Shown: piece by piece, positions 1-64,000 of the stretch
How positions within the stretch are numbered: position 1 is the first letter of the stretch
Layout of the letters: each line of letters starts with the position of its first letter
Notes under the pieces: generated by a model
Seen by the model: only the letters and a program-made list of their open reading frames with translations
What the model was told of the DNA's origin: nothing
Databases searched by the model: none
Made by a program: the position numbers and the translations under genes
Origin: Candidatus Woesearchaeota archaeon
Lineage (GTDB): Archaea; Nanobdellota; Nanobdellia; SCGC-AAA011-G17; JAGVZY01
Direction of reading: 5' to 3'
NCBI GenBank assembly: GCA_018302225.1
Contig: JAGVZY010000010.1
Coordinates: forward strand, 6,645-70,644
DNA length: 64,000 nucleotides

Positions 1-212
1 AAGTTATGAGAGGAGAATTCGCAAAAAAAGAGGGAAGAGTTTCAAGAGTAAATTACAAAAGAAGAAAAGTCTATGCTGAAAATATTGACTTAATAAAAAG
101 AGCAGGTGCAAAAGCACAAGTAGGTTTACAACCTTCAAACTTAATGATTATAGAATTAAATTTAGACGACAAAAGAAGAATGAAAAAATTCACATCTAAG
201 GAGAAAAAATAA
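1..212 (+). CDS. rpl24: 50S ribosomal protein L24 (uL24), 5' end cut by window edge
   Basis: ORF 6..212 reads KEGRVSRVNYKRRKVYAENI...PSNLMIIELNLDD, the C-terminal part of archaeal L24. It lies directly upstream of S4e-L5, as in the conserved archaeal cluster. Confidence 0.8.
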   Translation, partial: VMRGEFAKKEGRVSRVNYKRRKVYAENIDLIKRAGAKAQVGLQPSNLMIIELNLDDKRRMKKFTSKEKK

Positions 213-224
213 GAGGCACAAAAA

Positions 225-1001
225 ATGGTAAGAAAACATCTTAAAAGAATGTATGCTCCAAAAACATGGGCAATTCAAAGAAAAAGTATAGGTAAATGGA
301 TTACTAGACCTAATTCAGGCCCCCATAATCTTCAAACTTCAATCTCTTTAAATTCATTATTAAAAGAGGTTTTAAGACTTACACAAACAACTAAAGAATC
401 AAAAAATATTAGCACAGATTCAAAAATCAAAGTAAATGGAAAATTAATCCAAGAATTAAAATTCCCAGTAGGTTTTATGGATATAATTGAAATTGCCCAT
501 TCAAAATTTATAATTTTATTTAATCACAAAGGGAGAATAGTTGCAGTTCCTACAAAATTGGATCTAAAACCTTCCAAGATTGTAAACAAATCATGGATCA
601 AAGGAAAAAAATTACAACTAAATCTTTATGATGGAACAAATCTAATCATAGACAAAGATAATTACAAAACAGGGGATAGTATTTTTGTAAAAGACAAAAA
701 AATAATCAAACACATAAAATTCGAAAAAGGTGCAACAATTTTCTTGACGGCAGGAAAACATGTAGGAATGTTCGGAAAACTTGAACAAGAAATTGAAACT
801 GTGGGTTCAGAAGAACCAAGAATATTATTTAGTTATGGAAAAGAAAAATATCAAACTCTTAAAAAATATGCTTTTGTTGTAGAAGATTCTATGAGTTCAA
901 CTGAAAAAATAGTTGAAAAAGTTTCAGAGGAATTAGAAACAGTTCCAAAAGAAACTGAAAAAATTATAGAAAAAAAACCTAAAAAAGAAACTAAGAAATG
1001 A
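225..1001 (+). CDS. rps4e: 30S ribosomal protein S4e (eS4), K/E-rich C-terminal tail
   Basis: N-terminus MVRKHLKRMYAPKTWAIQRK...GPHNL is the eS4 signature. Position between L24 and L5. Confidence 0.95.
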   Translation: MVRKHLKRMYAPKTWAIQRKSIGKWITRPNSGPHNLQTSISLNSLLKEVLRLTQTTKESKNISTDSKIKVNGKLIQELKFPVGFMDIIEIAHSKFIILFNHKGRIVAVPTKLDLKPSKIVNKSWIKGKKLQLNLYDGTNLIIDKDNYKTGDSIFVKDKKIIKHIKFEKGATIFLTAGKHVGMFGKLEQEIETVGSEEPRILFSYGKEKYQTLKKYAFVVEDSMSSTEKIVEKVSEELETVPKETEKIIEKKPKKETKK

Positions 1002-1501
1002 ATCCAATGAAAGAAATAAGGATAGAGAAAATAACCCTTAACATAGGTGTTGGACAAGCGGGAGAGAAGTTAGAAAAAGCTGCAAAACTACTTCAAAATC
1101 TTGCAGACGCTAAAGTAGTCCAAACAAAATCAAAGAAAAGAATACCGGGTTGGGGATTAAGAATAGGTCTACCTATTGGATGTAAGGTTACACTTAGAGG
1201 AAAAAAAGCAGAAGAAATGTTATCAAGATTATTAGTTGCTATTGATAAAAGAATAGCGCTCCAAAAATTCACAAACGAAACTATTTCATTCGGTATTCCA
1301 GAATATATTGATATACCTGGTGCAAAATATGATGTAGATGTAGGTATTATTGGTCTAGAATGTTCAGTAACTCTTGAAAGAAGAGGTTACAGAGTTAAAA
1401 AAAGGGCAATAAGAACTACAAGAGTAGGAAAAACACATAAAATAACTTCAGAAGATGCTATCAATTATATGAAAAATAAATTCGGAGTTACAGTCGAATA
1501 A
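998..1501 (+). CDS. rpl5: 50S ribosomal protein L5 (uL5)
   Basis: NPMKEIRIEKITLNIGVGQAG... and the GIPEYIDIPG motif. 4-nt overlap with the S4e stop. Confidence 0.95.
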   Translation: MNPMKEIRIEKITLNIGVGQAGEKLEKAAKLLQNLADAKVVQTKSKKRIPGWGLRIGLPIGCKVTLRGKKAEEMLSRLLVAIDKRIALQKFTNETISFGIPEYIDIPGAKYDVDVGIIGLECSVTLERRGYRVKKRAIRTTRVGKTHKITSEDAINYMKNKFGVTVE

Positions 1502-1513
1502 GGTGATACAAAA

Positions 1514-1744
1514 ATGACAACATCCAATTACAAAAAAATGTTTACTCAACTCAAAAGTAAACCTACAATTATGAAGAAATATATTAAACATAATACTCCG
1601 CTAAATAGAGGGCAAGGAAGATCTTCAAAAAAATGTAGGAGATGTGGAAGGACTGCAGCCCACATAAGTAAATATGGAATAAGATTATGCAGACAATGTT
1701 TCAGGGGGGTAGCTCAATCATTAGGGTTTAGAAAATATAACTAA
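1514..1744 (+). CDS. rps14: 30S ribosomal protein S14 (uS14, zinc-ribbon type)
   Basis: C-terminus CRRCGR...LCRQCFR...GFRKYN. A GGTGA SD-like motif precedes ATG 1514. The N-terminus is about 20 aa longer than usual, so an internal start is possible. Confidence 0.9.
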   Translation: MTTSNYKKMFTQLKSKPTIMKKYIKHNTPLNRGQGRSSKKCRRCGRTAAHISKYGIRLCRQCFRGVAQSLGFRKYN

Positions 1745-1760
1745 ATTGAGATTTTAAAAA

Positions 1761-2153
1761 ATGACACTAAACGATCCAATCGCAAATGCACTCTCTATGA
1801 TTTTAAATTACGAGAGAATAGGAAAGTCAGAATGCTACCTAAGAGTATCTTCAAATTTACTAAAAGAAATATTAACTTTAATAAATGAAAAAGGTTATAT
1901 CGGAACTTTTGAAGTAATTAAGAGCACAAAAGGAGAATCTTTAAAAATCAATTTAATTGGAAAAATAAACAAGTGTGGAGTCATAAAACCAAGATTCTCT
2001 GTTAAAAAAGATGAATACGAAAAATACGAAAAAAGATTCTTACCTTCAAATAATTTTGGATATTTAATAGTTTCAACACCTAAAGGATTAATGTTACATG
2101 AAACTGCAAAAGAGAAAAAACTTGGAGGAAGATTAATCGCTTATATTTACTAA
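1761..2153 (+). CDS. rps8: 30S ribosomal protein S8 (uS8)
   Basis: MTLNDPIANALSMILNYE... and the C-terminal GGRLIAYIY. Conserved cluster order. Confidence 0.95.
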   Translation: MTLNDPIANALSMILNYERIGKSECYLRVSSNLLKEILTLINEKGYIGTFEVIKSTKGESLKINLIGKINKCGVIKPRFSVKKDEYEKYEKRFLPSNNFGYLIVSTPKGLMLHETAKEKKLGGRLIAYIY

Positions 2154-2154
2154 A

Positions 2155-2703
2155 ATGAGAATAGAAAAAGTTGAAAGAAAAATTGAAATTCCACAAGGGA
2201 TAGAATTAATAGTTCAAACACCCTTTGTAACTGTAAAAGGTCCAAAAGGAGAAATGAAAAAAAGATTGCTAAGCAAAGAAATCACTTCAGAAAGATCACA
2301 AAATCAATTAAAATTTATATTAAAAAACGCAAAAAGAACTGAAAAAATGCAATTAGGAACCTTATGTGCACACATAAGAAATATGATTGAAGGTGTTAAA
2401 AATGGTTATACTTACAGATTAAAAATATGTTCAAGTCATTTCCCTATGTCCGTAGTAGTTCAAGGAAATGATATTATAATCAAAAATTATCTTGGTGAAA
2501 GACATCCAAGAAAAGCAAGAATCTTAGAAGGTGTAAAAGCAAAGGTTGAAGCTAATATAATTACTTTAGAAGGCAATGATATTGAATTAGTTGGACAAAC
2601 TGCATCCAATATTGAATTAGCTGCACAAATAAGAGATAAAGATAGAAGAGTATTCCAAGATGGAATTTATATTTATGAAAAAGCAGGTAAAAAACTAGAA
2701 TGA
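2155..2703 (+). CDS. rpl6: 50S ribosomal protein L6 (uL6)
   Basis: IEIPQGIELIVQTPFVTVKGPKGEM... is typical of L6. Cluster order S8-L6-L32e. Confidence 0.95.
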   Translation: MRIEKVERKIEIPQGIELIVQTPFVTVKGPKGEMKKRLLSKEITSERSQNQLKFILKNAKRTEKMQLGTLCAHIRNMIEGVKNGYTYRLKICSSHFPMSVVVQGNDIIIKNYLGERHPRKARILEGVKAKVEANIITLEGNDIELVGQTASNIELAAQIRDKDRRVFQDGIYIYEKAGKKLE

Positions 2704-3302
2704 CCTCAGGCAATTTTAAAAGGGACGAAGCAAACAAATTAAAGAGACTTCACTTAGGTTGGAGAAGACCTAGAGGACTTCACAACAAGAGAAGATTACA
2801 CAGAAAAGGACATGCAAAATGGCCTTCACCAGGTTTTGGTTCAAGTTCAGAAAACTTTGGAAAAATTAAGGGTTTAATAAAAGTAAGAGTATTTAATATC
2901 TCTGACTTAGAAAAACTTGATTCAAAAAAGAATATTATTGAAATTGCATCAACAGTAGGAACAAAAAAGAGACTACAAATCTTAGAAAAAGCAAAACAAT
3001 TCAAAATAGTAGGAATAAATGATATTCAAAAGTATTTAATTGAAAAGAGAGAAAAATTCGAGAAAAGAAAACAAGAAACTGAGAAGAAGAAAGAAGAAAA
3101 AGAAAAGACTAAAAAAGAGCTTGAAGAAAAAGAAGAAAAAGAAGAAAAAAAAGAAACTAAAGAGGAAATTAAAAAAGAAGAACTTGAAGAAACAAAAAAG
3201 ATGACCGAACAAAAAGAAAAGATTCATCCAAAAGAAGTAGGTGTACCAGAAAAACAAAAAAGTCCGCAACACAGAACTGTAACTGGACCTCAAAAAGCAT
3301 AA
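2700..3302 (+). CDS. rpl32e: 50S ribosomal protein L32e (eL32) with about 85-aa low-complexity K/E tail
   Basis: LGWRRPRGLHNKRRLHRKGH motif. From about residue 115 the sequence is EKRKQETEKKKEEKEKTKKELEEKEEKEEKKE... Confidence 0.9.
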   Translation: MTSGNFKRDEANKLKRLHLGWRRPRGLHNKRRLHRKGHAKWPSPGFGSSSENFGKIKGLIKVRVFNISDLEKLDSKKNIIEIASTVGTKKRLQILEKAKQFKIVGINDIQKYLIEKREKFEKRKQETEKKKEEKEKTKKELEEKEEKEEKKETKEEIKKEELEETKKMTEQKEKIHPKEVGVPEKQKSPQHRTVTGPQKA

Positions 3303-3312
3303 TACTATGAAA

Positions 3313-3379
3313 TGTCAAACTTGTTTGACAATCATTAAAATTCGGAGAATTTGAATGAAACATAAACCGTGGGTTTATG
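3313..3379 (+). other. Three tandem perfect short hairpins in the L32e-L19e spacer
   Basis: tgtcaaac/gtttgaca (3313-3330), aaattc-gga-gaattt (3338-3352, GGAG in the loop), cataaacc-gtg-ggtttatg (3361-3379, covering ATG 3377). Confidence 0.6.
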
Positions 3380-3940
3380 ATCATTTTTCAAAAAAAAATG
3401 AAACTATCAACACAAAAAAGGATTGCTGCAAAAATCTTGAATAAAGGAAAGTCAAGAGTTAAGTTTGACGAGTCTGCTCTATCAGAGATTAAAGAAGCAA
3501 TTACTAGAGGAGACATAAGAAAACTTGCAAAACAAGGTGCAATCTCAGAAAAACACCAAAACATGCAATCTAGAGCAAGAGCAAGAAAAAGCGCAATTCA
3601 AAAATCAAAAGGAAGACAAAAAGGCCATGGTTCAAGAAAAGGAAAGAAGTTTGCAAGAACACCTAGAAAACTTACTTGGATGTTTAGAATAAGACTTCAA
3701 AGAAAATTCCTTAATGAACTAAAAGAAAAAGAACTAATCAGCTCAAAAGTTTACCACATGCTAAGACAAAAAGCAAAAGGTGGGTTCTTTAGAAGTAAAA
3801 GACACATAAAAGTCTTCCTAGAAGAACATAATTTAGTAGGAAAAAAAGACATTCCAGAAGAAATGTTAAAAAAACCAGATTTAGAAACTAAAAAAGACAA
3901 CAAAACTAATACTCAAAAAAAGAAAAAAACTGAAAAATGA
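3377..3940 (+). CDS. rpl19e: 50S ribosomal protein L19e (eL19)
   Basis: KLSTQKRIAAKILNKGKSRVKFD... is the eL19 N-terminus. The real start is probably ATG 3398 (MKLSTQKR). K-rich tail. Confidence 0.9.
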   Translation: MIIFQKKMKLSTQKRIAAKILNKGKSRVKFDESALSEIKEAITRGDIRKLAKQGAISEKHQNMQSRARARKSAIQKSKGRQKGHGSRKGKKFARTPRKLTWMFRIRLQRKFLNELKEKELISSKVYHMLRQKAKGGFFRSKRHIKVFLEEHNLVGKKDIPEEMLKKPDLETKKDNKTNTQKKKKTEK

Positions 3941-3965
3941 AACCAAAATTTACAAATTTAGGGTT

Positions 3966-3986
3966 ATTTAAATCGGAGATTTAAAT
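3966..3986 (+). promoter_or_regulatory. Hairpin presenting GGAG in its loop and pairing the L18 start codon
   Basis: atttaaatc-gga-gatttaaat is a perfect 9-bp stem. The 3' arm contains the A and T of ATG 3985. Confidence 0.5.
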
Positions 3987-4509
3987 GAAGACAATATATT
4001 TTAGAAGGAAAAGGCAAGGAAAAACAGATTACAAACAAAGACTAGCTCTTTTAAAATCTGGAAAACCTAGGTTAGTTGTAAGAAAAACTCTAAACAATAT
4101 AATTATACAAATTGTAGAATACTCTCCAAAAGGAGATTTAATCAAAACAAGTTTCTCATCAATTAAATTGAAAAAACTTGGCTGGAATTATAATACTAAA
4201 AATATACCTGCTGCATATCTTGCAGGATATTTATGTGGTAAAAATTACAAAGGAAAAGAAGTAATATTAGATGCAGGTTTAAGAAAACCAACTAAACTTT
4301 CAAAAATCTATGCAGCCCTACAAGGTGTAATTGACGCAGGTGTAAAAGTTCAAGGTGTAGAAATTGCATTTGAAGATAAAAACAAATTATTTGGAAAAAC
4401 AATAGAACACTATTCAAGCCTCGCTTCAGAAAAGATGTTTTCAAATTACAAAAAACACGGAAAAATCGATATGCCTAATTCAATAGAGAAAATAAAGGGT
4501 GGTTATTAA
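3985..4509 (+). CDS. rpl18: 50S ribosomal protein L18 (uL18)
   Basis: FRRKRQGKTDYKQRLALLKSGKPRLVVRKTLNNI is the uL18 signature. Confidence 0.93.
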   Translation: MKTIYFRRKRQGKTDYKQRLALLKSGKPRLVVRKTLNNIIIQIVEYSPKGDLIKTSFSSIKLKKLGWNYNTKNIPAAYLAGYLCGKNYKGKEVILDAGLRKPTKLSKIYAALQGVIDAGVKVQGVEIAFEDKNKLFGKTIEHYSSLASEKMFSNYKKHGKIDMPNSIEKIKGGY

Positions 4510-5273
4510 TGGTAGGAAGAGACAAAAAGTATAGGAAAAAGCAAGATACAGATATCAGAATGGGTATAGAAACAAAAAAACCATTTGATTTTGATAATTG
4601 GAAACCTAAGACTGCCTTGGGAAAACAAGTTAAAGCTAAAGAAATAAAAGATATTGATTATATTTTAAACAATGGCCTCAATATTATGGAAGCTGAAATT
4701 GTTGACGCTCTTTTACCAAACTTAGAACATGATTTATTATTATTTGGACAATCCAAAGGTAAATTCGGTGGTGGAAAAAGAAGTATTTGGAGACAAACTC
4801 AGAAAAAAACAAAAGAAGGAAACCGTCCTAGTTTTGCTGCAATGGCTTTAGTAGGAGATAAAGAGGGCCATATAGGTTTAGGATTTGGAAAAGCAAAAGA
4901 AACTGTTCCTGCAAGAGAAAAAGCAATCAGAAATGCTAAAGTAAATTTAATTAAAGTAGTCAAAGGTTGTGGTTCATGGGAGTGTGGTTGTAAACTACCT
5001 CACTCAGTACCTTATAGAGTCGAAGGAAAATGTGGTTCAGTTGAAGTTGCATTAATACCTGCTCCAAAAGGAACTGGTTTATGTATTGAAAAAGAACTTA
5101 AAAAAATACTTACTCATGCAGGAATTAAAGATATATATTCACAAACATTTGGACAAACAACAACAAAAATAAATTTTATTTATGCTTGCTTTGATGCTTT
5201 GAAAAATCTTTCAAAAATGAAACTTAGAGCAGGACAAAAAACAAAACTTGGAATTGAAGAAAAGGAAATATAA
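4509..5273 (+). CDS. rps5: 30S ribosomal protein S5 (uS5)
   Basis: FAAMALVGDKEGHIGLGFGKAKETVPAREKAIRNAK and the GTGL motif. Cluster order. Confidence 0.95.
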   Translation: MVGRDKKYRKKQDTDIRMGIETKKPFDFDNWKPKTALGKQVKAKEIKDIDYILNNGLNIMEAEIVDALLPNLEHDLLLFGQSKGKFGGGKRSIWRQTQKKTKEGNRPSFAAMALVGDKEGHIGLGFGKAKETVPAREKAIRNAKVNLIKVVKGCGSWECGCKLPHSVPYRVEGKCGSVEVALIPAPKGTGLCIEKELKKILTHAGIKDIYSQTFGQTTTKINFIYACFDALKNLSKMKLRAGQKTKLGIEEKEI

Positions 5274-5747
5274 ATGCATACAAAATTAGTCGTTATAAGG
5301 ATAAGAGGAGATCTTGGTGTAAGAAAACCAGTAGTAGATACTATGAAAATGCTAAGATTGTATAACAAAAACTATGCAGTAATTCTAGATTCAACACCTA
5401 GTATTGTTAACATGCTTATCAATGCAAAAGATTACATTACTTGGGGAGAATTAGACAAAGAAGCTCTTCATTTATTATTAGAAAAAAGAGCAAGACTTCC
5501 AGGCAACAAGCAAGTTACAGATTCTTATGTTAAAGAAAAATTAAAAATTTCTCTTAAAGAATTTTCAGACAAAATATTTGAAAACAAAGCAAAATTATCA
5601 GACTTACCTGGAATGAGATTATTTTTCAGACTAAAACCACCAGTAAAAGGTTTTGAAAAAGGCGGAATCAAAAAACCATTTGCTCAAGGCGGAGTTTTAG
5701 GTTATAGAACAAATAAAGTTAATGATTTACTAAAAAGAATGTTATAA
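5274..5747 (+). CDS. rpl30: 50S ribosomal protein L30 (uL30)
   Basis: VVIRIRGDLGVRKPVVDTMKMLRL is typical of archaeal L30. Starts 1 nt after the S5 stop. Confidence 0.93.
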   Translation: MHTKLVVIRIRGDLGVRKPVVDTMKMLRLYNKNYAVILDSTPSIVNMLINAKDYITWGELDKEALHLLLEKRARLPGNKQVTDSYVKEKLKISLKEFSDKIFENKAKLSDLPGMRLFFRLKPPVKGFEKGGIKKPFAQGGVLGYRTNKVNDLLKRML

Positions 5748-5757
5748 AGGTAAAAAA

Positions 5758-6198
5758 ATGACAATCAACAAAAGAAAGAAAAACGTAAGACAACGTGGAA
5801 GAAACTCTCATGGTTGGGGCTCAAAAAAGAAGCATAGAGGAGCAGGCCATAGAGGTGGAAGAGGAATGGCTGGAACTGGAAAAAGAGCAGACCATAAAAA
5901 ACAAAGTATCATAGTCGAAGTGGGATTAAATAATTATTTTGGAAAGCACGGTTTTAGAAGAAGAGGCGGAATTAAAAAACCTGAAGTTATTAATTTAGCA
6001 CAAATACAAAATCACCTTGAAAAATGGACCAAAGAAGATAAAATAAAAGATAATACTCTTAATTTAACAGAACTAGGTTATGGAAAATTGCTATCAAAGG
6101 GAGAACTAAAAACAAAACTTAAAATAGTAGTAAAAGAAACTTCAAACAGCGCATTAGAAAAAATAAAAAAGATAGGTGGAGAAGTTGTCGCTTCTTGA
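5758..6198 (+). CDS. rpl15: 50S ribosomal protein L15 (uL15)
   Basis: RGRNSHGWGSKKKHRGAGHRGGRGMAGTGKR glycine/arginine-rich N-terminus. Confidence 0.93.
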   Translation: MTINKRKKNVRQRGRNSHGWGSKKKHRGAGHRGGRGMAGTGKRADHKKQSIIVEVGLNNYFGKHGFRRRGGIKKPEVINLAQIQNHLEKWTKEDKIKDNTLNLTELGYGKLLSKGELKTKLKIVVKETSNSALEKIKKIGGEVVAS

Positions 6199-7642
6199 AA
6201 TAGTAAACAAAAATTTACCAGAAATCAAAGGTCCTGCACAGAAAAGACTTCCGTTTAATGAGAAACTTAAATGGACTCTAATAGTTCTTGTTGCATTCTT
6301 TATTTTATCAGTACTTCCACTTTACGGAATGGGAAAAAACAATCTTGAACATTTCGAGATGTTATCCCTTTTACTTGGTGCAAGTTTTGGTAGTGTTCTT
6401 TCATTAGGTATTGGACCTATTGTTACAGGTTCTATTGTCTTACAATTATTAAAAGGTGCAGGAATATTAAAATTAGATACTCACACACCCGAAGGAAGAC
6501 AAAAATATGAAGGTTTACAAAAATTATTATCATTATTCTTTATAGTCTTTGAAGCATTAATCTACATATTAATGGGCGGACTTGCACCAGCTTCAACTTT
6601 GAGTATAGGCCAATATAGATTTTATCAATTCTTATTAGTATTACAATTAATAATTGGTGGTATAGTTGTACTTTATCTAGATCAAATCATTAGTAAGTGG
6701 GGATTCGGAAGTGGTATCTCATTATTTATTGCAGCAAATGTTTCTGCACAAATATTTATAGGAGCATTCTCACCTTTTGCAGTTGGAGCAACAGGAGCGA
6801 CATTTGGTTCTATATTTAGTTCAAGTGGTTTAGCACCAACAGGAAAAGTTTGGGTCTTAATAGGCTCTTTGATAAATCCAAACTCAAAAGAAGCAATCTT
6901 AGCATTATCAGCGATTGTCGCAACAATTATAGTATTCTTAATGTCTGTATATGCCCAGGCAATGAAAGTTGAAATTCCTTTATCATTCGGAAGAGTACGT
7001 GGTCATGGTGTAAGATGGCCCCTAAGATTTATGTACACTTCAAACATCCCAGTTATACTTACTGCAGCATTAATGGCAAATGTTCAATTAATGGCAAACT
7101 TGCTTCAAAAATCTCTAACTGCAAGCACAGGATTTTTAGTTTTCTTATCTAAACATGTCTTAGGACAATTCTCAGGAAGCACACCACAATCAGGATTGGT
7201 TTATTGGTTAAGTGCTCCAGATATATTAAGAGCAATAATTCAACAAGGTGGAATTACTGGAAATATGATTTTACAAGTTATAATATTTACATTATTTATG
7301 ATGATAGGTGCAGTAGTTTTCTCATTATTCTGGGTTCAAACATCTGGAATGGATGCACAATCACAAGCATCAAACATTCTTTCATCAGGTTTACAAATTC
7401 CTGGATTTAGAAGAGATGAAAGAGTTGTAGAACATTTACTTTCAAGATATATTCTGCCTTTAACAATTATGGGTGCATTGACTGTAGGATTTTTAGCATC
7501 AGCCGCAGATTTAATGGGTGCATTAAGTAGAGGTACAGGTATTTTACTTACAGTTATGATTATTTACAATTTATATGAATCCATTGCAAAAGAACATATG
7601 ATGGATATGTATCCAGCATTAAGAAAAATGATGGGTAAGTAA
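6176..7642 (+). CDS. secY: Preprotein translocase subunit SecY
   Basis: 488 aa and polytopic. Motifs LPFNEKLKWTL, GIGPIVTGSIVLQLL, GSGISLFI. GTG start overlapping the L15 end. Canonical position after L15. Confidence 0.95.
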   Translation: MEKLSLLEIVNKNLPEIKGPAQKRLPFNEKLKWTLIVLVAFFILSVLPLYGMGKNNLEHFEMLSLLLGASFGSVLSLGIGPIVTGSIVLQLLKGAGILKLDTHTPEGRQKYEGLQKLLSLFFIVFEALIYILMGGLAPASTLSIGQYRFYQFLLVLQLIIGGIVVLYLDQIISKWGFGSGISLFIAANVSAQIFIGAFSPFAVGATGATFGSIFSSSGLAPTGKVWVLIGSLINPNSKEAILALSAIVATIIVFLMSVYAQAMKVEIPLSFGRVRGHGVRWPLRFMYTSNIPVILTAALMANVQLMANLLQKSLTASTGFLVFLSKHVLGQFSGSTPQSGLVYWLSAPDILRAIIQQGGITGNMILQVIIFTLFMMIGAVVFSLFWVQTSGMDAQSQASNILSSGLQIPGFRRDERVVEHLLSRYILPLTIMGALTVGFLASAADLMGALSRGTGILLTVMIIYNLYESIAKEHMMDMYPALRKMMGK

Positions 7643-7693
7643 ATTAAAAATAAATTAGTTAAAAAAACAATTCAAAAAAAGAGGTATGTAAAT

Positions 7694-8134
7694 ATGCTAG
7701 ATAATTTTTTTAATACAATATTTTATCCATTTATGTTAATTGGAAAACTTTATGGTTTAATTGTTCTTTCAATAATCTTAACATTTGTGGTTACAATAAT
7801 CTACAAATACACAACTAAACAAAAATTGTTGAAAGATTTGAAAGATGAAATAAAATCATTACAAAAAGAAATGAAAGAGCTTAAAGGAAATCCAAAAAAG
7901 ATGATGGAAGTCCAAGCCAAAATGACTGAAATAAATTTAAAGTATATGGGTCATTCTTTCAAAGGCAGTTTAATAACATTAATTCCTATGTTAATTGTTT
8001 ATGGCTGGCTTAGAAATTATTATACCGGCACACCCTTAAACTTTTTAGGTTTTATAGACAATTGGATTTGGGTTTACATTATTATTTCATTCGTAGCAAG
8101 CACAGCATTTAGAAAAATACTTAAAATTTATTAA
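7694..8134 (+). CDS. DUF106/EMC3-type membrane protein (YidC/Oxa1-superfamily insertase-like)
   Basis: TM - coiled-coil (LKDLKDEIKSLQKEMKELKGNPKKMMEVQAKM) - TM architecture. It occupies the slot after SecY where archaeal DUF106 genes sit. Confidence 0.6.
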   Translation: MLDNFFNTIFYPFMLIGKLYGLIVLSIILTFVVTIIYKYTTKQKLLKDLKDEIKSLQKEMKELKGNPKKMMEVQAKMTEINLKYMGHSFKGSLITLIPMLIVYGWLRNYYTGTPLNFLGFIDNWIWVYIIISFVASTAFRKILKIY

Positions 8135-8146
8135 TATTAAAAAACA

Positions 8147-8224
8147 AAGGTTTAATTTATAAACCTTAGGTTTATGTTAATAAATAGGTTAAAATGAAGG
8201 GTTAAACTTGTTTAACATTCATTT
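8147..8224 (+). other. Structured spacer: mutually exclusive hairpins, then a long hairpin followed by a T-run
   Basis: aaggttta/taaacctt (8147-8167) overlaps ataaacc/ggtttat (8159-8175). aaatgaa..gttaaac-tt-gtttaac..ttcattt (8192-8224) is followed by T-rich sequence just before L34e. Confidence 0.5.
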
Positions 8225-8236
8225 TTTGGAGAAAAA

Positions 8237-8482
8237 ATGAAAGGCATAAGAAAAATTACAAAAAAAGCTGCAAAATATACAAAAATACACAAATTAAACA
8301 AAAAACCAAATAAACCACATTGTGCATCTTGTGGAAAAGTATTAATTGGAGTCCCACATACATTCTCAAGAATGTTGAAAACTACTTCAAAAACTAAAAA
8401 AAGACCTCAAAGAATCTTTGGTGGAATGTTATGTTCAGAATGCAGTAGAAATGCATTAAAAGAAAAAATAATGAATAAATAG
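8237..8482 (+). CDS. rpl34e: 50S ribosomal protein L34e (eL34)
   Basis: CASCGKVLIGVPH...KRPQRIFGGMLCSEC zinc-ribbon pattern of eL34. Confidence 0.9.
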   Translation: MKGIRKITKKAAKYTKIHKLNKKPNKPHCASCGKVLIGVPHTFSRMLKTTSKTKKRPQRIFGGMLCSECSRNALKEKIMNK

Positions 8483-8579
8483 TAATCTCTTACTGTTATA
8501 GTAAATGATTTAATAAAATTGTTTACTAGTTATAAGGGGACATCTAATAGATTATGTCACTTTATATACAAAGCTGAAT

Positions 8580-8599
8580 CTTGCTTGGTGACAAGCAAG
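8580..8599 (+). other. 8-bp hairpin with GTGA (GNRA-type) tetraloop upstream of L14e
   Basis: cttgcttg-gtga-caagcaag, about 27 nt upstream of ATG 8627. Confidence 0.5.
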
Positions 8600-8626
8600 G
8601 GGATTTTACAAATAGGAGGAAATAAA

Positions 8627-8914
8627 ATGGAGACAGGACAAGTTTGTTATAAAATAGCTGGTAGAGATGCTGGTGGTTGTTGTGTAATTCTTGAAGTTAT
8701 AGACAAAAATTATGTAACTATAGATGGCGAAACAAGAAGAAAAAAATGTAATATAAAACATCTAGAACCGATAAATGTAAAAATTAAAGCAGATAAGAAT
8801 ACTTCTAAAGAAGAAATTCTAAAACTTTTAGAAAAACAAGAATTAATAAAAATTAAAAAACAAAAAATAATAAAAAATGCAAATAGCAAAACTAAGTCTG
8901 GAAAGAAATCCTAA
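8627..8914 (+). CDS. rpl14e: 50S ribosomal protein L14e (eL14)
   Basis: METGQVCYKIAGRDAGGCCVILEVIDKNYVTIDG KOW-like N-terminus. A GGAGG motif precedes ATG 8627. The track ORF's TTG start at 8519 was rejected. Confidence 0.85.
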   Translation: METGQVCYKIAGRDAGGCCVILEVIDKNYVTIDGETRRKKCNIKHLEPINVKIKADKNTSKEEILKLLEKQELIKIKKQKIIKNANSKTKSGKKS

Positions 8915-9554
8915 TATTGGATTGTATGGGTTCGCAACAGATAAGTACTGTCTGTTAGGCAAGGATTTTAATAAGAAAGAAATAGATGAAATTCAAAAGA
9001 CTCTTAATGTACCTATTGTTCAAGCAGATATATACAATTCTTCTCTCATCGGAGTTTTTTGTAATGGTAATGAAGAAGTATTATTCATCCCAGAAGTTGC
9101 AAGAAAAACAGAAATAGAATTTCTTAAAACTCAAATGAAAAAGCTTAATGTCCAAGTAATTATTTTAAAGACAAAATACAACGCATTAGGAAATAATTTA
9201 ATTATTTATGGAAAAAAATGTTTATACAGTCCACTCATGAAAGATATTGCAGATGAAATAAAAAAATGTGGTTTTAAAATAGAAGAAACAAAATTCAACG
9301 AACATTTGTCTATAGGTTCATGTGCAGCAATAAACAAACATGGAATCTTATTATATAATAATGCTGATGAAAAAGATCTTAAAAAAATCTCAAGCTTCTT
9401 CAATCTAAAAGTAGAAATAGGAAGTATTAATTTCGGTAGTCCTTATGTACGCTCAGGAACATTAGTAAATTCAAATGGGGCAGTTGTTGGAACCCACACT
9501 ACAGGTTATGAAATAATGCGTTTAACGAGTGCTCTGGGTTTTGAAAACAACTAA
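8877..9554 (+). CDS. eif6: Translation initiation factor 6 (aIF6)
   Basis: LSLERNPNIGLYGFATDKYCLL... and the pentein-repeat pattern GSCAAINKHGILL, GTLVNSNGAVVG. Confidence 0.9.
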   Translation: MQIAKLSLERNPNIGLYGFATDKYCLLGKDFNKKEIDEIQKTLNVPIVQADIYNSSLIGVFCNGNEEVLFIPEVARKTEIEFLKTQMKKLNVQVIILKTKYNALGNNLIIYGKKCLYSPLMKDIADEIKKCGFKIEETKFNEHLSIGSCAAINKHGILLYNNADEKDLKKISSFFNLKVEIGSINFGSPYVRSGTLVNSNGAVVGTHTTGYEIMRLTSALGFENN

Positions 9555-9563
9555 AGAAATAAA

Positions 9564-9986
9564 ATGGAAAATAAATCGAATGAACAAGAAATGTATTATG
9601 AATATCAAGTCCTAACTCAAGAAGTTCAGCAACTACAGCAACAAATTGCTTTCTTTAATGAACAAGGCCTTGAAATAGAAACAATTCTTAATAGTTTAAA
9701 TGAAATTAAAAATTCAAAAAATGAAGAAATATTAGTTCCTCTAGCAGGAGGAATCTTTATCAAAGCAAATTTAAAAGACTCAGAAAAATTTATAGTTAAT
9801 ATTGGTTCAAATATCACAAAAGAAATGTCTACCCTTGAAGTCAGAAAAATGCTTCAAGAACAAAAATCTGAATTGGAACTAATAAAAAAACAACTAAACA
9901 ATACTTTCCTTGAAAAAATAAAAAGATTTACAGAACTCGAAAATTATATAATCTCTCATAGTGCTAAATCAAAAAAAGATTCTTGA
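9564..9986 (+). CDS. pfdA: Prefoldin alpha subunit
   Basis: Coiled coil - beta hairpins (ILVPLAGGIFIKANL...FIVNIGSNI) - coiled coil. Usual neighbourhood with aIF6. Confidence 0.8.
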   Translation: MENKSNEQEMYYEYQVLTQEVQQLQQQIAFFNEQGLEIETILNSLNEIKNSKNEEILVPLAGGIFIKANLKDSEKFIVNIGSNITKEMSTLEVRKMLQEQKSELELIKKQLNNTFLEKIKRFTELENYIISHSAKSKKDS

Positions 9987-11295
9987 ATTTTACTCTAGAA
10001 AAGATATACAAGAGGAGATTACAAGATTAGCTAAAGATAGAGAAATTCAAGTTTGGTTTAATGATCAACCTGGAAAAAGACCAGATACAATCCAATTTAA
10101 AGGAGATGTTCTTCAACTAGCAAAAAAAGGTGCAACTTCTTTTCATTTTTCTGAAGAACATTGGAATGATCCTGAACAATTAAAAGCAGGAATGACTAAA
10201 AATGAGCTAGATAAAAACAGACTAGGTTGGGATTTACTAATTGATATAGATACTAAATTCATTGAATATGCTCGAAAAACTGCAGAATTAATAGTCCAAG
10301 CATTTGAATCTTATGGAATAGAAAATTATTCTGTTAAATTCTCTGGAAACAAAGGTTTTCATCTCGCTGTACCTTACAAAGCATTTCCAAATGAAGTTAA
10401 TGGCCTAAATACAAAATTATTATTTCCTGATGGACCAAGGGTAATTGCAGCATATTTAAAACATTTAATAAAACCTTATCTAAGTAAGGAAATTCTAAAA
10501 ATGAGTACAAAAGAAGAAATTGCAAAATCTTTAAACATTGAAATAAAACAGCTTCTTGATGAAAAAGGTGAATTTAATCCATTCTCAATTATAGAATTAG
10601 ATACTGTTTTAATTTCTTCAAGGCATTTGTTTAGAGGAGTTTATTCTTTTAATGAAAAATCGGGTTTAGTTAGTATTCCAATAAAAAAAGGTTGTTTAAA
10701 AGATTTTAAATTAAGTGATGCCAAACCCGAAAATATAAAAGAAATAATTCCTTTTTTAGATGACAAAGACACAATTAAAAATGAAGCTAAAGCATTTATT
10801 ATTACAGCTTATGATTGGCACAGCAAACATACTTTACCCTTACTAAATATTTCTGAAAAAACTAAGGAATTAACTTTTGAGAAATTTGAAAGAGCAATTC
10901 CAAAAGAGCTATTCCCCAATTGTATAAAAATACCCTTAGAAAGGGGTTTAAAAGACGGTAAAAAGAGGTTTTTATTCATTTTGCTTAATTTTATAAGAAG
11001 CGCAGGTTGGAACTATGAAGATATAGAAAAAGAATTAAAAGAATGGAATACAAAAAATCCAGAACCCCTAAGAGAAACTTACTTACTCGGACAAATAAAT
11101 TGGCACAAGCATCAAAAGAAAAATATACTTCCACCAAATTGTACAAATTCTATTTACAAAGATCTAGGATTATGCATTCCCAATAATTTCTGTAAAAATA
11201 TAAAAAACCCAATGAGTAATGTTACAAGAAAATTAAGAACTTTCAAAAACAAACCAGAAAAGAAAACTGAAAAAAAAGCAAAAAATAAAAAATAG
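9961..11295 (+). CDS. priS: DNA primase, apparent fusion of PriS catalytic domain and PriL C-terminal Fe-S domain
   Basis: AEP motifs DLLIDIDT, FSGNKGFHLAVP, LFRGVYSFNEKSG. The C-terminal about 140 aa carries FPNC...RFLFILLNFIRSAGW...PPNC...LC...FC...NP, i.e. four Cys arranged as in PriL-CTD. Confidence 0.8.
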   Translation: MLNQKKILEFYSRKDIQEEITRLAKDREIQVWFNDQPGKRPDTIQFKGDVLQLAKKGATSFHFSEEHWNDPEQLKAGMTKNELDKNRLGWDLLIDIDTKFIEYARKTAELIVQAFESYGIENYSVKFSGNKGFHLAVPYKAFPNEVNGLNTKLLFPDGPRVIAAYLKHLIKPYLSKEILKMSTKEEIAKSLNIEIKQLLDEKGEFNPFSIIELDTVLISSRHLFRGVYSFNEKSGLVSIPIKKGCLKDFKLSDAKPENIKEIIPFLDDKDTIKNEAKAFIITAYDWHSKHTLPLLNISEKTKELTFEKFERAIPKELFPNCIKIPLERGLKDGKKRFLFILLNFIRSAGWNYEDIEKELKEWNTKNPEPLRETYLLGQINWHKHQKKNILPPNCTNSIYKDLGLCIPNNFCKNIKNPMSNVTRKLRTFKNKPEKKTEKKAKNKK

Positions 11296-11601
11296 TTATT
11301 TTTTCTTTTTATTTGATTTCTGAGTATTTTTCTTTATAATTTCAAGATCCTTTTTTATTTCTTCAATATCTAATTTAATATTTTTAATATTTTTGTTTAG
11401 TTTTTTTCCTGAAAGCCATTTCAAAATTAAAAATAACAAATAAGCACCAAAAACACCCCCCAAAAATAATTGTAAGATGTCTGTAATCATTTGTAATTTA
11501 TCTGCTATGGGTACAAGAATTGTTGCAGCATCGCCTAAGTTAGCTTGTTGTAACAATTCAGTTGCATTTGTTGCTACTTCTGCACCACTTATTCCAATCA
11601 T
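11296..11601 (-). CDS. Small single-TM protein with lysine-rich C-terminus (holin-like features)
   Basis: 101 aa. One hydrophobic span ITDILQLFLGGVFGAYLLFLILKWL, then KKLNKNIKNIK...KKKK. Immediately downstream of the amidase on the same strand. Confidence 0.5.
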   Translation of the reverse strand: MIGISGAEVATNATELLQQANLGDAATILVPIADKLQMITDILQLFLGGVFGAYLLFLILKWLSGKKLNKNIKNIKLDIEEIKKDLEIIKKNTQKSNKKKK

Positions 11602-11636
11602 ATATCTATTAAATTAAGGGTAATTTATAAATTTTC

Positions 11637-12041
11637 TTAATTAAAAATTAAACTTTTAATTCTTTCTAAGTCAAAATTCTTTCCTGGACAATATTTCTCA
11701 GAAATTTGTGAATGTGTTAAAATACTCTCACTATCAAAATCATACTTCTCGACAAGCTCTTTACACAATTTAATTAGAGCATCTTCTTGCTCTTTAGTCA
11801 ATTTATCTTTATCCAAATTTGCAATCAGACAAATACCTATAGAATCTTGATTATAACCCAAAGCATGTGCACCAACACTTTTAACATCTCTACCCCTAAA
11901 AACAGTTCCTTTTTGATCAATTAAATAATGATAACCTATATCCTCCCATTTATACTCTTGAACATGAAGTTGCCTTATAGTTTCTAATGTATATTCTTTA
12001 TGTCCAGAATGATGAATAATTAGCTTATTTATTTGTCTCAT
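11637..12041 (-). CDS. N-acetylmuramoyl-L-alanine amidase, T7-lysozyme/PGRP (Amidase_2) type
   Basis: IIHHSG..., DIGYHYLIDQKGTVFRGRD, VGAHALGYNQDSIGICL and HSQIS..YCPGKNFD resemble T7 lysozyme along the whole length. Start set at MRQINK because the longer ORF overlaps tRNA-Cys. Confidence 0.85.
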   Translation of the reverse strand: MRQINKLIIHHSGHKEYTLETIRQLHVQEYKWEDIGYHYLIDQKGTVFRGRDVKSVGAHALGYNQDSIGICLIANLDKDKLTKEQEDALIKLCKELVEKYDFDSESILTHSQISEKYCPGKNFDLERIKSLIFN

Positions 12042-12050
12042 ATAAGAAAA

Positions 12051-12125
12051 AGGGCAGAGAGGGATTTGAACCCCCAATCTTTCGCTCTGCAGGCGAATGC
12101 CTTAACCGGATTCGGCTATCTGCCC
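12051..12125 (-). tRNA. tRNA-Cys (GCA)
   Basis: Reverse complement folds as a cloverleaf: acceptor GGGCAGA/TCTGCCC, anticodon arm TTCGC-CTGCAGA-GCGAA, T-loop TTCAAAT. Confidence 0.9.
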
Positions 12126-12126
12126 A

Positions 12127-12250
12127 CGGGCCTGGCAGGATTTGAACCTGCGACCTACTGCTTACTTCCTCCCATTTATTTGGGATGATAAACCTTTTCT
12201 AAAGGTTTATTTAGAAGGCAGTTGCGCTATCCAGGCTGCGCTACAGGCCC
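12127..12250 (-). tRNA. tRNA-Arg (UCU) with 49-nt intron at the canonical 37/38 position
   Basis: Acceptor GGGCCTG/CAGGCCC, D arm GCGC-AGCCTGGATA-GCGC, anticodon stem ACTGC...GCAGT, T arm GCAGG-TTCAAAT-CCTGC. Intron about 12163-12211. The anticodon region CTTC pairs with intron GGAAG (BHB-like). Confidence 0.85.
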
Positions 12251-12293
12251 ATAAGTTAGTTTTTAAAGTTATAAGTTTATAAGGTTTTCCGAA

Positions 12294-12378
12294 ATGTTTG
12301 CACAGCAAACATACGTTTAATCTTTGATTAAACGATACTTAAATCTTGATTTAAGATTGTTTTTTATTAAAAAACAAT
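12294..12378. other. Four consecutive perfect hairpins/palindromes between the tRNA promoter and the leuS promoter
   Basis: atgtttgc-aca-gcaaacat (12294-12312), cgtttaatc-ttt-gattaaacg (12314-12334), cttaaatc-tt-gatttaag (12338-12355), attgtttttt-att-aaaaaacaat (12356-12378). Confidence 0.7.
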
Positions 12379-12380
12379 AT

Positions 12381-12390
12381 ATTTATATAA
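12381..12390 (+). promoter_or_regulatory. TATA-box-like element for leuS (near-leaderless spacing)
   Basis: atttatataa centred about 27 nt upstream of ATG 12413. Confidence 0.45.
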
Positions 12391-12412
12391 ATTCACCTTA
12401 TTTTTAGATTCT

Positions 12413-14842
12413 ATGGATATTATTAAAATTCACAAAAAATGGCAAAAGAAATGGGAAGAATCTAAAATCTTCAAAATTAAAGAAGATTCTAAAAAACAAA
12501 AATATTATTGTTTAGAAATGTTCCCTTATCCAAGTGCCAGTGGTCTTCACGTGGGCCATGCATTTAATTATATTATTGGGGATATTTATTCTAGATTTAA
12601 AAGAATGAACAATTTTAATGTTCTTTATCCAATGGGTTATGATGCATTTGGATTGCCTGCAGAAAATGCAGCAATTAAAGTTGGAATACATCCAAGAAAA
12701 TTCACTGAAGATTCAATAAATACTTTCACAAAACAACAAAAAGAACTTGGATTAAGTTATGATTGGGATAGAATGTTAAAAACTTGTGATGAAGATTATT
12801 ATAAGTGGAATCAATATTTTTTCTTAAAATTTATGGAAAAAGGTTTAGTTTATAGAAAAAATGCTCCTGTTAATTGGTGTCCTGAATGTAATACTGTTCT
12901 AGCAAACGAGCAAGTTAAAGATGGAAAATGCTGGAGACATCAAAAAACTTTAGTTCAAGAAAAACATCTAGAACAATGGTTCATTAAAACCACAAAGTAT
13001 TCTGATGAATTATTAGATAAAGTAGATTCCTTAGCCTGGCCAGATAGAATTAAAATAATGCAAAAGAATTGGATTGGAAAAAGCTATGGTACTGAAATAA
13101 ATTTTAAAATAAATGATAAATCTTGGCCAATTTTTACAACACGTCCAGACACTATTTACGGTGTAACTTTTATGGTTGTTTCAGCACAACATCCTAGATT
13201 AAATGAATTAGTTATTGAAAAACAAAAAAAAGAAGTTGAATCATTCTTAAAAAAAATAAAAACTCTAAATGAAGAAGAATTAGAAAAAGAAGGGGCATTC
13301 ACTGGAAGTTATGCTATTAATCCCTTAACTAATGAAAAAGTTCCAGTTTGGGCAGGAAACTTTGTAATTGCAGACTATGGTTCTGGAATGGTAATGGCTG
13401 TTCCTGCACATGATGCAAGAGACTATGATTTTGCCAAAAAATATAAAATTCCAATTAAAGAAGTAATCAAAGGTGGAAACATTAAAAAACAAGTTTATAC
13501 TGAAAAAGGTATTTTAATCAACTCTGAAAAATTCTCAGGTTTAGATAACGAAAAAGCTAAACAAGAAATTACTAAATACTTAGAAAACAAAAAATTAGGA
13601 AAAAAAGATTTACAATACAAATTTAGAGATTGGTTAATTTCTAGACAAAGATACTGGGGAACACCAATTCCAGTTACATATTGTAAAAAATGCGGGATAG
13701 TCCCTATTCCATACAATGAACTTCCAATTAAACTTCCTGAAAAAGTTAAATTCGGCGAAGGTAATCCTCTAGCAACAAACAAAGATTTTGTTAATACTAA
13801 ATGTCCTAAATGTAAAGGTTCTGCAAAAAGAGAAACAGACACAATGGATACTTTCTTTGACTCTTCATGGTATTTCTTAAGATTCTGTGATACTTTAAAT
13901 ACAAAAGAACCTTTTAATAAAAACAAAGTAAATTACTGGATGACTGTTGATCAGTATATAGGTGGAGCAGAACATGCTTGTATGCACTTAATCTATGCAA
14001 GATTTTTCACAAAAGCACTTAGAGATATGGGTTATGTTAAATTTGATGAGCCCTTTACAAGACTATTCAATCAAGGAATGTTGCATGGAGAAGATGGTTC
14101 TGTTATGAGCAAATCTGCAGGTAATGGTGTGGATCCTTCAATAACTATCGCCAAATATGGAACAGATTCGCTAAGATTATTCTTAGTTTCAGTTGCGATG
14201 CCTAACAAAGACTTTGCGTGGAGTACAACAGGCATAGAAAGCGTATATAAATTTTTAAACAAAGTTTGTGAATATTATGATAATATCAAAGTTGGAAAAT
14301 CTAGTAAAAAGATTGAAAGTAAAGTAAACAAAACAATAAAAGAAATAACTGCCGATATTGAAGAATTCAAATATAACCTCGCAGTAATCAAATTAAGAGA
14401 ATTATTTGAGGTTTTAGAATCTGAAAAAGAAATAGGAAAACAAGAACTAAATAATTATTTAAAATTATTAAGTATATTTTGTCCACACCTGACTGAAGAA
14501 TATTGGGAAAAATTAGGTAACAAAGGATTTATTTCAATCTCTGATTGGCCAAAATATGATGCTAAAAAAATAGATAATAATATTGAACAACAAGAACAAA
14601 TTATTGAAAAAACAATAGAAGATGTTAGAAATATCTTAAAAATAGTTAAAATACAACCAAAAAAAGTTTATTTCTATTTAATTCCAAAAGAAAAAGAAGT
14701 TTTTGAAGCTCATAAAGAACAAATTGAAAGAAGTTTAAACCTAGAAGTCAAATTCTTTGCGGTTAATGATAAAAATAAATATGACCCTCAAAACAAAGCA
14801 AATAAAGCCAAATTAGGCAAACCTGCTATTTACTTAGAGTAA
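12413..14842 (+). CDS. leuS: Leucyl-tRNA synthetase, bacterial-type sequence
   Basis: KYYCLEMFPYPSASGLHVGH (HIGH), YDAFGLPAENAA, VNWCPECNTVLANEQVKDGKCWR, MQKNWIGKS, VMSKSAGNG (KMSKS). Confidence 0.95.
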   Translation: MDIIKIHKKWQKKWEESKIFKIKEDSKKQKYYCLEMFPYPSASGLHVGHAFNYIIGDIYSRFKRMNNFNVLYPMGYDAFGLPAENAAIKVGIHPRKFTEDSINTFTKQQKELGLSYDWDRMLKTCDEDYYKWNQYFFLKFMEKGLVYRKNAPVNWCPECNTVLANEQVKDGKCWRHQKTLVQEKHLEQWFIKTTKYSDELLDKVDSLAWPDRIKIMQKNWIGKSYGTEINFKINDKSWPIFTTRPDTIYGVTFMVVSAQHPRLNELVIEKQKKEVESFLKKIKTLNEEELEKEGAFTGSYAINPLTNEKVPVWAGNFVIADYGSGMVMAVPAHDARDYDFAKKYKIPIKEVIKGGNIKKQVYTEKGILINSEKFSGLDNEKAKQEITKYLENKKLGKKDLQYKFRDWLISRQRYWGTPIPVTYCKKCGIVPIPYNELPIKLPEKVKFGEGNPLATNKDFVNTKCPKCKGSAKRETDTMDTFFDSSWYFLRFCDTLNTKEPFNKNKVNYWMTVDQYIGGAEHACMHLIYARFFTKALRDMGYVKFDEPFTRLFNQGMLHGEDGSVMSKSAGNGVDPSITIAKYGTDSLRLFLVSVAMPNKDFAWSTTGIESVYKFLNKVCEYYDNIKVGKSSKKIESKVNKTIKEITADIEEFKYNLAVIKLRELFEVLESEKEIGKQELNNYLKLLSIFCPHLTEEYWEKLGNKGFISISDWPKYDAKKIDNNIEQQEQIIEKTIEDVRNILKIVKIQPKKVYFYLIPKEKEVFEAHKEQIERSLNLEVKFFAVNDKNKYDPQNKANKAKLGKPAIYLE

Positions 14843-14881
14843 GAGCATAAATTTTTATACTTCTTAATTATTTTAAGTCTA

Positions 14882-15709
14882 ATGTTAAGTTTTAAAGAGG
14901 TGATTCATTCTATTCAGAGAAATCTAAAATTGCTTTTAAGATACTCCATACTCTCATTTAAAGACATTACTGAATACAAGTTCACTTTTTTCTCAGCAAT
15001 GTTTTTTGTAATCATTGGTACTCTAACAAATTTTTTAACTTGGAAAGTTATGCTTGGAAATCAAACAAATTTTTTAGGGTGGACTCTCCCAGAACTGCTT
15101 ATACTTTCATTTGCAACGGGAATCTATATATCTATTGTAGAATGTTTATTGGGTTTTTTATATCTTGAAGAATACATTTTAGAAGGAATACTTGATTTAA
15201 TCTTAGTTAGACCCATAAATTCTTTTTATCACATCATTTTAAAAGGAATAAACATGTTTTTGTTATTAAGAATGTTTCTTGCAGAAATACCTATGTTAAT
15301 TTTTATATCCATTTATTTTAAACTAAATCTGAATTGGTTAAATATTTTAGGATTTATATTTTTCTTAACTATCTCTTCGATTTTAGTAATTTTAATATTA
15401 AGCATATTTTTTATGAGTGCCTTCTGGTTAGGTAGAAATGAATTTATTTATAGTATTCATAGTGCTTTTGAGAACTATATAAACAAGCCTCTAGATTTAT
15501 TCCCGAATGTAATAAAAATATTATTCACATTTATTTATCCTTTAATATTTGTGTCTGTAATACCTACAAAAGTTCTATTAGGGAAATTAAGTTTTACTCA
15601 ACTAAGTAGTTATTTAGGAATAATAATTATATTATTTATAATCTGGGGATTTATAGCATATAAAGTATGGAATAAAGGACTTAAAAGATATGAGGGTGGA
15701 TCTGGATGA
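14882..15709 (+). CDS. ABC-2 family transporter permease (DUF990-like)
   Basis: Polytopic 275-aa protein, paralogous to the next ORF. Both end in WNKGLKRY(E/D)..G. Overlapping stop/start with the next gene. Confidence 0.6.
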   Translation: MLSFKEVIHSIQRNLKLLLRYSILSFKDITEYKFTFFSAMFFVIIGTLTNFLTWKVMLGNQTNFLGWTLPELLILSFATGIYISIVECLLGFLYLEEYILEGILDLILVRPINSFYHIILKGINMFLLLRMFLAEIPMLIFISIYFKLNLNWLNILGFIFFLTISSILVILILSIFFMSAFWLGRNEFIYSIHSAFENYINKPLDLFPNVIKILFTFIYPLIFVSVIPTKVLLGKLSFTQLSSYLGIIIILFIIWGFIAYKVWNKGLKRYEGGSG

Positions 15710-16506
15710 AAAGAACATTTAAAAAATATTTAAGCCATGCAAGATGTTACTTTAATGAAACTACAGCCTATAAAATTCAGCTCTTAGCTTCACTATTATG
15801 GTATCCAATCATGTTAGGTTTATTTGCAATGCTTTGGAATATAGTTTATACTTTAAGAGGGGATAATTTAATTGGTGGTTTAACTCTAACTGAAACCTTA
15901 ATTTATTTTGGATTAGTAAGAGCCTTAATTTACATAAGAATAGGAAAAACAAAAACCTCCAGGGTTATTATACGTGGAAGATTAGACTATGAACTAATAA
16001 GACCCACTTATTATTTTATAAAATCTTGCTTACGTGAATTTGTAAAAAGTTTAGTTCAATTTGCGGCGGCCTTATTTTTCTTTTTTATAATTAGTTTAAT
16101 ATTTGGTTGGAAAGTACAAACAAATATATTTAGTTTAATATTATTTTTAATTAGTATTATGCTTATGTTTTTACTAAGTTATGTATTTGCAGAGATTATG
16201 AGTATTTTAACATTCTGGTTTAAATCAGACAATCCATTTACATGGTTATTTGGCGGAATATTAAGATTTTGTGGTGGTGAATTAGTTCCATTAAGTATGC
16301 TTCCACTCTGGTTTGCTACAATTAACAATTATCTGCCTTTCAAATATATGATTGCTACACCGATTTATATTTATTTAAACAAATATCCAATATTAGAGAG
16401 TTTGCAACAAGTAGGATTACAGTTTATTTGGATTATAATCCTATTTTTAATCTTAAGTATAATTTGGAACAAAGGTTTAAAAAGATACGATTCTCAAGGT
16501 GGTTGA
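15706..16506 (+). CDS. ABC-2 family transporter permease (second subunit)
   Basis: Polytopic 266 aa with the same C-terminal motif. Coupled to the ATPase gene. Confidence 0.6.
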   Translation: MKRTFKKYLSHARCYFNETTAYKIQLLASLLWYPIMLGLFAMLWNIVYTLRGDNLIGGLTLTETLIYFGLVRALIYIRIGKTKTSRVIIRGRLDYELIRPTYYFIKSCLREFVKSLVQFAAALFFFFIISLIFGWKVQTNIFSLILFLISIMLMFLLSYVFAEIMSILTFWFKSDNPFTWLFGGILRFCGGELVPLSMLPLWFATINNYLPFKYMIATPIYIYLNKYPILESLQQVGLQFIWIIILFLILSIIWNKGLKRYDSQGG

Positions 16507-17527
16507 CATGGACAAAAGAGTAATAAGCGTGAAAAATCTTAAGAAAAAATTTAAAGTACCGATTAAGACCAAATCTAATTTTATCCATAAAATAATTGAA
16601 ATATTTTATAAAAAATATGAAACTAAAGAAATATTACATGGAATAAATTTTGAAGTTAATCGAGGTGAATTTATAGGTTATCTTGGACCAAATGGTGCAG
16701 GAAAATCAACTACAATTAAAATAATGACAGGTATTTTAATTCCAGATTCTGGAAAAATAGATATTTTAGGATTTAACCCTTCTAAACAAAGGTATAAATA
16801 CACTTTTAATATTGGTGCAGTTTTTGGGCACAAATCATTATTATGGTATGATATACCAGTTATAGAATCTTTTAAATTATACAAAGATGTTTACGAACTT
16901 AATGAAAAAGAATTTAATGAAAGATTAAATTTCTTTATTGATAAATTAAAATTAGATAAATATCTTCATATTCCAGTTAGAAAGCTAAGTTTGGGTGAAA
17001 GAATGAGATGTGAAATTGCGGCATCTTTATTACATAATCCAAAAATTGTATTCCTAGATGAACCAACTATCGGCTTAGACGTTGTTGCCAAAGAAGAAAT
17101 TAGGAATTTCTTAAGAACAATAAATAAAAAAGAAAAAACAACCATTATTTTAACAACCCATGATATGGGCGATATAGAAGAATTATGTAAAAGAGTAATT
17201 TTAATTGATGAAGGAAAAATAGTTTATGATGGCGATTTAGATAAACTAAAAGCAAAATATGTAAAATCTAAAGAAATAAAATTTGAGTTTACAAAACTTA
17301 AAAAGAAACAGGAATTTGATAAATTAATAAAACAATTTGAAATTATTGAAAAAACAGGAAATTATTACAAATTAAAAATAGATCTAACCAAATTTGATGT
17401 TCCAAAAATTGTTAAACAAATCATGGACTCTTGTGAAGTTATTGATTTAAATATTACAGAACCTAAATTAGAAGCAGTAATGCGTGAAATCTATAAGCAC
17501 CAAGATAAAATAAGGAAACAAACTTAA
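16499..17527 (+). CDS. ABC transporter ATP-binding protein
   Basis: Walker A GPNGAGKST, signature LSLGERMR, Walker B VFLDEPTIGLD. The start may be ATG 16508. Confidence 0.9.
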   Translation: MVDMDKRVISVKNLKKKFKVPIKTKSNFIHKIIEIFYKKYETKEILHGINFEVNRGEFIGYLGPNGAGKSTTIKIMTGILIPDSGKIDILGFNPSKQRYKYTFNIGAVFGHKSLLWYDIPVIESFKLYKDVYELNEKEFNERLNFFIDKLKLDKYLHIPVRKLSLGERMRCEIAASLLHNPKIVFLDEPTIGLDVVAKEEIRNFLRTINKKEKTTIILTTHDMGDIEELCKRVILIDEGKIVYDGDLDKLKAKYVKSKEIKFEFTKLKKKQEFDKLIKQFEIIEKTGNYYKLKIDLTKFDVPKIVKQIMDSCEVIDLNITEPKLEAVMREIYKHQDKIRKQT

Positions 17528-17550
17528 ACCTTTTTATTCTTTTTTTAAAT

Positions 17551-17880
17551 ATGAAAAAATACTGGCTCTTAGCCTTAATTTGGACCGGATTTATATTTTA
17601 TTTATCATCCAAAACTGCTCCAGCAAGCTCAATTGGACAAGGAGATTCTTTATTTGGTTATATTGCACATTTCTATTTATTCGGAATATTGGGGGTATTG
17701 TATTACTTAAGTTTAAAAGAAGCCCAGGTTAAAAGAGAGTATTTCCTGGCTTTAATATTATTAATAGGTTATGCCTTATTTGATGAAACGCACCAATTAT
17801 TCACACCTGGAAGAACATTTCAAATAATAGATTTAGCAATTGATAGTTTTTCAGGTTTAATTATTTTCTATTTTAAATAA
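17551..17880 (+). CDS. VanZ-like family membrane protein
   Basis: Four TM segments with the DETHQLFTPGR...D...D..G motif. Confidence 0.7.
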   Translation: MKKYWLLALIWTGFIFYLSSKTAPASSIGQGDSLFGYIAHFYLFGILGVLYYLSLKEAQVKREYFLALILLIGYALFDETHQLFTPGRTFQIIDLAIDSFSGLIIFYFK

Positions 17881-17903
17881 GTACTGGATTATTTATTTTT
17901 AAG

Positions 17904-19748
17904 CTATCCAAACAATTTTTTGAAAAAATTTATCATCTGTTTAATCAAACTTGAACCAATACATTTCTCATCTACACAAACATTTGTTTTACATTCAAAA
18001 TTATTTTCACATGTAATCTCTTCTACTTTTTGCTCTTTGAAATTTCCTTCATCAGAACAAAACTTTTCATTTTTCCTATAACCAAAAGGATAACATTTTT
18101 CATCTAAAGGACAACTATCTTTACACATCAAGATATTTTCTGGTTGCTGAAGAGGCATTTTTTCTTCTATTGGTGTTTCATATTGGGGTTCTTGAAAAGG
18201 CATTGTTTGAATAGGTTGTATAGTTGGTTGTGGGGGTTGTGGATTGTTTTCATAAATGTTCGAATTTTCATCTAAGTAACATTCTTTTGAAACACTAAAT
18301 GAATTTACGCCACATTTAGTTATTTGAGAATTTTCATCTGTATAACAATGAGCATTGCAACTTACTGACGCAATTTTTTGCCATTCTTCAGAAGTTTTAC
18401 ATGATAAAATTGTTCCTGCCTCAGAAATAGCTGCTGAGCTTTCAGTATTATCATAACATTTCCAAGAAGCATATTTAAATCCTTTTCCTTTAATTTGATC
18501 TTCAGTTACTTCAGAAGAAGGAATACACATAAAATCTATATCTTCGTTATTGCCATCTATTATTGTAGACGCGTAATTACCACAACTACTTTTCCAATTA
18601 AGTTTTGTTCCCCTTTCTCCAGTAATCAACGCAATACAATATCCTTGCTTTACTGTTTCTCCATTTATTTGTTTGGACATAACATTTCCAGTCCATTGAC
18701 ACGCATATTTTTTGTCATCAGTAGTATAACAAGATTCTGTTGAAGTATGGGGATTTATAAGCACATTAGAATTTATAAAACCGCATTTTACTTGTTCAGT
18801 TATTAATTTTTGGGGTGATTGAATAGGTTGGCTAGGATAAGTTTGAGAAGGTGGTTGTGCAAGCTGAGGTATACCTTGAATAGGTTGGGCTTGTTGCGTA
18901 GAACAGTCAAATTTGATTTCTTTATTTGAACCAGTAATAACCGTTTTTGTATAACCACCACAACTACTTTGCCAACTTATTGGTGCTTCTTGAGTACCTG
19001 AAATATCCATTGTACAACTATTTATTCCATAACAACTAAAAAAAGGTCCAGATGTTGTATAACATTTTTGTAATGAATTAGAATTGCTAAATATACAAGT
19101 AATTTGTTCTTTTAAATAAGATTGTATTGGCACAGGTGTTGACTGCAATAAACAATCAAATTTTATTTCTTTAAATGCGCCATCAATTAGGGTAGTTGAA
19201 TAGCCATTACAAGAACTTTTCCATGCCACCTGCATACCTTGTGCTCCTGAAATTTCTAATTTACAACTTCCAATTCCTTCGCAACTATTTCCAAGACTAG
19301 AGTAACATTTTTGAGGTAAATTTGAATTTGTGAATACACATCTTACAATTTCAGCTTTTGTTTCTGAAGGTTCTAATGGTGGAATAGGTGTTGGTTGTGT
19401 TAAAGTGGGAGGTTGTTGTATAAGTATTGGGTTAAGTGTAGGACATTCGAATTTGATTTCTTCATTATTTCCATCTAAAGTTGTAGAAGCATAACTACCA
19501 CAGGAACTTTTCCAAGTTATTTGTGTTCCTCTTGCTCCCGAAATTGTTGTTGTACAACTATTAGTTCCCTTACAAGGAGTTCCAATATTAGGATAACATG
19601 CTTGTGCTAGATCTGTATTTGTAAAAATACAAGTGACACTCTCTTTTACTTCTTCTAATACTGGTTGTTGAGTTTCTTCTTGTGCAAAACTGAAATTAGA
19701 TAAAACTAGGCATATTCCAATAATTAGAAAAAGTTTGTTTTTTAGCAT
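17904..19748 (-). CDS. Secreted cysteine-rich protein with four about 70-90-aa internal repeats and P/Q-rich linkers
   Basis: Signal peptide MLKNKLFLIIGICLVLSNFSFA. Repeats follow V.C.F.NS...CY...C.G..SC...ISG..G....WKSSCG.Y..T...G...EI.F.C. Confidence 0.8.
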   Translation of the reverse strand: MLKNKLFLIIGICLVLSNFSFAQEETQQPVLEEVKESVTCIFTNTDLAQACYPNIGTPCKGTNSCTTTISGARGTQITWKSSCGSYASTTLDGNNEEIKFECPTLNPILIQQPPTLTQPTPIPPLEPSETKAEIVRCVFTNSNLPQKCYSSLGNSCEGIGSCKLEISGAQGMQVAWKSSCNGYSTTLIDGAFKEIKFDCLLQSTPVPIQSYLKEQITCIFSNSNSLQKCYTTSGPFFSCYGINSCTMDISGTQEAPISWQSSCGGYTKTVITGSNKEIKFDCSTQQAQPIQGIPQLAQPPSQTYPSQPIQSPQKLITEQVKCGFINSNVLINPHTSTESCYTTDDKKYACQWTGNVMSKQINGETVKQGYCIALITGERGTKLNWKSSCGNYASTIIDGNNEDIDFMCIPSSEVTEDQIKGKGFKYASWKCYDNTESSAAISEAGTILSCKTSEEWQKIASVSCNAHCYTDENSQITKCGVNSFSVSKECYLDENSNIYENNPQPPQPTIQPIQTMPFQEPQYETPIEEKMPLQQPENILMCKDSCPLDEKCYPFGYRKNEKFCSDEGNFKEQKVEEITCENNFECKTNVCVDEKCIGSSLIKQMINFFKKLFG

Positions 19749-19815
19749 ATAATTCTCTTTTTTTGATAAAATATTTGGCAGCTTATAAACTTATCTTGAT
19801 TGTCTAAAATTACCT

Positions 19816-20838
19816 TTATTCAGAAGCAAAAGCACTCATTATATCTGACTCAAATTTACCATTCTTAAATTCACCATAATACATTCTATATCCTTTATCT
19901 GTTTTTATAACATCGGGATCAGTAATCAATCCACCAAGTGTGCTTGACTCAATTATTTTATTTTCATTAATTACAAAATTAATTCCATCAATTGAATCTG
20001 CACTCATCATCCATTGCTCGCCAAATCCAAACTCATCTTCAAAAGTTGTAAAAAATAATTTATACATATTGTCGTCTAATAGCAAAATATCTAAATCTAT
20101 TGCAACCTTTCTAAGTTTCAAATCTACTTCTTTTGTCCAAGTTAATCCTTCATCATTAGATAAAGCAATTGCAGAAGTTGCTCCTCTTGTATAATACATT
20201 CTCAGTCTATTATCTGGAAGCCTTATTATATCAGGAACAGAAGTAAATACTTCCCCCGGCTTTCCATCCCCATAATCCCAAAATCTTACTCCTTCCTCTT
20301 TAAACCATTTCTCACCATCAAATGAAATTGCGCTATAAAGTTTTCTATCCATTTGATATCTATGGTCCCTTTCGTCCTCAGCCCACAGACTACCTTCATA
20401 AATCATTCTATAGCTCTTATCTAACAACTGAAAAACTGTAGGATTTGTAACCATTTCCTGCTCAGAATCAACAGGTCCATTCTCAATTATTCTTCCTTTT
20501 TTTATAAAATTTAAACCATCTTCAGAAACGGCTAATTCAATTCCATTTCCAGTATAATACATTAAATATTTATTATCTTTAATTATTATAGAAGAACTAA
20601 CTCCCTGAGTAATTACTTTTTTTTCTTTTGTCCAATTTATGAACTTATTTTTAACTTGCGAGGTATTATTAGTTTCATTTATTATACCATTTTTATTTGT
20701 TACATTTTCTTTAATTTCTCCTTTTGTTCCTAAGTCATTAACATTAAGTTTTTCAATAGGTTTACTAATACATCCGCCAATAAAAAGAGCTATAATTATT
20801 ATACATATAAGAAATGTTTGATTTTTTATATTTTTCAT
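19816..20838 (-). CDS. Lipoprotein, beta-propeller glycoside-hydrolase-like (GH32/43/130-type blades)
   Basis: Lipobox-like FIGGC after the signal. Repeated blade motifs YLMYYTG, YRMIYEG, LRMYYTRG...SNDEGLTW, YKLFFTT, YRMYYGE. ATGA overlap with the alaS stop. Confidence 0.5.
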   Translation of the reverse strand: MKNIKNQTFLICIIIIALFIGGCISKPIEKLNVNDLGTKGEIKENVTNKNGIINETNNTSQVKNKFINWTKEKKVITQGVSSSIIIKDNKYLMYYTGNGIELAVSEDGLNFIKKGRIIENGPVDSEQEMVTNPTVFQLLDKSYRMIYEGSLWAEDERDHRYQMDRKLYSAISFDGEKWFKEEGVRFWDYGDGKPGEVFTSVPDIIRLPDNRLRMYYTRGATSAIALSNDEGLTWTKEVDLKLRKVAIDLDILLLDDNMYKLFFTTFEDEFGFGEQWMMSADSIDGINFVINENKIIESSTLGGLITDPDVIKTDKGYRMYYGEFKNGKFESDIMSAFASE

Positions 20839-22712
20839 TCTAACACAGCTTTTATCCTTCTTACTCCAGCTGAAGAAGACTCTTCTTTTAGAATCTTAAA
20901 CTTTCCAAGCTCAGAAGTATTAGTAGCATGGGGCCCCGCACAAATCTCTTTTGAAAAATCTCCAACAAAATAAACAGAAACTTTTTCTCCATATTTATTC
21001 TCAAATACATCTTGTGCACCCTTCTTTTTGGCATCCTCAACAGTCATTTCTTCACGTTTAACTTCTAAATTCTCAGAGATTATTTCATTAACTCTATCTT
21101 CAACTTTCTTAATTTCTTTATTAGTCATTTTCCTATCAAAATTAAAATCAAATCTTAATCTTTCAGGAGTAATATTAGAACCTTTCTGTTGAATATTCTT
21201 ATCTAAAATCTCACGCAAAGCTTGCGCCAATATATGTGTTGCTGTATGAAGTTTAGTTGTTGTTTCAGAATTATCTGCCAAACCAGATTTAAAAGTTCCA
21301 ATATGCTGTCTTGATAATTCTTGATGCTCTTTAAATTTAACTTCATATTCTTGTTTATTAACAATTAAATTTTTCTCTTTAGCCAAATCTAAAGTTAATT
21401 CAATTGGGAAACCATAAGATTGGAATAATAAAAATGCTTCTTCTCCAGTTATTACATTATCTTTCTTCTTAGAAATTATTTTCTCAAACTCCTTTAAACC
21501 TTGCTCTAAAGTTAAATTAAACCTTTCTTCTTCTAATCTTAATTCTTTTAATATATGTTCTCTTTTAGTATTTAACAAAGGATAATCATCTTTATAGATT
21601 TTAATTATAATCTCAGAAATCAAAGGTGTAAACTTTTTCACATTAATTTCTCTTGCATTTACAATAGCTCTTCTTATTAATCTTCTAACAACGTAACCTT
21701 GTCCAACATTTGAAGGTACTGCCCCAATTTCATCACCTAATATAAAAGTCGCAGCTTTTAAATGATCTGCAATTATTCTCATTTCTTTTGTAATTTCTTT
21801 TAATTTTGAAAGTTCTTTTAATTTTAAAATTATTGGAACAAATACCTCAGTTTCATACACTGAATTTTTACCTTGCAACATAGCAATAGTTCTCTCAACA
21901 CCCATCCCAGTATCAACATTATGAATTTTCATCTTTTTATAAGAACCCGCTTTTTGTTTATTAAACTCCATAAATACATCATTCCAGATTTCAAAGTATT
22001 TTCCACATCTACATCCAGGTTTACAATCAGAAGAACATTTTTCTTTTCCAGTATCTATGAACATTTCAGTGCATGGACCACATGGACCAGTTTCACCTGC
22101 AGGACCCCACCAATTATCTTCTTTAGACAAGAAATAAATATTCTCTTTTTTAATTCCTAATTCTTCCCAAACCTTAGCAGTCTCTACATCTCTTGGAGCA
22201 TCTGAATCTCCTTCAAACACAGTAACAAAAATTTTATCTCTACTAAATCCCAAAACTTTTGTTAAAAATTCAAAACTATATTTTATTGCTTCTTTCTTAA
22301 AATAGTCATTCAAAGACCAATTTCCAAGCATCTCAAAGAAAGTTAAGTGAGAATTATCACCAACCAAATCTATATCCCCTGTTCTTATACACTTTTGAAC
22401 ATCAACTAATCTTTTGCCCATCGGATGTTCTTGTCCTAATAAATAAGGTACTAAAGGATGCATACCTGCAGTTGTAAACAATACAGTAGGATCATTCTGA
22501 GGAATTATAGGTGCAGAACTTATAGTTTTATGAGCCTTAGAATTAAAGAATTCTATATATTCTTTTTTAAGCTCTTTTGCAGGCATCTCACGCATATTAA
22601 ATCTTATAGGTAATAATTTTTTAAAGGTTTCTATATCTTCTAAAACTGCATCTCTAAATTTAATTTTAGTTTTCTTAGATTTTTCTTTAACTCTCTCTTT
22701 TGCTAATTTCAT
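20835..22712 (-). CDS. alaS: Alanyl-tRNA synthetase, bacterial-type, lacking the C-Ala domain
   Basis: NDPTVLFTTAGMHPLVPYLLG, QKCIRTGDID, FFEMLGNWS. Editing-domain motifs TATHILAQAL and CAGPHATN. Only 625 aa. ATG 22595 is an alternative start. Confidence 0.9.
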   Translation of the reverse strand: MKLAKERVKEKSKKTKIKFRDAVLEDIETFKKLLPIRFNMREMPAKELKKEYIEFFNSKAHKTISSAPIIPQNDPTVLFTTAGMHPLVPYLLGQEHPMGKRLVDVQKCIRTGDIDLVGDNSHLTFFEMLGNWSLNDYFKKEAIKYSFEFLTKVLGFSRDKIFVTVFEGDSDAPRDVETAKVWEELGIKKENIYFLSKEDNWWGPAGETGPCGPCTEMFIDTGKEKCSSDCKPGCRCGKYFEIWNDVFMEFNKQKAGSYKKMKIHNVDTGMGVERTIAMLQGKNSVYETEVFVPIILKLKELSKLKEITKEMRIIADHLKAATFILGDEIGAVPSNVGQGYVVRRLIRRAIVNAREINVKKFTPLISEIIIKIYKDDYPLLNTKREHILKELRLEEERFNLTLEQGLKEFEKIISKKKDNVITGEEAFLLFQSYGFPIELTLDLAKEKNLIVNKQEYEVKFKEHQELSRQHIGTFKSGLADNSETTTKLHTATHILAQALREILDKNIQQKGSNITPERLRFDFNFDRKMTNKEIKKVEDRVNEIISENLEVKREEMTVEDAKKKGAQDVFENKYGEKVSVYFVGDFSKEICAGPHATNTSELGKFKILKEESSSAGVRRIKAVLE

Positions 22713-22760
22713 TAAACTATAAAAATCTTATTTTATTTATAAATTTGTTGCCCAGAAAGC

Positions 22761-23315
22761 CTATAACCGCTTAATAATACTATAAAACTCTTTAAAATTC
22801 TCATCATTCTGTTTCTTTTGATATTCTTTCAAAGCATTCAACACTTTTCCACCACAATTCAAATGTATTTGTATAAAATGATAAAATTGTGAAACATTCT
22901 TAGGATTTTCAGTTGCTCTACATCTCTCAAAATCTAGTAAAGTTACTTTATATCCAAATAACTTCCACTTAATAATCGCATGTTTCAAAGGAGAATGCAT
23001 TTCAAATTTATTCACTTTTAATTTATCTAAAATTCTACACGGTTTTAAAATCTCTAAAATAACTTTTTTAAGTTCTTTTTTATCATAATTTTTCAAAAAA
23101 TCTTTTAACAATATACCTTTAATATATTCCATCCTAAACCAATTATCACCAGATTCTAACAAATTGGGGCCAATATTAAATTTGTTTAATCTCTTTAACC
23201 AAAAAATCTCAGTATTAATAGTATTAATTGCAAAAGTCTTAGGGTTAGTTTTTTTAATCAAAGTTTTCCCATCTAAATAGATTAAACCTCTTTTTCCCCT
23301 TGCTAAAAGTTTCAT
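22761..23315 (-). CDS. Small RIO/Bud32-like putative protein kinase (COG2112-like)
   Basis: LARGKRGLIYLDGKTLIKK..., MEYIKGILLKDFL, SPLKHAII....VTLLDFERC...NPKNVSQF. Confidence 0.55.
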   Translation of the reverse strand: MKLLARGKRGLIYLDGKTLIKKTNPKTFAINTINTEIFWLKRLNKFNIGPNLLESGDNWFRMEYIKGILLKDFLKNYDKKELKKVILEILKPCRILDKLKVNKFEMHSPLKHAIIKWKLFGYKVTLLDFERCRATENPKNVSQFYHFIQIHLNCGGKVLNALKEYQKKQNDENFKEFYSIIKRL

Positions 23316-23383
23316 AAACCTAAAAAGAGGGAAATATTTATAAATATAGTATCCAGTTTTAATATTTAGAGGTGGTTTAAAGC

Positions 23384-25090
23384 TTGCTAAAAAAATTTCC
23401 AGTAATAATTATGTTTTTTCTGTTTTTAAATATATATTTTGCTAGTGCTTTAGATGAAGATCTTGAAACCCCAGAATTAAAAATACCCTTAATAACACAT
23501 GAAGCAGTAGACTCAAATAAAATTATAGACTGGCTTATTTCAAAACAAAAAGCAGATATGGACTGGGGAAATGACTTTGATAATTCATTAGCAATCATAG
23601 TTCTAACTGGTTTAAATCATAATCCTACAAAAATTCAAATCACAACAAACTTATTAAAAAAGAATATTGATGAAGCAGGATGTTGGCCCAAAGGACAATG
23701 TTTAATAAAAGACACGGCTTTTGCAATGCAAGCTTTAAGACGTGTTGATCCCTCAGGAACCGAAACCAAAAAAGCTGCTGATTGGTTAAAAACAAATGTT
23801 CTCACAGATTATAGCGCAGGCAATTGGAATCTTCAACTATCAGAATTAAATCAAAATGATTATAACAAAAATTGTTATATTTTATTAGATTCTCAGAAAC
23901 AAAAAACAATTCCAATATTTCCTGATGGAAAAGATCCTTGGACAAACCTTCAAGAATATACTACTCAAAACCAATTAAAATTAAAAGCAGATTGCTCAGA
24001 ATTAAAATCCACACCAATCATCTCTACAATCCTTGATTCTGGAAATAATGTTTATTATTTAATAAAACAAGAAACAACTAAATCTTATGATATTAAATTA
24101 GGTAGTGAATGTCTTCCAGAAGCATATGGCTATGCCAATTGTGATGTAGATAGTACTGCAATTGCACTTATACTCTTAAGTCAAACTAAATTTTTAAAAG
24201 ATCAATCGATGTTAGCCTGGCTAACTCAACAATCACAAACCCCCCTTTCATCAGCCGTATTATACAGTTTAACTACAGACGAAAAATATAATTCTCAATT
24301 ACTTAATTTACAAGATAATGCGGGCACATTTGGAAGTATGTATTCTGATGCAATAATCTATGGCACTTACAAAGATGCTTATATAATTAATCTTAATCTA
24401 ACTTTGGACGCAATTAATAATCAATATGACAAATCAAATTATTGTTGGCCAAAAGGAAATTGCAATGTTCAAGACACTTTATTGGCACTATATTCTGGAG
24501 CAATAACTCAAAAAATAAATCCAGCTTATGTAGAAAGTGCTAATGAAATAAATGGAAGTAAAAAAAGTATTCAAAAAGATGAAGAAGTAAATTATGAGTG
24601 TATTTTAGACTCAGAATGTACAAAAAAATTCGGAAAGAATTATAAATGTGATAAAGAATTATATGAGTGTGTATTAAGCTCATCTGAAGATAAAACAACA
24701 AAAAAGGATGGTTATTCTACATCTGAAGATGATGAGGACTTCGATTCTCCAGATGAACCTGATGAACCAGATATACCCTTTGATAATGAGTCTAATTCAT
24801 GGATAATAATCCTTACAATAATAATAGTTTTACTTGCTGCAAGTGGAGCAGTATATTACTCTTACAAAAAAGGTTTCTTAAAAATAAAGAAAAAATCTTC
24901 TGATGAAAACCCCTTTGGAGATTATTTAAGACAACCAATTGAAAGAAATGACTATGCCCCTTTAAGCAGACAAAGTATACAACAGCCAGTGCAAAGAAGA
25001 CCAGTTCAAAAATCTGCTGAACTCAAAAAATTAGAAGAAGAACTCGAAAAATCAGTAAAAGAAGCTGGAAAAATTGCTGGAAGAAAATGA
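23384..25090 (+). CDS. Surface-anchored protein with prenyltransferase/terpene-cyclase-like alpha/alpha-toroid repeats
   Basis: Signal peptide. Motifs CWPKGQCLIKDTAFAMQAL, CDVDSTAIALILL, CWPKGNCNVQDTLLALYS. Acidic linker, C-terminal TM (WIIILTIIIVLLAASGAVYY) plus charged tail. The start may be ATG 23411. Confidence 0.7.
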   Translation: MLKKFPVIIMFFLFLNIYFASALDEDLETPELKIPLITHEAVDSNKIIDWLISKQKADMDWGNDFDNSLAIIVLTGLNHNPTKIQITTNLLKKNIDEAGCWPKGQCLIKDTAFAMQALRRVDPSGTETKKAADWLKTNVLTDYSAGNWNLQLSELNQNDYNKNCYILLDSQKQKTIPIFPDGKDPWTNLQEYTTQNQLKLKADCSELKSTPIISTILDSGNNVYYLIKQETTKSYDIKLGSECLPEAYGYANCDVDSTAIALILLSQTKFLKDQSMLAWLTQQSQTPLSSAVLYSLTTDEKYNSQLLNLQDNAGTFGSMYSDAIIYGTYKDAYIINLNLTLDAINNQYDKSNYCWPKGNCNVQDTLLALYSGAITQKINPAYVESANEINGSKKSIQKDEEVNYECILDSECTKKFGKNYKCDKELYECVLSSSEDKTTKKDGYSTSEDDEDFDSPDEPDEPDIPFDNESNSWIIILTIIIVLLAASGAVYYSYKKGFLKIKKKSSDENPFGDYLRQPIERNDYAPLSRQSIQQPVQRRPVQKSAELKKLEEELEKSVKEAGKIAGRK

Positions 25091-27228
25091 AAATTTTAAA
25101 GGTATTACTTTGCTTTGTATTTATTTTACTATTCTCTTTTATTGCAAAAGCTACAAATACCTTAAATATTGCTAATTCAGAATATTCTCCAGGAGAAACA
25201 TTACAAATAAATATAAAAACAGATTCTGAAATTATCTCCACACCTCTACCTAAAATATACTATTCAGGCACAAGAATTTATACTTCTTATAGTACCTATA
25301 TAAGAAATAATGAAATTTATTTTCACACCCCATTACCTACTTCACTAGAAAATGGAGAATATACACTAAAAATCTCTAATTTAATTACAAACCAAGAAAA
25401 CTCTTTTAACTCTCTAAATTTAGAAAAGAATTTCACAATTTATTCTATGAATAAGGGTTTTGATTATATTAATAGCAATGACTGTACAAATGTAGAAGAA
25501 TGTTCTTTAGCAATTCTTGCTTTAAATAAAAAATATGACCTAACAAACAAATTACAAAAACTAAACTCTTTCAAAGATGAAAAAGGCTGTTTTCCAAGAG
25601 GTAATTGTAATATCAAAGAAACTTCCTTAGCTCATCTTGCTCATAAAACTACGGGAATCATTCAAAACGATGTTAAAACTTGGTTAGAAGGAGCCATTAA
25701 TTCTTTTTCAGTTGGAGATTTTATTATTGAGATAGAATCTAAAAACCAAGGAAATTGTATAATTGATGGTCAAAGCAAATCAATTTTAATAGGAAATAAT
25801 ACTTTTGATATTACTCCAAAAAATAATTTAATTATAGACTGCTCCCAACTCCAAGACACACCAAATATAAAATTAATACACGGTTATATTTCAAACAAAG
25901 TTTATTTATCTGAAATAAGTTCAAAGACTGCAAACTTTGCGCTAAATAATGATCAATGTTTTGGAAAAAATTACAAAACACAATGTGATTTTGAATCAAC
26001 TGCTTTTGCTTTCTGGGCATTAGGAAAAAGTTCAAATGAATATATTAAAAACAATTATAACAAAAAATCAACACTAGACAATTCATTTAATTTCAAAATT
26101 TCAGGAGATGAAACAAGTAAAAATTGGTTAATTTCAAATTATAACAATGGATATTGGTCTACCAGCACCTTATATCAAGACAATACTCCAAATATTTATG
26201 CTACAAGTTTTGCATATTTATTCTTAAATGATAAAACTTATTATGAAGCTATAAACAAAAAGATTAAAACTCTACAATCAGACGACGGAATGATTGAAAG
26301 TTATAAAAATACTGCCCTAGCGCTATATTCACTTTATTCAAACGAAAAAGTTTCAAGTTCATTATATCTAACACCTTCCATAATTCAATATACACAAGAA
26401 CAAATACAATACAAAATTAACTTATACAACAAAGGAATAAAACCCTTAAAAATAAGCTTAGAATCTAATAATCCTTCTATTGGTTTTAACAAAATAGACT
26501 TAGAAACAGTAAGCAAAAACTCATTTTATATTAATATAAATAACCTAAAACAAGATAGTTCTATAATTGTTAATTATGATAGCAAATCTTATACAGTCCC
26601 TATTTGGGTTGAAAATGTAGTTGAAACTAAAGAAGAACAAATATCTATAATAGAGCCCAAACTAATTATTTTAGAAGACTCTTCTGAAATAAGTTCTATA
26701 AAATTAAGTGATATTGGTGAATCCTACATAAAAGAATTAAAAATACAGAACACGGGGGGAGATGCAAAAAATTTAACATTAAAACTAAATGAAGAGCTTA
26801 GTAAAAGTATAGAATTATCTCCGCCGAATATAGATGAATTAAAATCAGGGGAATCTTTAGATTTAACAATAAAAGTTAATTCTCTAGAAGAAATGAAGGA
26901 TGGAACATTACTTATTATAGGAAACAAAATAACAAATATACCTATAACAATCTTAAAAGAAAATATAAAAGAAGAGATAGAAAAAGAAATAATAGAAGCA
27001 CCTAAAGAAGAGGATGAAGAAGATTTAAAAGAAGAAATAAATCAAACAGTTAAAATCCCTACAAATCAAAATTCTGTAAATAACACTCCCACCACCGGAT
27101 TAAACAAAGAAAATAAAACGAATAATACGCCCGCATTTTTATTATTTTTTATAGTTTTAATATTTGTAGCATTAGTAGGATTAATTTTGTACAAATTTTC
27201 AAATAAAAAACCCAAAGAACAAAATTAA
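25087..27228 (+). CDS. Surface-anchored paralogue with alpha/alpha-toroid repeats plus beta-rich domains
   Basis: Signal peptide. Motifs GCFPRGNCNIKETSLAHLA, QCDFESTAFAFWAL, LQSDDGMIESYKNTALALYSLY. C-terminal TM FLLFFIVLIFVALVGLILY. ATGA overlap with the previous gene. Confidence 0.7.
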   Translation: MKILKVLLCFVFILLFSFIAKATNTLNIANSEYSPGETLQINIKTDSEIISTPLPKIYYSGTRIYTSYSTYIRNNEIYFHTPLPTSLENGEYTLKISNLITNQENSFNSLNLEKNFTIYSMNKGFDYINSNDCTNVEECSLAILALNKKYDLTNKLQKLNSFKDEKGCFPRGNCNIKETSLAHLAHKTTGIIQNDVKTWLEGAINSFSVGDFIIEIESKNQGNCIIDGQSKSILIGNNTFDITPKNNLIIDCSQLQDTPNIKLIHGYISNKVYLSEISSKTANFALNNDQCFGKNYKTQCDFESTAFAFWALGKSSNEYIKNNYNKKSTLDNSFNFKISGDETSKNWLISNYNNGYWSTSTLYQDNTPNIYATSFAYLFLNDKTYYEAINKKIKTLQSDDGMIESYKNTALALYSLYSNEKVSSSLYLTPSIIQYTQEQIQYKINLYNKGIKPLKISLESNNPSIGFNKIDLETVSKNSFYININNLKQDSSIIVNYDSKSYTVPIWVENVVETKEEQISIIEPKLIILEDSSEISSIKLSDIGESYIKELKIQNTGGDAKNLTLKLNEELSKSIELSPPNIDELKSGESLDLTIKVNSLEEMKDGTLLIIGNKITNIPITILKENIKEEIEKEIIEAPKEEDEEDLKEEINQTVKIPTNQNSVNNTPTTGLNKENKTNNTPAFLLFFIVLIFVALVGLILYKFSNKKPKEQN

Positions 27229-27645
27229 TTATTTTTTCTTTTCTAACTGTTGTTTCATCAAAATGTTTTCTGCTTGAAGATTATTAACAATAACATTATA
27301 ATTATGCAATCTTGTAATTAAGTCATTAAGAAAATCAGTTAATTCTTGAGATTTTAATTCCAAACTCTGCGGTTCTAAAATTTCAATTGAACTAGGCATA
27401 AAATCAAAACCTAAACTCATCAAAGTTTCTAATTTTTTAACTTCAATTTCTATCTCTGAAAATGTTGAAAAGAATTTTTCATCGACTTTTACACAATCTG
27501 CAGTTTCTACAGTTTTAACAACTAAAGTATCAGACTCCTTTAATTTAATTATTACTTTATTCATAGTATCCACTACATGCTCTTGAGGAGCACCCATAAT
27601 TTCTACTATAATTCTTGCAATTATCTTGGTTTCTGACATATTCAA
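27229..27645 (-). CDS. Hypothetical protein (138 aa; alpha/beta N-domain plus C-terminal coiled coil)
   Basis: Long ORF with normal composition, last gene of the 31157->27229 minus-strand operon. No family recognised. Confidence 0.5.
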   Translation of the reverse strand: MNMSETKIIARIIVEIMGAPQEHVVDTMNKVIIKLKESDTLVVKTVETADCVKVDEKFFSTFSEIEIEVKKLETLMSLGFDFMPSSIEILEPQSLELKSQELTDFLNDLITRLHNYNVIVNNLQAENILMKQQLEKKK

Positions 27646-27679
27646 AAAGCTGAACTAAAGCTATTTAAAGCTTGTGATT

Positions 27680-28681
27680 TTAAACAAAGACGCCATCGAG
27701 CTTAAAACCACATTTAACGCACTTTAGTTCTTTTATATTATTTTTCTTAACATTAAAACCTTCTCTTTCAACAAGAACTTCTTTGCAATTAGGACAAATT
27801 GTATCTTCTGCACCTTTCAAAGAGAGATTTCCCAAATAAACATATTTTAAATATTTTTCTGCAATTTTCTTTACACTCTCAAGAGTCCTTAAAGGCGTAG
27901 GTCTTAGAGTAATTAATTTATAATCCGGATGAAATGCTGAAAAATGCAAAGGAATATTTTCCCCCAAATTTTCTTTTATCCAAGAACACATTTTTTCTAT
28001 TTCAGTAATAGAATCATTTTTTCCAGGTATTAATAAATTTGTTATTTCTAACCAAATATTACTCTCTTTAATTATTTGTAAAGTTTTTAGCACAGGAGCA
28101 ATTCTTCCAGAACAATTTGATTTATAAAAAATATCTTCAAATGATTTTAAATCTATATTTGCTGCATCTATATATTTTAATAATTTTTTTAAAGGTGCTT
28201 CATTAATATAACCATTACTAATTATTACCGTAAATATTCCCTCTCTCTTTGCAAGTTTTGCACAATCATACATATATTCATAAAAAATAGTCGGCTCTGT
28301 ATATGTAAATGCAATTCCAGCCTTATTCAGTTTAGCCATTTCAACTATCTTCTCAGATTTAACTTCATGTATATCTAATTCCTCTGCTTTTATCTGTGAA
28401 ATCTGAAAATTTTGGCAATTTAAACATTTTAAATTGCATCCCAAAGTACCAATGGACAGCACTTTAGAACCTGGTTTAAAATGAAACAAAGGTTTTTTCT
28501 CTATAGGATCCAACTGAATTGCACAAGGTCTATTATAAACTAAAGAATAAAGTTTCCCTTTTACATTCTTTCTTACACCACACAAACCAACCGAATCATC
28601 AGAAAGTATACAATAATTAGGACATAAAATACATCTTACTTTTTTCTTATCTAATTTATCATAAAAACTTGCTTCTTTCAT
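27680..28681 (-). CDS. amrS: AmmeMemoRadiSam-system radical SAM enzyme (AmrS-like)
   Basis: N-terminal VRCILCPNYCILSDDSVGLCGVRKN and the radical SAM cluster GCNLKCLNCQN. C-terminal CPNC...CVKC. Confidence 0.8.
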   Translation of the reverse strand: MKEASFYDKLDKKKVRCILCPNYCILSDDSVGLCGVRKNVKGKLYSLVYNRPCAIQLDPIEKKPLFHFKPGSKVLSIGTLGCNLKCLNCQNFQISQIKAEELDIHEVKSEKIVEMAKLNKAGIAFTYTEPTIFYEYMYDCAKLAKREGIFTVIISNGYINEAPLKKLLKYIDAANIDLKSFEDIFYKSNCSGRIAPVLKTLQIIKESNIWLEITNLLIPGKNDSITEIEKMCSWIKENLGENIPLHFSAFHPDYKLITLRPTPLRTLESVKKIAEKYLKYVYLGNLSLKGAEDTICPNCKEVLVEREGFNVKKNNIKELKCVKCGFKLDGVFV

Positions 28682-28722
28682 AATATCTACTTATTCTAAA
28701 GATTTATATTTCTTTTCAAAAC

Positions 28723-29424
28723 CTAGCCGTTGATTTTAACTATATAAAATAGTTCATCCCTTGTTTCAAACCTCTCAAACTTGAGATTAAGCTCTTCTAA
28801 AAATCTTATAAACCAAACCCGCTGCTTCTTTTTAATATTAACCCCGCCACCCAAACCTTTAGTTGAAAAAGAAACAACAAAATACTTACATTTTAAAACC
28901 TTTAAAATATCCTTAGAAATATCTCTTTTAACAGCTTCTAATGACTCTAAAACCTTAAAGCACAAAACTACATCACAAATTGGAATCTTTTTAAAATTAT
29001 TAATTTCACTCAAATCCATCTGAATACACTCAGCATCCAATTTATTAGTTTTAAAATAATTATTAGAAAGTTCGCAGTACTTTCCAGACAAATCATAACC
29101 ATAATACCCTGTCTTAAAACCAAAATCTTTTATTGACAACCCATTTAATCCACAGCCCAATTCGATTATTTTTTTAGGTTTTCCAGTTAAAGAAAATATT
29201 TTTTTATATAAATCTTTATAATCTCTAGTTTTAGCAGAAATATTTTTCTCTAAATTTTCACCAATTTTAAACATACCATAAATCTTTCTTAGTTTCTCTC
29301 TTGTTTTTTTTAATCTTGCCCGATCATTAAGTTTTGGATCAACTTCACTAAGTATCTTTTCCACAAACTCGTTAGGTAAATCAGAAAGTTCTCTTTTTTC
29401 CTTTATTTTTTCAACAAGAGTCAT
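28723..29424 (-). CDS. Rmt/ArmA (FmrO)-family 16S rRNA m7G1405-methyltransferase-like protein
   Basis: From memory of RmtB/ArmA: ELGCGLNGLSI (vs DIACGLNPLAL), VLCFKVLESLE (vs LIFKLLPLLE), VVSFSTKGLGGG (vs AVSFPTRSLGGR), C-terminal ELFYIVKING (vs ELIYLIKKNG). Needs a profile search. Confidence 0.6.
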   Translation of the reverse strand: MTLVEKIKEKRELSDLPNEFVEKILSEVDPKLNDRARLKKTREKLRKIYGMFKIGENLEKNISAKTRDYKDLYKKIFSLTGKPKKIIELGCGLNGLSIKDFGFKTGYYGYDLSGKYCELSNNYFKTNKLDAECIQMDLSEINNFKKIPICDVVLCFKVLESLEAVKRDISKDILKVLKCKYFVVSFSTKGLGGGVNIKKKQRVWFIRFLEELNLKFERFETRDELFYIVKING

Positions 29425-30122
29425 GCTTTAAAGTTAATTTTCTTAATAGTTTCTTGCCCATCAATTATAATCTTTCTTTCTATAGTTCCGTATCTTAAAC
29501 CATTAAGCCTTGCCTGTAAAGCATCATTTTTATACTTATCAGGAATTTCTATGCCTTCTACAACAATTCTGTGCTTAATTTCAATTTTTTTCTTAAATTG
29601 ACAATCAGGTACAAAAGTATCCATTAATTTTTTCTCAAAATCTTTATTAACTATAAAACTACAAAAATTAATTTTATATTTTCCCTTAGGATTATGTGGT
29701 TTTGCAGAACAGTTCAATTCAAATTTACTATTAGAAATACTTAATAAAATATACTCTAATTTCGCAACCTCGTAAATTTTTTTTAGACTCCCTACAGTCA
29801 TTTCTTCATCAAGAGTATAAATTGTAAAACCTTTTTTAGTTTCACTAGAATAATCTAAACCTAAATCTTTCTTTGCAAAAATAGTCCCCTTAACATTAAT
29901 TTTATCATTTTCTTTAGAATTATTAATTATAAAATTAACAAAATCATTTGCCAATTCAAAGCCAGAAACAATTTTTAATTTTGGCCCAAGAGTTACTACA
30001 TAAACCATTCTATCTTCATAATCTCCCTTACCGAATCTTACAAATTGGCTATGTATTTCTGGGCTATTTTTTCCTTCAAATAGATTTTTTATAAAACTCA
30101 TTTTAAGCACCTCTTGTTGCAT
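29421..30122 (-). CDS. Hypothetical protein (about 226-233 aa)
   Basis: ORF translationally coupled (ATGA) to the methyltransferase. The likely start is ATG 30101 (MSFIKNL), which removes the overlap with the upstream gene. No family recognised. Confidence 0.5.
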   Translation of the reverse strand: MQQEVLKMSFIKNLFEGKNSPEIHSQFVRFGKGDYEDRMVYVVTLGPKLKIVSGFELANDFVNFIINNSKENDKINVKGTIFAKKDLGLDYSSETKKGFTIYTLDEEMTVGSLKKIYEVAKLEYILLSISNSKFELNCSAKPHNPKGKYKINFCSFIVNKDFEKKLMDTFVPDCQFKKKIEIKHRIVVEGIEIPDKYKNDALQARLNGLRYGTIERKIIIDGQETIKKINFKA

Positions 30123-30321
30123 TCTCTGGCTTCCAGTCTTTTTTTACAGCATAAGTCGCAGTATCTGCTACATTTTTAGTAGATTTTACGGCCCAGCCGG
30201 TTAAAGATCCTAAAAAAGCTTTTCTATCACTACTTTCTTTTAAATTAAGATCCTTTTTTACTATAATAAATACTGAAACAACCAATAAGGTTAAAACTAA
30301 AAAACTAATTATTTTTTTCAT
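30103..30321 (-). CDS. Small secreted/membrane protein (72 aa)
   Basis: N-terminal hydrophobic segment MKKIISFLVLTLLVVSVFIIV. In-operon position. Confidence 0.45.
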   Translation of the reverse strand: MKKIISFLVLTLLVVSVFIIVKKDLNLKESSDRKAFLGSLTGWAVKSTKNVADTATYAVKKDWKPENATRGA

Positions 30322-30356
30322 ATAATTTCACTTAATTCAATACTTATTAAAGTTTT

Positions 30357-31157
30357 CTATAAATTCTTCAACTCAATGGAAATAGCACTTTCATTAACTC
30401 TTGTGTATTCAGGGCATAAAATGTAGGGATAATTATTTCTATCACAATATTTTATAATTTCTGAAGTGAATTTAACCACTACATTCAACCCCCGTTTATT
30501 TCTATGTATAACTTCAAAATCTTCTAATTCATTTTTTACTTTTTCAGCTTTTTCAAATAATTGATTTAACCTATTTCGATTTAACTTAACTAAAATATCA
30601 AAATAAATTCTTTCATGAACCTTAGATAAAGAACTTGAAATTTTGATATAATTTACCCAATCATACTCTCTAAATGCAATAAAACCCCCATAACCTAAAT
30701 TTACTATATCTTTTACGCCAAAAGAGCCTATAATTATATCTGAAAAATTACCATTACATAAAATATTATCTCCAATTGCACCCGTAGCATCTTCAACTAA
30801 CAAACATTTATTTTCTTTACATATTTTTGAAATCTCTTTTAAGGGTTGTTCAGCAAAATATCCTGCTAAAGAAGTAATTAATAATGCAGAAGCATCTTTT
30901 GCATTTTTTGAAAGAGATTCTAAATCTATTATTCCATAATCAGTTTTAACTTCCCTTATTTCAAAATTGAATAATAAAGGATAATTCTTAAAAGAAATCC
31001 ATCCACCTTGATCTGGAATGAGAATAACATTTTTAGTAGGATTAACTTTTGAAACCATTTCAAGTGCCATCAACAAAGCAAGATTTCCTCTTTCTACAAC
31101 TTTAATATGATTTAATCTCAAGAATTCTCTTAACCTTCCAAACACCTTATCATGCAT
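30357..31157 (-). CDS. PLP-dependent transferase-fold protein (DegT/aminotransferase-like, short)
   Basis: LLVEDATGAIG and GSFGVKDIVNLGYGGFIAF resemble the DegT-type xEDAAxAxG / SFxxxKxxxxGxGG (PLP-lysine) motifs. Weak assignment. Confidence 0.4.
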   Translation of the reverse strand: MHDKVFGRLREFLRLNHIKVVERGNLALLMALEMVSKVNPTKNVILIPDQGGWISFKNYPLLFNFEIREVKTDYGIIDLESLSKNAKDASALLITSLAGYFAEQPLKEISKICKENKCLLVEDATGAIGDNILCNGNFSDIIIGSFGVKDIVNLGYGGFIAFREYDWVNYIKISSSLSKVHERIYFDILVKLNRNRLNQLFEKAEKVKNELEDFEVIHRNKRGLNVVVKFTSEIIKYCDRNNYPYILCPEYTRVNESAISIELKNL

Positions 31158-31219
31158 TATTCAGTCAAGAAAAGTATATTTTATAAAGTTTATTGGTTTC
31201 CTTTAAATACTATTTAAAC

Positions 31220-31293
31220 AGCCCTGTAGTCTAGCCGGCCAAGGATGCGAGGCTCTGGACCTTGCGACTCAGGTTCAAATCCTGACGGGGCTA
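31220..31293 (+). tRNA. tRNA-Gln (CUG)
   Basis: Acceptor AGCCCTG/CGGGGCT (A1-U72, as in archaeal tRNA-Gln), anticodon arm CGAGG-CTCTGGA-CCTTG, T arm TCAGG-TTCAAAT-CCTGA. Confidence 0.85.
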
Positions 31294-31366
31294 TCCGTGT
31301 TGACATGACAATCGAGTGTGATCTGAATGCTTAGAATTCTGATAGCAAAATTGCCCCACATTTTGA
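31281..31366. repeat. 86-bp direct repeat, copy 1 (last 13 nt of tRNA-Gln plus 73 nt downstream)
   Basis: Matches 32988-33073 with 2 mismatches (read by eye). Confidence 0.9.
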
Positions 31367-31440
31367 ACGTGTGCGAAGATTCCATTTTAATGGCTAAACA
31401 TTACCTTTACTGAAAAAAGATGCGACACGTTAGCTGTGTT
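31351..31440 (+). ncRNA. Hairpin element S, copy 1 (plus-strand orientation; outer stem degenerate)
   Basis: ttgccccacattttgaacgtgtgcgaagattc...aaaaaagatgcgacacgtt resembles the reverse complement of 37409-37504 and 39521-39615. The inner stem aacgtgt/acacgtt is perfect. RNA versus MITE is unresolved. Confidence 0.45.
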
Positions 31441-31502
31441 AAAAAAATAAGGGGAAGATAATTTGCAGAAAGATTTAAATAAACTCAAATGGACTACAAT
31501 TT

Positions 31503-32042
31503 ATGGAAAAAAGATTTTCTATGGGCACTATAGGTATCTTACACCTTATTGTTTATTCTCTTCTTCTTATCATAATTACAGGCCTTATAATTAACTTAAT
31601 AATAAATAAAAAAATATTCGGAGCAATAATATTAATAAGTTTTAATTTTATTTTATTTCTACCTGCAGTTATTCTCCTTTTAACAAATAATAAAATTATA
31701 ATCCAAGAAGACAAAATAATATTTCCAAGACAAGCGAGGTATGATGGAAAATATGGATTTATAGGAGATTTAAATATTTTTGCTTTTATAAAAAAGAAAC
31801 CTATAATCTCCATTCAGGATATTACATTTCTAAGATATAATTATAATTACTTACCTGTAGTTATGTGTTCCGCAAAAGACCCCTTAAGAAATTTATTAAC
31901 TATAAATTCTAAAGTTTTAGGTAAAAAAAGTTTTACACTTATTCGATTTAATAAAACTAAAATTATAGAGCTCATAAAAAATTTAAAAAAAATGAATCCC
32001 TCAATTAAACTATCAAACGAATGTTCTAATTTGATTAATTGA
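31503..32042 (+). CDS. Hypothetical membrane protein (2 TM plus soluble domain)
   Basis: 179-aa ORF with two N-terminal hydrophobic spans. It is the only gene of the first cassette. Confidence 0.5.
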   Translation: MEKRFSMGTIGILHLIVYSLLLIIITGLIINLIINKKIFGAIILISFNFILFLPAVILLLTNNKIIIQEDKIIFPRQARYDGKYGFIGDLNIFAFIKKKPIISIQDITFLRYNYNYLPVVMCSAKDPLRNLLTINSKVLGKKSFTLIRFNKTKIIELIKNLKKMNPSIKLSNECSNLIN

Positions 32043-32115
32043 TAAAAAACCGTTCCTCCGATGTCACGCATCCAATGGTCTTTCTGACGAACTAACCTAA
32101 AAAAAAGAAAACAAA

Positions 32116-32216
32116 TCACTTAGTAAATATCTTAACTATTACTTGTTCAACTTCTTTGATTTTAGATTCTTTAAGAGAACCAGATTTATAAAAAATAATG
32201 GACTTATCTGCTGTAA
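32116..32216 (-). pseudogene. 3'-terminal fragment of a mazF/pemK-like toxin gene
   Basis: The 101 bp match mazF 34071-34171 with about 4 mismatches. Homology continues into the downstream junction (32084-32115 vs 34040-34070). No 5' part is present. Confidence 0.8.
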
Positions 32217-32225
32217 CTAAACTAA

Positions 32226-32627
32226 TTAAATAACTCTTATTGCTTCTTCAGGCGTTAAAATCTTAATATTCTCATACTCTTTCAATTTCAAAAGATGTTT
32301 ATCCTGACTAATTATGAAATCAACTTGTCCATAGACTGCAGCCCAAATAAATTTATCATCTTCAGGATCTTCCTTAACTATATTGGCACATATAGGGACA
32401 TCAATCATGATTGAATTTTCTAAAATAAGATTCTTCCATTCCTCAATTAGCTCTTTGTCCATAGAAATCTTAAAAGTTTTAAGAGTTTTTACTAATTCTT
32501 CTATAATCTCTTCAGAACTAATTAATTGAAATTTTCCTTCTTTCCATTTATTTATAATTTGAGAACAAAAATTGCCTTCCCAAAATATTCCAGAAATAAA
32601 AACATTTGTGTCTAAAACGACTCTCAT
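32226..32627 (-). CDS. vapC: PIN-domain toxin (VapC-like)
   Basis: MRVVLDTNVFISGIFW... with the acidic residues of the PIN fold (D5, E..E, D near ISQDKHLL). 4-nt overlap with the upstream antitoxin. Confidence 0.85.
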   Translation of the reverse strand: MRVVLDTNVFISGIFWEGNFCSQIINKWKEGKFQLISSEEIIEELVKTLKTFKISMDKELIEEWKNLILENSIMIDVPICANIVKEDPEDDKFIWAAVYGQVDFIISQDKHLLKLKEYENIKILTPEEAIRVI

Positions 32628-32896
32628 TTTTTTCTAGCTTCTTTTATAGCTTCTGTTACATCTACTTGTTTTAAATTCTTAAGTTTTGCAAAATCTCTAG
32701 TTTTTTTAAGCAATTTATCTATTCCATTAAAATTAGGCATTTCTAATTTCTTTAAAACAATAGTATTATCTTCGCCAATAATAACAAACTTCTCTCCTTC
32801 ATGTATTCTAAGCTTATCTCTTAGACTTTGAGGTATAACTACTTGTCCTCTTGAACTCATACTTGTTATTTCTAAATTTTCCATTTTGACCTCCAA
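32624..32896 (-). CDS. vapB: AbrB/SpoVT-family antitoxin (VapB-like)
   Basis: SSRGQVVIPQSLRDKLRIHEGEKFVIIGEDNTIVLKKL swapped-hairpin motif. Confidence 0.8.
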   Translation of the reverse strand: MEVKMENLEITSMSSRGQVVIPQSLRDKLRIHEGEKFVIIGEDNTIVLKKLEMPNFNGIDKLLKKTRDFAKLKNLKQVDVTEAIKEARKK

Positions 32897-32929
32897 TAAA
32901 TTTATACTATCAGTAAGATTATCTTATTT

Positions 32930-32987
32930 ATAAAGCTTTCTGTAATTTTACTAACAGTCCCTCTCAAGTCATGTTTCCTATAGATAA
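32930..32987. repeat. Junction module R3 (contains the BRE/TATA of vapB), copy 1
   Basis: ataaagctttctgtaattttactaacagtccctctcaagtcatgtttcctatagataa resembles 36570-36628 and, more loosely, 39363-39400. Confidence 0.8.
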
Positions 32988-33073
32988 CCTGACGGGGCTA
33001 TCCGTGTTGACATGACAATCGAGTGTGATCTGAATGCTTAGAATTCTGATAGCCAAATTGCCCCATATTTTGA
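32988..33073. repeat. 86-bp direct repeat, copy 2 (tRNA-Gln 3'-end duplicate; attR-like)
   Basis: cctgacggggcta... matches 31281-31366 except at two positions. Confidence 0.9.
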
Positions 33074-33080
33074 GATAACA

Positions 33081-33947
33081 TTAATCTTCCAATCTTATCC
33101 ACTTTTTTTCTTCAATCTTCTTTATAAGTTTAGAATACAAAGATCTATCAATCTTTTTTATTTGTTCTTGAATTTCCTGTTCTAAAGGAATACCGTACGC
33201 CTTACTTCTATTTAAACTCCAATTATAAACGATTGCAGCCATAGCATCAGTTGTTCTATCCGTCAATTGAGGAAATAGTTTATAAAAATTGGTCCTAATT
33301 TCTAAAGAAGAATACTCGGGATGAGCAACGGCTATTGCTAACCAAAACTCACTTTGAGTATTAGTCATAACTTTTATAAAATCTTTCCAAATAGGATTTT
33401 TTTTGAGTAAGTCTGTTTGTTGTTGATAACCGCACCAATAAAGACTGCGATTAGAAACTATATCTCCAACTAACCAAGGTTCATCAATTAATTCCACATG
33501 ATTTTGCGAATAATCATATCTTAATCCATCTAAATAATTCAAACATTGTCTTAATCCTTCTTTTCTTACTTCTCTATCTAATGCAGGATAAACGAAACCT
33601 AAAACATTAAACACTGGAACAATAGTATCTTGATTTGGTCCACCAGCCATAGATTCTCCAAATGCCCTATTAGAAGAGATATCTCTTATTCTTTCTATAT
33701 AGGATCTTAAATTCTTAACCGCCCTTAAGGGATTTTCAAAAAGTAAAGTTTGAAACTCTTGGGCGATAGAATTAGCCTTAGAATATTGTTCTCCTAAAAT
33801 TGAAACCATTTCTGAAATAAACTTTTGATCAAAGCTAAAATTATCAATTACTCCATTCTTTTTAAGACTGATTGAAGGGATCCGTTTTACTTTTGGTTCA
33901 GAAAGCTTCTTTTCCAATTCTTCCTTAAAATTTATTAGTATAACCAT
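33081..33947 (-). CDS. Hypothetical protein (288 aa), cassette cargo
   Basis: Long ORF preceded by conserved promoter module B. No recognisable family or catalytic motif. Confidence 0.55.
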   Translation of the reverse strand: MVILINFKEELEKKLSEPKVKRIPSISLKKNGVIDNFSFDQKFISEMVSILGEQYSKANSIAQEFQTLLFENPLRAVKNLRSYIERIRDISSNRAFGESMAGGPNQDTIVPVFNVLGFVYPALDREVRKEGLRQCLNYLDGLRYDYSQNHVELIDEPWLVGDIVSNRSLYWCGYQQQTDLLKKNPIWKDFIKVMTNTQSEFWLAIAVAHPEYSSLEIRTNFYKLFPQLTDRTTDAMAAIVYNWSLNRSKAYGIPLEQEIQEQIKKIDRSLYSKLIKKIEEKKWIRLED

Positions 33948-33968
33948 TGTTTAAAAGAACTAATTAAG

Positions 33969-34054
33969 ACTTATAAAACTAATCTCAAAATCGTCTCATT
34001 CTTCTCTCCACAATATATAAACAGAACTCCGAGGTATCTCTGACAAACCAACCC
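33969..34054. repeat. Junction module B, copy 1 (TATA 'cttataaaactaatct' ... 'aactccgaggtatctctgacaaaccaaccc')
   Basis: Both ends recur at 38157-38218 and 40381-40458. The middle is variable. Confidence 0.8.
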
Positions 34055-34070
34055 AAAAAAAGAAAACAAA

Positions 34071-34403
34071 TTACTTAGTAAACATCTTAACTATTACTTG
34101 TTCAACTTCTTTTATTTTAGATTCTTTAAGAGAACCAGATTTATAAAGAATAATGGACTTATCTGCTGTAAATAACCTATTAGGTCTAATTGAACTAGTC
34201 AAAGGCAAACTTCCCTTTTTAAAATCTTTATTGTTTAGAATCAAAAAATATTTATCCACTCTAGCTTCGCTAGTTATTTGACAGAGAATGATATCATCCC
34301 CTTCTAATTCAGCAACTACTAAAGCAGGTCTCTTTTTTGAATTACTCAAATCTGAAAATGGAAAAGGTAATACTACTACATCCCCTTTTACAAATTCTTC
34401 CAT
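34071..34403 (-). CDS. mazF: MazF/PemK-family toxin
   Basis: GDVVVLPFPFSDLSNSKKRPALVV...CQITS is the PemK signature. Confidence 0.85.
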   Translation of the reverse strand: MEEFVKGDVVVLPFPFSDLSNSKKRPALVVAELEGDDIILCQITSEARVDKYFLILNNKDFKKGSLPLTSSIRPNRLFTADKSIILYKSGSLKESKIKEVEQVIVKMFTK

Positions 34404-34645
34404 GCTTTTTCATCCTCTTTGCTATTCCAATCTTTAGCTAAAACCATTTCGCTAAACTTAAGAATATCTCTAAAATCATCTTTCATAGATTGTTCAACTT
34501 TTTGTGATTTTTCTAATAAAATCTTATTATCTAATTGTATAACTATTAACTCATCTCCTTGTTCTATTCCTAGAGTTTCTCGCATAGTTTGAGGAAGAGC
34601 AATTTGTCCTTTTTCAGATACTTTAATTGTTTTCATCATATTCAA
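34388..34645 (-). CDS. mazE: AbrB/MazE-family antitoxin
   Basis: VSEKGQIALPQTMRETLGIEQGDELIVIQLDNKILLEK. Overlaps the mazF start. Confidence 0.8.
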   Translation of the reverse strand: MNMMKTIKVSEKGQIALPQTMRETLGIEQGDELIVIQLDNKILLEKSQKVEQSMKDDFRDILKFSEMVLAKDWNSKEDEKAWKNL

Positions 34646-34665
34646 ATGTAAGAATATTCTTACTT

Positions 34666-34750
34666 ATAAAGCTTTCTATTTTTTAGATTATATTTCGATG
34701 GTCTCTCCTACATCACACAACAGGCTCACCCCCTGACAAACCACCCTAAA
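34666..34750. repeat. Junction module A, copy 1
   Basis: ataaagctttctattttttagattatatttcgatggtctctcctacatcacacaacaggctcaccccctgacaaaccaccc resembles 35912-35998. The partial copy is at 41433-41476. Confidence 0.85.
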
Positions 34751-34758
34751 AAACAGGT

Positions 34759-35280
34759 TTAATATGTATCTATAATCTCTTTAACCTTATTCACGAAGTT
34801 TATTGCTTTTCTCTGTAACCCCTCTGCTTCTTTTATATCAAAAAAGATTTTAGTTGAATAATTTGCCTCTTTTCTCTTTGCTTTATTCTTAATATAATCT
34901 AAAACTTCTTCCTTTTCTATAGCCACCTTACTAACTATTGCTATATCTTCTCTATCTAGTTTAATTTTGTAAAAATCTTTAATTAATATTAATAAAGTAG
35001 CTAAATGATTTTTTGTTGAATAGCCTTTTAACGCACACAATGCTAAAGACGCCTGATAAATAGAATAATAAGAAACAACAATTGCCCAATCATTAAATTC
35101 CTTTAATCCTAGAGTGGCTTGAAGAAACTTAAGATTATGATCTGCTTTTTCTATGTGACCTTTAACTAAAGCAGGAGTTTCAGTTTCTTTAGTTATTTTC
35201 TTGGATTTAAGATACTGATTGAAATCTCTATTTCTTCTTTCTTCACTTTCCAGCCATAGTTCCCAAAGCTCTTTAGTCAT
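34759..35280 (-). CDS. HEPN-domain protein (toxin partner of MNT)
   Basis: All-helical 173 aa with KGYSTKNH (Rx4-6H-like position). Overlaps the upstream nucleotidyltransferase gene. Confidence 0.7.
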   Translation of the reverse strand: MTKELWELWLESEERRNRDFNQYLKSKKITKETETPALVKGHIEKADHNLKFLQATLGLKEFNDWAIVVSYYSIYQASLALCALKGYSTKNHLATLLILIKDFYKIKLDREDIAIVSKVAIEKEEVLDYIKNKAKRKEANYSTKIFFDIKEAEGLQRKAINFVNKVKEIIDTY

Positions 35281-35878
35281 TTAATACCTCTTTGTAAAAC
35301 TGATCATTTCCCGATAATGGAAATCCTGTCTTTATTGCGTGAGTTATAACTTTATCTTCTTCTCTTAATATCTGTTCTTTAAAATAGTCAAAATTAATTA
35401 TAAAAGTTTGTATTTTAACTCCTGTTATTGCTTCTATATCTTTTTTAAGTTTTTGATCTTCAGATTCTTTTTTATTATAAACTAAAAGCAAGTCTATATC
35501 ACTTTCTTTTGAAAAAGTTCCTTTTGCAGTCGAACCGAAAAGGAGGGTGATTAAAGGTTTAATCTTAAGTTTATCTAATAAGTCGGTTATTGCCCTTCTT
35601 CTATCTAAAGGAAGTTCATTAAACTTTTTATAATCAAAATAAGCTAGAATAGCATAAAGTTGTTTATTTTTAGGATTTAACTTATAGAAAGTATTTCCTA
35701 TCTTTTTAGTACAAATTATAAGGTTGTTTGTTTGAAGATTCTTCAGATGTTTAAGAGTAGTATTCTGAGTTAGTTTTGTTTCTCTTAAAATCTCACTAAA
35801 ATAAAGCTCTTTAGTATAATTTCTATAAAAACAGGCTAATATCTTTTCTTTTCCGTTTCCGAATAATGTATTGTTCAT
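35273..35878 (-). CDS. Minimal nucleotidyltransferase (MNT) with N-terminal wHTH
   Basis: LLFGSTAKGTFSKESDIDLLLV (GSx10-ishDxD). N-terminal HTH-like segment about 90 aa. Confidence 0.8.
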   Translation of the reverse strand: MNNTLFGNGKEKILACFYRNYTKELYFSEILRETKLTQNTTLKHLKNLQTNNLIICTKKIGNTFYKLNPKNKQLYAILAYFDYKKFNELPLDRRRAITDLLDKLKIKPLITLLFGSTAKGTFSKESDIDLLLVYNKKESEDQKLKKDIEAITGVKIQTFIINFDYFKEQILREEDKVITHAIKTGFPLSGNDQFYKEVLND

Positions 35879-35911
35879 TTTATGTATAGCTTAGTACATT
35901 TAATGTACTAT

Positions 35912-35998
35912 ATAAATCTTTCTATTTTTTAGAGTATATTTCGATGGTCCCTCCTACATCACATCATAGGCTCACCCCCTGACGAACCAACCCAAAAA
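35912..35998. repeat. Junction module A, copy 2
   Basis: ataaatctttctattttttagagtatatttcgatggtccctcctacatcacatcataggctcaccccctgacgaaccaaccc. Confidence 0.85.
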
Positions 35999-36040
35999 AA
36001 CACTTATTAGCCTTACCCTAATTAAATCGAGGACAAAAAT

Positions 36041-36307
36041 TTAATCCCTATAAATTAAATCGTGATGATCGTAATCTTCAAAAAAAATTGTCTGATTTTG
36101 ATGATCTACTTTAAAAACTAAAACAAAATGTCCTATGTGGACTCTATTCAAGCTTTTCATATCATAAGTTAAAAATTTATAACTATGATTAGGATTTTCT
36201 AAAATAGAATCAATCTTTTTTCTAACTTGAAAATAATGCGTATTATCTTTCTTTTTGAGCTTAGCTAACTTTTTTACAATCTCTTCACTATAGCAATCTT
36301 TGTACAT
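36041..36307 (-). CDS. relE: RelE/ParE-superfamily toxin
   Basis: 88 aa: KKLAKLKKKD...KKIDSILENPNHSYKFLTYDMKSLNRVHIGHFVLVFKVDH, the archaeal RelE pattern. Confidence 0.7.
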   Translation of the reverse strand: MYKDCYSEEIVKKLAKLKKKDNTHYFQVRKKIDSILENPNHSYKFLTYDMKSLNRVHIGHFVLVFKVDHQNQTIFFEDYDHHDLIYRD

Positions 36308-36534
36308 TAAGATACCTCTTTTTCTAATTCCTCACGAGAAAAATGCTTTCCTTTTATAATTTTAGCTAATTTGATTTTATATTCAGGCCTTAATTCAGGT
36401 TCTAAAGAAAGTTGTTCATATTCAGTTACGACTATGTTTATTGCCTGAGACTTATCTCTTAAACCAAATTTTGCTTTTACTATGTTTAACACCCTGTTAG
36501 TATTTTCGTCTATATTTATCACAGCTTGTACCAT
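36307..36534 (-). CDS. Antitoxin (DUF2683-like)
   Basis: MVQAVINIDENTNRVLNIVKAKFGLRDKSQAINIVV. Its stop abuts the relE start. Confidence 0.6.
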   Translation of the reverse strand: MVQAVINIDENTNRVLNIVKAKFGLRDKSQAINIVVTEYEQLSLEPELRPEYKIKLAKIIKGKHFSREELEKEVS

Positions 36535-36569
36535 ATTACATCACGTATATAAGTATATATGTCTTATAT

Positions 36570-36702
36570 ATAAATCTTTCTGTAATTTTTGCCACAGTCC
36601 CTCTCAAGTCATGTTTCCCATAGATAACCTGACAGGGCTATAAACACTCGCGTGACATTCTAGGGACCATTTGTCCACAGCCCCTTAAATTCTAAATGTG
36701 AA
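36570..36702. repeat. Composite junction R3 + tRNA-3'-like core + R2, copy A (interrupted at 36702 by the IS)
   Basis: Resembles 39363-39474. The core cctgacagggcta is a degenerate tRNA-Gln 3' end. Confidence 0.85.
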
Positions 36703-37381
36703 CTACTCAGCACTAAAGTGCTGAGCGTCATTAGTTAAATTGAGCTAATCTTAATTGTTCTTTTCCATATTTATAATACTGATAATCAACTGCTTTCCAA
36801 TGTTTCTTTTGGCTATGTTCAACATAGAATCTTACGGAATCTTTTGTAACTGCATCAACAGTTCTATAAAAATATCCCGCACTCCAGAATTTTTTACCCC
36901 ATAACTTATTTTTAAGTAAATCTTTATGATATTTTCTTATCATATAAGATGAGAAACCTTTTAGCTCTCTGACTATTTTTTCTATACTATGCTTCTTCCA
37001 ATTACTAATAAAAATATGTCCATGGTCTGGTCCAAAGTCTATAGCAGGAATTACAAGACCAAGCTTTTCTGATTTTTCAAGGAGATATTTCTTTGTTAAT
37101 TCAAAAACCTTCTTATTCGCAAATACGTCTCTCCTGTATGCAGGAGTAATCTGCAAGTGTAGATTACTTTCTCCTACAGTTGAGCCCGTTTTAACTAATT
37201 CGTTTTTCATTTTTTTCTCCCGACGCAAAGTTTTTATAGAAAGACAGCTTACACTAATTGGTTTCTTTCAAGTAGCGTAGCGTCAACGCTACGTTACATT
37301 TTAGTATGTTTTAGAAGAAATACTTTACGCAATTCATCTCAGACCTAAAGGTATGAGTGTTCTTGTGCTAAAAGGTATAAA
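36703..37381 (-). mobile_element. IS200/IS605-family insertion sequence (tnpA only), about 679 bp
   Basis: Boundaries inferred from the uninterrupted paralogous site 39461-39485 (aaatatgaa|agccgaaat). No target duplication. Subterminal hairpins ctcagcac-taaa-gtgctgag (36706-36725) and tagcgtagcg-tcaa-cgctacgtta (37285-37308). Confidence 0.8.
36731..37228 (-). CDS. tnpA: IS200/IS605 Y1 (HUH) transposase TnpA
   Basis: HUH motif DHGHIFI and catalytic-Tyr region WSAGYFYRTVDAVT. The start may be ATG 37210. Confidence 0.9.
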   Translation of the reverse strand: MRREKKMKNELVKTGSTVGESNLHLQITPAYRRDVFANKKVFELTKKYLLEKSEKLGLVIPAIDFGPDHGHIFISNWKKHSIEKIVRELKGFSSYMIRKYHKDLLKNKLWGKKFWSAGYFYRTVDAVTKDSVRFYVEHSQKKHWKAVDYQYYKYGKEQLRLAQFN

Positions 37382-37504
37382 AGCCGAAATAAAAAATACC
37401 TCAAAAAGTTCCGCCACAAGGCCAACGTGTCGCATCTTTTTTTAGTGCAAGTAAATTATTACCTAAATTTTAGAATCTACGCACACATTAAAAACGTGGC
37501 GGAA
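37382..37504 (-). ncRNA. Linker plus hairpin element S, copy 2 (S = 37409-37504)
   Basis: On the minus strand: ttccgccac...gtggcggaa is a perfect 9-bp outer stem, and the inner stem aatgtgt/acacgtt has one G-U. About 50 nt downstream of the 193-aa ORF stop. Confidence 0.5.
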
Positions 37505-37554
37505 TAAATTTTAAGATAAAAGAAGAATTTATTGAATCTAGATCTTCAAGAAAA

Positions 37555-38136
37555 TTAATAGTCCTGCCACAACCAAGGTCTCTCTTTTCTTACCTCCATA
37601 AATAATTCAAAGCTAAGTTTGTCTTTCTTATCAGGAAGATAATTAGGAAATTTATTTACATCAAAATTCGGTTTATTAATCAAAAAGGTAAAAAATTCTG
37701 TTAAGTCTTCATCAACTAAAACATTTAACCCCCGTTCATAAGATCTTTTGGCTAATTTTTCAACACAATCCCACATATGAAATCCAGCGATTCTAATTAC
37801 TTTAACTATACCTAATTGATTAATTATATAATCTTGATTAGGATAGGAATAAGTTCCATCAGATTTTTTTGTAGTATGAGTTTTAAAATCCATCCCTACG
37901 TTTAGAATCTTATCCGATTCATGAAGTTCAATCATATCTGAAAGGGTAGTATCATTAAAAAGGGCATAATTTATATTAAAACCTTTTTGCCTATATCTCA
38001 AATCTATACATTGGTTTAAAAGAAGTTTATATTTTTGTTTAAACAAATCAGGTTCTTTTACATTCATCCAGCGCTTACACCCCAATTCAAAGTTTATTAT
38101 CTCTGGAATAGGATATAAAAATACAAACTCTTGCAT
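37555..38136 (-). CDS. Hypothetical protein (193 aa), weakly isochorismatase/cysteine-hydrolase-like
   Basis: IRIAGFHMWDCVEKLAKRSYERGLNVLVDEDL resembles the G...CV...A...G..V.V..D core. Other catalytic residues were not identified. Confidence 0.4.
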   Translation of the reverse strand: MQEFVFLYPIPEIINFELGCKRWMNVKEPDLFKQKYKLLLNQCIDLRYRQKGFNINYALFNDTTLSDMIELHESDKILNVGMDFKTHTTKKSDGTYSYPNQDYIINQLGIVKVIRIAGFHMWDCVEKLAKRSYERGLNVLVDEDLTEFFTFLINKPNFDVNKFPNYLPDKKDKLSFELFMEVRKERPWLWQDY

Positions 38137-38156
38137 ATCTAATTATTAATATTTAA

Positions 38157-38218
38157 ACTTATAAAACTAATCTAGATATATAAATAACACTCCAAGGTAT
38201 CTCTGACCAACTAAAACC
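38157..38218. repeat. Junction module B, copy 2
   Basis: acttataaaactaatct...acactccaaggtatctctgaccaactaaaacc. Confidence 0.8.
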
Positions 38219-38265
38219 GAAAGATATATAAATAACCAATATCTTGGTTTATATAACCCAATAAA

Positions 38266-38895
38266 GTGGTTAATATGATAACTCAAAAACAATTCAAAAT
38301 ATTTGGGATATTCGCAAGTAAACCTTTTGTAGAACATACCCGAAACGAAATAAAAAAAGAACTAAAAGAAAAGTCTAATAATGCTCTAGCTTTAACTATC
38401 AACCTATTAAAAAAAGAAGAAGTCCTAATTGAAAAAAAAGTTGGAAAATCTGGTCTTCTAACCCTTAATTTAAACAAAGATTTAACCTTTTCTTATCTCG
38501 AATTATGGAGTTTATCCAAACTTCCCCATTTAGCTAAACTTTCTCTGGAAACCTTAAAAAAAGAAATTACTGAAAACACCCCATTTTATTCCTTAGTTAT
38601 CTTTGGTTCTTATGCTATAAATCAACAAAAGGATAACTCGGATTTAGATATTGCAATTTTTATTGAAAAGGAAAACAATAAAAAGCAAATAGAAGCTTTA
38701 GTGAATAGTGCAAAATTAAAAAGTACAATTGAAATAGATGCACATATTATCCCAAAATCAGAGATGATTGAAATGCTTACAAATAAAGAAGAAAACTTAG
38801 GAAAACAAATAGCACGAAAACATTTAGCTTATTATAATAATAGGATATTTTATGAAATAATCAAAGAAGGGAGGGATCATGGATTTAGGATATAA
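38266..38895 (+). CDS. Minimal nucleotidyltransferase (MNT) with N-terminal wHTH
   Basis: VIFGSYAINQQKDNSDLDIAIFI. The start may be ATG 38275. Confidence 0.8.
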   Translation: MVNMITQKQFKIFGIFASKPFVEHTRNEIKKELKEKSNNALALTINLLKKEEVLIEKKVGKSGLLTLNLNKDLTFSYLELWSLSKLPHLAKLSLETLKKEITENTPFYSLVIFGSYAINQQKDNSDLDIAIFIEKENNKKQIEALVNSAKLKSTIEIDAHIIPKSEMIEMLTNKEENLGKQIARKHLAYYNNRIFYEIIKEGRDHGFRI

Positions 38896-39352
38896 AATTT
38901 ATCTTGCACGAGCTCAGAACGAATTAAACCTTTCAATGATAGTTCAAAAAATAAGTGATAATAAGAAACTACAAATTGAAGTGTTTGAAATGAAAGAAGA
39001 TACTTATTATAGCGCAGCTATTTCTCATGCTTACTATTCAATATTTTATGCTGCAAAAGCTTATCTTTTATTAAAGAATATAAAGACTCTGGCGCCTGAA
39101 GAACATAGAAAAACCTTTGAAGAATTCTCAAAGCTCGTAAACAAAGGTATAATTGATGTAGAATTACTCAGAATCTATCAAAGTATGCTTATCAAAGCAG
39201 ATACGCTTCTAAATATATTTGAACTAGAAAAAGGAAAAAGAGGAAAGTTCACTTATAGAAGAATACCTCAAGCAAATCAAGAACCTGCGCAAGAAAGTAT
39301 AAAAAATGCACAAATATTTTTTAAGAATATATTTAGATTATGTGAGAAATAA
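38879..39352 (+). CDS. HEPN-domain protein
   Basis: All-helical, AISHAYYSIFYAAKAYLL...APEEHRKT. Overlaps the MNT stop. Confidence 0.7.
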   Translation: MDLGYKIYLARAQNELNLSMIVQKISDNKKLQIEVFEMKEDTYYSAAISHAYYSIFYAAKAYLLLKNIKTLAPEEHRKTFEEFSKLVNKGIIDVELLRIYQSMLIKADTLLNIFELEKGKRGKFTYRRIPQANQEPAQESIKNAQIFFKNIFRLCEK

Positions 39353-39362
39353 TAGCCTTATT

Positions 39363-39474
39363 TTGCCACAGTCTCCCAAGTCATATTTCTTCTAAATAAG
39401 CTGACGGGACTATAAACACTCGCGTGACATTCGAGGAACCATTTCCTCACAACTCCTTAAATTCTAAATATGAA
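39363..39474. repeat. Composite junction R3' + tRNA-3'-like core + R2, copy B (uninterrupted)
   Basis: gccacagtctcccaagtcatatttcttctaaataagctgacgggactataaacactcgcgtgacattcgagg...ttaaattctaaatatgaa. Confidence 0.85.
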
Positions 39475-39615
39475 AGCCGAAATAAAAAAATACCTCAAAA
39501 AGTGGATTTTGAGCTGAGAATTCCGCCACAAGGCCAACGTGTCGCATCTTTTTTTAGTGCAAGTAAATTATTACCTAAATTTTAGAATCTACGCACACAT
39601 TCAAAACGTGGCAGG
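39475..39615 (-). ncRNA. Linker plus hairpin element S, copy 3 (S = 39521-39615)
   Basis: Near-identical to copy 2. The single outer-stem change gives U-G on the minus strand and C-A on the plus strand. Confidence 0.5.
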
Positions 39616-39667
39616 AGAAAGTTGAAAATAAAAGAGAAATTAAATGTAGATATTAAGCTTATAAATT

Positions 39668-40360
39668 TTATTTAGTTAATTTAATTTCTGCAAGTTGTCT
39701 ATTAAGAATTACATAAAGAGGAATATAACCATTTCCAAAGTTTTCATGAATATAACCTAAAACCTTCATTTGTGGCAACTTCTCTCTTGCCGAGATTTTA
39801 TTAATCTCATCTTCTATTAATGGATCATTGTTCTTAATTCTTTGAGACAGTTCTTCAAAGCTCAATTTGCTTCCAGTTCTATAAAAATCTATTTCTTCTA
39901 AAGATCTATCTATCCTACTTAATCTTTGAGTATATAATTGAACTTGCTTTTCAGATTTTAATGCCCCAACAGGATAATCTCCTTTTTGTAATAAACTTCT
40001 CGGCGTTCCTTTCCATTCAGATCCTAAGGTAACAATACCATAAGAAGAACTTAAAATTTTAGCTATATTATAATTAATATATCTCGAATTTAAATTAATT
40101 TTATCTAACTTAGACCAAATCGCAATAATTTCTAAAGATTCAAAGTTAAAATCATTAATTCTTTCCACTTCGTCCGCAAAATCCCCTAAGTTAGCACAAA
40201 TATAATCCTGAGCTTCAGAATTATTCTTTTCCTTTAAATTTTTAGCAATATCAATTATCTTTATTTGATAGTTATTCAAAAGAGTTATAACTGGATGTTC
40301 TTCAAAGCCTCTTAAATTCAAGGCATTATTCACTTCTGAATCTGTAAGGGGTAAGTTCAT
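39668..40360 (-). CDS. Hypothetical protein (230 aa), cassette cargo
   Basis: Long ORF behind promoter module B. No family recognised. Confidence 0.55.
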   Translation of the reverse strand: MNLPLTDSEVNNALNLRGFEEHPVITLLNNYQIKIIDIAKNLKEKNNSEAQDYICANLGDFADEVERINDFNFESLEIIAIWSKLDKINLNSRYINYNIAKILSSSYGIVTLGSEWKGTPRSLLQKGDYPVGALKSEKQVQLYTQRLSRIDRSLEEIDFYRTGSKLSFEELSQRIKNNDPLIEDEINKISAREKLPQMKVLGYIHENFGNGYIPLYVILNRQLAEIKLTK

Positions 40361-40380
40361 AATTTAAAAAATGATTCAAG

Positions 40381-40458
40381 CTTTATAAAACTAATCTAAA
40401 AACCCTATCCGTGAGATTTGAATAGAACTCCGAGGTATCTCTAACAACCAACCCAACC
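40381..40458. repeat. Junction module B, copy 3 (core CTAAC)
   Basis: ctttataaaactaatct...agaactccgaggtatctctaacaaccaacccaacc. Confidence 0.8.
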
Positions 40459-40520
40459 GAAACCTTTAAATATCTACACATACATACACGTATTAACACA
40501 TAATACACAAGGCGATAAAT

Positions 40521-40745
40521 ATGGTAAATGTAACATTAGCTATTCCCGTAGAATTAAAACAAAAGATGGATTTATTCAATGAAATTAATTGGAGTGCTGT
40601 TGCAAGGCAAGCATTTGACGAAAAAATAAACGATTTAGAATTCATCAAAAAGTTTAAAGCAAAAAGTATAGTTACAGAAAGAGATACTTTAGAATGGGGT
40701 AAAAAGTTAAATAAAAGTTTGGCAAAAAGAAGGTACTCCGTCTAA
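40521..40745 (+). CDS. Antitoxin-like small protein (RHH/VapB-like)
   Basis: MVNVTLAIPVELKQKMD...NWSAVARQAFDEKI. Stops 1 nt before the PIN gene. Confidence 0.6.
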   Translation: MVNVTLAIPVELKQKMDLFNEINWSAVARQAFDEKINDLEFIKKFKAKSIVTERDTLEWGKKLNKSLAKRRYSV

Positions 40746-40746
40746 A

Positions 40747-41136
40747 ATGGACTTAATCGTAGATGCTAATATTCTTTTTTCTATTTTAATTAAACAAGGA
40801 AAGACCGAAGAACTTATTTTTAAAAATGAATTTCATCTTTTTACTCCAGAATATATTTTTGAAGAATTTGAAAAACATAAATCAGAAATTATAGAAAAAA
40901 CACAAAGAAATTCTGAAGATTTTAATAATTTGACGAATATATTGAAAAAGAGAATAAATACTATTAGTAATGAAGAAACTGAAAGATTTATTATGGCCGC
41001 TAAAAAAATAAGCCCAGATCCAGATGATATTGATTATTTTGCCTTGGCATTGAAAATTAAATGCCCCATTTGGAGTCAAGATAAAAAGCTTAAATTGCAA
41101 AAAAAGATTATAAAATATACTCTACAGAAGAAATAG
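40747..41136 (+). CDS. PIN-domain protein (VapC-like toxin)
   Basis: MDLIVDANILFSILIK...TPEYIFEEF...DPDDIDYFALAL...SQDKKL. Confidence 0.75.
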   Translation: MDLIVDANILFSILIKQGKTEELIFKNEFHLFTPEYIFEEFEKHKSEIIEKTQRNSEDFNNLTNILKKRINTISNEETERFIMAAKKISPDPDDIDYFALALKIKCPIWSQDKKLKLQKKIIKYTLQKK

Positions 41137-41170
41137 TGAAGTTATTTGAATAAAAAAAGAAGTAAATAAT

Positions 41171-41383
41171 ATGATTCAAAATAAAAGAAAATTAAAAAAG
41201 ACCTTATGGGTATTTACCTTATTTTATTTAATAGGATTAATAATTGGTTTGGGTCTAATCTTTTCAATGTCCAACGCCCCAACTACCAAAAATATAATTT
41301 TTATTTTAGTTCTAGACTTTGTTATTATGGGCACAATTACCTATCTCTACATTTGGAAAGAGCTCCCAACAATTGGAATTTAG
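41171..41383 (+). CDS. Small two-TM membrane protein (70 aa)
   Basis: Hydrophobic spans LWVFTLFYLIGLIIGLGLIF and IIFILVLDFVIMGTITYLYIW. Confidence 0.45.
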   Translation: MIQNKRKLKKTLWVFTLFYLIGLIIGLGLIFSMSNAPTTKNIIFILVLDFVIMGTITYLYIWKELPTIGI

Positions 41384-41432
41384 TTAATTCAGATATCGAA
41401 AAAAACCTTCCCTCGAATGTCACGCATCCGGG

Positions 41433-41476
41433 GGTCTCTCCTACATCACACAACAGGCTCACTGTCTGACGAAACG
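41433..41476. repeat. Junction module A, partial copy 3 (right end of the cassette region)
   Basis: ggtctctcctacatcacacaacaggctcactgtctgacgaaacg. It is preceded by tcgaatgtcacgcatcc, a motif also at 32058-32074 and, inverted, in both R2 copies. Confidence 0.75.
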
Positions 41477-41496
41477 AATTTTATAAAAAGAAAAAA

Positions 41497-41658
41497 TTAA
41501 ATCTGTCCAGTTTCAGTATATTTTTTAATCAATCTTTCAACTACCACAGCAGGAGCAAATCCTTTCTGTGCGCATACTTTAACAAAACCATTATAAATTG
41601 CTCTATCTACATTATAATCCAATTGCATTTTTTTCTGTGCTTTAAGACTTGCCGCCAT
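41497..41658 (-). CDS. Unlisted small ORF (53 aa), ribbon-helix-helix-like
   Basis: My own translation: MAASLKAQKKMQLDYNVDRAIYNGFVKVCAQKGFAPAVVVERLIKKYTETGQI. Below the ORF-track length cutoff. The beta-strand/helix/helix pattern is typical of CopG/RHH. Confidence 0.45.
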   Translation of the reverse strand: MAASLKAQKKMQLDYNVDRAIYNGFVKVCAQKGFAPAVVVERLIKKYTETGQI

Positions 41659-41836
41659 ATTTTACCACCAAAAATTAAATTATTAATCAAGTTTATAAGT
41701 ATTAGCTTTTAAACTATCGAACCAGCTTCTTTAATAATAGTAGTTTTCCAACAGCAGAAACTCTTCTAATGAAAACTATTTTAATCATAAATTATTAAAA
41801 GATAAGTTTATTAAAAACCTTTTCTTTTGAATTGAA

Positions 41837-42109
41837 ATGACTAAAACAACTTGGTATATTTACATTCTAGAATGTCTTGATGGTTCTTATTACACTGGTG
41901 TCACAAACAACCTAGAAAAAAGAATGAAAACCCATCAATCTGGAAAAGGAAGTAAATATGTAAAAAGAAAAGGATTTAACCATTTAATCACCTCCTCCAA
42001 ATGCAAAGACAAATCAGATGCATGCAAAAAAGAATATTTAATTAAACAACTTCCAAAACATGAAAAATTAAAATTTTTAAAAAATCTAAGTCTTAATCCC
42101 ATTATTTGA
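41837..42109 (+). CDS. GIY-YIG nuclease superfamily protein
   Basis: WYIYILECLDGSYYTGVTNNLEKRMKTHQSGKGSKY. Confidence 0.85.
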   Translation: MTKTTWYIYILECLDGSYYTGVTNNLEKRMKTHQSGKGSKYVKRKGFNHLITSSKCKDKSDACKKEYLIKQLPKHEKLKFLKNLSLNPII

Positions 42110-43291
42110 TTTGTTATTATAATCTATAAATATCCAGTTTAATATTCCTAAACTAGTTATAGCTAATAAAGCCAAAACAAAAGCCATTTCGAAAACATTT
42201 GCGGCAAAATACAAAACAGTCAAAGTAACCGCATGTGCAAACATATAACCAAAATTCCTATAAGTTGAAGTATCTAAAAGAGATTTTTGATGTCTATCTT
42301 TAACTAACCTAGCATCCAAAGGCACCATAATAAATAATACACCTAATTCAGCAAAGACTAGTGTCACATACAAAAAGATTCTTGTCAATTCTGAAATATT
42401 TTGTATTCTTAATAACCAAATTATTGCAATCCAAAATGCACCTAAAATAATAAATTTAGATTTGCCCCATTTATCGGCTAACTTACCTATAACAATAGTC
42501 GTAGACATAGCTACAATCGCAATTATTGTAGGCATTATACCTACACTTTCAAAACTTAAAAAAGTTATAAAAACAAATATAGGAATAATCGTATATTCAA
42601 CAGTATAATCTATACCTAAAAAGAAAATTGTCAACAAATTTATTCTATTTTTAGTTTGTTTTAAAAAATCAAAAACCCCATCAACCACCTTAGGCTTCAA
42701 ATGATCCATTTTTATTCTAGATAAAGGAATTAAAGAAGTCAATAACATTAAACTACTTAAAATAACTAAATATTGTTTATTTAAAAATATTAAAAAACCA
42801 GCACCCACTAAAGGAGCAACTAAACCTCCTGTCTGCCTTACAACCATTAAAAATCCAACTTGTTTTCCGACTCCAGCCCTTGGATGAACACATTCATTAA
42901 ATACAAACCAGTGTGCAACCCAATAAAATGAATCTGCTATAGCTAGACAAATTGCCAATGCAACCAACAAGGGCCAGTCATAGTTAGTGGGATATAATAA
43001 CAAAAAACTTCCTATATGCGCAATAATTGCGATAATAATTGTTTTCTTTGCACCATACCAAATAACAAATTTTCTTGCTAAAAAATTAAGTGCAACATCA
43101 GTTGCATTAAAAATAATCAGAAACAAAATGACTTGCTTTAATGGAAATCCCGCACTTAATAATAAAATCGGAATAAATATGCTTACTAAACTTACTCCAA
43201 TAGTATACAACCAGATAGAAAACTCTAATTTAGACAAATCTGACTTAAAATATTTATAGAAATTTGCATAATAATGTTTTAGTACTCTCAT
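42086..43291 (-). CDS. MFS-type transporter
   Basis: 401 aa, about 12 hydrophobic segments in 6+6 organisation. Family assignment by architecture only. Confidence 0.6.
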   Translation of the reverse strand: MRVLKHYYANFYKYFKSDLSKLEFSIWLYTIGVSLVSIFIPILLLSAGFPLKQVILFLIIFNATDVALNFLARKFVIWYGAKKTIIIAIIAHIGSFLLLYPTNYDWPLLVALAICLAIADSFYWVAHWFVFNECVHPRAGVGKQVGFLMVVRQTGGLVAPLVGAGFLIFLNKQYLVILSSLMLLTSLIPLSRIKMDHLKPKVVDGVFDFLKQTKNRINLLTIFFLGIDYTVEYTIIPIFVFITFLSFESVGIMPTIIAIVAMSTTIVIGKLADKWGKSKFIILGAFWIAIIWLLRIQNISELTRIFLYVTLVFAELGVLFIMVPLDARLVKDRHQKSLLDTSTYRNFGYMFAHAVTLTVLYFAANVFEMAFVLALLAITSLGILNWIFIDYNNKSNNGIKT

Positions 43292-43381
43292 TTCAACCTC
43301 TTTTAATTAAATTAAAGATACAGTCTTTAAAAACATTTTTATTTATAAACCTTTATATATCTCTCTTAATTTAAACTAAAT

Positions 43382-44437
43382 ATGCAAAAAACTAAATATT
43401 ACTCCTGGAAAAAAGGGAATTTAGCCAAAGGCTGTCAATTATGCATAAAAGGTCAAAAAATGGTTTTGTTCATAACAGGCTTATGCCACAAACATTGTTA
43501 TTTTTGTCCAATCTCAGAAAAGAAATTTAACAAAGATGTTTTTTACATCAATGAGCTTAAAACTAATAATCTAAAAAAAATCTTAGAAGAAACAAAAAAA
43601 GGAAATTCTTTAGGTTGTGGTATTACTGGTGGGGATCCTTTAATGAAAATTAAAAGAACGACAAAATTAATAAAATTCTTAAAAAAAACATTCAAAAATA
43701 AATTCCATATTCATTTATACACACCTTTAGAATTAGTAAATGAAAGCAATTTAAAACAACTAAATCAAGTGGGCTTAGATGAAATTAGATTTCATCCATC
43801 TCTAGATTCAAATAGATTATGGAATAAAATTTCCTTAGCAAATAAATTCAAATGGGGTATAGGTGTAGAAATTCCTCTTTTACCAAATAAAGAAAAAGAA
43901 ATCAAACAATTATGTGATTTTATAGATGATAAAGTCGATTTTCTAAATTTAAATGAACTTGAAGTTTCAGATACAAATTCTGATGCTTTGATTAAAATGG
44001 GCTTTAAAATAAAATCAAAAGATTCATTTGCAGTAAAAGGAAGTGAAAAATTGGGATTAAAAATTTTAAAGTATTGTAAAAATAAACATTATAATATCCA
44101 TCTATGTACTGCAAAATTAAAAGATAAAATTCAATTCACAAATAGAATAATCAAATACGCTCAAAGCACTGCAAAACCTTATGATTTAATAACAAAAGAA
44201 GGTATGCTTAAACATGGTGCAATTTACACTAAAAACCCTAAAACAACCTATAATCTACTTATTAAAAAATTTAAAGTACCTAAAAAACTTCTAGAAATGG
44301 ATAATAAAAACAAAAGAATATTAACTGGAGATTGGATTGTTTTAGAATTAAAAGATAAACTAAAACAATATAAACTTGCAATTATAGAACAATATCCAAC
44401 AGCAGAAAAAACAGAAATAGAGGTTACATACCTATGA
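43382..44437 (+). CDS. Radical SAM domain protein (COG2108-like)
   Basis: GLCHKHCYFCPIS (CxxxCxxC) after an N-terminal CQLC motif. GITGGDPL. Confidence 0.75.
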   Translation: MQKTKYYSWKKGNLAKGCQLCIKGQKMVLFITGLCHKHCYFCPISEKKFNKDVFYINELKTNNLKKILEETKKGNSLGCGITGGDPLMKIKRTTKLIKFLKKTFKNKFHIHLYTPLELVNESNLKQLNQVGLDEIRFHPSLDSNRLWNKISLANKFKWGIGVEIPLLPNKEKEIKQLCDFIDDKVDFLNLNELEVSDTNSDALIKMGFKIKSKDSFAVKGSEKLGLKILKYCKNKHYNIHLCTAKLKDKIQFTNRIIKYAQSTAKPYDLITKEGMLKHGAIYTKNPKTTYNLLIKKFKVPKKLLEMDNKNKRILTGDWIVLELKDKLKQYKLAIIEQYPTAEKTEIEVTYL

Positions 44438-45126
44438 CAGTACAATATGACCAACATTTTATGATTAACAAAGAAGTTTTAAAATATATTGGAAACCTAA
44501 CTAAAAAGAAAGATAAAGTTTTAGAAATTGGTGCAGGACATGGAGAACTTACTCAATTCTTAAATGGAAAAATTACTTCTTTAGAAATAGATCAAGATTT
44601 ATTCAAACTTTTAAAAGCTAAGATTAAAAATGTTAATTTTATTAATACAAATGCACTAAAATATAATTTAAATAATTTTGATATAATCCTAGGAAATCTT
44701 CCTTATTACATTTGCGAATCTTTATTTAACAAACTAATTAAGACTAAATTTAAACAAGGAATTTTTATGATTCCAAGAAATTTTATAGAAAAAGGTGTTC
44801 TAAATTATGTAATCAAAGATTTCTTTAATATAGAAATTCTAAAAGAAATTAACAAAGAGGACTTTTTACCCCTTCCAAAAACAGAAAGTGTTTTGATCAA
44901 AATAACTCCAAAAGAACCAACTGCATTTGGTTTAATATACCTACAAAATACTAAAAAGTTAAAAAATGCAATTGAATATGCACTAACTAAAAAAGGATAT
45001 ACTCAAAAACAAGCAAAAGAAAAAATGCCTAATTTAAAATTCTTAAATAAAAAGTGTTTTGAACTTAACTTTGAAGAATGGTTACAAGTAATCGGTTTTT
45101 CTAGAACAATTATCTTACAAAAATAA
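44434..45126 (+). CDS. ksgA: rRNA small-subunit adenine dimethyltransferase (KsgA/Dim1), short form
   Basis: QHFMINKEVL, VLEIGAGHGELT, ILGNLPYYI. Confidence 0.8.
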   Translation: MTVQYDQHFMINKEVLKYIGNLTKKKDKVLEIGAGHGELTQFLNGKITSLEIDQDLFKLLKAKIKNVNFINTNALKYNLNNFDIILGNLPYYICESLFNKLIKTKFKQGIFMIPRNFIEKGVLNYVIKDFFNIEILKEINKEDFLPLPKTESVLIKITPKEPTAFGLIYLQNTKKLKNAIEYALTKKGYTQKQAKEKMPNLKFLNKKCFELNFEEWLQVIGFSRTIILQK

Positions 45127-45912
45127 AAAATAAATCAAACCAAAAATACCCAATGAAATTAAATTTATATAAAATCCTTTTTTTAATTTAGATTTTTCTT
45201 CTCCACTAAAGAAAAACATAATCATTAAAATTGATAAATAACCAAAAGCATGTGCAAAACGTGCTACTCCATCTCCACTCGGATTTAATATTCCTGAAAA
45301 ATCAGCATAAATAGACAGCCAGCCCACAACCATTATAGGTAAAGGTATCAACAACTGATAAGTAATATATAACGGTTCAAATAAAATTGCGGCAGCAACT
45401 AAACCCATTATTGCACCAGATGCACCCGAACTACCACCTGTAGAACTTAAAGACAATCCAATTAAAGAATCTCCAATACTACTAATCAACATTGCTCCCA
45501 AATAAATCCAAATTGTCTTTTTAGTCCCTATTCTTCTTTCTAAAACCTTACCAAAAATAAAAAGTGCAAGCATATTTCCAAACAAATGGATCAAATTTGC
45601 GTGAATAAAACCACTAGAAATCAAAGAAAACCATCTTGTATAATCTAACAAATCTTGAGGATAATTCAAAAGCAAACTAAATATTTCCTCAGGCAAAAAC
45701 AACCAAGCAAATACACTTATTAAAATAGTTAAAATAACAATAAAACTTGTAAACTTAGCATCAAATAGAAACAGATATATATCATGAAAGGGTCTAAATA
45801 AATCTTTAAATTGTTTTTTACCAAAAATAATCTGAAAAAAAACTATAGGTGTTAATAAAATATGCAATACTAAATCTAATAATAATTTTGATTCTGATTT
45901 TATCTCAGGCAT
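45115..45912 (-). CDS. Rhomboid-family intramembrane serine protease
   Basis: HANLIHLFGNMLALFIFG and GASGAIMGL (GxSG) plus the downstream H. Confidence 0.85.
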   Translation of the reverse strand: MPEIKSESKLLLDLVLHILLTPIVFFQIIFGKKQFKDLFRPFHDIYLFLFDAKFTSFIVILTILISVFAWLFLPEEIFSLLLNYPQDLLDYTRWFSLISSGFIHANLIHLFGNMLALFIFGKVLERRIGTKKTIWIYLGAMLISSIGDSLIGLSLSSTGGSSGASGAIMGLVAAAILFEPLYITYQLLIPLPIMVVGWLSIYADFSGILNPSGDGVARFAHAFGYLSILMIMFFFSGEEKSKLKKGFYINLISLGIFGLIYFLFL

Positions 45913-45944
45913 AATTCAATTAAAACAAACTTATTTAATAACTA

Positions 45945-46016
45945 TGCGGTTTACGGGATTTGAACCCGTACAGCAGGCTTGGGAAGCCTGAATCATAACC
46001 ATTAGACTAAAACCGC
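45945..46016 (-). tRNA. tRNA-Gly (CCC)
   Basis: Acceptor GCGGTTT/AAACCGC, anticodon arm CAGGC-TTCCCAA-GCCTG, T arm ACGGG-TTCAAAT-CCCGT. Confidence 0.9.
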
Positions 46017-46094
46017 ACAATATCTCTAAAAAAAGCTATATTTATTTAACTTTCCAACCAAAACTTTAAAAATCTGTCTTTATAAGTTATAATT

Positions 46095-48086
46095 ATGACA
46101 AAAGAAAGAAGATTAATCACTGCAGCTCTGCCATATACAAACAATGTTCCACATATAGGAAATATAGTGGGCTCTCACTTACCAGCAGACATTTTTGCTA
46201 GATATTGCAGGCTTCAAGGTTATGAAACTTTGCTAATTGGTGGAACAGATGAACACGGAACTGCCTCAGAAATCGCAGCTCAACAATTAGGTGTATCTTG
46301 TCAAGAGCTATGTGATTTTTTCTATAAGATTCACAAAGAAATTTACGACTGGTTTAATATTTCTTATGATAATTTTTCAAGAACGAGTAAAAAAGTTCAT
46401 CACAACACAGTTCAAGAATTTTTCAAAGAAATGTATAAAAATAAATATTTAATAGAAAAAACGATAAAAGTTCCTTTTTGTCAACATTGTTTAAGATCAC
46501 TAGCAGATAGATATATTGTTGGAAAATGTCCTAATTGCGGATATGAATCAGCACGTGGAGATCAATGTGAAAAATGTAGTTCATTACTAGAACCAACTTC
46601 ACTAATAAATCCAAAATGTGCAGTTTGTAATCAAAACACAATAATTTTCAAAGAAGTAAAACATCTTTTCCTAGACTTAGAAAAATTATCACCTAAATTA
46701 GAATCCTGGATTAAAAAACAAACACACTGGAGAAAACAAGTCTCAAGTATTGCCCTCTCTTGGATAAAAGAAGGATTAAAATCAAGAGATGTAACAAGAG
46801 AATTAAACTGGGGCATCTCGGTACCTATAAAAGGGTATGAAGCATTAAAAATCTACGTTTGGGCAGAAGCAGCAATAGGCTATATCAGCTCAACGAAAGA
46901 ATGCACAAAAGATTGGGAATTATACTGGAAAAACAAGGATTCAAAAATCTACCATTTTATAGGAAAAGATAATATTCCTTTCCACACCTTACTTTTCCCA
47001 GGAGAATTAATTGCAGAAGGCTCATTCAATTTACCTTACAATGTTGTAGGTTTACAATATCTTAATTATGAAGGTTCAAAATTCTCAAAAAGCAAATCTC
47101 ACGGAGTATTCTGTGAAAATTTAAAAAATACTGGCCTTTCATCAGATTACTGGAGATTCTATGATTCATTAGTAATTCCAGAAACTGGAGATACAGATTT
47201 TATTTGGAATGATTTTAGAGATTGGATAAATAATGATTTAATTAGCAACTTCTCAAATTATATAAACAGAACTTTAAGTTTTACTTACAAAACTTATGGT
47301 TCCGAAATAAAAGGAAAAGTAGATGAAAAATTTCACAAACAAGTTTCAGAACAAGTTGATAAAATTATCTCACTTTATGAAAAAGTAGAATTAAGAGAAG
47401 CACTAAGAGAAATTTTAAAACTCTCTGATATAGGTAACAAATACTTCCAATCTAAAGAACCTTGGAAATCAAAAGATAAAGATGTTTTATTTAATTGTAT
47501 AAACTTAATTAAAATCTTAGGTTTAATCTCGCAACCTTACCTTCCAGAAACTTCAAAGAAAATACTTTCATTCTTGAATTGTAATGAAAAAGATTGGAGC
47601 AAAATAAAAGAATTTAATATTACAAAAATAAGTGAACCCAAGATATTATTTGAAAAAATAGATGATAAAAAATTAGAATCTTTAAAACAAATAACATCTA
47701 AAGTTACAGAATATAGAATAAAAACAAATAATCCAAAACCAACACAAAGAGGTGAATCTAAATTGGTAAAATATGAAGATTTTAAGAAAATAGACTTAAA
47801 AGTTGGAGAAATCCTAGAAGCAAAACCGCATCCAAATGCAGACAAATTAATGGTTTTAAAAATAGATTTAGGTGAAGAAAATCCAAGAACTATAGTTGCA
47901 GGAATAAAAAATTATTATAATCCAAAAGCAATTATTGGACAAAAGGTAATTGTAGTTGCAAACTTAGAACCTATTAAATTAAGAGGTATAGAGAGTAATG
48001 GGATGATATTAGCTTCCCTAGATAAAGAAAACTTAAGTCTCTTAACTACAGACAAGGAAGTTTCAAACGGCTCATCAGTTTCTTAA
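46095..48086 (+). CDS. metG: Methionyl-tRNA synthetase with C-terminal Trbp111/EMAP-like tRNA-binding domain
   Basis: PYTNNVPHIGN (HIGH), zinc knuckles CPNCG...CEKC, KFSKSKSHG (KMSKS), C-terminal LKVGEILEAKPHPNADKLMVLKIDLG. Confidence 0.95.
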   Translation: MTKERRLITAALPYTNNVPHIGNIVGSHLPADIFARYCRLQGYETLLIGGTDEHGTASEIAAQQLGVSCQELCDFFYKIHKEIYDWFNISYDNFSRTSKKVHHNTVQEFFKEMYKNKYLIEKTIKVPFCQHCLRSLADRYIVGKCPNCGYESARGDQCEKCSSLLEPTSLINPKCAVCNQNTIIFKEVKHLFLDLEKLSPKLESWIKKQTHWRKQVSSIALSWIKEGLKSRDVTRELNWGISVPIKGYEALKIYVWAEAAIGYISSTKECTKDWELYWKNKDSKIYHFIGKDNIPFHTLLFPGELIAEGSFNLPYNVVGLQYLNYEGSKFSKSKSHGVFCENLKNTGLSSDYWRFYDSLVIPETGDTDFIWNDFRDWINNDLISNFSNYINRTLSFTYKTYGSEIKGKVDEKFHKQVSEQVDKIISLYEKVELREALREILKLSDIGNKYFQSKEPWKSKDKDVLFNCINLIKILGLISQPYLPETSKKILSFLNCNEKDWSKIKEFNITKISEPKILFEKIDDKKLESLKQITSKVTEYRIKTNNPKPTQRGESKLVKYEDFKKIDLKVGEILEAKPHPNADKLMVLKIDLGEENPRTIVAGIKNYYNPKAIIGQKVIVVANLEPIKLRGIESNGMILASLDKENLSLLTTDKEVSNGSSVS

Positions 48087-48088
48087 AT

Positions 48089-49237
48089 CTATTTTTTTCT
48101 TTTGTTTAATTTATTCATTATTTTATCATACATTACTTTTAATTTAAGCCCCATTTTTCCTAAAAAAGATTTTCTTAAACCAATTGCTTTATACGGACAA
48201 TTTTCATGACAACAGTAGCAGTGTATACATTTTTTATAATCCCACTCTGGATAAGGTTTTAATGTAATACATTTAACAGGACAAACTCGTGCGCAAGTTC
48301 CACATCGCGTACATTTTTCTTCAATAACATACGGATCGGCTATATCTCCTGCAAAAATAGTATGATAAATCGCAGTTAAAATTTTTCCCTTGTGAACCAT
48401 AGGTTTCTTAAAATTTACAACTTTTTTCTTACCAATAATTTCATATTCAGGAATAAGATGATGACCTTTTGCTAATCTCAATAAAGGAATATTATCCAAT
48501 TTAAAACCCATTGACTCTGAAGCAACGCAATCTAAGGCGGCACCATTTCTTGAAGCAATTATCATTCCTGCCTTTTTTGGAACTCCACCAGTACCAGGAC
48601 CATCACCCTCTAATCCCATTACCCCATCCATAATATTTATTTGGGGTTGAATAATATTATATATATCTAAAAGTATCTGATGAAATCTTATGGAACTTCT
48701 ACCTACAGAATGGTATTTTTGTTTCAAACCACCTGGAACAAAACCATAAAGGTTTTTCATTGCACCCGTATATTGTGCAAGCATATGCGTTTTAAGTTTT
48801 GGAATATTAATAATTAAATTATATTTATCAAATAGATTAGGTAATTCAATATCCATACTCTGATATTTCGCTTTATGTGTTAAGGGTGCAACTTTTTCTA
48901 ATAATAACAATTCAGCACCATACTTTTTAGCAATATCTTCCATCCCGGTTTTCCCAAAAAGTAAATGTTTTTCTTGTGTAAAAAATCCCGTACTTTCGGC
49001 AATAGTAATTTTACACTTTTTTGTTTTAAGAAGTTTACAAACTGCTTCAACAATTGCAGGATGTGTTGTTATCGCTTGTTTAGGAGTTGCAGAAGTCAAC
49101 AAATTAGGTTTGATTAAAACTTTAGAACCAAATTTAAACTCAAATTGAATATCTAATAGAGCTTTTCTAACTGCATTATCAACTTCTTTTTGATTATAAG
49201 ATTCACATTCAACAATTGAAACTTTTTCCATTTTCAC
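48089..49237 (-). CDS. DUF362-domain protein with C-terminal 2x[4Fe-4S] ferredoxin domain
   Basis: CTRCGTCARVCP and CIHCYCCHENCP. The N-terminal about 290 aa is DUF362-like (KPNLL..., GDGPG). Confidence 0.7.
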   Translation of the reverse strand: MKMEKVSIVECESYNQKEVDNAVRKALLDIQFEFKFGSKVLIKPNLLTSATPKQAITTHPAIVEAVCKLLKTKKCKITIAESTGFFTQEKHLLFGKTGMEDIAKKYGAELLLLEKVAPLTHKAKYQSMDIELPNLFDKYNLIINIPKLKTHMLAQYTGAMKNLYGFVPGGLKQKYHSVGRSSIRFHQILLDIYNIIQPQINIMDGVMGLEGDGPGTGGVPKKAGMIIASRNGAALDCVASESMGFKLDNIPLLRLAKGHHLIPEYEIIGKKKVVNFKKPMVHKGKILTAIYHTIFAGDIADPYVIEEKCTRCGTCARVCPVKCITLKPYPEWDYKKCIHCYCCHENCPYKAIGLRKSFLGKMGLKLKVMYDKIMNKLNKRKK

Positions 49238-49251
49238 CCTCTTTTTTATAG

Positions 49252-49325
49252 TGGTCCCGCGGAGATTTAAACTCCGGACCTCTCGATTATCAGTCGAGTG
49301 CTCTATCAGGCTAAGCTACGGAACC
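49252..49325 (-). tRNA. tRNA-Ile (GAU)
   Basis: Acceptor GGTTCCG/CGGGACC, anticodon arm CTCGA-CTGATAA-TCGAG, T arm CGGAG-TTTAAAT-CTCCG. Confidence 0.9.
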
Positions 49326-49328
49326 CTA

Positions 49329-49401
49329 CGCCTTCGGGAAGACTCGAACTTCCGACCACCTGATTAACAGTCAGGTGCTCTACCTACTGAGCTACGAAGG
49401 C
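49329..49401 (-). tRNA. tRNA-Asn (GUU)
   Basis: Acceptor GCCTTCG/CGAAGGC, anticodon arm CCTGA-CTGTTAA-TCAGG, T arm GGAAG-TTCGAGT-CTTCC. Confidence 0.9.
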
Positions 49402-49518
49402 ATCTAGACTTAAAACACTCCGAAAACCTTTAAAAGCTTTTCTATGAAAATATGCCCCCATCAAGTTATAAACCTTACTTAGATTAGTTTTATTAAGCTT
49501 AATTCCCTACTTGAACAA

Positions 49519-50073
49519 ATGTCTTATTCAAAAATAACTCAAATTAATAGGGAAAATATATACCACTTATACAAAACTTACTTATCTTCATTTTTTAAAG
49601 ACGACTTACAACAAAGAAAGAAAATAAGAAAGACTATAAAAACTACTATTTCTAAAACAAAAAAACCTGACCAATATATCCAGAATCTAATTCTTTTTTC
49701 AAGAAGCATAGACACCAGTTTAATAGAAAATAATTATCTACGATCACCCACAAAAAACAAGGAAGATTTCTTAAATTATATTTCAAACGGAATTCAAAAC
49801 ATTTCTTTATATTATCAAAACAATCAAAATTTGCTTAACAAAATAGTTTATTCTACTTCATTATTTAGCCTTGCATCAGGACACAGAGATGAAGACATTT
49901 TAAAAGCAGTATTCAAAAGAGTTATACCTTCAAGCTTAAGTTTAATTGAAAAAATTCATCTTTTTGAGCCTTATGTAAACTCAAACTTCTCAACAAAAGA
50001 AGGTTTAAAGTATCTTTTTTTACGTTTAACAAAACATTCTAACCCAAAACTTTTTATATTCCAAAAAAATTAA
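49519..50073 (+). CDS. Hypothetical protein (184 aa)
   Basis: ORF of normal composition. No family recognised. Confidence 0.45.
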   Translation: MSYSKITQINRENIYHLYKTYLSSFFKDDLQQRKKIRKTIKTTISKTKKPDQYIQNLILFSRSIDTSLIENNYLRSPTKNKEDFLNYISNGIQNISLYYQNNQNLLNKIVYSTSLFSLASGHRDEDILKAVFKRVIPSSLSLIEKIHLFEPYVNSNFSTKEGLKYLFLRLTKHSNPKLFIFQKN

Positions 50074-50080
50074 GTATTCT

Positions 50081-50854
50081 ATGGAAATTCCAATAGTAGA
50101 TATATCAAAAGCAATTAAAAAAATAAATAATTCCAACGAAGAAATTTCTAAAGCGTTGGTTAAATTCGTAAATGAATTAAGTTCAGCAAATCAAAATGAA
50201 AATTATAAAGATGCAGATAATTTAAAAGGTATTAAAACAATCTTAGAAACTGAAGTAAGCATAACCGAAAGAGCAATTGGAACCATCTTTCGTGCAAATG
50301 AATTATCTCGGGTTCAAAAAGAAGTAAAAAGGATTTTAACAATAACTTCAATTGAAAAAATAGGTTCTCAATTAAGAGCAATGCTAGATTATCTTAAAAA
50401 TTCGGCCTTAAATAATATCGTTGAGTTTAGGGGTGCTTTTAATGAAACTTCACTAGCATATTTAAATTATCAACAATTTAAAGAAACCAACCAAAAACTT
50501 TTAAGTAATAAATTAATATACAACGAATTAGCAGGACTTTCAAAAACTTGTTTCACAAAATATGCTTTATTAATTATAGAATATTATAAAACAATCTATA
50601 AACTATTAGATTTAGGGATGTTAAGTAAGGAAGTAAAAGCTGAAAAAATTTCATTAAATAGTCTTAAAGAAATGATTGATACAACAATAAAATATATAGA
50701 TCAATCAAACGCAGGAAGAAGACCATCAGCTTACACAACTGAAATAAATTATTTTGAAAAGCATTTCACAAAAGTCTATGAAAATTTAAACACTTTTAAA
50801 AAAATATTCAGAAACGGAGACATAATCTTACCATATAATTTATTAACAACTTAA
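50081..50854 (+). CDS. Hypothetical protein (257 aa, helical)
   Basis: ORF 8 nt after the previous one. No family recognised. Confidence 0.45.
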   Translation: MEIPIVDISKAIKKINNSNEEISKALVKFVNELSSANQNENYKDADNLKGIKTILETEVSITERAIGTIFRANELSRVQKEVKRILTITSIEKIGSQLRAMLDYLKNSALNNIVEFRGAFNETSLAYLNYQQFKETNQKLLSNKLIYNELAGLSKTCFTKYALLIIEYYKTIYKLLDLGMLSKEVKAEKISLNSLKEMIDTTIKYIDQSNAGRRPSAYTTEINYFEKHFTKVYENLNTFKKIFRNGDIILPYNLLTT

Positions 50855-50856
50855 TA

Positions 50857-51939
50857 TTAATCTAAAAAGTCTTCATTCTTTATCTTTTCAGGTAAATACT
50901 TCTCAGAAATGAAACTAATACCTCTTGAAGATAAAGCTTGAATTTCTGCTTTAGCCTTCAATTGCTTCATTATTGCAAACTGCTTCTGCCATAATTTGTT
51001 CTTCTCAAACCATTCATACTTAGCAATTTGATCTAATCTCTTTAAATCATTATCATTCATCTTGATGAGATGTTTCTGCAAACCATACTTAGTTATATCT
51101 TCTCCAGTTATACCTAGGAACCTTATATCAGATATAGCCTGACTCTCAGAAATATGTGCCAAACTAATTGAACCAAATTTCATAACAGAATAAATATAAA
51201 ATCCCCATGGATCAAAATCTGTTAATACATAAATAGGAAGTTTAAATTCATCATGTAATCTTGAAAGTAACCTTCTAATACCTCTAGTAGTTTGTCCTTG
51301 CGAAGACATAATTATACATTTTTGTTTTTCCCAATATTTATCTTCATGCAATCTTTCCCATACTGCTGCCTTTTCCATATAAAGTATATATTTTGCTTCA
51401 ACTTTTTTGAATTTTATATCTTCAACATTAGAAGGAATAGACCAACCACCAGAACCTAATCTACTCCAATCAATACTATCTCCTAAATCTTCGATTATAA
51501 CTTTACCAGCTACAGAACCATTTTTATTAGCATTAATATGTAATTGTTCTCTTGAACAATCAGATAATAATTCTAAATCTTCTATAGTTGCATCAGTTTC
51601 AGTTTGATCGTCAACTAAATTAACATTAGTTCCTGGAATAGTTCTTTTAGCCATGTAGAAAACATCTCTAAGACTAGCATGTTTTTTCTTATCCAACAAA
51701 TCATGCGCAATAGAAGCAACTTCAAAAGTTTGTAAAAACTTTTTAGCATGAGCAACATTTAAGAAAAATCTTTTCGCACTTTTGTCTCCTAATTGTAATT
51801 TTTGAGTTTTCTGATTATAATCAACATTAGATAAAGCTCTTATAGGTACATCTATATAAGGATTTTCTCCTTGTTTTATTTTCTGTACTACTTTCTTTCC
51901 TAAATTTTCAAGCTTTTCCCGTGCTTTGATTTCCACCAT
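50857..51939 (-). CDS. top6A: DNA topoisomerase VI subunit A (Spo11-like)
   Basis: Toprim region YVLTDFDPWGFYIYSV and the 5Y-CAP region with SLRDVFY. Confidence 0.93.
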   Translation of the reverse strand: MVEIKAREKLENLGKKVVQKIKQGENPYIDVPIRALSNVDYNQKTQKLQLGDKSAKRFFLNVAHAKKFLQTFEVASIAHDLLDKKKHASLRDVFYMAKRTIPGTNVNLVDDQTETDATIEDLELLSDCSREQLHINANKNGSVAGKVIIEDLGDSIDWSRLGSGGWSIPSNVEDIKFKKVEAKYILYMEKAAVWERLHEDKYWEKQKCIIMSSQGQTTRGIRRLLSRLHDEFKLPIYVLTDFDPWGFYIYSVMKFGSISLAHISESQAISDIRFLGITGEDITKYGLQKHLIKMNDNDLKRLDQIAKYEWFEKNKLWQKQFAIMKQLKAKAEIQALSSRGISFISEKYLPEKIKNEDFLD

Positions 51940-53506
51940 TTGGAGTCTCCATTTCTAACGAAGGTAAATTTTTCTTTAATAATTTTTGTAAATGATCAAT
52001 TAGTTGTTGCTTTTGCTCGCCAGTTAATTCTGATAACGAACCTGCTAATTCTGGAATATATTTTTCAAATAAACCAATTTTAGCCTTATGTTCTTTTGCT
52101 CTAATATTTTTATGAATATAAATTCCTAATTTTCTTCCACACTCTTGTAATGCTAATTTTATTTCATCCATTATTTCAGGATAATGGGCAATTGCTTCTT
52201 TACTTTCAGATGTAAATGGTACCCAAACTGAACACATATGTACTACAACAACTACTGGGCCAATAGGAGTATTACTTCCGGACTGTTGTAAACCATAAGG
52301 TTTCCAATTTACCTCTCCAATCATTTTAGAGATAGCACAAGCTCCAGCTTGATATTGCAAAGGAACTTTATTTGCAAACCTGATAATTTGAACTTGGCCT
52401 TCTTTGTCTATCTGCCCACCATAAGCTAGTGCAGCTTCAATAACAAAAGGATTACCCCTATAAACAGAAGGTGACCTCGTAGTAGAACAATAAAAGTCAG
52501 CTGAAATCTCTTTTTTCAAACCTTTTTCTAATAATTCCTGACCAATTGGAACTATACAATCAGTTGGAGGAGCACTTATTTTTGTAGTTTTAATTGCGTT
52601 CATGATTGCTTCTGCTTGATCTCTTGTAATTACAGAAGGCTTCATTGAAGTATCTAATTTTGCTTTTTCACATATTTCCTTAGCAGAAACAGCACCAACT
52701 CTACAAAAATCTCCGGTCAAAAAACTTTGTAATGTTCTTGCAGAAGTATTATGCAACATTTTAATTAAAATTCCTAATTCAATACCATAAGGATGAGGTT
52801 TTATTTCAATAGGTTGCGCGGGTTTTTCATTAGTTGCTCTCGGATATCTTACTTGCTCTTTATCAGGATTAATATAATTAATTTCAACATGCGGGTTTGC
52901 AATTGCAGTTTGTTTTAAATATTCATCAATAGATCTTACACCTTTCTGATAAATACCTTCTAACTCAATTTCAACTCTTGTTCCATGAGGTTTATCATAT
53001 TCAACTTCATACTCTTTTACTATCTTTGGCATATTTGTAGAAGTATCAATAAATAATTCATAATAATGTGCTGGTTTCTTTTCAGAAATTCTTGAAATTA
53101 TTTTTGCAGGTTTTCCAGTAGTAAGTTGTCCATACAAAACAGTTGCAGATATACCTATACCTTGCTGTCCTCTTGATTGTGCAAGTTTATGAAATTTACT
53201 TCCATATAATAATCTTGCAAAAATATGGGGAATCTGTTCCTTGACAATTCCAGGACCATTGTCTTCAACTATAACTATAAATTTGTTTTCTCCGACTTGT
53301 TTAACAACAATACTCACACTTGGTAAAACACCCATTTCTTCAGCAGCGTCTAAAGCATTATCTACAGCCTCTTTAATAGCTGTTAAAAGAGCTTTTCTAG
53401 GATTATCAAAACCCAAAAGATGTCTATTTCTAGTAAAAAAATCAGAAACACTAATACTCTGTTGCTTCTTTGCTAACTCCTCTGCTTTTATTTTTATCTC
53501 AGCCAT
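51908..53506 (-). CDS. top6B: DNA topoisomerase VI subunit B
   Basis: SVSDFFTRNRHLLGFDNPRKALLTAIKEAVDNALDA (Bergerat N-box), DNGPGI, GQQGIG. Confidence 0.93.
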   Translation of the reverse strand: MAEIKIKAEELAKKQQSISVSDFFTRNRHLLGFDNPRKALLTAIKEAVDNALDAAEEMGVLPSVSIVVKQVGENKFIVIVEDNGPGIVKEQIPHIFARLLYGSKFHKLAQSRGQQGIGISATVLYGQLTTGKPAKIISRISEKKPAHYYELFIDTSTNMPKIVKEYEVEYDKPHGTRVEIELEGIYQKGVRSIDEYLKQTAIANPHVEINYINPDKEQVRYPRATNEKPAQPIEIKPHPYGIELGILIKMLHNTSARTLQSFLTGDFCRVGAVSAKEICEKAKLDTSMKPSVITRDQAEAIMNAIKTTKISAPPTDCIVPIGQELLEKGLKKEISADFYCSTTRSPSVYRGNPFVIEAALAYGGQIDKEGQVQIIRFANKVPLQYQAGACAISKMIGEVNWKPYGLQQSGSNTPIGPVVVVVHMCSVWVPFTSESKEAIAHYPEIMDEIKLALQECGRKLGIYIHKNIRAKEHKAKIGLFEKYIPELAGSLSELTGEQKQQLIDHLQKLLKKNLPSLEMETPNGGNQSTGKA

Positions 53507-53575
53507 TTATCTTCCACCACTCAGAGAAAGAAAGATGTTTATAAATCTTGTGAAAATTAGAAAATAGTTTAAAAA

Positions 53576-54127
53576 CTAAAGTTCTTTTCCTTGCTCTAAT
53601 TTATGATTTACTTTTTCTAGATATTCATATACATGGGCGTGTGGTGCACCAGTAATTAAAGAAATTAAAGCTTCTCTTGTATACACAATTCTATCAAATC
53701 TTGCAATTATGGCAACAGTTTTTCCATAAACAGAAATATTAGTGTTTGAAAGCCTTTCTAAATTTTCTCTTGCCCCGCCATTTCTTCCTATTAATCTAGA
53801 TTTTATTCTTGCAAAATCATTCTTAGTTTTAACATAATCTTTTAAATTAATAATATCAAAACAAAAATCTTCATTAAATAAAATTTCTGCAATCTCAGGA
53901 TTAAAACCTCTACCAATTGCTTTTATTACATTTTCTAAAACTAATGATTTCACAGCATCATCAGAATCAAAATCAACATCTCCACTCTCAGAATCAACAG
54001 TTATTTTTATTTTCGTTCTTTTTTCTAATCTTTTCTTAATCTCTGCTTGTTTCCCAATAAGAACAGCTATTCTCTCTTTCGGGATTTTGACATTATACTC
54101 TATAAGCATTTTAGAACTCTTCTTCAA
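53576..54127 (-). CDS. KH-domain RNA-binding protein (archaeal Dim2/Pno1 homologue)
   Basis: Two KH motifs ([14 protein letters not shown]; [13 protein letters not shown]). Directly downstream of aIF1A, as in many archaea. Confidence 0.75.
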
Positions 54128-54455
54128 CTTCTAACTCTTTAATAAATTCTTTCCTTTTAAGCCAAGCAATTTGTGTTGGTCTATACTTAAATATAATATC
54201 TCCTTTCTCATCTCCACCATATTCCCATGGCTCGACTAAAACAACATTTCCTTCTCTCACCCACAATTTTCTTTTTAATCTTCCCGGTATTCTGCATACT
54301 CTTGTTTTACCATCTAGGCATCTAACCCTTGTTCTTGAAGAACCAAGTCTACTCTCTAAGATACCTATAGTTTCGTTTCCTCTTGGAATTCTAACTCTAC
54401 TAATCTCTTCCTGTGCTTGTTGCTCTTGTTCCTCTTGTTCCTTTTTCTTAGACAT
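54111..54455 (-). CDS. eif1a: Translation initiation factor 1A (aIF1A)
   Basis: [57 protein letters not shown]. Confidence 0.92.
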
Positions 54456-54499
54456 AAACCTATTTTCAGCACATGATTTTATAAAGCTTTGCTTAGAAA

Positions 54500-55198
54500 T
54501 TACTCTTTTACTCTAAATAAGAATGTAGATCTATAACTTAACTTACCATTTCTATCTTTACCATGCAAAGTTCTAGAATTTTTAACCTCGCCTTCAAACT
54601 CTTCTTTTAATTTTCTAATCAAATTGAAAGCGTCTCTCTTTCTAACAAAATATAAATCATAACCTTCTTTCAATTCATCTTCCCTTGTAATTTTATAATC
54701 TAAAATTTTAATTTCCGCATCTACAAAATTTTTCACCGCCTTATTTTTTGGCCTTATTTGTAAAATAGCTTCGAAATAATCAGAACCTGCCCTCGCACAT
54801 AAAGGACAATTTCTATACTCCACCTCAAGAGGGAATTCAAAATCCTGAACTATTTTACTATTTCCTTTTCTTGCAGTAATATTTATAGAAATATGATTCG
54901 GTTTAATTTTAGGTAATAATTCAATTTTAGTTTTTACAATTTCAAAATCAGTTTGAGGTTTAATTTTTATTTTTTTTTCAACAACTTCTTCAAGATCCTT
55001 AAACTTCTCCCAATGATCATATTCAAAATACATCTTGCATTTCATGCAAACAATAATCTTAGCCTGTTTAAACAAACTTATAATAGAATTTTTCTCTAAA
55101 AAACACTTTTCACAAATTCCCTCAATAAAATTAATATCTTCTGCCTCAGAAATTCCACACTTAGCACAGATTTTCCTAAATTTTACATCTTTATGCAT
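54500..55198 (-). CDS. NMD3-family protein (archaeal homologue)
   Basis: N-terminal Cys clusters CAKCG...[27 protein letters not shown] motif. Confidence 0.7.
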
Positions 55199-55476
55199 AT
55201 AGCGTAAGGCACCCCTTTAATTACCATAATATTACCTTTCTCTATATAATTGTTTTTAACTGCAAAATCTACAGATTCCTTACCAACAAAATTAATATCA
55301 TCAGCACCTTCGCAAATTCTTAACATTTCTTTTTCTCCAGCTTCTTTATCCCCATAAAACCTTTTGCTAACTTCTAATCTTTTATCTGCATCTTCAAAAG
55401 TTTTACCAACTAACTCTTTATCACATAAAGCAGCAATAGTTCTTGTCGGAGTTCTATGCCTTTTTATTAATATCAT
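55183..55476 (-). CDS. DUF424-family protein
   Basis: MILIKRH....IAALCDKELVGKTFED...LEVSKRFYGDKE...INFVGKESV. Start moved to ATG 55476, which removes the overlap with the upstream gene. Confidence 0.6.
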   Translation of the reverse strand: MILIKRHRTPTRTIAALCDKELVGKTFEDADKRLEVSKRFYGDKEAGEKEMLRICEGADDINFVGKESVDFAVKNNYIEKGNIMVIKGVPYAICIKM

Positions 55477-55477
55477 C

Positions 55478-55951
55478 TTAACCAGTATATCCTGTTTCTC
55501 TTTGTTTCTCAAAATCATCCTCTGCAGACCATGCAGAAATTATTTCTTTTAAATAATTCTTTTGTTTTTGTTTTAATTCTTTCCAAGATTTCCACAGTTT
55601 GATTATAAAATTAATAGTCTCTTTCTCATCACCCATTTCAGCATAAATACCTTCATGAATGAGTTTAGATAAATCTTTATAATGCTTAAACATCTCTTTC
55701 TTGTTTTCATCTGAAATGTGCTTTGCTTCAATCATAGTATGCAAAGAACCAGAAGTCATATTTATCGCAGGTTCAATCATAGAAATATAGTTACTAACAT
55801 TTGAAAGCATAATCCTTAAAATTGTCCTTGGCAACAACACAATTCTTTCTTCTTTTAACGCACCAATTTCAAATTCATCATTAATATCTTTATATTTAGG
55901 CAAGTTAGAATACTTTTCTTTCAAAGATTTATACTCTTCTTCTATATTCAT
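55478..55951 (-). CDS. Hypothetical protein (157 aa)
   Basis: ORF tightly packed between aIF2-beta and DUF424. No family recognised. Confidence 0.45.
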   Translation of the reverse strand: MNIEEEYKSLKEKYSNLPKYKDINDEFEIGALKEERIVLLPRTILRIMLSNVSNYISMIEPAINMTSGSLHTMIEAKHISDENKKEMFKHYKDLSKLIHEGIYAEMGDEKETINFIIKLWKSWKELKQKQKNYLKEIISAWSAEDDFEKQRETGYTG

Positions 55952-55952
55952 C

Positions 55953-56372
55953 TTAAATTTTGGCTTTTATAGGTGACTTAGCACCGCAAGCAGTACAAAT
56001 TAAAAACTGAACCCCATTTTCAGATTCTATCTTAGTATCAGGTTTCTTACAAACATGACATAAAACAAATAAATCTGCATAATCTTGTAATTTTTGATTT
56101 ATCATACTTGAACTCAATTTCCTTGTAAATACCACTCTTTGCCCATCTATAACTGATGGCGCAGCTAACTCTCTTTGTAAATATTTCATTAAATGTTTTG
56201 AATCAACATTCAACGCTTTTGCAATCTGAAAAAAATTACTTACTATGGTTTTATTACCTTCCACATGCCCAGTAACTTTGGGCATCTCAAATCTACTTTT
56301 AGTTTTTACAGATGCAGGTAATTGTTCTAAACCTTCACTTAACATAGATTCATAATCATCAGATTTTTTCAT
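55953..56372 (-). CDS. eif2b: Translation initiation factor 2 subunit beta (aIF2-beta)
   Basis: YESMLSEGLEQLP..., KTIVSNFFQIAKALN, C-terminal zinc ribbon CHVCKKPDT...CTACG. Confidence 0.92.
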   Translation of the reverse strand: MKKSDDYESMLSEGLEQLPASVKTKSRFEMPKVTGHVEGNKTIVSNFFQIAKALNVDSKHLMKYLQRELAAPSVIDGQRVVFTRKLSSSMINQKLQDYADLFVLCHVCKKPDTKIESENGVQFLICTACGAKSPIKAKI

Positions 56373-57061
56373 AATACTTTCAATCTCCCTGGTTTAATTT
56401 CGAATATTTCTCCTTCTTTTAATAATTCCTGAATTAAAGCATCAGCATTATTTCCAAAGTGTTTCACAACTATCTCAGTTGGTGCACCTTCTCCTTTATC
56501 TAAGTTGTTAATTATATTAACCATTTTTTGTCTTTCTGAAACTTCTTGAACATTCATATCCTGAATAATCTCTTCTTCAAAAGATTTTGGAGCTTGGTTT
56601 ATTTTAACTTCTTCTTCCACAGGTTTCACTTCTTTACTAATTGCTTCTAATTCTAATTTTCTTAGTTTGGCCCATTCAGGTTCTAACTTTCTTGCAATTT
56701 CTACAATTAAAACTGTTTGATTATTGTTTACTCTTGGTCTTCCTACAATTAAAATCAAATCTCCGGGATTTTTATCTTTTAATATGTGAACATTTTCTGC
56801 AAAAACAGTTGCATTGATATTACCTGTACTATCATCTATAGTCAAAGAACAGAAATTTTCACCTTCTCTCTTATCAGTTACAGTTGCTATTATATTTGCC
56901 CTAGATATTTTTCTTCTATTTTTAGTTAAAATATAGTTAGGATTCCACCCTTCTTGAACAAAATACTGTCCTTCAAGCAAGTCTTTAATACTTACTTTGT
57001 AAGCAACTTGTCTACCTTGTCCGGTTTGTCCATTTTCCTGAAAACCTTGCATTTCTGCCAT
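56369..57061 (-). CDS. OB-fold plus C-terminal winged-helix protein (RPA2/RPA32-like)
   Basis: OB pattern ANIIATVTDK....SLTIDDSTGNINATVF...ILIVGRPRV. C-terminal ALIQELLKEGEIFEIKPGRLKVL. Immediately downstream of mcm. Confidence 0.55.
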   Translation of the reverse strand: MAEMQGFQENGQTGQGRQVAYKVSIKDLLEGQYFVQEGWNPNYILTKNRRKISRANIIATVTDKREGENFCSLTIDDSTGNINATVFAENVHILKDKNPGDLILIVGRPRVNNNQTVLIVEIARKLEPEWAKLRKLELEAISKEVKPVEEEVKINQAPKSFEEEIIQDMNVQEVSERQKMVNIINNLDKGEGAPTEIVVKHFGNNADALIQELLKEGEIFEIKPGRLKVL

Positions 57062-57112
57062 TTTAACCCTAAAAACCCCTTAAAGATTTATATATCTTTG
57101 GAAATTTAACCT

Positions 57113-59128
57113 CTATATCTTAGCCAAGAAACCTTTCTTTGGCTCATAAAGATCACCCGATCTTTTCAGTTTTTCAATAGCCTCTTCTATTTTATCTGCA
57201 GTCAGTCCTCTTTCAGCAGCTTCAGACATTACATCTTCTATTGGAATTGTTTTTCCATATTTTGATTCTAAATCATTAATAATCTCTCTTACAGAAATTA
57301 TTTTTCCTCTCTGAGAACTACTCATTCCAGTTGAAATTCTATCAATATCAATTTGTCCAGTTTCTGGATCAACACCAACTTGTAACAAACAATGTTTTAG
57401 TAATTCAACTGCTCTCTTTGCATCTGCTCTTGTCACACTATCAGATAACCTTATTCTTGCAGCAGCTTCAGCCATTCTTACTAAAGATTCTAATTGTCTT
57501 GCTGAAATTGGAATTGGCTTTATATCTCTTTCGCTTGAACTTCCAGAATTTCTTAAGGCAACATAAAAAGATTTTATTTCATCAATCGCACCATCACTTA
57601 ATCTTGGATTAATATGTTGTTTAGTATAAGCAATATATTTTCTTAAAGTTTGCGTATCCACAGTTATATTCATAGTTGTAGCATCTTGATGAATATTTAA
57701 AACATGTTGTGCAATTCTTTCATCAACTTCTTTATTAGGTAAATCTCTTATTGGAAAAATTAAATCAAATCTATTAATTAATGCAGGAGGTAAACTAATC
57801 TGAGAAGCAATTGGTGCAAAAGGATCGAATCTTCCTAACTTAGGATTTGCAGCTGCTAAAACAGTGGTTTCTGCTCTTAATGTAGCTTGAATATTTGCTT
57901 TAGATATACTAATTTGTTGCTGAGCCATAGCTTCATGCAAAGCAGAAGTATCTTCATCGCTCATCTTATCCATTTCATCTAAACATAATATACCTTTATT
58001 TGCTAATACCATAGCACCTGCTTCCAAAGCCCATCCCCTCATAAATTCATCTTTCACAACACTAGCAGTTATACCTGCACCAGATGCAGATCTTCCAGCA
58101 ATATATCTTGCTTTGGGTGCAGCCTTAGCAACAAAAGTTAACATAGAAGATTTTGCTGCTCCTGGATCTCCGACTAATAAAATATGAATATCTCCCCTTA
58201 CTGAAGTTCTATCGGGTCTTGTTTTTTTCACACCACCAAACAATAATAAAGTAATTGCTTCTTTCACTTTTTCATGTCCATAAATAGAAGGAGCTATAGC
58301 ACCAACTAAATTTTCTATTACTTTAGGATCAGCCGCCATTTCTTTTATTCTAACTATATCTTCAGGAGACAAATTAACTTCTGAAAAATCTTCGTGTATT
58401 GGTTCAATAAAATTAGCATCCATTGCTAAATCATATCTTGTTGATTGTGCACCGGTAGATAATATTATAGGAACTTCTTTTACAACACCCATAACAAGTA
58501 TTTTTGAACCGGGAGTTGTCTTCTTTTCCATCTTAGGTTCAACTAAATCTTCTTTTAAGAAAACAGAAAGTCTTTTTGGTTGTTCTCCACCTTCTAAATT
58601 TTCTGGAGCTTCTTCAACAACTAATCTCTGAGCATCAACTAAATCCTTAGACAATAATTTAAATTTTCCTTTTCTTCCACATGAACATCTAAATGGTTCT
58701 TTAAATCTTGAATCCAATTGTAAAACTGAAATTGTATTTCCACATGAAGGACATTCAAATTTTGCAGTAACTACTTGAGGTCTAACATCAGACGCTTGTC
58801 TTACTATACCTTCTATAGAAATAAATTTGGAAAGATGTTTTGATCTTATATCTCTTACAGCCACATATTGTGACTCAGGTAAATTCTTAAATCTTGCTCT
58901 AATATTAGATTTTACAAAATCAAACTGACTTATTGCAATTTCAGCAGCTTGTATCAAATCTTCAGGACTATTTAATAATGCTTCAGCTAATTCAACATCA
59001 TATCTCATCAACTCTTGAAAATCTAAATTTAAACACCTATGGCCTTTTTCAACAGCTTCAGCTAAATCTTTAGAATAAGTAGATTCTACAAACCCTTGAA
59101 ACTTTTCTATTTGTTCTGATGACTCCAT
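57113..59128 (-). CDS. mcm: MCM replicative helicase
   Basis: Zinc motif CPSCG...CSCG, Walker A GDPGAAKSS, Walker B CLDEMDKM, arginine finger SRFDLIF-like NRFDLIF. Confidence 0.95.
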   Translation of the reverse strand: MESSEQIEKFQGFVESTYSKDLAEAVEKGHRCLNLDFQELMRYDVELAEALLNSPEDLIQAAEIAISQFDFVKSNIRARFKNLPESQYVAVRDIRSKHLSKFISIEGIVRQASDVRPQVVTAKFECPSCGNTISVLQLDSRFKEPFRCSCGRKGKFKLLSKDLVDAQRLVVEEAPENLEGGEQPKRLSVFLKEDLVEPKMEKKTTPGSKILVMGVVKEVPIILSTGAQSTRYDLAMDANFIEPIHEDFSEVNLSPEDIVRIKEMAADPKVIENLVGAIAPSIYGHEKVKEAITLLLFGGVKKTRPDRTSVRGDIHILLVGDPGAAKSSMLTFVAKAAPKARYIAGRSASGAGITASVVKDEFMRGWALEAGAMVLANKGILCLDEMDKMSDEDTSALHEAMAQQQISISKANIQATLRAETTVLAAANPKLGRFDPFAPIASQISLPPALINRFDLIFPIRDLPNKEVDERIAQHVLNIHQDATTMNITVDTQTLRKYIAYTKQHINPRLSDGAIDEIKSFYVALRNSGSSSERDIKPIPISARQLESLVRMAEAAARIRLSDSVTRADAKRAVELLKHCLLQVGVDPETGQIDIDRISTGMSSSQRGKIISVREIINDLESKYGKTIPIEDVMSEAAERGLTADKIEEAIEKLKRSGDLYEPKKGFLAKI

Positions 59129-59191
59129 TTAACCCCCCTCTTCTAAATATACAAAAAACTACAACCTAAAAAAAGAAAAAAGTTTAAGAAT

Positions 59192-59737
59192 TTAAGCTTT
59201 ACCTATTTGCTTTAAATTCTCAATCAGTTTGTCTACCGCTTCGTTTAACTTAGCTTCTGACCTTGTTCCTGTGCAAACTATTTTTCCATTACTAAATAAT
59301 AAAAAAGTAGCTCTTGTTCCAGGTAATTTATAAACTAACCCTGGAAACTGCTCTGGTTCATACTCTGTATTCTCTAACTCCATAGCTAAAGAGTTTAAAT
59401 TTAAATCAATACCAATATCTCCAGAAGCAACCATATTTTGAATTTTTATAACCGGTTCTATCTTTATTTTTATATTAATTTTAGCTAAATTCTTTATAAT
59501 AGCATCAACTGATTCTTTAACCTTTTTCATAGATTTTGCACCAGTTGAAACAATATTACCTGAACTAAAGATTAATGCACTTGTCTTAGGCTCTCTTATT
59601 CTCATAACTAATCCTGGGAATTGTTCAGGATTATACTCTGTATTTGGTAATGCCTCGGCAAGTTTTATTAAAGGTACATCATGCTCTAATGAAGCAGAAG
59701 CAACAATATTCTGAATTTTAATCTCCTTTTTAACCAT
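59192..59737 (-). CDS. tbp: TATA-box binding protein
   Basis: Two direct repeats IQNIVASA...EYNPEQFPGLVMRI and IQNMVASG...EYEPEQFPGLVYKL. Confidence 0.95.
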   Translation of the reverse strand: MVKKEIKIQNIVASASLEHDVPLIKLAEALPNTEYNPEQFPGLVMRIREPKTSALIFSSGNIVSTGAKSMKKVKESVDAIIKNLAKINIKIKIEPVIKIQNMVASGDIGIDLNLNSLAMELENTEYEPEQFPGLVYKLPGTRATFLLFSNGKIVCTGTRSEAKLNEAVDKLIENLKQIGKA

Positions 59738-59909
59738 TTTTTAACCCCCAATTATTCTTTTCATTTATAAAGGGGGTAAAATATTTAAAGACTATGATTG
59801 TGGTTTATACAGCTTTAAAACCCCATAAAATGACCCCTATTTAAGCAAAATCGAAAATATACACTCTAAACCCTATATATTTTTATATCTTCTATCATAA
59901 AAAATAGCT

Positions 59910-60860
59910 ATGATTTCTAGTATATGGACTGAAAAGTATAGGCCAAAAGACTTCAATGAAATCGCAGGCCAAGAAAAAATAGTTGAACGTGTCAAAGCAT
60001 TTGTTGAACAAAAAAACATGCCCCATATGTTATTTGCAGGTCCAGCAGGCATAGGTAAAACAACTTTATCTTTAGTTATTGCAAGAAAATTATTTGGTGA
60101 GGCTTGGAATCACAATTTCTTAGAATTAAATGCTTCAGATGATCGTGGAATCGATACTGTAAGAGTAAAAGTAAAAGATTTTGCAAGAACAAAAGCAATT
60201 GGAGATGTTCCCTTCAAAATTATTTATCTTGACGAATGTGATAGTCTAACAAAAGAAGCACAACAAGCACTAAGAAGGACAATGGAATCTTATACTGCAA
60301 CATGTAGATTTATCTTAAGTTGTAATTATTCAAGTAAAATTATAGAGCCAATCCAATCAAGATGCACAATTTTTAGATTTAAACCCTTAGATAAAAATGC
60401 TATATTAAAAATTATAAATCATATTGCTCATAAAGAAGAAATGCACATTACTGAAGATGCAAAAAATACCTTAATAGAAATTTCTGGCGGTGATGCAAGA
60501 AGATTAGAAAATATTTTGCAAAGTTGTGCAGCAATGAATAAAGATATTGATGAAACGGCAATTTATGAAATAGTAAGTATTGCTCGCCCAAAAGAAATTC
60601 TTGCAGTTTTAGAAAAAGCAATTTCAAATGATTTTATTGGTGCAAGAAATTTATTATTAGATGTCATGCTGAATCATGGTCTAAGTGGTGTAGATGTTAT
60701 TAAACAAATACAACAAGAAATTCTAAACCTTAATATTACTAATGAGCATAAAATGAAATTAATTGATAAATGTGGAGATATAGAATTCAGGCTTGTAGAA
60801 GGTTCAGACGAGTTTTTACAACTAGAATCCTTATTAGCTAATTTTACTCAAACTAAATAA
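59910..60860 (+). CDS. rfcS: Replication factor C small subunit
   Basis: WTEKYRPKDFNEI, GPAGIGKTT, LDECDSLT, SRC motif QSRCTIFRF. Confidence 0.95.
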   Translation: MISSIWTEKYRPKDFNEIAGQEKIVERVKAFVEQKNMPHMLFAGPAGIGKTTLSLVIARKLFGEAWNHNFLELNASDDRGIDTVRVKVKDFARTKAIGDVPFKIIYLDECDSLTKEAQQALRRTMESYTATCRFILSCNYSSKIIEPIQSRCTIFRFKPLDKNAILKIINHIAHKEEMHITEDAKNTLIEISGGDARRLENILQSCAAMNKDIDETAIYEIVSIARPKEILAVLEKAISNDFIGARNLLLDVMLNHGLSGVDVIKQIQQEILNLNITNEHKMKLIDKCGDIEFRLVEGSDEFLQLESLLANFTQTK

Positions 60861-60861
60861 A

Positions 60862-62055
60862 ATGTTAAAAAAAACATTACATGGAAAATATACACCTGCA
60901 TCTTCTAAAGAATTAATAAGCCAAAAATCACAATTTGAAAATCTTAAAAAATTTATTTCAAATTATAAATATGAACCTAAAAAAATTATCCTTCTTGCAG
61001 GCCCAACAGGCTCTGGAAAAACTTTATTAGTATACTTACTTGCAAAAGAACTAAACTTAGAATTAGTTGAATTAAATTCTTCTGATTTTAGAAGTAAAGA
61101 AGATATTAAGAATGTAATTGGGAACGCAATTACACAACAAAGTCTATTTTTCACAGGAAAAATAATCTTCTTAGACGATTTAGATACAATTTCAGGATTG
61201 CAAGATAGAGGATGTATTACTGAATTAATTAATATCTCAAAAAAATCAACTTTCCCAATTATTTGTACAATCACAGATACAGAAGAAAAGAAAATAAAAG
61301 ATTTAAAGAAAAGTAGTATCACTTTAGAACTAGAAAAATTAAAACATGAAGATATTTTAAAATTCTTAAAACAAATAGCTGAAAAAGAATCTTTCAGCTA
61401 CGAAGAAAATGCTCTAAGCATGCTTGCAAGAAGTTTTGGCTCAGACTTAAGAGCTTTATTAAATGATTTACAAGTTTTAAGTTTAAATAAAATTACCCTA
61501 GATGAATTAAACTCCTTAGGTGAAAGAGACTTATCAAATAGTGTTAAAGATTTATTAAAAGTTATTTTCAAAAGCAAAGATATAGCAATTATCTCAAGAT
61601 TAACAGATAATTTAGATGTAGATTTTGATGAGTGTATGCTTTGGATAGATGAATCTTTACCTTATGAATATTCAGGAGAATCACTAAAAAAAGCCTATGA
61701 TTCGTTAAGTAAAGCAGATGTCTTTAAAGGAAGAATCTCAAGATGGCAACACTGGAGATTTATGATTTATCAAATTCTTTTAATGAGCTCAGGAGTTGCA
61801 GTTTCTAAAAATAAAAAATCTGAAAGGATTGTTATGTATCAAAGACCAACAAGAATTTTAAAAATGTGGATTGCAAAACAAAGGTATGCAAAAAAACGTG
61901 CAATCGCTCAAAAACTTGCAAAAGCCCTTCATCTTTCAACAAGTAAATCCCTAACAGAAATGATGCCTTATTTAAAATTCTATTCAACAGAAGTCACAGC
62001 ACAAGAACTAGAACTTGAACCCGAAGAAAAAGAATGGTTGCTTAAAGAATATTAG
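60862..62055 (+). CDS. rfcL: Replication factor C large subunit
   Basis: LAGPTGSGKTLL, LNSSDFRSKEDI, IFLDDLD. Adjacent to rfcS. Confidence 0.85.
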   Translation: MLKKTLHGKYTPASSKELISQKSQFENLKKFISNYKYEPKKIILLAGPTGSGKTLLVYLLAKELNLELVELNSSDFRSKEDIKNVIGNAITQQSLFFTGKIIFLDDLDTISGLQDRGCITELINISKKSTFPIICTITDTEEKKIKDLKKSSITLELEKLKHEDILKFLKQIAEKESFSYEENALSMLARSFGSDLRALLNDLQVLSLNKITLDELNSLGERDLSNSVKDLLKVIFKSKDIAIISRLTDNLDVDFDECMLWIDESLPYEYSGESLKKAYDSLSKADVFKGRISRWQHWRFMIYQILLMSSGVAVSKNKKSERIVMYQRPTRILKMWIAKQRYAKKRAIAQKLAKALHLSTSKSLTEMMPYLKFYSTEVTAQELELEPEEKEWLLKEY

Positions 62056-62381
62056 TTCTTTTTAACTTTCTTAACAAATTCAACAATGCCGCAAGAAATT
62101 AAATACGAAATTATCAAAACACTAAGCATATAGACAAATAGGGTGCTATCTTCCACCCCAAAACTTTCAGCACAATAAGTAAAAGTTGAAGCTACAAATG
62201 CATAAGCTATCGGAGAAATTAAAGAGCAGTCACATCTAATCTCAATTGGAGCATTGCAACATCTTGGCATTAAGCTCTGCGCAGTTTCAGGAAATAAGGG
62301 AATTAAAGTTACTAAAAGCAATATAATTAAAATTAAAACAATTTTCCACAAATTAGGTTTTAAAAATTGTTTTAAATTCAT
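62052..62381 (-). CDS. Hypothetical membrane protein (109 aa, Cys-containing)
   Basis: Two or three hydrophobic spans. 4-nt overlaps with neighbours suggest it is real. Confidence 0.4.
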   Translation of the reverse strand: MNLKQFLKPNLWKIVLILIILLLVTLIPLFPETAQSLMPRCCNAPIEIRCDCSLISPIAYAFVASTFTYCAESFGVEDSTLFVYMLSVLIISYLISCGIVEFVKKVKKN

Positions 62382-63214
62382 ATTTTCATCTCGTTCAATC
62401 TTTTTACTCTTTCATCCAAAGGTGGATGTGTAGAAAGTAAAGTAAAAAAGCCTTTAGCAGTAAAGGGATTTACAATAAACATATGCGCAGTTGCAGTATT
62501 CTTATTTTTTATAGGATGAACTTCAACTGCATCTGTTAACTTTTTCAAAGCACTTGCCAAAGCCTTAGGATTTTTAATATTTCTAGCTCCAGTTTCATCA
62601 GCCAAATACTCTCTTGAACGTGAAATTGCTAATTGAATAAACATTGCAATTATTGGTGCAACAATAGCCATAATAATCATACCCATAATATTATTATCTC
62701 TATCTCTTCCACCCATACCAAAAATTGCAGCATATCTTGCCATCATCGCAGCATATGAAATCACACCGGCAATAGTTGCTGCAATAGTAGAAATTAAAAT
62801 GTCTCTATTTTTAACATGAGCCATTTCATGTGCAATTACTCCTTTTAATTCCTCATCACTCAAAAAATCTAAAATTCCTTTAGTAAATGCAATTGAAGCA
62901 TGTTTTGGATCTCTCCCAGTTGCAAAAGCATTTGCATACTGTTGATTAATCATAAATATTCTAGGAATAGGAACTCCAGTATCTTTAGCAACTTCTTTAA
63001 CTAATTCGTAAATTTTGCCTTTCTTTTCAATTTCCTTTGCACCATACATAAACAAAACAATTTTATCAGAAAACCAATAAGTTACAAAATTCATCAAACA
63101 AACAAATATAATTGCAATTGTCAATCCCGTTTTTCCAAAGAAACTTCCAACTAACAATAACAAACCAGTTAATATTCCTAAAAATAACACAGTTTTTAAT
63201 TGATTTTTTATCAT
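62378..63214 (-). CDS. htpX: HtpX-family M48 zinc metalloprotease
   Basis: HEMAHVKNRD (HExxH), four TM segments, downstream EYLAD. Confidence 0.9.
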   Translation of the reverse strand: MIKNQLKTVLFLGILTGLLLLVGSFFGKTGLTIAIIFVCLMNFVTYWFSDKIVLFMYGAKEIEKKGKIYELVKEVAKDTGVPIPRIFMINQQYANAFATGRDPKHASIAFTKGILDFLSDEELKGVIAHEMAHVKNRDILISTIAATIAGVISYAAMMARYAAIFGMGGRDRDNNIMGMIIMAIVAPIIAMFIQLAISRSREYLADETGARNIKNPKALASALKKLTDAVEVHPIKNKNTATAHMFIVNPFTAKGFFTLLSTHPPLDERVKRLNEMKI

Positions 63215-63299
63215 AATCTAATTAAGAGAGTTAAGTTTAAAACATTTTCTATTAAAAAAATAAAAAAATAAGAAGTTTAATTAAATCTTTTCACAATTC

Positions 63300-63614
63300 T
63301 TAAGCTGCTTCGTCGTCGTATTGTTGTTCTTCGTCTTCGCCGAAATCTTCGCTTTCTTCTTCGTTCTTAGATTCTTTTTTAAAGCTTTTTCCGCCACCAG
63401 TTTTGTTTGCAGCACTACCCATCATTTTGATGGTTACATTTTTAGCTTGTTTACCTTTATCAGTTTCAACTGACTCAAATGAGACCACATCATTTTCTCT
63501 CAAAAATGATCCTTTCGGTAGAGAAGTATAGTGTACGAAATAATCTTCTCCATCTTCACTAGCTATAAAACCATAGCCTTTCTTTCTATCAAACCATTTT
63601 ACTGTTCCTTCCAT
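63300..63614 (-). CDS. csp: Cold-shock-domain protein with acidic C-terminal tail
   Basis: GTVKWFDRKKGYGFI (RNP1) and DYFVHYTSL (RNP2). Tail ...EEESEDFGEDEEQQYDDEAA. Confidence 0.9.
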   Translation of the reverse strand: MEGTVKWFDRKKGYGFIASEDGEDYFVHYTSLPKGSFLRENDVVSFESVETDKGKQAKNVTIKMMGSAANKTGGGKSFKKESKNEEESEDFGEDEEQQYDDEAA

Positions 63615-63727
63615 TTTTAATCTTCCTCCAAATTTTACTTTAAAACAATATCAAAGCAGTTTTTGAACAATATATCTTATCAGAAAATCATGCTCATATA
63701 TCTTACTTTCATATTATTTTATGGATT

Positions 63728-63976
63728 TTAATTACCCTTTCTTTTTAAAACTTTGGGTTTTTTTGCCTTCCTCTGTCTCAAAAATAATATTAAATTCCAT
63801 ATAATTGCTATTAAAATAACCAAAAACACTAAAATAACCCCCTTATTCAAGGTATAAGCACTAATTAAATCACCCCTTAACAGATGAGCAATACCTCTTG
63901 TTAACCCACATGAAGGACATGCACACCCAGAAAATAAACCACTGGTAGGACAATTCCCTCTATAGATTAGCTCCAA
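63728..63976 (-). CDS. DUF2752-like small membrane protein
   Basis: CPSCGLTRGIAHLLRGD motif followed by a TM segment. Confidence 0.6.
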   Translation of the reverse strand: MELIYRGNCPTSGLFSGCACPSCGLTRGIAHLLRGDLISAYTLNKGVILVFLVILIAIIWNLILFLRQRKAKKPKVLKRKGN

Positions 63977-64000
63977 AATCCTACTAAAAACACATAATCT

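Follow-up and report, generated by a model that had tools for sequence, protein, structure and literature searches.

A candidate accretion array of small, recombinase-less units anchored at tRNA-Gln in a groundwater Nanoarchaeota chromosome

In a Rifle groundwater Nanoarchaeota (DPANN) population, different DNA is joined in different population members at the point in tRNA-Gln where the T-stem meets the acceptor 3' strand (CCTGAC). The window, a 64-kb stretch of DNA, carries a series of small units downstream of this tRNA. We give about an even chance to the reading that these units form an accretion array anchored at tRNA-Gln and devoid of its own recombinase.

Layout and gene content of the array

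The core CCTGAC (31281-31286) consists of the T-stem 3' strand and the first acceptor base of tRNA-Gln, and the adjoining GGGGCTA (31287-31293) is the acceptor 3' strand. ARAGORN and Rfam both located the tRNA. The overall observation of a preliminary description of this DNA, an array anchored at tRNA-Gln, was confirmed. Ten units of 0.65-1.57 kb follow (Table 1), with a 679-nt IS200 element included in unit 7. Independent assemblies yielded more than 30 contigs with the array in the same order and at 99.6-100% identity; the array is therefore not an assembly artefact.

Gene families were assigned with Pfam and NCBIfam. Most units code for toxin-antitoxin pairs and the remainder for unknown proteins; the single genes of 179, 288, 193 and 230 aa matched no family in either collection. 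The toxin-antitoxin families named in the preliminary description were matched, except that the 173-aa MNT partner in unit 5 had no HEPN match. As also described there, each unit has its own promoter elements, with a BRE/TATA-like box 25-35 nt upstream of the start of its first gene. Separate parts of the array share sequence: an 86-nt repeat (32988-33073 and 31281-31366, 98% identity), and 148 nt common to J1 and J3 that include a mazF remnant. The presence of this remnant in the VapBC unit indicates that a gene was replaced there without use of the pentamer.

Table 1. Coordinates of tRNA-Gln, its tail copies, the array units and the IS200 element
Feature	Coordinates	Strand	Details
tRNA-Gln(CTG)	31220-31293	+	ARAGORN, Rfam
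tRNA-Gln tail copy (last 13 nt), J2	32988-33000	+	0 mismatches
tRNA-Gln tail copy, J6	36628-36640	+	1 mismatch; CAGGGCTA
tRNA-Gln tail copy, J8	39400-39412	+	2 mismatches
Unit 1 (802 nt)	31287-32088	+	R 31287-31366; S element 31350-31439
Unit 1, 179-aa membrane protein	31503-32042	+
Unit 1, right end			Ux 32050-32069; GGTCTTT stub; CTGAC J1 32084
Unit 2 (905 nt)	32089-32993	+	Right arm GAACTAACCT; mazF 3' remnant 32115-32224
Unit 2, VapC (PIN_3)	32226-32627	-
Unit 2, MazE-like VapB	32624-32896	-	Then promoter
Unit 2, right end			R3 32955-32988; CTGAC J2 32989
Unit 3 (1051 nt)	32994-34044	+	Second R copy 32994-33073
Unit 3, 288-aa unknown	33081-33947	-	Then promoter; B 34025-34039; CTGAC J3 34040
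Unit 4 (693 nt)	34045-34737	+	Right arm AAACCAACCC + A-run
Unit 4, MazF (PemK)	34071-34403	-
Unit 4, MazE	34388-34645	-	Then promoter
Unit 4, right end			A 34700-34732; CTGAC J4 34733
Unit 5 (1246 nt)	34738-35983	+	Right arm AAACCACCCT
Unit 5, 173-aa MNT partner	34759-35280	-
Unit 5, MNT	35273-35878	-	Then promoter
Unit 5, right end			A 35946-35978; CTGAC J5 35979
Unit 6 (650 nt)	35984-36633	+	Right arm GAACCAACCC
Unit 6, YafQ/RelE-like toxin	36041-36307	-
Unit 6, 75-aa partner	36307-36534	-	Then promoter
Unit 6, right end			R3 36595-36628; CTGAC J6 36629
Unit 7 (1574 nt)	36634-38207	+	Tail copy AGGGCTA + R'; inverted Ux 36650-36668; remainder of R' with inverted S 37416-37505
IS200-type insertion, inside R' of unit 7	36703-37381	-	Subterminal hairpins 36706-36725 and 37338-37357
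Y1 transposase (Y1_Tnp) of IS200	36731-37228	-
Unit 7, 193-aa unknown	37555-38136	-	Promoter; B 38188-38202; CTGAC J7 38203
Unit 8 (1198 nt)	38208-39405	+	Right arm CAACTAA + AACCGAAA/TATA promoter
Unit 8, MNT	38266-38895	+
Unit 8, HEPN	38879-39352	+
Unit 8, right end			R3' 39368-39400; CTGAC J8 39401
Unit 9 (1040 nt)	39406-40445	+	Tail copy GGGACTA + intact R' 39406-39646; inverted Ux 39422-39440; inverted S 39528-39611
Unit 9, 230-aa protein	39668-40360	-	Promoter; B 40426-40440; CTAAC J9 40441
Unit 10 (1025 nt)	40446-41470	+	Right arm AACCAACCC + AACCGAAA/TATA
Unit 10, RHH	40521-40745	+
Unit 10, PIN_2	40747-41136	+
Unit 10, 70-aa TM protein	41171-41383	+
Unit 10, right end			Ux 41406-41425; A 41433-41465; CTGAC J10 41466

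Junctions, tRNA tails and population variants

Every boundary carries the pentamer where it had been reported, at 31282 and at J1 to J10: CTGAC ten times and CTAAC once, always on the plus strand and in single copy in each intergenic region. Across the 11 intergenic regions (2847 nt in total), the junction CTGAC occurs 10 times on the plus strand and 0 times on the minus strand, against about 0.45 expected at the rate seen elsewhere in the window (Poisson P(>=10) = 6e-11, or P ~1e-4 when only the approximately 5 independent module classes are counted). Two kinds of sequence follow the pentamer, as previously noted. Four junctions are of the GGGGCTA type, exact and followed by R at 31287 and 32994, and degenerate and followed by R' at 36634 (AGGGCTA) and 39406 (GGGACTA). 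The seven AACCAACC-type junctions continue with RAACYAACCY and then with an A-run or with AACCGAAA and a TATA box; they have the pentamer alone in common with the tRNA and differ from it in the right-hand sequence. The two classes are never mixed inside a single junction. Among the four left-hand modules of the preliminary description, A, B and R3 were recovered, while the left side of J1 proved to be a 7-nt A/B-like stub, GGTCTTT, preceded by an additional motif, Ux.

Extra copies of the 13-nt tRNA tail (CCTGACGGGGCTA) were found for tRNA-Gln only, with 0 for the other five tRNAs of the window. All three copies are direct, and their mismatches rise with distance from the tRNA (0, 1 and 2), which is the signature of serial integration. 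In the J6 copy, the acceptor strand is fully Watson-Crick, a version also present in tRNA-Gln from a related Woesearchaeota MAG, and the acceptor of the present tRNA-Gln contains a G-U pair; this difference fits a tRNA end exchanged for one supplied by incoming DNA. Successive tail copies are spaced 1.7-3.6 kb apart (J0-J2, J2-J6 and J6-J8). Junctions of the GGGGCTA type resemble ordinary integrations in tandem at a tRNA.

Variants were found in contigs from other samples of the same population. In three of them, from three samples and assemblies (L026, L062 and L063), the first cassette lies behind module A2 or A3 and not behind the tRNA body. These contigs are 99.9-100% identical to the window from 31281 on, over up to 4.1 kb, and the switch point is exactly CCTGAC, so that at the tRNA-proximal junction the homology breakpoint coincides with the pentamer. 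A-like modules stand beside right-hand sequences of both classes, with A next to AACC in the window and A2 and A3 next to GGGGCTA in the variants, and the resemblance of A2 to A thus links the two classes. The left context of A2 and A3 spans just 19-68 nt, and insertion between the tRNA and unit 1 is therefore only presumed. Another contig is without the first two units (1707 bp, J0-J2), with a crossover within 65 nt of the core, although this could be an assembly collapse over a 65-nt exact repeat, and a further contig has another first gene behind tRNA-R-S.

All observed polymorphism falls at GGGGCTA-type sites. Order was fixed in all other contigs, and no polymorphism was detected at AACCAACC-type junctions among more than 30 contigs of identical order; mobility of these seven junctions is an inference. 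The proposal of a cassette platform assembled by recombination at a CTGAC core is upheld in part, by the tRNA-proximal breakpoints at CCTGAC, but its ten units may not be equivalent, independently mobile cassettes.

Proposed mechanism and competing explanations

In the mechanism we favor, strands would be exchanged at CCTGAC and a few bases rightward by a site-specific recombinase, most probably of the tyrosine type. Incoming DNA would enter at the tRNA with a replacement acceptor strand (GGGGCTA), and older units would be displaced away from the tRNA by new entries. The A/B-CTGAC-RAACYAACCY junctions would be the same kind of site with another overlap-like sequence on the right; a requirement for matching overlaps would explain why the right-hand classes do not mix within a junction. 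Genes within units have probably also been replaced through ordinary, non-site-specific recombination. Consistent with the preliminary description, tyrosine and serine recombinases were absent from the 64-kb window, as was any integrase fragment, intact or split, and the recombinase would act in trans, from a gene at another genomic site or on a helper element. Archaeal elements are documented to integrate in tandem and to lose their integrase genes (PMC8371274). Inverted-repeat binding sites around the core did not exceed chance, the array contained no dif- or lox-like sites, and the junctions, as reported before, do not fold like attC (no better than shuffles, z -1.2 to +1.2). Searches of GTDB species genomes, IMG/VR and the JGI contig set found none of the modules, and array modules were absent beside MazEF homologues in other genomes, so any mobility between genomes is hypothetical. 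It is possible that the mechanism is undescribed, as was suggested earlier.

A tentative alternative, which we consider less probable, is that three or four mobile elements integrated in tandem in tRNA-Gln through a conventional integrase since lost, and that the array is their ordinary decayed remains, reshaped by local duplication, homologous recombination and gene replacement. The att sites would then be limited to the four GGGGCTA-type junctions, and the seven A/B-CTGAC-AACCAACC junctions would be paralogous intergenic DNA copied with its neighbors, never recombination sites. The exclusive pairing of R3 with R or R' (3/3; chance 1/120) is as expected of attP-like joints between tandem elements, and the known archaeal precedent, the decay of tail copies with distance from the tRNA and the confinement of polymorphism to GGGGCTA-type sites agree with this explanation. 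The sequence common to J1 and J3 would reflect duplication plus replacement, and unrelated genes share promoters and left modules. However, the AACCAACC-type junctions too have CTGAC, in the same polarity and once per intergenic region; A, B and R3 are unlike in sequence, yet each terminates at the pentamer; and A-like modules occur with both right-hand classes. The lack of integrase fragments and the mere 1.7-3.6 kb between tail copies also count against it.

It is improbable that the modules and pentamer are expression or processing signals shared by accessory genes, acting as upstream regulatory sites or marking transcript ends or places of RNA processing. Each junction does have a terminator-like run on one side and a BRE/TATA box on the other, and array order is stable among samples. 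However, module polarity is set by the array, independent of gene orientation: at J4 and J5, A is upstream of promoters on the minus strand, and at J10 it follows a plus-strand gene; R3 shows the same contrast between J2/J6 and J8; and the right arm is followed by a terminator run in some units and by a promoter in others. Thus, the modules are neither promoters nor terminators. Within the 64 kb, no copy of A, B, R3, R, R', S or Ux lay outside the array, contrary to the generic signals that the preliminary description had named as a refutation; the pentamer lies within the tRNA, and the variants switch exactly there; and neither an Rfam match nor a significant fold was found.

It is very unlikely that an HUH (Y1) transposase, for instance the IS200 enzyme, moves the units in single-stranded form and inserts them 3' of CTGAC. 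This enzyme is the sole DNA-strand-transfer enzyme encoded in the array, and each unit lies 3' of an identical pentamer in one polarity, as in IS200/IS605. Members of this family (IS608, ISDra2) insert 3' of TTAC-like targets. However, the resident IS200 has its own two hairpin ends, lies beside ...TTTCGGCT (own strand) and not beside CTGAC, has a matching empty site in the paralogous R' copy of unit 9 (39473/39474), and was found in one genomic context only. With another target in use by the IS200 and subterminal hairpins missing from the unit ends, an IS200-driven array was rejected.

An integron-type array without integrase (CALIN) is scarcely credible and was rejected despite its ~1-kb, toxin-antitoxin-rich cassettes and the reported CALINs of Archaea, Nanoarchaeota included (PMC9668308), as neither array strand has R''/R' box pairs (RYYYAAC ... 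GTTRRRY, 50-150 nt), junction folding matches that of shuffles, IntI is absent, each cassette has a promoter of its own, orientations are mixed, and the entry site is a tRNA and not attI beside intI.

Comparison with known systems

Like the array, IS200/IS605 elements and their miniature derivatives show fixed orientation, a unit 3' of a conserved pentanucleotide and a Y1 transposase; the array units differ in having no subterminal hairpins, and the resident IS is itself a passenger within R'. Integrons and CALINs (PMC9668308) share ordered cassettes, a short recurrent site at each boundary with similar site types within a genome, entry at one end, as the array variants suggest, and, in CALINs, no adjacent integrase. 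In contrast, the array has no attC sequence or structure, IntI or attI, is anchored at a tRNA gene, and has cassettes that bear promoters of their own and point in both directions. Xer-dependent modules (pdif modules of Acinetobacter plasmids; IMEX at dif) are likewise small, often toxin-antitoxin modules with short bounding sites, are moved by a host recombinase encoded elsewhere and form arrays at a single site; the array junctions lack the 11-6-11 dif-like inverted repeat, are all direct and not alternately inverted, and target a tRNA.

Archaeal tandem tRNA integration ("gene capture"; PMC8371274) differs from the array in several respects. The array segments between tail copies are 1.7-3.6 kb with units of 0.65-1.6 kb; each unit holds one gene or toxin-antitoxin pair, with integrase, replication and structural genes absent; the identity block is ~14 nt at tRNA-type joints and ~15 nt at others; and seven junctions match the tRNA in the pentamer alone. 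In both systems, the integrase gene can be missing, insertion occurs in the 3' part of a tRNA that is regenerated, the inserted DNA is bordered by direct repeats of the tRNA tail, and multiple insertions stand in tandem at one tRNA with the older copies decayed.

Layout of the array and modules at its junctions

The array lies in the core chromosome of an archaeon with AT-rich DNA (GC about 29%), in a segment with genes that include those for ribosomal proteins, SecY, MCM, TBP, RFC, topoisomerase VI and aminoacyl-tRNA synthetases. Identical DNA was found in many Rifle (Colorado) groundwater metagenome assemblies, such as the 86-kb contig ERZ4903072 k141_20218, and the closest genomes of the GTDB set were metagenome-assembled genomes (MAGs) of Nanoarchaeota/Woesearchaeota with a protein identity of only about 50%. 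Between 31220 and 41470, the DNA divides into tRNA-Gln and ten units, bounded by junctions J0 (in the tRNA) to J10 (at 41466). As claimed in the preliminary description, a pentamer was present at each boundary, reading CTGAC on the plus strand throughout apart from CTAAC at 40441. There was one junction pentamer per intergenic region (11/11; GTCAG, 0; expectation, about 0.45). The array is real, as is its pentamer, and neither is random. Of the ten units, seven lie on the minus strand and three on the plus strand, all have a BRE/TATA-like box, and Rfam matched no family beyond tRNA in the array.

Features of the array and other elements of the window, with the modules on either side of the junction pentamers
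Feature	Position (nt)	Strand	Description
tRNA-Gln(CTG)	31220-31293		55 bits
Left of pentamer, J0	31282		tRNA body
Left of pentamer, J1			7-nt stub GGTCTTT, similar to the start of A and the end of B
Left of pentamer, J2, J6, J8			R3
Left of pentamer, J3, J7, J9			B
Left of pentamer, J4, J5, J10			A
Right of pentamer, J0, J2			GGGGCTA + R; 86-nt repeat, 98% identity
Right of pentamer, J6, J8			Degenerate tail + R'
Right of pentamer, remaining junctions			RAACYAACCY, then A-run or AACCGAAA + TATA box
Two junction site forms			A-CTGAC-AACCAACCC and R3-CCTGAC-GGGGCTA
S element	31350-31439	+
S element	37416-37505	-
S element	39528-39611	-
mazF remnant, unit 2	32115-32224		Last 33 codons
288-aa protein	33081-33947	-	Proteins P0002-P0038
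IS200-type element	36703-37381		679 nt; in R' of unit 7
Y1 transposase gene of the IS200-type element	36731-37228	-
Hairpins of the IS200-type element	36706-36725 and 37338-37357
230-aa protein	39668-40360	-
53-aa and GIY-YIG nuclease genes	41497-42109		Right of J10
Sixth tRNA	12127-12250	-	124 nt; 57.7 bits by Rfam; beside tRNA-Cys

The recurring modules to the left (A, B and R3) and right (R and R') of the pentamer kept a constant polarity relative to the array, whatever the orientation of the gene, which counts against promoter or terminator roles. No copies of these modules, or of the smaller recurring elements S and Ux, were found outside 31.2-41.5 kb in the 64-kb window. Within the window, this confinement to the array also argues against generic promoter/terminator sequences or a MITE-like dispersed repeat, either of which needs scattered copies. 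R3 partnered solely with R or R' (chance 1/120), and by this exclusive pairing the GGGGCTA-type joints resemble attP-like boundaries of three composite elements in tandem (J0-J2, J2-J6 and J6-J8) and not chance neighbours among cassettes.

Ux, a 19-nt motif (GGTYCCTMGAATGTCACGC), is direct on the left side of J1 and of J10, and its copies within R' at J6 and J8 are inverted. It was related to the start of R' in a non-circular cross-class test (22-27 bits versus a shuffle maximum of 16-21). Shared ancestry of the left modules was rejected, as A and R3 reached about 12 bits against Ux, inside the null range. A hairpin mimicking the T-arm and ending CTGA at every left module was also rejected (6/11 versus 36% of random positions, not significant). 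S is an element of about 95 nt found in both orientations and also in the variant contig L008. Its ends are conserved (CCCCAC.TTTTGAA.GTGTGCG ... AAAAAAGATGCGACACGTTGGC) and are partly mutual inverted repeats, and a small central hairpin is kept despite differing sequence (CCATtttaATGG versus CTAAAaTTTAG). As a structured RNA, S gave z = -0.4 and -1.2 and no Rfam match, and this identity was rejected; S is perhaps a MITE-like element or a segment that can invert.

Immediately to the right of J10 are two genes. The product of one, of 53 aa, is ribbon-helix-helix-like as judged from sequence and has no family match; the other encodes a stand-alone GIY-YIG nuclease of 90 aa. Between these genes, at 41714-41726, CTATCGAACCAGC resembles a decayed CTGACGAACCAAC junction, and by this likeness the array may formerly have extended beyond J10.

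Recombination at the T-stem/acceptor boundary of tRNA-Gln

The last 13 nt of tRNA-Gln, CCTGACGGGGCTA, occur at 31281 in the tRNA and again at 32988, 36628 and 39400 with 0, 1 and 2 mismatches, respectively. These displaced copies sit at J2, J6 and J8, and their mismatches rise with distance from the tRNA. No extra tail copies were found for the other tRNAs of the window, tRNA-Gln being the sole case. The locus therefore displays what defines tandem tRNA-targeted elements, direct repeats of a tRNA 3' segment with the intact tRNA at one end, and the pattern is the classical footprint of repeated tRNA-gene integration, with older events farther off. The copy at J6 carries the Watson-Crick base found in tRNA-Gln of a related MAG, whereas the current tRNA has a G-U pair, which fits an acceptor strand brought by incoming DNA. 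Elsewhere in the window, a sixth tRNA, missed by ARAGORN, presumably contains an intron.

Contigs from the population differed at the same position. Contigs L026 and L062, which come from two samples and are one flank SNP apart, both read ...GAGTCCTCCCTAATCACGTCATGGGATCACCG-CCTGAC-GGGGCTATCCGTG..., while L063, from a third sample, reads ...TCATGTGTGTTGGAGACCC-CCTGAC-GGGGCTA.... All three match the window from 31281 on, for 1.4-4.1 kb at 99.9-100% identity. Since these contigs come from k = 127-141 assemblies, reads crossing the joins must exist. The left module of L026 and L062, termed A2, resembles A, and an A-type left arm is thus found with both right-hand classes. In L006, the tRNA is joined straight to R of the J2 type and units 1 and 2 are absent, a loss of J0-J2 that is possibly a repeat collapse. 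L008 continues from the tRNA through R and S into another gene, the product of which is HNH-like at its C-terminus (HNH-like fragment, 33 aa). Numerous further contigs end between 31281 and 31620, as expected from a branching assembly graph there. As in tandem elements, gene content is polymorphic with breakpoints at the att core, although the variant flanks are short. Collectively, these data show that DNA recombines in the population where the T-stem of tRNA-Gln meets the acceptor strand, and that this boundary has taken up serial insertions.

Among the remaining contigs, no variants were found at junctions of the second right-hand class (AACCAACC-type), and unit order was the same in all. 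An apparent deletion at J3 in L024 was a scaffold gap (10 N). In contig L034 (ERZ4903125 k141_253007), codons 1-46 of the 288-aa gene are fused, together with the gene's promoter and module B (100% identity to 33811-34039 of the window), to unrelated, seemingly GC-richer DNA. The contig ends exactly one base short of CTGAC; L034 is probably an assembly chimera and was rejected as evidence.

Genes carried by the units

Proteins of the units were searched against Pfam, and those without a Pfam assignment against NCBIfam, PHROGs and PADLOC. The toxin-antitoxin pairs proposed in the preliminary description held, with the exception that the 173-aa partner of an MNT protein had no HEPN match. The RelE-like toxin matched YafQ/RelE models below their curated cut-offs. 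No recombinase or nuclease signal was detected in the 179-, 288-, 193- and 230-aa proteins.

The 288-aa protein is a member of a conserved family that has 17 invariant residues and is present in Nanoarchaeia and in at least one CPR bacterium (Moranbacteria). An AlphaFold model was confident and all-alpha (pLDDT 88.5, pTM 0.81) and had no PDB fold match. Homologues from Nanoarchaeia and CPR were about 48% identical, and in the long-contig context that was fetched (P0012, L035) the neighbours were housekeeping genes. For the 230-aa protein, a word-indexed homology search found no relatives, and an exhaustive HMMER search recovered a family of 131 representatives at 23-36% identity. This family has no Pfam or PDB relative and is uncharacterised.

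Directly 3' of vapC, unit 2 retains a mazF remnant that is 92-95% identical in DNA to mazF of unit 4. This remnant indicates that VapBC displaced MazEF inside a pre-existing unit, and thus that genes were swapped within a conserved chassis, with the pentamer not used. MazF homologues of 75-84% identity are widespread. Three contigs (L052-L054; ERZ27250163 and others) carry at 4826-6333 a mazEF pair with a MazF 79% identical to that of the array. Directly 5' of the pair are a gene for a tyrosine recombinase of 275 aa (Phage_int_SAM_4 + Phage_integrase) and several small genes of unknown function, and no junction modules in common with the array were found on these contigs. Junction modules were likewise absent from all fetched MazF contexts (L050-L054 and L066-L069), the motif matches in the L066 spacer being not significant. 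The mazF-mazE overlap (34062-34441) is 79% identical in DNA to L066-L069, which have unrelated flanks and a GC content of about 40%, compared with about 29% in the window. This comparison suggests that the mazEF pair may have spread horizontally, and recently, among DPANN lineages.

Origin of the array and relation to known systems

Searches of GTDB species genomes with A, relaxed A, a 24-mer of the tRNA-Gln tail and Ux gave either nothing or only 5 chance bacterial matches, and searches of IMG/VR with A, B, R3, S and R' gave nothing or one chance match (L049). The one metagenome scan, made with relaxed A, returned only a GC-rich bacterial coding sequence (L033). Junction modules were not found in the other genomes and collections scanned, where homologues of MazEF and of the 288-aa protein have ordinary contexts. 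A neighbouring 266-aa gene has relatives in four Nanoarchaeota/Woesearchaeota MAGs (49-54% identity), none of which has tRNA-Gln similarly arranged. Similarity to phage or plasmid DNA was limited to mazEF and one weak coding-region match (69%, 166 nt).

With moderate confidence, we infer that the junctions beyond the tRNA were made by like recombination, catalyzed by an enzyme acting in trans. Circle junctions of such cassettes would read ...GGTATCTCTGACGGGGCTA... or ...ATAGATAACCTGACAAACCAACCC.... A wider reading, which we consider rather unlikely, is that the locus is a DPANN cassette-capture platform, integron-like yet unrelated to integrons. In this reading, the tRNA-Gln T-stem/acceptor boundary would admit cassettes of about 1 kb, each with a promoter of its own, and a trans-acting recombinase needing neither attC hairpins nor inverted sites would exchange them at a core of 5-6 bp flanked by modular arms. 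The main rival, decayed tandem integrations combined with local duplication and gene replacement, accounts for much of the data but does not explain how left modules with no relation to one another, and a further class of right-hand sequence, come to meet at one oriented pentamer.

An integron without its integrase fits less well. Integrons possess an IntI tyrosine recombinase beside an attI site, both lacking in CALINs, and in either kind of array the cassettes are mostly promoterless and co-oriented, whereas the units here have promoters and mixed orientation. By the criterion of R'' and R' boxes forming an imperfect hairpin, with the integron comparison made as in PMC9668308, no attC box pairs (RYYYAAC/GTTRRRY) 50-150 nt apart were present on either strand of the array. 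The junctions, already described as unlike attC in their folding, gave z between -1.2 and +1.2 versus shuffles. The reported absence of a recombinase was also borne out, with no Phage_integrase-type matches in the window ORFs that were scanned or had precomputed tables; Pfam, NCBIfam, PHROGs and PADLOC detected no integrase, intact or split, among the unit proteins. With neither attC sites in the array nor IntI among the window ORFs covered, an integron or CALIN was rejected. Xer/dif recombination (28-bp sites with 11-bp inverted arms and a 6-bp spacer) was rejected because the best inverted repeats up to 22 nt on either side of the cores averaged 5.0 matches versus 5.4 in random 49-mers; no dif- or lox-type inverted repeats flank the core.

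Movement of the units by IS200/IS605 single-stranded DNA transposition was rejected because the resident IS has its own hairpin ends, another flank and one context. Its insertion has an empty-site paralogue in R' of unit 9, uninterrupted at 39473/39474. All units lie 3' of CTGAC, whereas the IS adjoins ...TTTCGGCT; no significant subterminal hairpins were found at unit ends, the 679-nt IS alone having them, and its exact transposase protein occurs in a single genomic context over all public contigs read.

DPANN archaea are host-dependent and very small in genome size, and to our knowledge little has been established about the ways in which they gain and reshuffle accessory and defence genes. 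Here, a tRNA gene acts as an active gateway for very small units without a recombinase, in a tidy array with the same core at every boundary. If the non-tRNA junctions are recombination sites, the locus would represent a second, independent route to integron-like arrays and point towards an unknown recombinase; if they are not, it would be a clean natural case of serial tRNA-targeted integration, decay and gene replacement. The locus is akin to two known kinds of system, tRNA-targeted tandem integration and integron-like arrays.

Follow-up and report, generated by a model that had tools for sequence, protein, structure and literature searches.

Introduction

Genomic islands that target tRNA genes, among them the Islander-type islands, the Prochlorococcus tycheposons and the Dehalococcoides ssrA islands, carry an intact tRNA gene at one end and displaced fragments of its 3' end as direct repeats; older elements are pushed distally, their att remnants decay, and members of one population differ in the presence or absence of elements (PMC4383910; bioRxiv 10.1101/2020.12.28.424599; PMC3146451). 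Successive integrations stacked at a single tRNA gene, with scattered partial tRNAs, have been documented (bioRxiv 10.1101/2020.12.28.424599), and so have att-flanked elements without an integrase, termed CIMEs, which in Streptococcus undergo accretion with ICEs and IMEs in tandem at a tRNA 3' end, keep attL and attR, lack integration genes and need an integrase from a different element (PMC5704250). Small cassettes rich in toxin-antitoxin genes, with a short core in one orientation at each junction, turnover at the proximal end and no adjacent integrase, are features of integrons and CALINs, and archaeal clusters of attC sites without an integrase are known, Nanoarchaeota included (PMC9668308).

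IMEX elements, which use the host Xer at dif, are also integrase-less and stacked at one chromosomal site. In the SSV-type integration of Sulfolobus elements a tRNA gene is the target, a direct repeat of tRNA sequence lies at both ends, and the integrase gene is partitioned. Gene acquisition is poorly understood in the DPANN archaea, whose genomes are tiny.

The locus described here lies in a 64,000-nt stretch of DNA, hereafter the window, from a DPANN archaeon. It shares with tRNA-targeted islands an intact tRNA gene, displaced repeats of the tRNA end and polymorphism with exact boundaries (in the case of contig L011, from an assembly whose k-mer size is not stated), but it differs from them in that none of its four units holds an integrase, excisionase or replication gene, in the very small size of these units (1.7–3.6 kb), in their fixed plan of cargo plus toxin-antitoxin genes, in extra internal sites that share only a 5–7-nt core, and in its DPANN host. 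As in CIMEs, attL and attR are retained and genes for integration and transfer are absent; however, CIMEs are decayed bacterial ICEs or IMEs, usually of many kilobases, whereas the compact common design of the four units here looks like that of a non-autonomous family rather than the product of random decay. The features listed above for integrons and CALINs are all present, but R''/R' boxes, a significantly folded hairpin site and an adjacent IntI are lacking, the insertion point is a tRNA gene, and the cassettes occur in either orientation, with promoters of their own. The archaeal host, the tRNA target and the repeated tRNA sequence recall SSV-type integration, but no integrase fragments flank the units. 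In contrast to IMEX elements, the target is a tRNA 3' end instead of dif, and neither a Xer gene nor a dif site was identified at the locus.

Results

Four integrase-less units adjoin an intact tRNA-Gln gene

The tRNA-Gln(CUG) gene is intact and lies on the plus strand at 31220–31293 (55.4 bits; ARAGORN and Rfam both call the CTG anticodon), the sole match to a known RNA family that Rfam returned across the island. A first-pass annotation of the window had claimed an 86-bp repeat with two differences that starts in the T-arm, covers the final 13 nt of the tRNA and goes on for another 73 nt. A repeat search recovered both copies on the plus strand, at 31281–31366 and 32988–33073, with 98% identity, a spacing of 1707 and the two mismatches at repeat positions 67 (A/C) and 79 (C/T). 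The boundaries were the same: the repeat opens with CCTGACGGGGCTA (31281–31293), the last 13 nt of the tRNA, which spans the 3' strands of the T-stem and acceptor together with the discriminator, and it continues for 73 nt past the tRNA end. The reading of this duplication as att-like borders stood, with one correction, as the 73 nt are not part of the attachment core, which is limited to the 13-mer. This stretch of identity is the shared right arm (R1, or P' arm) of two closely related neighbouring elements, copy 1 comprising the core and R1 of the first unit (attL-like, with tRNA body, core and R1) and copy 2 the core and R1 of the second.

With up to two mismatches, the 13-mer occurs four times in the window (31281, 32988, 36628 and 39400), always on the plus strand and within the island, against an expectation of 0.07 from shuffled sequences; four copies were reached in none of 100 shuffles. 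The two distal copies, already noticed in the first reading as degenerate tRNA ends, are CCTGACAGGGCTA at 36628, with one mismatch to the tRNA end, and GCTGACGGGACTA at 39400, with two. A module, R2, is common to both of them (36601–36702 versus 39373–39474, 83% identity, repeat family D3) and aligns only loosely with R1, in agreement with the weak likeness previously described. The spacings of the core copies (1707, 3640 and 2772 nt) were recovered independently as repeat families D5, D4 and D3. The repeat and its related motifs were absent from the rest of the window, from about 17 kb more of the contig and from distant relatives; the repeat is not an ordinary dispersed one.

The original picture of one repeat-bordered segment with older copies to its right held as far as the stacking is concerned; the structure proved finer, with four related integrase-less units of 1.7–3.6 kb each that are subdivided by sites with a CTGAC core. 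The island extends from 31281 to about 41470 (some 10–11 kb) and comprises E1 (31281–32987), E2 (32988–36627), E3 (36628–39399) and E4 (39400 to about 41470). Each unit runs in the order core, R arm, one cargo gene, internal CTGAC site, one to three toxin-antitoxin operons and P arm. The cargo genes are mutually unrelated and the toxin-antitoxin operons are self-contained. A complete hairpin module, M, is found in the right arm of three of the four units, in R1 or R2 arms. E1 and E2 match at 85% identity over 94 nt of their P arms and at 98% in R1; E3 and E4 share 83% identity in R2 and 91% in the module M'.

E1 contains, as had been proposed, a membrane ORF, a mazF fragment and vapBC, and no integrase. 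Its degenerate copy of M, a module bounded by inverted repeats, lies at 31350–31439 on the plus strand, with an inner part that runs the opposite way to that of the copies at 37409 and 39521. The cargo gene (31503–32042, plus strand) encodes a 179-aa membrane ORFan without a Pfam or family match, whose sole database relative is a 99%-identical variant. It is followed on the minus strand by the last 34 codons of mazF (32108–32215), fused directly to the end of vapC and 91–95% identical in DNA to the mazF gene at 34071 (repeat family D1), and by vapBC (32226–32896), with a PIN_3 toxin (32226–32627) and a MazE/AbrB-type antitoxin (32624–32896). The P arm (32897–32987, plus strand) ends in the A-type left arm GTCCCTCTCAAGTCA-N16, and on its minus strand a palindromic operator and a BRE/TATA-like box (AGAAAGCTTTATAAATA) form a predicted promoter.

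In E2, R1 is cut 7 nt inside the left inverted repeat of M. The four gene modules of this unit are all on the minus strand: a cargo gene of 288 aa with no assigned function (33081–33947); a mazEF operon (34071–34645; PemK toxin 34071–34403, MazE antitoxin 34388–34645); an MNT-type toxin-antitoxin pair, formed by a 201-aa nucleotidyltransferase and a 173-aa partner without a Pfam match (34759–35878); and an 88-aa ParE/RelE-like toxin with a weak Pfam match next to a 75-aa antitoxin candidate (36041–36534). In E3 the R2 arm is split by an IS200/IS605-type insertion sequence (36694–37401, minus strand) with a Y1 TnpA gene (36731–37228) and hairpins at both ends. Then come M' (37409–37534, minus strand), a long hairpin that reaches its highest stability on that strand (z = −5.2) and is followed by U-runs, a 193-aa cargo gene (37555–38136, minus strand) with a sub-threshold isochorismatase-like match only, and an MNT (209 aa) and HEPN (157 aa) toxin-antitoxin pair (38266–39352, plus strand). 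E4 has its own M' hairpin (39521–39646, minus strand; z = −3.7 on that strand), a 230-aa cargo gene with no assigned function (39668–40360, minus strand) and, on the plus strand at 40521–41383, vapBC (VapB-like 74 aa, PIN_2 129 aa) with a 70-aa membrane ORF. The 288-aa and 230-aa proteins showed no relationship to each other. The possibility that cargo proteins are hidden recombinases or defence genes was rejected after Pfam, NCBIfam and PADLOC gave no matches.

Internal sites share a short core with mosaic arms

The junctions between and within the units have in common the sequence yCTGACr, and the sites that subdivide the units share just this core. All of them read on the plus strand. Site J2 (32044–32107) has a D-type left arm, core 32084–32088 and the tail GAACTAACCT with an A-run; J4 (33990–34063) a C-type arm, core 34040–34044 and the tail AAACCAACCC with an A-run; and J5 (34665–34756) a B-type arm, core 34733–34737 and the tail AAACCACCCT with an A-run. 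J6 (35911–36002, core 35979–35983) is again of B type, J8 (38151–38216, core 38203–38207) of C type, and J10 (40363–40454) of C type with a decayed core, CTAAC, at 40441–40445. Two junctions between units are A-type sites: J7 (36548–36693) consists of the E2 P arm, the core copy with one mismatch (36628–36640) and the start of the E3 arm R2, with inverted arms GTCCCTCTCAAGTCA and TGACATTCTAGGGAC centred on the core, and J9 (39353–39520) of a decayed E3 P arm, the core copy with two mismatches (39400–39412) and the E4 arm R2. The A-type site holds an imperfect palindrome of 26 nt, and sites of this class fold, but attC-like hairpins were discarded because the comparison of duplex energies with shuffles was not significant overall. 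The distal-most site, J11 (41400–41470), combines a D-like and B-type left arm with a core at 41466–41470 and a unique right flank, and is likely the terminal, attR-like end of the island.

The plus strand of the island, about 11 kb, holds 12 of the 24 CTGAC pentamers of the window, 10 of them in intergenic junctions, and GTCAG does not occur in the island. The longer pattern GTCYCTCY-N4-TCA-N16-YCTGAC, with one mismatch allowed, was found six times, only in the island and only on the plus strand (0.00 expected). The arm families form a mosaic with breakpoints at the core. B-type left arms pair with three kinds of right part, the tail of B-type sites (tail_B) is found after B, C and D left arms, and core-R1 follows the tRNA as well as A, E and F left arms. 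Moreover, the same mazF 3' end plus tail_B follows a D-type left arm at 32084 and a C-type one at 34040.

Local alignment of A-type with B-type left arms revealed no significant likeness, so the internal sites could be unrelated to the tRNA-type sites except for the pentamer. Left arms were also considered as decayed tRNA bodies and rejected as such, given that semi-global alignment scored no better than shuffles at 10 of 11 sites; the homology to the tRNA thus begins exactly at CCTGAC. A derivation of tail_B from the 3' end of another tRNA was likewise discarded, as no tRNA in the window ends that way. In another Nanoarchaeote a mazEF operon with 79% identity lacks the junction motifs of the island, so these motifs are part of the island backbone rather than of the toxin-antitoxin genes.

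Population variants break at the tRNA-proximal boundary

Metagenome contigs, which are independent assemblies of the same strain or population with flanks at least 99.9% identical, revealed several variants. An excised or empty junction had been proposed as a check on the att reading, and contig L011 provides it: 31280 is joined to sequence equivalent to 33074 onwards, so that the tRNA-Gln gene is followed by one 86-nt repeat of the copy-2 type and the 288-aa gene, with exactly 1707 bp absent, in a scaffold assembly whose k-mer size is not stated and in which a mis-join through a 66-nt identical stretch is possible. The difference may record either insertion or excision of E1; a circle junction was not present among the fetched contigs. 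In two further contigs (L024, k = 127; L057, k = 141) a foreign left arm precedes CCTGAC, R1, M and the 179-aa gene, with the join at the same nucleotide, and L058 joins a third left arm to the E1 insert at the exact |CCTGAC point. Contig L013 (k = 141) carries the tRNA, R1 and M, and then a different gene on the minus strand. The single-repeat contig and the alternative joins at |CCTGAC together bear out the attL/attR reading.

Variation was confined to the tRNA-proximal end in all contigs examined, and those examined from the right flank carried no variant in the distal 9 kb (seven places aligned, with 17 more listed as the same). Proximal-only variation with exact boundaries is what repeated use of a tRNA attachment site predicts. 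Related strains appear to differ in the insert that adjoins the tRNA, which points to a site still in use and to current mobility. The nearest genomes have about 50% protein identity (39–54% in the flanking protein) and are too distant to provide a true ancestral empty site; in one of them the tRNA-Gln gene abuts the same neighbouring gene without an island, yet the gene order is rearranged.

Many contigs break at or near the repeats. One of them, L080, stops 4 nt short of the J2 core; J4 is covered by a scaffold gap.

Search for a recombinase and a parent element

Neither a recombinase nor an integrase was found in about 80 kb of the contig (the window plus 6.7 kb to the left and 10 kb to the right), the ORFs of the island having been scanned and the other ORFs of the window either scanned or read by eye. 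None of the annotated island proteins is an integrase-like ORF bordering or crossing a core copy. Among ORFs of 45 aa or longer, just one overlaps a core copy outside the tRNA, a 53-aa frame (36482–36643), unscanned and of spurious appearance.

An autonomous parent with the same arms was not found in IMG/VR, INPHARED, PLSDB or the JGI metagenome collection. The junction pattern gave 19 single matches in IMG/VR, which were discarded as chance-like, and the R1 and R2 patterns gave none. The 179-aa and 230-aa proteins had no relatives in viral contigs, and blastn against phages and plasmids returned no match. Metagenome scans for the 22-nt tRNA 3' end and for the B-site pattern yielded zero matches each, in a collection that evidently does not include this organism. 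Two genes were followed as leads to similar islands and abandoned: the homologues of the 288-aa protein (at most 50% identity), which come from DPANN archaea and a single CPR bacterium, each stand alone amid housekeeping genes, and one mazF homologue, from another Nanoarchaeote, has a Xer-like recombinase as its neighbour but neither the sites nor a nearby tRNA-Gln.

Discussion

The island was probably formed by tandem site-specific accretion of non-autonomous, CIME-like mini-elements at the tRNA 3' end, with the recombinase acting in trans. E1 would be a 1.7-kb non-autonomous integrative element, its ends marked by the 86-nt repeat, that entered the 3' end of tRNA-Gln(CUG) by conservative site-specific recombination, and the copy of the 13-nt tRNA end that it brought in would keep the tRNA gene intact. 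As the youngest of four related units stacked head-to-tail, it would have followed the same route as its predecessors, each new unit entering at the regenerated tRNA and displacing the older ones distally. This course of events would account both for the decay of core copies farther from the tRNA (0, 1 and 2 mismatches) and for the resemblance of the internal junctions to complete attP sites, each with a P arm, core and P' arm. The recombinase supplied in trans would most likely be a tyrosine integrase whose gene lies at another place in the genome or on a virus or plasmid that shares the cell. Its overlap region would fall in yCTGACr, the one sequence that all sites have in common, and the toxin-antitoxin operons would hold the integrated units in place.

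A second reading extends the accretion model and does not exclude it. Every yCTGACr site may be live, in the manner of an integron, with single operons of 0.65–1.7 kb as the mobile units and tRNA-Gln in a role like that of attI; we consider this rather unlikely. The platform would then be one unrelated to IntI/attC, made mostly of toxin-antitoxin single operons with a 7-nt core and at least three interchangeable arm families, a doubtful proposal at present, and, just as tentatively, a trans-acting recombinase could capture cassettes at the 3' strand of the T-stem and acceptor of tRNA-Gln and reshuffle them. The island indeed resolves into about ten one-operon segments, each bounded by the core in a single orientation, and the mosaic of left and right arms with breakpoints at the core, as well as the mazF 3' end with tail_B behind two different left arms (32084 and 34040), agrees with such exchange. 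Variation at the tRNA-proximal end only is as expected at attI, toxin-antitoxin cassettes are typical of chromosomal integrons, and the end of L080 just before the J2 core and the scaffold gap at J4 fit as well. However, no pairs of the R''/R' boxes (RYYYAAC...GTTRRRY, 40–150 nt apart) occur in the island on either strand, and duplex energies between the core strand and the upstream arm were not better than those of shuffles (mean z = −0.63; best single p = 0.05). Moreover, IntI was not found, the cassettes have promoters of their own and both orientations, no population variant breaks at an internal B, C or D site, and the metagenome scan with the B-site pattern gave no matches, while J2 and J4 may be products of a segmental duplication. 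Integron-like shuffling of single operons is possible but unproven.

That no site-specific recombination took place is improbable. The island would in that case be a static, decaying toxin-antitoxin island shaped by segmental duplication and illegitimate recombination, and the 1707-bp loss a homologous deletion mediated by RadA. Two copies of 86 nt at 98% identity are an adequate substrate for homologous recombination and could yield the same deletion, the copy-2 type of the repeat in L011 fits a crossover anywhere in the first 66 nt, a recombinase was not found, and illegitimate deletion does happen here, as the fusion of the mazF fragment to vapC shows. Against this, three foreign left contexts and the tRNA join R1 at one and the same nucleotide without shared sequence on the left, junctions that homologous recombination cannot produce. 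The repeated unit starts, furthermore, at a structural boundary of the tRNA and is present in four copies of the same orientation with graded decay, and the unit architecture is kept despite unrelated cargo genes.

It is very improbable that the motifs are a REP- or MITE-like dispersed family spread by the Y1 transposase of the IS200/IS605 element, with an incidental likeness to the tRNA. Such a transposase gene is present in the island and some junctions contain short palindromes, but the motifs are confined to the island, with none in the remainder of the window or the additional 17 kb or so of contig, and all copies are on one strand. TnpA passes the IS200 model and fails the model of REP-associated transposases (REP_Tyr_transpos, 22.8 bits against a cut-off of 80). 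The transposase was also discarded as the recombinase of the island, given that the end hairpins of the IS and its insertion point (TAAATGTG / AAAGCCG, inside R2) are unlike the junctions; the IS is a passenger. Finally, an assembly artefact in the repeat or the variants, which the many contig breaks near repeats and the unstated k-mer size of L011 might suggest, is hardly credible: contigs of at least six different samples, produced by more than one assembly pipeline (MEGAHIT-style, k127 and k141, and JGI), agree on the two copies at no less than 99.9% identity, and the 86-nt repeat is covered in full by the k = 127 and k = 141 contigs.

Accretion at the tRNA 3' end, as favoured here, gives a tiny groundwater archaeon a compact route of gene acquisition that operates at the population level. 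Miniature integrase-less units, each with one cargo gene and toxin-antitoxin modules of its own, stack at a single tRNA gene, and samples taken from the same aquifer show their turnover. Should the internal CTGAC sites prove active as well, the locus would represent a second, independently evolved cassette-capture system beside integrons, and its precisely mapped sites would make the recombinase directly searchable and testable.

Results

The window has a G+C content of ~29%, and its housekeeping genes are archaeal (a ribosomal protein cluster, SecY, topoisomerase VI, MCM, RFC and TBP). The closest GTDB genomes are Nanoarchaeota/Woesearchaeota MAGs with a protein identity of just 39–54%, and over 30 contigs of Rifle-type groundwater metagenomes derive from the same strain (≥99.9% identity). 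Upstream of tRNA-Cys and directly adjacent to it, Rfam called a 124-nt tRNA (12127–12250, minus strand) missed by ARAGORN; by eye, this is tRNA-Arg(UCU), its ~50-nt intron lying at the canonical place in the anticodon loop.

An intact tRNA-Gln(CUG) gene was detected at 31220–31293 by ARAGORN and Rfam. A repeat search placed an 86-nt direct repeat at 31281–31366 and 32988–33073 with two mismatches, exactly as in the first-pass annotation, whose description of the genes between the copies was also correct. The repeat begins at the first base of the 3′ strand of the T-stem. Allowing up to two mismatches, the 13-nt end of the tRNA was found four times in the window, always on the plus strand and always in the island, where shuffled sequences predict 0.07 copies. 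The core sequence lying between the left arm P and the right arms R1 or R2 is CCTGACGGGGCTA, and its copies carry 0, 1 and 2 mismatches moving away from the tRNA. Both distal copies lead into R2, a homologue of R1 that has diverged from it. In a relative with 49% protein identity (L004, 3712–4603), tRNA-Gln(CUG) lies just 19 nt from the same neighbouring DegT-like gene, at its 3′ end, and there is no island, in a gene order rearranged with respect to the window.

Repeat spacings of 1707, 3640 and 2772 nt (families D5, D4 and D3) delimit four stacked units, E1 (31281–32987), E2 (32988–36627), E3 (36628–39399) and E4 (39400 to about 41470), built on a common plan: core, right arm (R1 in E1 and E2, R2 in E3 and E4), cargo gene, internal site, toxin-antitoxin operon(s) and a left arm reaching the next core. 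A hairpin module of ~100 nt, M, follows the right arm in E1, E3 and E4. The single cargo genes encode proteins of 179, 288, 193 and 230 aa, respectively, with no detectable family; the 288-aa and 230-aa proteins, the sole pair compared, are unrelated. Complete type II toxin-antitoxin operons number one to three per unit and comprise vapBC, mazEF, MNT/HEPN twice, a relE/parE-like pair and a second vapBC. On their minus strand, the left arms contain putative BRE/TATA-like boxes and palindromic operators. Each toxin-antitoxin operon on the minus strand comes with a palindrome of its own, perfect or nearly so (32897–32950, 34646–34680, 35879–35925 and 36535–36575); these palindromes, such as GTAAGAATATTCTTAC and TAGTACATTTAATGTACTA, sit between the TATA-like box and the start codon and are likely antitoxin operators.

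The last 34 codons of mazF and the downstream junction are duplicated (32108–32228 and 34033–34182, 91–95% identity). The mazF fragment of E1 is joined directly to the vapC stop codon with no junction site between them, and this fusion is the trace of an illegitimate deletion within the island. The 288-aa protein (33081–33947) belongs to an unannotated family with members of 36–50% identity in DPANN archaea and one Moranbacteria (CPR) genome; as the relatives (loci L044, L046 and L048 among them) in every case occur singly, surrounded by unrelated sets of housekeeping genes, patchy transfer of this gene is suggested. A strain variant, contig L020 (JGI 3300025015), has lost 21 nt of the nucleotidyltransferase gene (window 35344–35364) and 33 nt of the gene for the 193-aa cargo protein (window 38007–38039), both in frame, and the 288-aa gene is split in two in L080; in some strains, decay of cargo and toxin genes seems to be under way. 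Just past the distal island end lies a stand-alone 90-aa GIY-YIG nuclease gene (41837–42109, plus strand), whose 3′ end overlaps by 24 nt that of an MFS transporter gene (42086–43291, minus strand).

Half of the plus-strand CTGAC occurrences of the window (12/24) are concentrated in the 11-kb island, 10 of them at intergenic junctions, and GTCAG is absent from the island. By their left arms, the sites were sorted into families A (32989, 36629 and 39401), B/D (34733, 35979, 41466, 32084 and a foreign arm in L024/L057) and C (34040, 38203 and 40441), with strong similarity inside families and weak similarity between them. None of the left arms resembled the tRNA body when aligned to it, and therefore the tRNA homology starts exactly at CCTGAC. 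The right parts consist of core-GGGGCTA-R1, of the core with a GGGGCTA-like tail before R2 (AGGGCTA at 36629, GGGACTA at 39401), of a common tail, RAACYAACCY followed by an A-run (15–17/24 identical), or, at 41466, of unique sequence. Left and right parts are combined as a mosaic: three kinds of right part are found behind B-type left arms, four kinds of left context precede core-R1, and the RAACYAACCY tail follows left arms of the B, C and D types. A motif common to A and B/D arms, GTCYCTCY-N4-TCA, lies at a constant distance of 16 nt from the core and, with one mismatch allowed, occurs six times, only in the island and only on the plus strand (expected 0.00), a statistic that is partly circular as the pattern was derived from the tested sequences. 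Site J7 shows inverted arms centred on the core. The sole sequence common to all sites is yCTGACr, which matches in size the overlap region of a tyrosine recombinase.

The R2 arm of E3 is split, as judged from the intact R2 of E4, by an IS200/IS605-type element (36694–37401) encoding only a Y1 TnpA and no TnpB. It has hairpins near both ends (CTCAGCACTAAAGTGCTGAG and GTAGCGTAGCGTCAACGCTAC), is inserted between TAAATGTG and AAAGCCG, and is present in all contigs covering its site; we treated it as a passenger in the island. Module M (31350–31439, 37409–37534, 39521–39646, and about 140–250 in contig L013) is a hairpin between inverted repeats TCCGCCAC...GTGGCGGA, whose stability is highest on the minus strand (z = −5.2 and −3.7), with U-runs after it. 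At site J1 and in L013, the inner ~80 nt are in the opposite orientation to those of the two other copies, the flank AAATTTTAAGATAAAAGAAGAA being unchanged, and three homology breakpoints fall on the arms of the module. M could be an invertible segment, a 3′UTR/terminator structure or a second recombination hotspot.

Population variants were found beside the tRNA. The junction expected of an empty or excised site was found in L011, where the tRNA, a single repeat of the 32988–33073 type and the 288-aa gene correspond to the exact absence of 1707 bp, in one contig only and with unknown assembly parameters. L024 and L057 are from two different samples and were assembled with k above the repeat length (127 and 141, respectively); both have a foreign B-like left arm joined to CCTGAC-R1-M and the 179-aa gene, and L058 carries a third left arm joined at the same nucleotide. 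In L013 (k = 141), what comes after tRNA-R1-M is the terminal part of another gene, on the minus strand and with a C-terminus that looks HNH-like. As these variants lie at the tRNA-proximal end, and contigs searched from the right flank showed no arrangement other than that of the window and those searched from vapC no new right context, turnover is concentrated beside the tRNA. No circle junction was seen among the contigs examined.

No recombinase gene was detected in the window, nor in the adjoining 6.7 kb and 10 kb of its source contig. In another Nanoarchaeote (L072, 8826–10333 of a 409-kb contig, JGI 3300028274), a 275-aa Xer-like tyrosine recombinase is encoded immediately upstream of a mazEF 79% identical to that of the island. 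That locus has no CTGAC junction motif; near it are the two copies of a 48-nt direct repeat, at 4539 and 8211.

Discussion

The simplest account of the island is that a recombinase acting in trans has repeatedly carried out conservative site-specific recombination at the 3′ end of the tRNA, with strand exchange, we infer, in yCTGACr. The tRNA junction would be attL-like (B, core, P′) and the internal A-type sites attP-like hybrids (P, core, P′), the form that entry of a new element into the regenerated tRNA should produce. The gradient of 0, 1 and 2 mismatches would reflect the age of the core copies, and the 73-nt identity past the tRNA would represent a P′ arm common to two sibling elements rather than core. 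The att-type interpretation of the first-pass annotation is supported, and its underlying observation confirmed.

The pattern is that of tRNA-targeted islands that grow by tandem accretion (PMC4383910; bioRxiv 10.1101/2020.12.28.424599; PMC3146451), and E1–E4, being att-flanked and integrase-less, fit the definition of CIMEs, att-flanked elements without an integrase (PMC5704250). Unlike either, they are miniature, share one design, are subdivided by further core sites and reside in a DPANN host. SSV-type, REP-associated and IMEX membership was rejected, the locus lacking one defining feature of each. Integrons and attC clusters are known in archaea, Nanoarchaeota included (PMC9668308). As the defining attC boxes are absent from the island, the hairpin at the junction sites is not significant and the cassettes have their own predicted promoters, the locus is not an integron, though it may work like one. 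That the locus is a new cassette-capture system working like an integron seems to us rather unlikely.

What the first reader, a model, noticed from the sequence alone, without database searches (positions are those of the whole stretch)
33081..40458. Three unrelated ORFs (288, 193 and 230 aa) embedded in the same conserved 5' and 3' flanks
Seen directly, reading the minus strand: the ORFs at 33081-33947, 37555-38136 and 39668-40360 show no similarity to each other. Each is nevertheless preceded by the same module B: aactcc(g/a)aggtatctct(g/a)ac, then a variable stretch, then agattagttttataag. The homology ends at the TATA box, about 20-25 nt before the ATG. The 193-aa and 230-aa ORFs are also followed by the same 3' block. 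That block begins about 25 nt before hairpin S, continues through the linker agccgaaat..., and ends with R2 and the tRNA-like core. The 288-aa ORF is followed by the R1 version, which carries only a 16-nt remnant of S. Inference: conserved flanks around a swappable ORF suggest either a family of small non-autonomous cargo-carrying elements or cassette exchange by homologous recombination. The three cargo proteins sit in a TA/defence context and are candidates for unknown defence or addiction functions.
Basis: partly seen in the sequence, partly recalled or inferred. Interest (0 to 1): 0.7.

Follow-up and report, generated by a model that had tools for sequence, protein, structure and literature searches.

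The report
Gene cassettes stacked beside a tRNA gene
Three unrelated genes of a tiny groundwater archaeon do sit in the same conserved flanks, most likely because they are cargo of small integrase-less mobile units that piled up one after another beside a tRNA-Gln gene; this is a known way of building genomic islands, here in miniature form.

Summary
The 288-, 193- and 230-aa ORFs are unrelated. All three share the upstream module B. The 193- and 230-aa ORFs share a 3' block of about 200 nt.

The flanks are part of a larger pattern. The window comes from a ~28% GC DPANN-type archaeon. Positions 31294 to about 41490 form an island beside tRNA-Gln(CTG). It holds about ten small gene units, mostly toxin-antitoxin (TA) pairs, separated by four repeat families.

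The 3' block ends in a partial copy of the tRNA-Gln 3' end (R1, R2a, R2b). That is the usual scar of integrase-mediated insertion at a tRNA.

- One strain variant has a different ORF, with the same pre-S/S block, touching the real tRNA-Gln.
- Another variant has ORF288 touching the real tRNA-Gln.
- In another archaeon, the S hairpin sits at the tRNA-Gln junction of a 6.4-kb element that carries a tyrosine integrase.

Best reading: serial accretion of small integrase-less elements that share a backbone and differ in cargo.

It is not a canonical integron. Modules A and B do not fold, there are no R boxes, and no integrase lies on the 86-kb contig.

The defence/addiction idea for the cargo is not supported. 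ORF193 has an isochorismatase-like fold. Homologues of all three proteins lie in housekeeping neighbourhoods elsewhere. Interest is moderate.

The parts
31220..31293 (+). tRNA-Gln(CTG), the seed of the island. Its 3' end CCTGACGGGGCTA is the sequence copied in R1, R2a and R2b.
   Evidence: ARAGORN and Rfam; alignment.
31281..31366 (+). 86-nt direct repeat, copy 1: the tRNA 3' end plus its downstream spacer. It is 98% identical to 32988-33073.
   Evidence: Contig L017 joins the two copies and lacks 31367-32987.
31350..31439 (+). S hairpin, tRNA-proximal copy. It is flipped relative to the two other copies.
   Evidence: It is 91% identical to the S copy beside tRNA-Gln(TTG) in L036.
31503..32042 (+). 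179-aa predicted membrane ORF, the cargo of the tRNA-proximal unit.
   Evidence: no Pfam hit.
32055..32069 (-). Motif M (GCGTGACATCGGAGG), minus-strand copy.
   Evidence: 4 copies found, 0.11 expected.
32084..32224 (-). Junction motif J (32084-97) plus a 3' fragment of a mazF pseudogene (32100-32224, 95% identical to 34055-34179).
32226..32896 (-). AbrB/MazE-type antitoxin plus PIN_3 toxin pair.
   Evidence: precomputed Pfam.
32908..33073 (+). R1: promoter AGAAAGCTTTATA (minus strand), a pseudo-T-arm, the partial tRNA-Gln 3' end (32988-33000), a copy of the tRNA flank and a remnant of about 16 nt of S.
33081..33947 (-). ORF288: an all-alpha protein of a conserved DPANN/CPR family of unknown function.
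33970..34053 (-). Module B, copy 1: promoter 33970-85, core 34026-44, J 34040-53.
34071..34645 (-). MazE/MazF pair.
34665..34753 (-). Repeat A, copy 1: J motif, a 41-nt core and the promoter AGAAAGCTTTATA.
34759..35878 (-). Nucleotidyltransferase (NTase)/HEPN-like pair.
35911..35999 (-). Repeat A, copy 2 (90% identical to copy 1).
36041..36534 (-). 75-aa plus 88-aa pair, read as RelB/RelE-like from gene sizes and order only. No Pfam hit is on record.
36548..36702 (+). R2a: promoter (minus strand), a pseudo-T-arm, the partial tRNA-Gln 3' end (about 36629-36641) and motif M (36650-64).
36703..37375 (-). IS200/IS605-family insertion. TnpA is at 36731-37228 (Y1_Tnp, E = 1e-25). It has subterminal hairpins and no target duplication. 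It splits the 193 3' block from R2a. The boundary is uncertain by about 6 nt.
37376..37534 (-). 3' block of ORF193: pre-S (37506-27), S hairpin (37416-37505) and a T-rich linker.
37555..38136 (-). ORF193: isochorismatase-like (cysteine hydrolase) fold. The family has more than 230 members in DPANN/CPR.
38158..38216 (-). Module B, copy 2.
38266..39352 (+). NTase/HEPN pair on the opposite strand, divergent from ORF193.
39322..39474 (+). R2b: a pseudo-T-arm, the partial tRNA-Gln 3' end (about 39402-39414) and motif M (39422-36).
39475..39646 (-). 3' block of ORF230: pre-S, S hairpin (39528-39611), an extra 18-nt hairpin and the linker.
39668..40360 (-). ORF230: a member of a divergent family (131 relatives at 23-36% identity) of unknown function.
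40382..40454 (-). Module B, copy 3.
40521..41383 (+). RHH_12 antitoxin, PIN_2 toxin and a 70-aa membrane ORF on the opposite strand.
41411..41490 (-). Motif M (41411-25, a perfect inverted copy of 39422-36) plus repeat A, copy 3 (41433-73). This is the probable distal end of the island.

Best explanation
**What it is.** The region 31294 to about 41490 is a genomic island seeded by tRNA-Gln(CTG). It was most likely built by repeated site-specific insertion (accretion) of small elements that carry no integrase of their own.

**How it forms (inferred).**
1. Each insertion at the tRNA 3' end pushes older units outward.
2. Each insertion leaves a partial tRNA-Gln copy (R1, R2a, R2b) between units.
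3. The units belong to one family and share a non-coding backbone.

**The shared backbone.**
- On the tRNA-proximal side: the partial tRNA end, motif M, a linker, the S hairpin and a 22-nt pre-S stretch. Together with the T-runs, this side probably also terminates the cargo transcript.
- Further in: promoter module B.
- In two units: a TA pair on the other strand, then a distal arm.

**Why unrelated genes share flanks.** The cargo slot lies between pre-S and the TATA box of module B. It holds ORF230, ORF193 or ORF288, and a fourth ORF in a strain variant. That is why unrelated genes appear in identical flanks.

**Inferred steps.** A tyrosine integrase acting in trans would supply mobility. The 420-aa enzyme of the S-bearing element in L036 is an example. 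Homologous recombination between the conserved backbone modules would shuffle cargo.

**Shown versus inferred.**
- Shown: the repeat anatomy, the partial tRNA copies, the unrelated cargo, the variant junctions and the related integrase element.
- Inferred: the recombination chemistry, the trans-acting integrase, the exact element ends, and the roles of S, M and B.
For: - Partial tRNA-Gln 3' ends lie in the tRNA's own orientation at 32988, about 36629 and about 39402. They are the only island sites that reach the 99.9th percentile in a scan with the tRNA 3' half.
- An 86-nt direct repeat (98% identical) brackets 31367-32987. Contig L017 lacks exactly that segment.
- L044 comes from the same population (99.9% identical flank). 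It has a different ORF, an identical 22-nt pre-S stretch and S, abutting the real tRNA-Gln.
- Variation is confined to the tRNA-proximal end. The distal side is invariant across contigs. The tRNA-seeded island model predicts this pattern (10.1101/2020.12.28.424599).
- L036, another DPANN archaeon, has this order: tRNA-Gln(TTG), an M-like motif, S (91% identical), pre-S, and then a 6.4-kb element with a PF00589 integrase. The element ends in a direct repeat of the tRNA end.
- Relatives of that integrase lie directly beside tRNA-Glu or tRNA-Asp in four DPANN-type loci.
- Units 36642-39414 and 39415-41476 share one layout but have unrelated cargo and unrelated TA pairs.
- M forms a perfect 15-nt inverted pair at 39422 and 41411.
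- An IS200 insertion inside one 3' block shows that the block was once contiguous.
- Arrays of elements integrated by tyrosine recombinases are documented in archaea (PMC6563490).
Against: - No integrase was seen on the 86-kb source contig. This rests on precomputed Pfam calls and my own scans.
- No circular or empty-site junction was observed directly.
- L017 and L044 are single short metagenomic contigs. Their junctions lie in or next to repeats, so mis-assembly cannot be excluded.
- Repeats A and B, and the motif J, are not demonstrably tRNA-derived. They do not stand out in the scan, and BLAST finds no A-R similarity. Whether they are recombination sites is therefore open.
- Modules B, A and M were found nowhere outside this population.
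- S is inverted between copies, which a simple integration model does not predict.
Confidence: 0.55

Rival explanations
1. The island is explained by homologous recombination alone. The conserved promoter modules (B, A/R) and terminator modules (S/linker) were duplicated within the island. They act as portable homology, so genes were swapped in and out by ordinary recombination. No dedicated site-specific recombinase is involved. The partial tRNA copies are old scars unrelated to the present flanks.
For: - The homology tracts are long enough to serve (60-200 nt at 77-98% identity).
- The L017 junction lies inside an 86-nt repeat.
- The mazF 3' fragment at 32100-32224, joined to a PIN gene, shows illegitimate or homologous rearrangement inside the island.
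- No integrase lies in cis.
Against: - It does not explain why the 3' block always ends in a tRNA-Gln 3' copy.
- It does not explain why the same block abuts the genuine tRNA in L044.
- It does not explain why S, pre-S and an M-like motif sit at the tRNA junction of an integrase element in a different species.
- This reading and the best explanation are not mutually exclusive.
Confidence: 0.2
2. The flanks reflect a regulon and not mobility. Module B is a shared promoter plus operator. S is a shared terminator or RNA-stability hairpin. The three genes are co-regulated and may act in one pathway related to nucleotide metabolism.
For: - The B promoter 16-mer is exclusive to the three ORFs. Homology stops at the TATA box, 21-22 nt before each ATG.
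- A hairpin works as a hairpin in either orientation, which would tolerate the flipping of S.
- Homologues of all three families lie near nucleotide-metabolism genes elsewhere: RNR/NrdR, NrdD, dUTPase, ThyX, NDK, NUDIX and PNP.
Against: - The conserved part of B lies upstream of the TATA box and includes the J motif, which it shares with the TA-unit repeats.
- The 3' homology runs well past any terminator, into M and a partial tRNA.
- The three families are not neighbours in other genomes.
- A regulon does not explain the variant junctions at the tRNA.
Confidence: 0.12
3. The island is an archaeal integron cassette array without its integrase (a CALIN). The inter-cassette repeats, or S, act as attC sites.
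For: - The array holds about ten units of 0.65-1.6 kb, rich in TA genes and mostly co-oriented, with repeats more similar within the array than to anything outside it.
- Integrons and CALINs are reported in Nanoarchaeota, with TA cassettes prevalent (PMC9668308).
- S has two stems, an internal loop and a variable terminal loop.
Against: - A and B do not fold. Their z-scores range from -0.7 to +1.4.
- By my reading, S has no paired RYYYAAC/GTTRRRY boxes.
- S is not at the homology boundary. Conserved sequence continues on both sides of it.
- Each unit has its own TATA promoter, and some units are inverted.
- There is no IntI on the contig.
- The array is anchored to a tRNA gene, not to an attI site.
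Confidence: 0.06
4. The pattern arose by tandem duplication of one gene with its flanks, and the paralogues then diverged beyond recognition.
For: The two units carrying ORF193 and ORF230 have the same layout and similar size.
Against: - The flanks are 77-98% identical, while the proteins show no similarity.
- The proteins have different folds: all-alpha versus alpha/beta hydrolase.
- They belong to separate, widely distributed families.
Confidence: 0.02

Closest known systems
tRNA-seeded genomic islands grown by serial integration of tyrosine-recombinase elements. Examples are the tycheposon islands of Prochlorococcus (10.1101/2020.12.28.424599) and arrays of integrated elements in archaea (PMC6563490). 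'Gene capture in archaeal chromosomes', She et al. 2001, is cited from my own knowledge.
   Same: - The island is anchored to the 3' end of a tRNA gene.
- Partial tRNA copies lie between units.
- Degenerate units without an integrase are present.
- Strain heterogeneity is concentrated at the tRNA-proximal end.
- The island is rich in TA genes.
   Different: - The units here are very small (about 1-3.6 kb). None retains an integrase or replication gene.
- They share a compact non-coding backbone (M, S, B) with cargo slots whose boundaries are precise to the TATA box.
- The host is a DPANN-type archaeon with a reduced genome.
Cis-mobilizable elements (CIMEs) and accretion with ICEs and IMEs in streptococci. 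The terms appear in PMC5704250 and PMC7563491, which my search listed but which I did not read. The description below is from my own knowledge.
   Same: These are att-flanked elements that lack their own recombination genes. They accumulate in tandem at one attachment site and depend on an integrase supplied by a related element.
   Different: Those are bacterial, usually larger, and linked to conjugation. Here no helper element is present in the window, and trans-mobilisation is only inferred from L036.
Integrons and CALINs, including those of Archaea (PMC9668308).
   Same: An array of small cassettes separated by related repeats, enriched in TA modules, with no integrase in cis, as in CALINs.
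   Different: - The repeats are not foldable attC sites.
- The cassettes carry their own promoters.
- The array abuts a tRNA, and its scars are partial tRNA copies, which points to classical att recombination.
Modular mosaicism of phages and integrative elements through conserved boundary sequences (general knowledge).
   Same: Unrelated genes occupy the same slot between conserved linker sequences.
   Different: The scale is single genes of 0.6-0.9 kb. The setting is a chromosomal island and not a phage genome.

Membership tests
tRNA-targeting integrative elements / tandem accretion island | The island lies immediately 3' of a tRNA gene. | tested here: met
   tRNA-Gln is at 31220-31293. The island starts at 31294.
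tRNA-targeting integrative elements / tandem accretion island | Direct repeats of the tRNA 3' end delimit the units. | tested here: met
   R1, R2a and R2b carry CCTGACRGGRCTAT in the tRNA's orientation. They are the top island hits in the tRNA 3'-half scan. Repeats A and B do not pass this test.
tRNA-targeting integrative elements / tandem accretion island | The element encodes a tyrosine or serine recombinase. | tested here: not met
   There is no Phage_integrase hit in the island or elsewhere on the 86-kb contig. The feature is met only in the related locus L036 (PF00589).
tRNA-targeting integrative elements / tandem accretion island | Presence/absence polymorphism with breakpoints at att repeats. 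| tested here: inconclusive
   L017 lacks 31367-32987 exactly between the 86-nt repeats. L044 has another ORF at the tRNA. Both are single short contigs, so assembly artefacts are not excluded.
tRNA-targeting integrative elements / tandem accretion island | Excision to a circular intermediate and re-integration. | not testable with these tools
   This needs raw reads or an experiment.
Integron / CALIN | attC sites: imperfect palindromes that fold as hairpins with R''/R' boxes (RYYYAAC...GTTRRRY) at the cassette boundaries. | tested here: not met
   A and B do not fold better than shuffles. S folds, but by my reading it lacks paired R boxes, and it lies inside a longer homology tract. IntegronFinder's attC model could not be run.
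Integron / CALIN | An IntI integrase with an adjacent attI and a Pc promoter. | tested here: not met
   There is no integrase on the contig. Each unit has its own TATA box.
IS200/IS605 (the insertion at 36703-37375) | A Y1 transposase, subterminal hairpins, no terminal inverted repeats and no target duplication. | tested here: met
   Y1_Tnp scores E = 1e-25. A hairpin lies at the right end, and a left-end palindrome is read. The junctions, compared with the uninterrupted 230 copy, show no duplication.
Isochorismatase-like cysteine hydrolases (ORF193) | The alpha/beta fold of the family and a conserved catalytic Cys. | tested here: inconclusive
   The AF2 model has pLDDT 90.5. All top Foldseek hits are family members, with probability 1.0 but TM-scores of only 0.40-0.49. 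C124 is invariant in 27 homologues. The Pfam hit is below threshold (17.9 versus 27 bits). The Asp/Lys of the catalytic triad were not verified.
Anti-phage defence or TA proteins (the three cargo ORFs) | A match to a known defence or toxin family, or conserved linkage to such genes. | tested here: not met
   There are no PADLOC hits. Homologues lie in housekeeping contexts.
Transposon / MITE with terminal inverted repeats | Terminal inverted repeats flanked by a target-site duplication. | tested here: inconclusive
   M forms a perfect 15-nt inverted pair at 39422/41411 and a weaker pair at about 31303/32055. No consistent duplication adjoins them, and the 193 unit has only one M.

The most novel reading that the evidence does not exclude
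DPANN archaea may possess an integron-like gene-capture system that does not use attC hairpins. In this reading, single genes or TA pairs of about 1 kb, each with its own promoter, are inserted one at a time next to tRNA-Gln. Insertion would use short junction sites (the CTGAC core with J, M and the flippable S hairpin) and a tyrosine integrase encoded elsewhere. All ten units of the island would then be individually mobile cassettes. The S hairpin would be a recombination or inversion site and not merely a terminator.
Probability: 0.15. Interest if true: 0.75.

Novelty: new variant of a known kind. Interest (0 to 1): 0.45.

Why it matters
DPANN archaea have tiny genomes, and how they gain and lose genes is poorly known. 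This locus shows a compact way in which a reduced genome can hold a flexible gene pool: a stack of 1-3-kb units beside one tRNA gene, with a reusable promoter and terminator/attachment backbone and interchangeable cargo.

If the units are mobilised in trans, they would be among the smallest integrative elements described. They would also give a defined set of sequences for testing archaeal integrase specificity: the partial tRNA core, M and S.

The work also corrects a tempting inference. The three cargo genes are not obvious defence genes. They belong to widespread DPANN/CPR families of unknown or hydrolase function that usually sit near nucleotide-metabolism genes.

Tried and rejected
- **Module B core in GTDB genomes and viral contigs.** Only chance hits in unrelated bacteria, or none.
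- **S core in GTDB genomes and viral contigs.** Chance hits only.
- **Rfam at gathering and at E-value thresholds.** Nothing except the tRNA.
- **attC-like folding of A, B and R.** Not significant.
- **Idea that A and B are diverged copies of the tRNA-Gln T-arm.** An alignment looked suggestive. A window-wide scan with the tRNA 3' half did not single them out, and BLAST finds no A-R similarity. I dropped the claim.
- **Idea that the B core is a diverged M motif.** Similarity was about 4/8 to 10/16 by eye. Not demonstrable, so dropped.
- **Scaffold L015 'lacking' module B.** It is an N-gap artefact.
- **Covariation in S.** Five sequences are too few and too similar. The inner stem is invariant, and only 2 of 25 pairs show double changes.
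- **PDB sequence searches for the three families.** No meaningful hits. The weak HA2 coiled-coil match for ORF230 is compositional.
- **Fold search for ORF288.** No match below E = 0.1.
- **Relatives of the L036 integrase (15 loci).** None carries S, M, A or B.
- **Search for an integrase on the source contig.** None found.
- **Phage database search with the IS200 region.** No match.

Full report
**1. What the window is**

The window has 26-32% GC throughout. It carries archaeal housekeeping genes: ribosomal proteins, RFC, MCM, TBP and topoisomerase VI. It also carries an intron-containing tRNA.

The same sequence occurs at more than 99.9% identity on many contigs from Rifle-type groundwater metagenomes. 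The nearest protein relatives are annotated Nanoarchaeia, Woesearchaeota, Diapherotrites or CPR. I therefore treat the organism as a DPANN-type archaeon.

**2.

Module B is real.
- Its 19-nt core occurs three times, against 0.01 expected.
- Its promoter 16-mer occurs exactly three times, always 21-22 nt before the ATG.

The 3' blocks of ORF193 and ORF230 match at 81% over 203 nt. Each block has four parts:
- a 22-25-nt pre-S stretch;
- a hairpin S of about 95 nt (z = -4.2);
- a T-rich linker;
- R2, which contains a copy of the 3' end of tRNA-Gln.

In the 193 copy, an IS200-family element of about 675 bp lies between the linker and R2a. It has a Y1 transposase and subterminal hairpins. Comparison with the uninterrupted 230 copy gives clean junctions without target duplication.

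Behind ORF288 lies R1. It is a 98% copy of the tRNA 3' end plus 73 nt of its flank, and it stops inside the first arm of S.

**3. The flanks are part of a larger pattern**

tRNA-Gln(CTG) sits at 31220-31293. From there to about 41490 every gene unit is embedded in repeats.
- Four co-oriented TA operons are each preceded by the promoter AGAAAG(C/A)TTTATA inside repeat R or A. They are AbrB/PIN, MazEF, NTase/HEPN and a RelBE-like pair.
- Most intergenic repeats begin with a junction motif, GGTTGGTTYGTCAG. With at most one mismatch it occurs four times, all in the island and all on the minus strand.
- A 15-nt motif M (GCGTGACATTCGAGG) occurs four times, against 0.11 expected. It forms one perfect inverted pair at 39422(+) and 41411(-).
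- A third S copy lies 57 nt downstream of the real tRNA, in the opposite orientation.

**4. Units delimited by partial tRNA copies**

I scanned the whole window with the 3' half of tRNA-Gln. Within the island, only R1, R2a and R2b reach the 99.9th percentile.

These three partial copies, plus the tRNA itself, divide the island into units of 1.7, 3.6, 2.8 and about 2.1 kb. The 2.8-kb unit would be 2.1 kb without the IS.

The two units with ORF193 and ORF230 have the same layout: partial tRNA end, M, linker, S, pre-S, ORF-X on the minus strand, module B, a TA pair on the plus strand, and a distal arm. The ORFs and the TA pairs are nevertheless unrelated. One unit has NTase/HEPN; the other has RHH_12/PIN_2 plus a 70-aa ORF.

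Module B may therefore be an internal, bidirectional promoter module of a shared backbone and not an element end.

**5. Variants in the same population**

- Contig L017 joins ORF288 directly to the genuine tRNA-Gln. It lacks exactly the segment between the two 86-nt repeats.
- Contig L044 is 99.9% identical in the tRNA-side flank. Beyond S it carries a different ORF (C-terminus ...CFLCKTHHNELH...). That ORF is followed by a pre-S stretch identical in 22/22 positions to that of ORF193, then S, then the tRNA spacer and the real tRNA.

So the arrangement 'ORF, pre-S, S, spacer, tRNA end' exists at the true tRNA. The blocks behind ORF193 and ORF230 look like older copies of that junction.

The distal half of the island shows no such variation in any contig. 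Many contigs break at S or at the 86-nt repeat.

Both variant contigs are short, and their junctions touch repeats. Chimeric assembly therefore remains possible.

**6. A related element with an integrase**

Its order is as follows.
- tRNA-Gln(TTG).
- An M-like motif, 11/15 identical by my reading, about 10 nt after the tRNA.
- S (91% identical) and pre-S.
- A 6.4-kb element that encodes an AAA-like protein, a reverse transcriptase, a 420-aa tyrosine integrase (PF00589) and an NTase/HEPN pair.
- A direct repeat of the tRNA end, TGCTCGGGGCTATA.

Relatives of that integrase in other DPANN genomes sit directly next to tRNA-Glu or tRNA-Asp. They lack S, M, A and B.

The S module is therefore the tRNA-side arm of a family of elements that integrate at tRNA-Gln. 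The family is narrow.

**7. The cargo proteins**

- **ORF193.** It belongs to a family of more than 230 DPANN/CPR proteins at 47-63% identity. The model has pLDDT 90.5. Its fold matches isochorismatase-like cysteine hydrolases with probability 1.0 but TM-scores of only 0.40-0.49. The family has an invariant Cys.
- **ORF288.** It has about 38 homologues. The all-alpha model is confident (pLDDT 89.5) and has no PDB match.
- **ORF230.** The word-indexed search made it look like an orphan. The exhaustive search found 131 relatives at 23-36% identity. None has a Pfam domain.
- **Contexts elsewhere.** Homologues of all three lie among housekeeping genes, often nucleotide-metabolism genes. The neighbours include NrdR/RNR, thioredoxin, NrdD, dUTPase, ThyX, NDK, NUDIX, PNP and ribosomal proteins.
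- **Defence.** No PADLOC model matches. Nothing points to a defence or addiction function.

**8. Interpretation**

The best-supported reading is a tRNA-seeded island built by accretion of small integrase-less elements that share a backbone and differ in cargo. This matches the model described for tycheposon islands and arrays of integrated elements in archaea.

The roles of a trans-acting integrase, of homologous recombination between backbone modules, and of S, M, J, A and B are inferred, not shown.

A canonical integron is excluded on four counts:
- A and B do not fold;
- S lacks R boxes and lies inside longer homology;
- every unit has its own promoter;
- no integrase lies on the 86-kb contig.

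This holds even though CALINs are known in Nanoarchaeota.

A pure regulon explanation accounts for the promoter, and perhaps for S. It does not account for the partial tRNA copies or the variant junctions.

Tandem duplication with divergence is refuted.

**9. What remains odd**

S is precisely inverted, relative to conserved flanks, between the tRNA-type copies (window, L044, L036) and the two R2-type copies. Recombination between its own arms could produce this. I cannot say whether the inversion is functional.

**10. Verdict**

The locus is a miniature, integrase-less variant of a known way of building islands. Interest is moderate.

Noticed in passing
window 36703-37375: An IS200/IS605-family element (TnpA only, Y1_Tnp E = 1e-25) is inserted without target duplication into the 3' block of ORF193. 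Its ends carry hairpins (acgtagcgttgacgctacgct and gctcagcactttagtgctgagt).
   Followed up: yes
window 31350-31439 versus 37416-37505 and 39528-39611; L044 135-235; L036 11298-11379: The S hairpin occurs in two orientations relative to the same flanks (the pre-S stretch on one side, the tRNA-like core on the other). This looks like a flip of the whole inverted repeat.
   Followed up: partly
protein P0039 (1296-nt metagenomic contig): The first 45 residues of ORF288 are fused to a C-terminal region that, by my reading, has TnpB/Cas12-like motifs (a zinc-finger CxxC...CxxC and a RuvC-III-like ...ADADIQASQ...). It is either an IS insertion variant or a chimeric contig.
   Followed up: no
L036 5040-11543: A 6.4-kb element is integrated in tRNA-Gln(TTG) of another DPANN archaeon. 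It carries a tyrosine integrase, a reverse transcriptase (RVT_1), an AAA-like protein, a 261-aa unknown ORF and an NTase/HEPN pair. The reverse-transcriptase module could be a defence system.
   Followed up: partly
window 32100-32224: A 3' fragment of mazF, 95% identical to the intact mazF at 34055-34179. It abuts the stop codon of an unrelated PIN gene and marks a past rearrangement inside the island.
   Followed up: partly
L013 (window 38009-38039) and L064/L073 (NTase 38266-38895): These population variants carry a 31-nt deletion in ORF193 (product 182 aa) and a split NTase gene (64 + 155 aa). This suggests that these island genes are dispensable or decaying in part of the population.
   Followed up: no
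window 39422-39436 (+) and 41411-41425 (-); also 36650-36664 (+) and 32055-32069 (-): The 15-nt motif M (GCGTGACATTCGAGG) occurs four times, only in the island. One pair is a perfect inverted repeat that brackets the 2-kb ORF230 unit. It may be a protein-binding site.
   Followed up: partly
window 49481-49496 (+): A one-mismatch copy of the B-type promoter (AGATTAGTTTTATTAA) lies 22 nt upstream of the ATG of the 184-aa ORF at 49519-50073, outside the island.
   Followed up: no
L019, L022, L069, L071: Homologues of all three cargo families lie near nucleotide-metabolism genes in other DPANN/CPR genomes (RNR/NrdR, NrdD, dUTPase, ThyX, Tmk, NDK, NUDIX, PNP). This hints at a shared, unrecognised role in nucleotide metabolism.
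   Followed up: partly
window 12127-12250 (-): A 124-nt Rfam tRNA hit that ARAGORN did not call, next to tRNA-Cys. It is probably an intron-containing archaeal tRNA.
   Followed up: no
window 41837-42109 (+): A stand-alone 90-aa GIY-YIG nuclease-domain ORF lies at the distal border of the island, overlapping the end of an MFS transporter gene.
   Followed up: no
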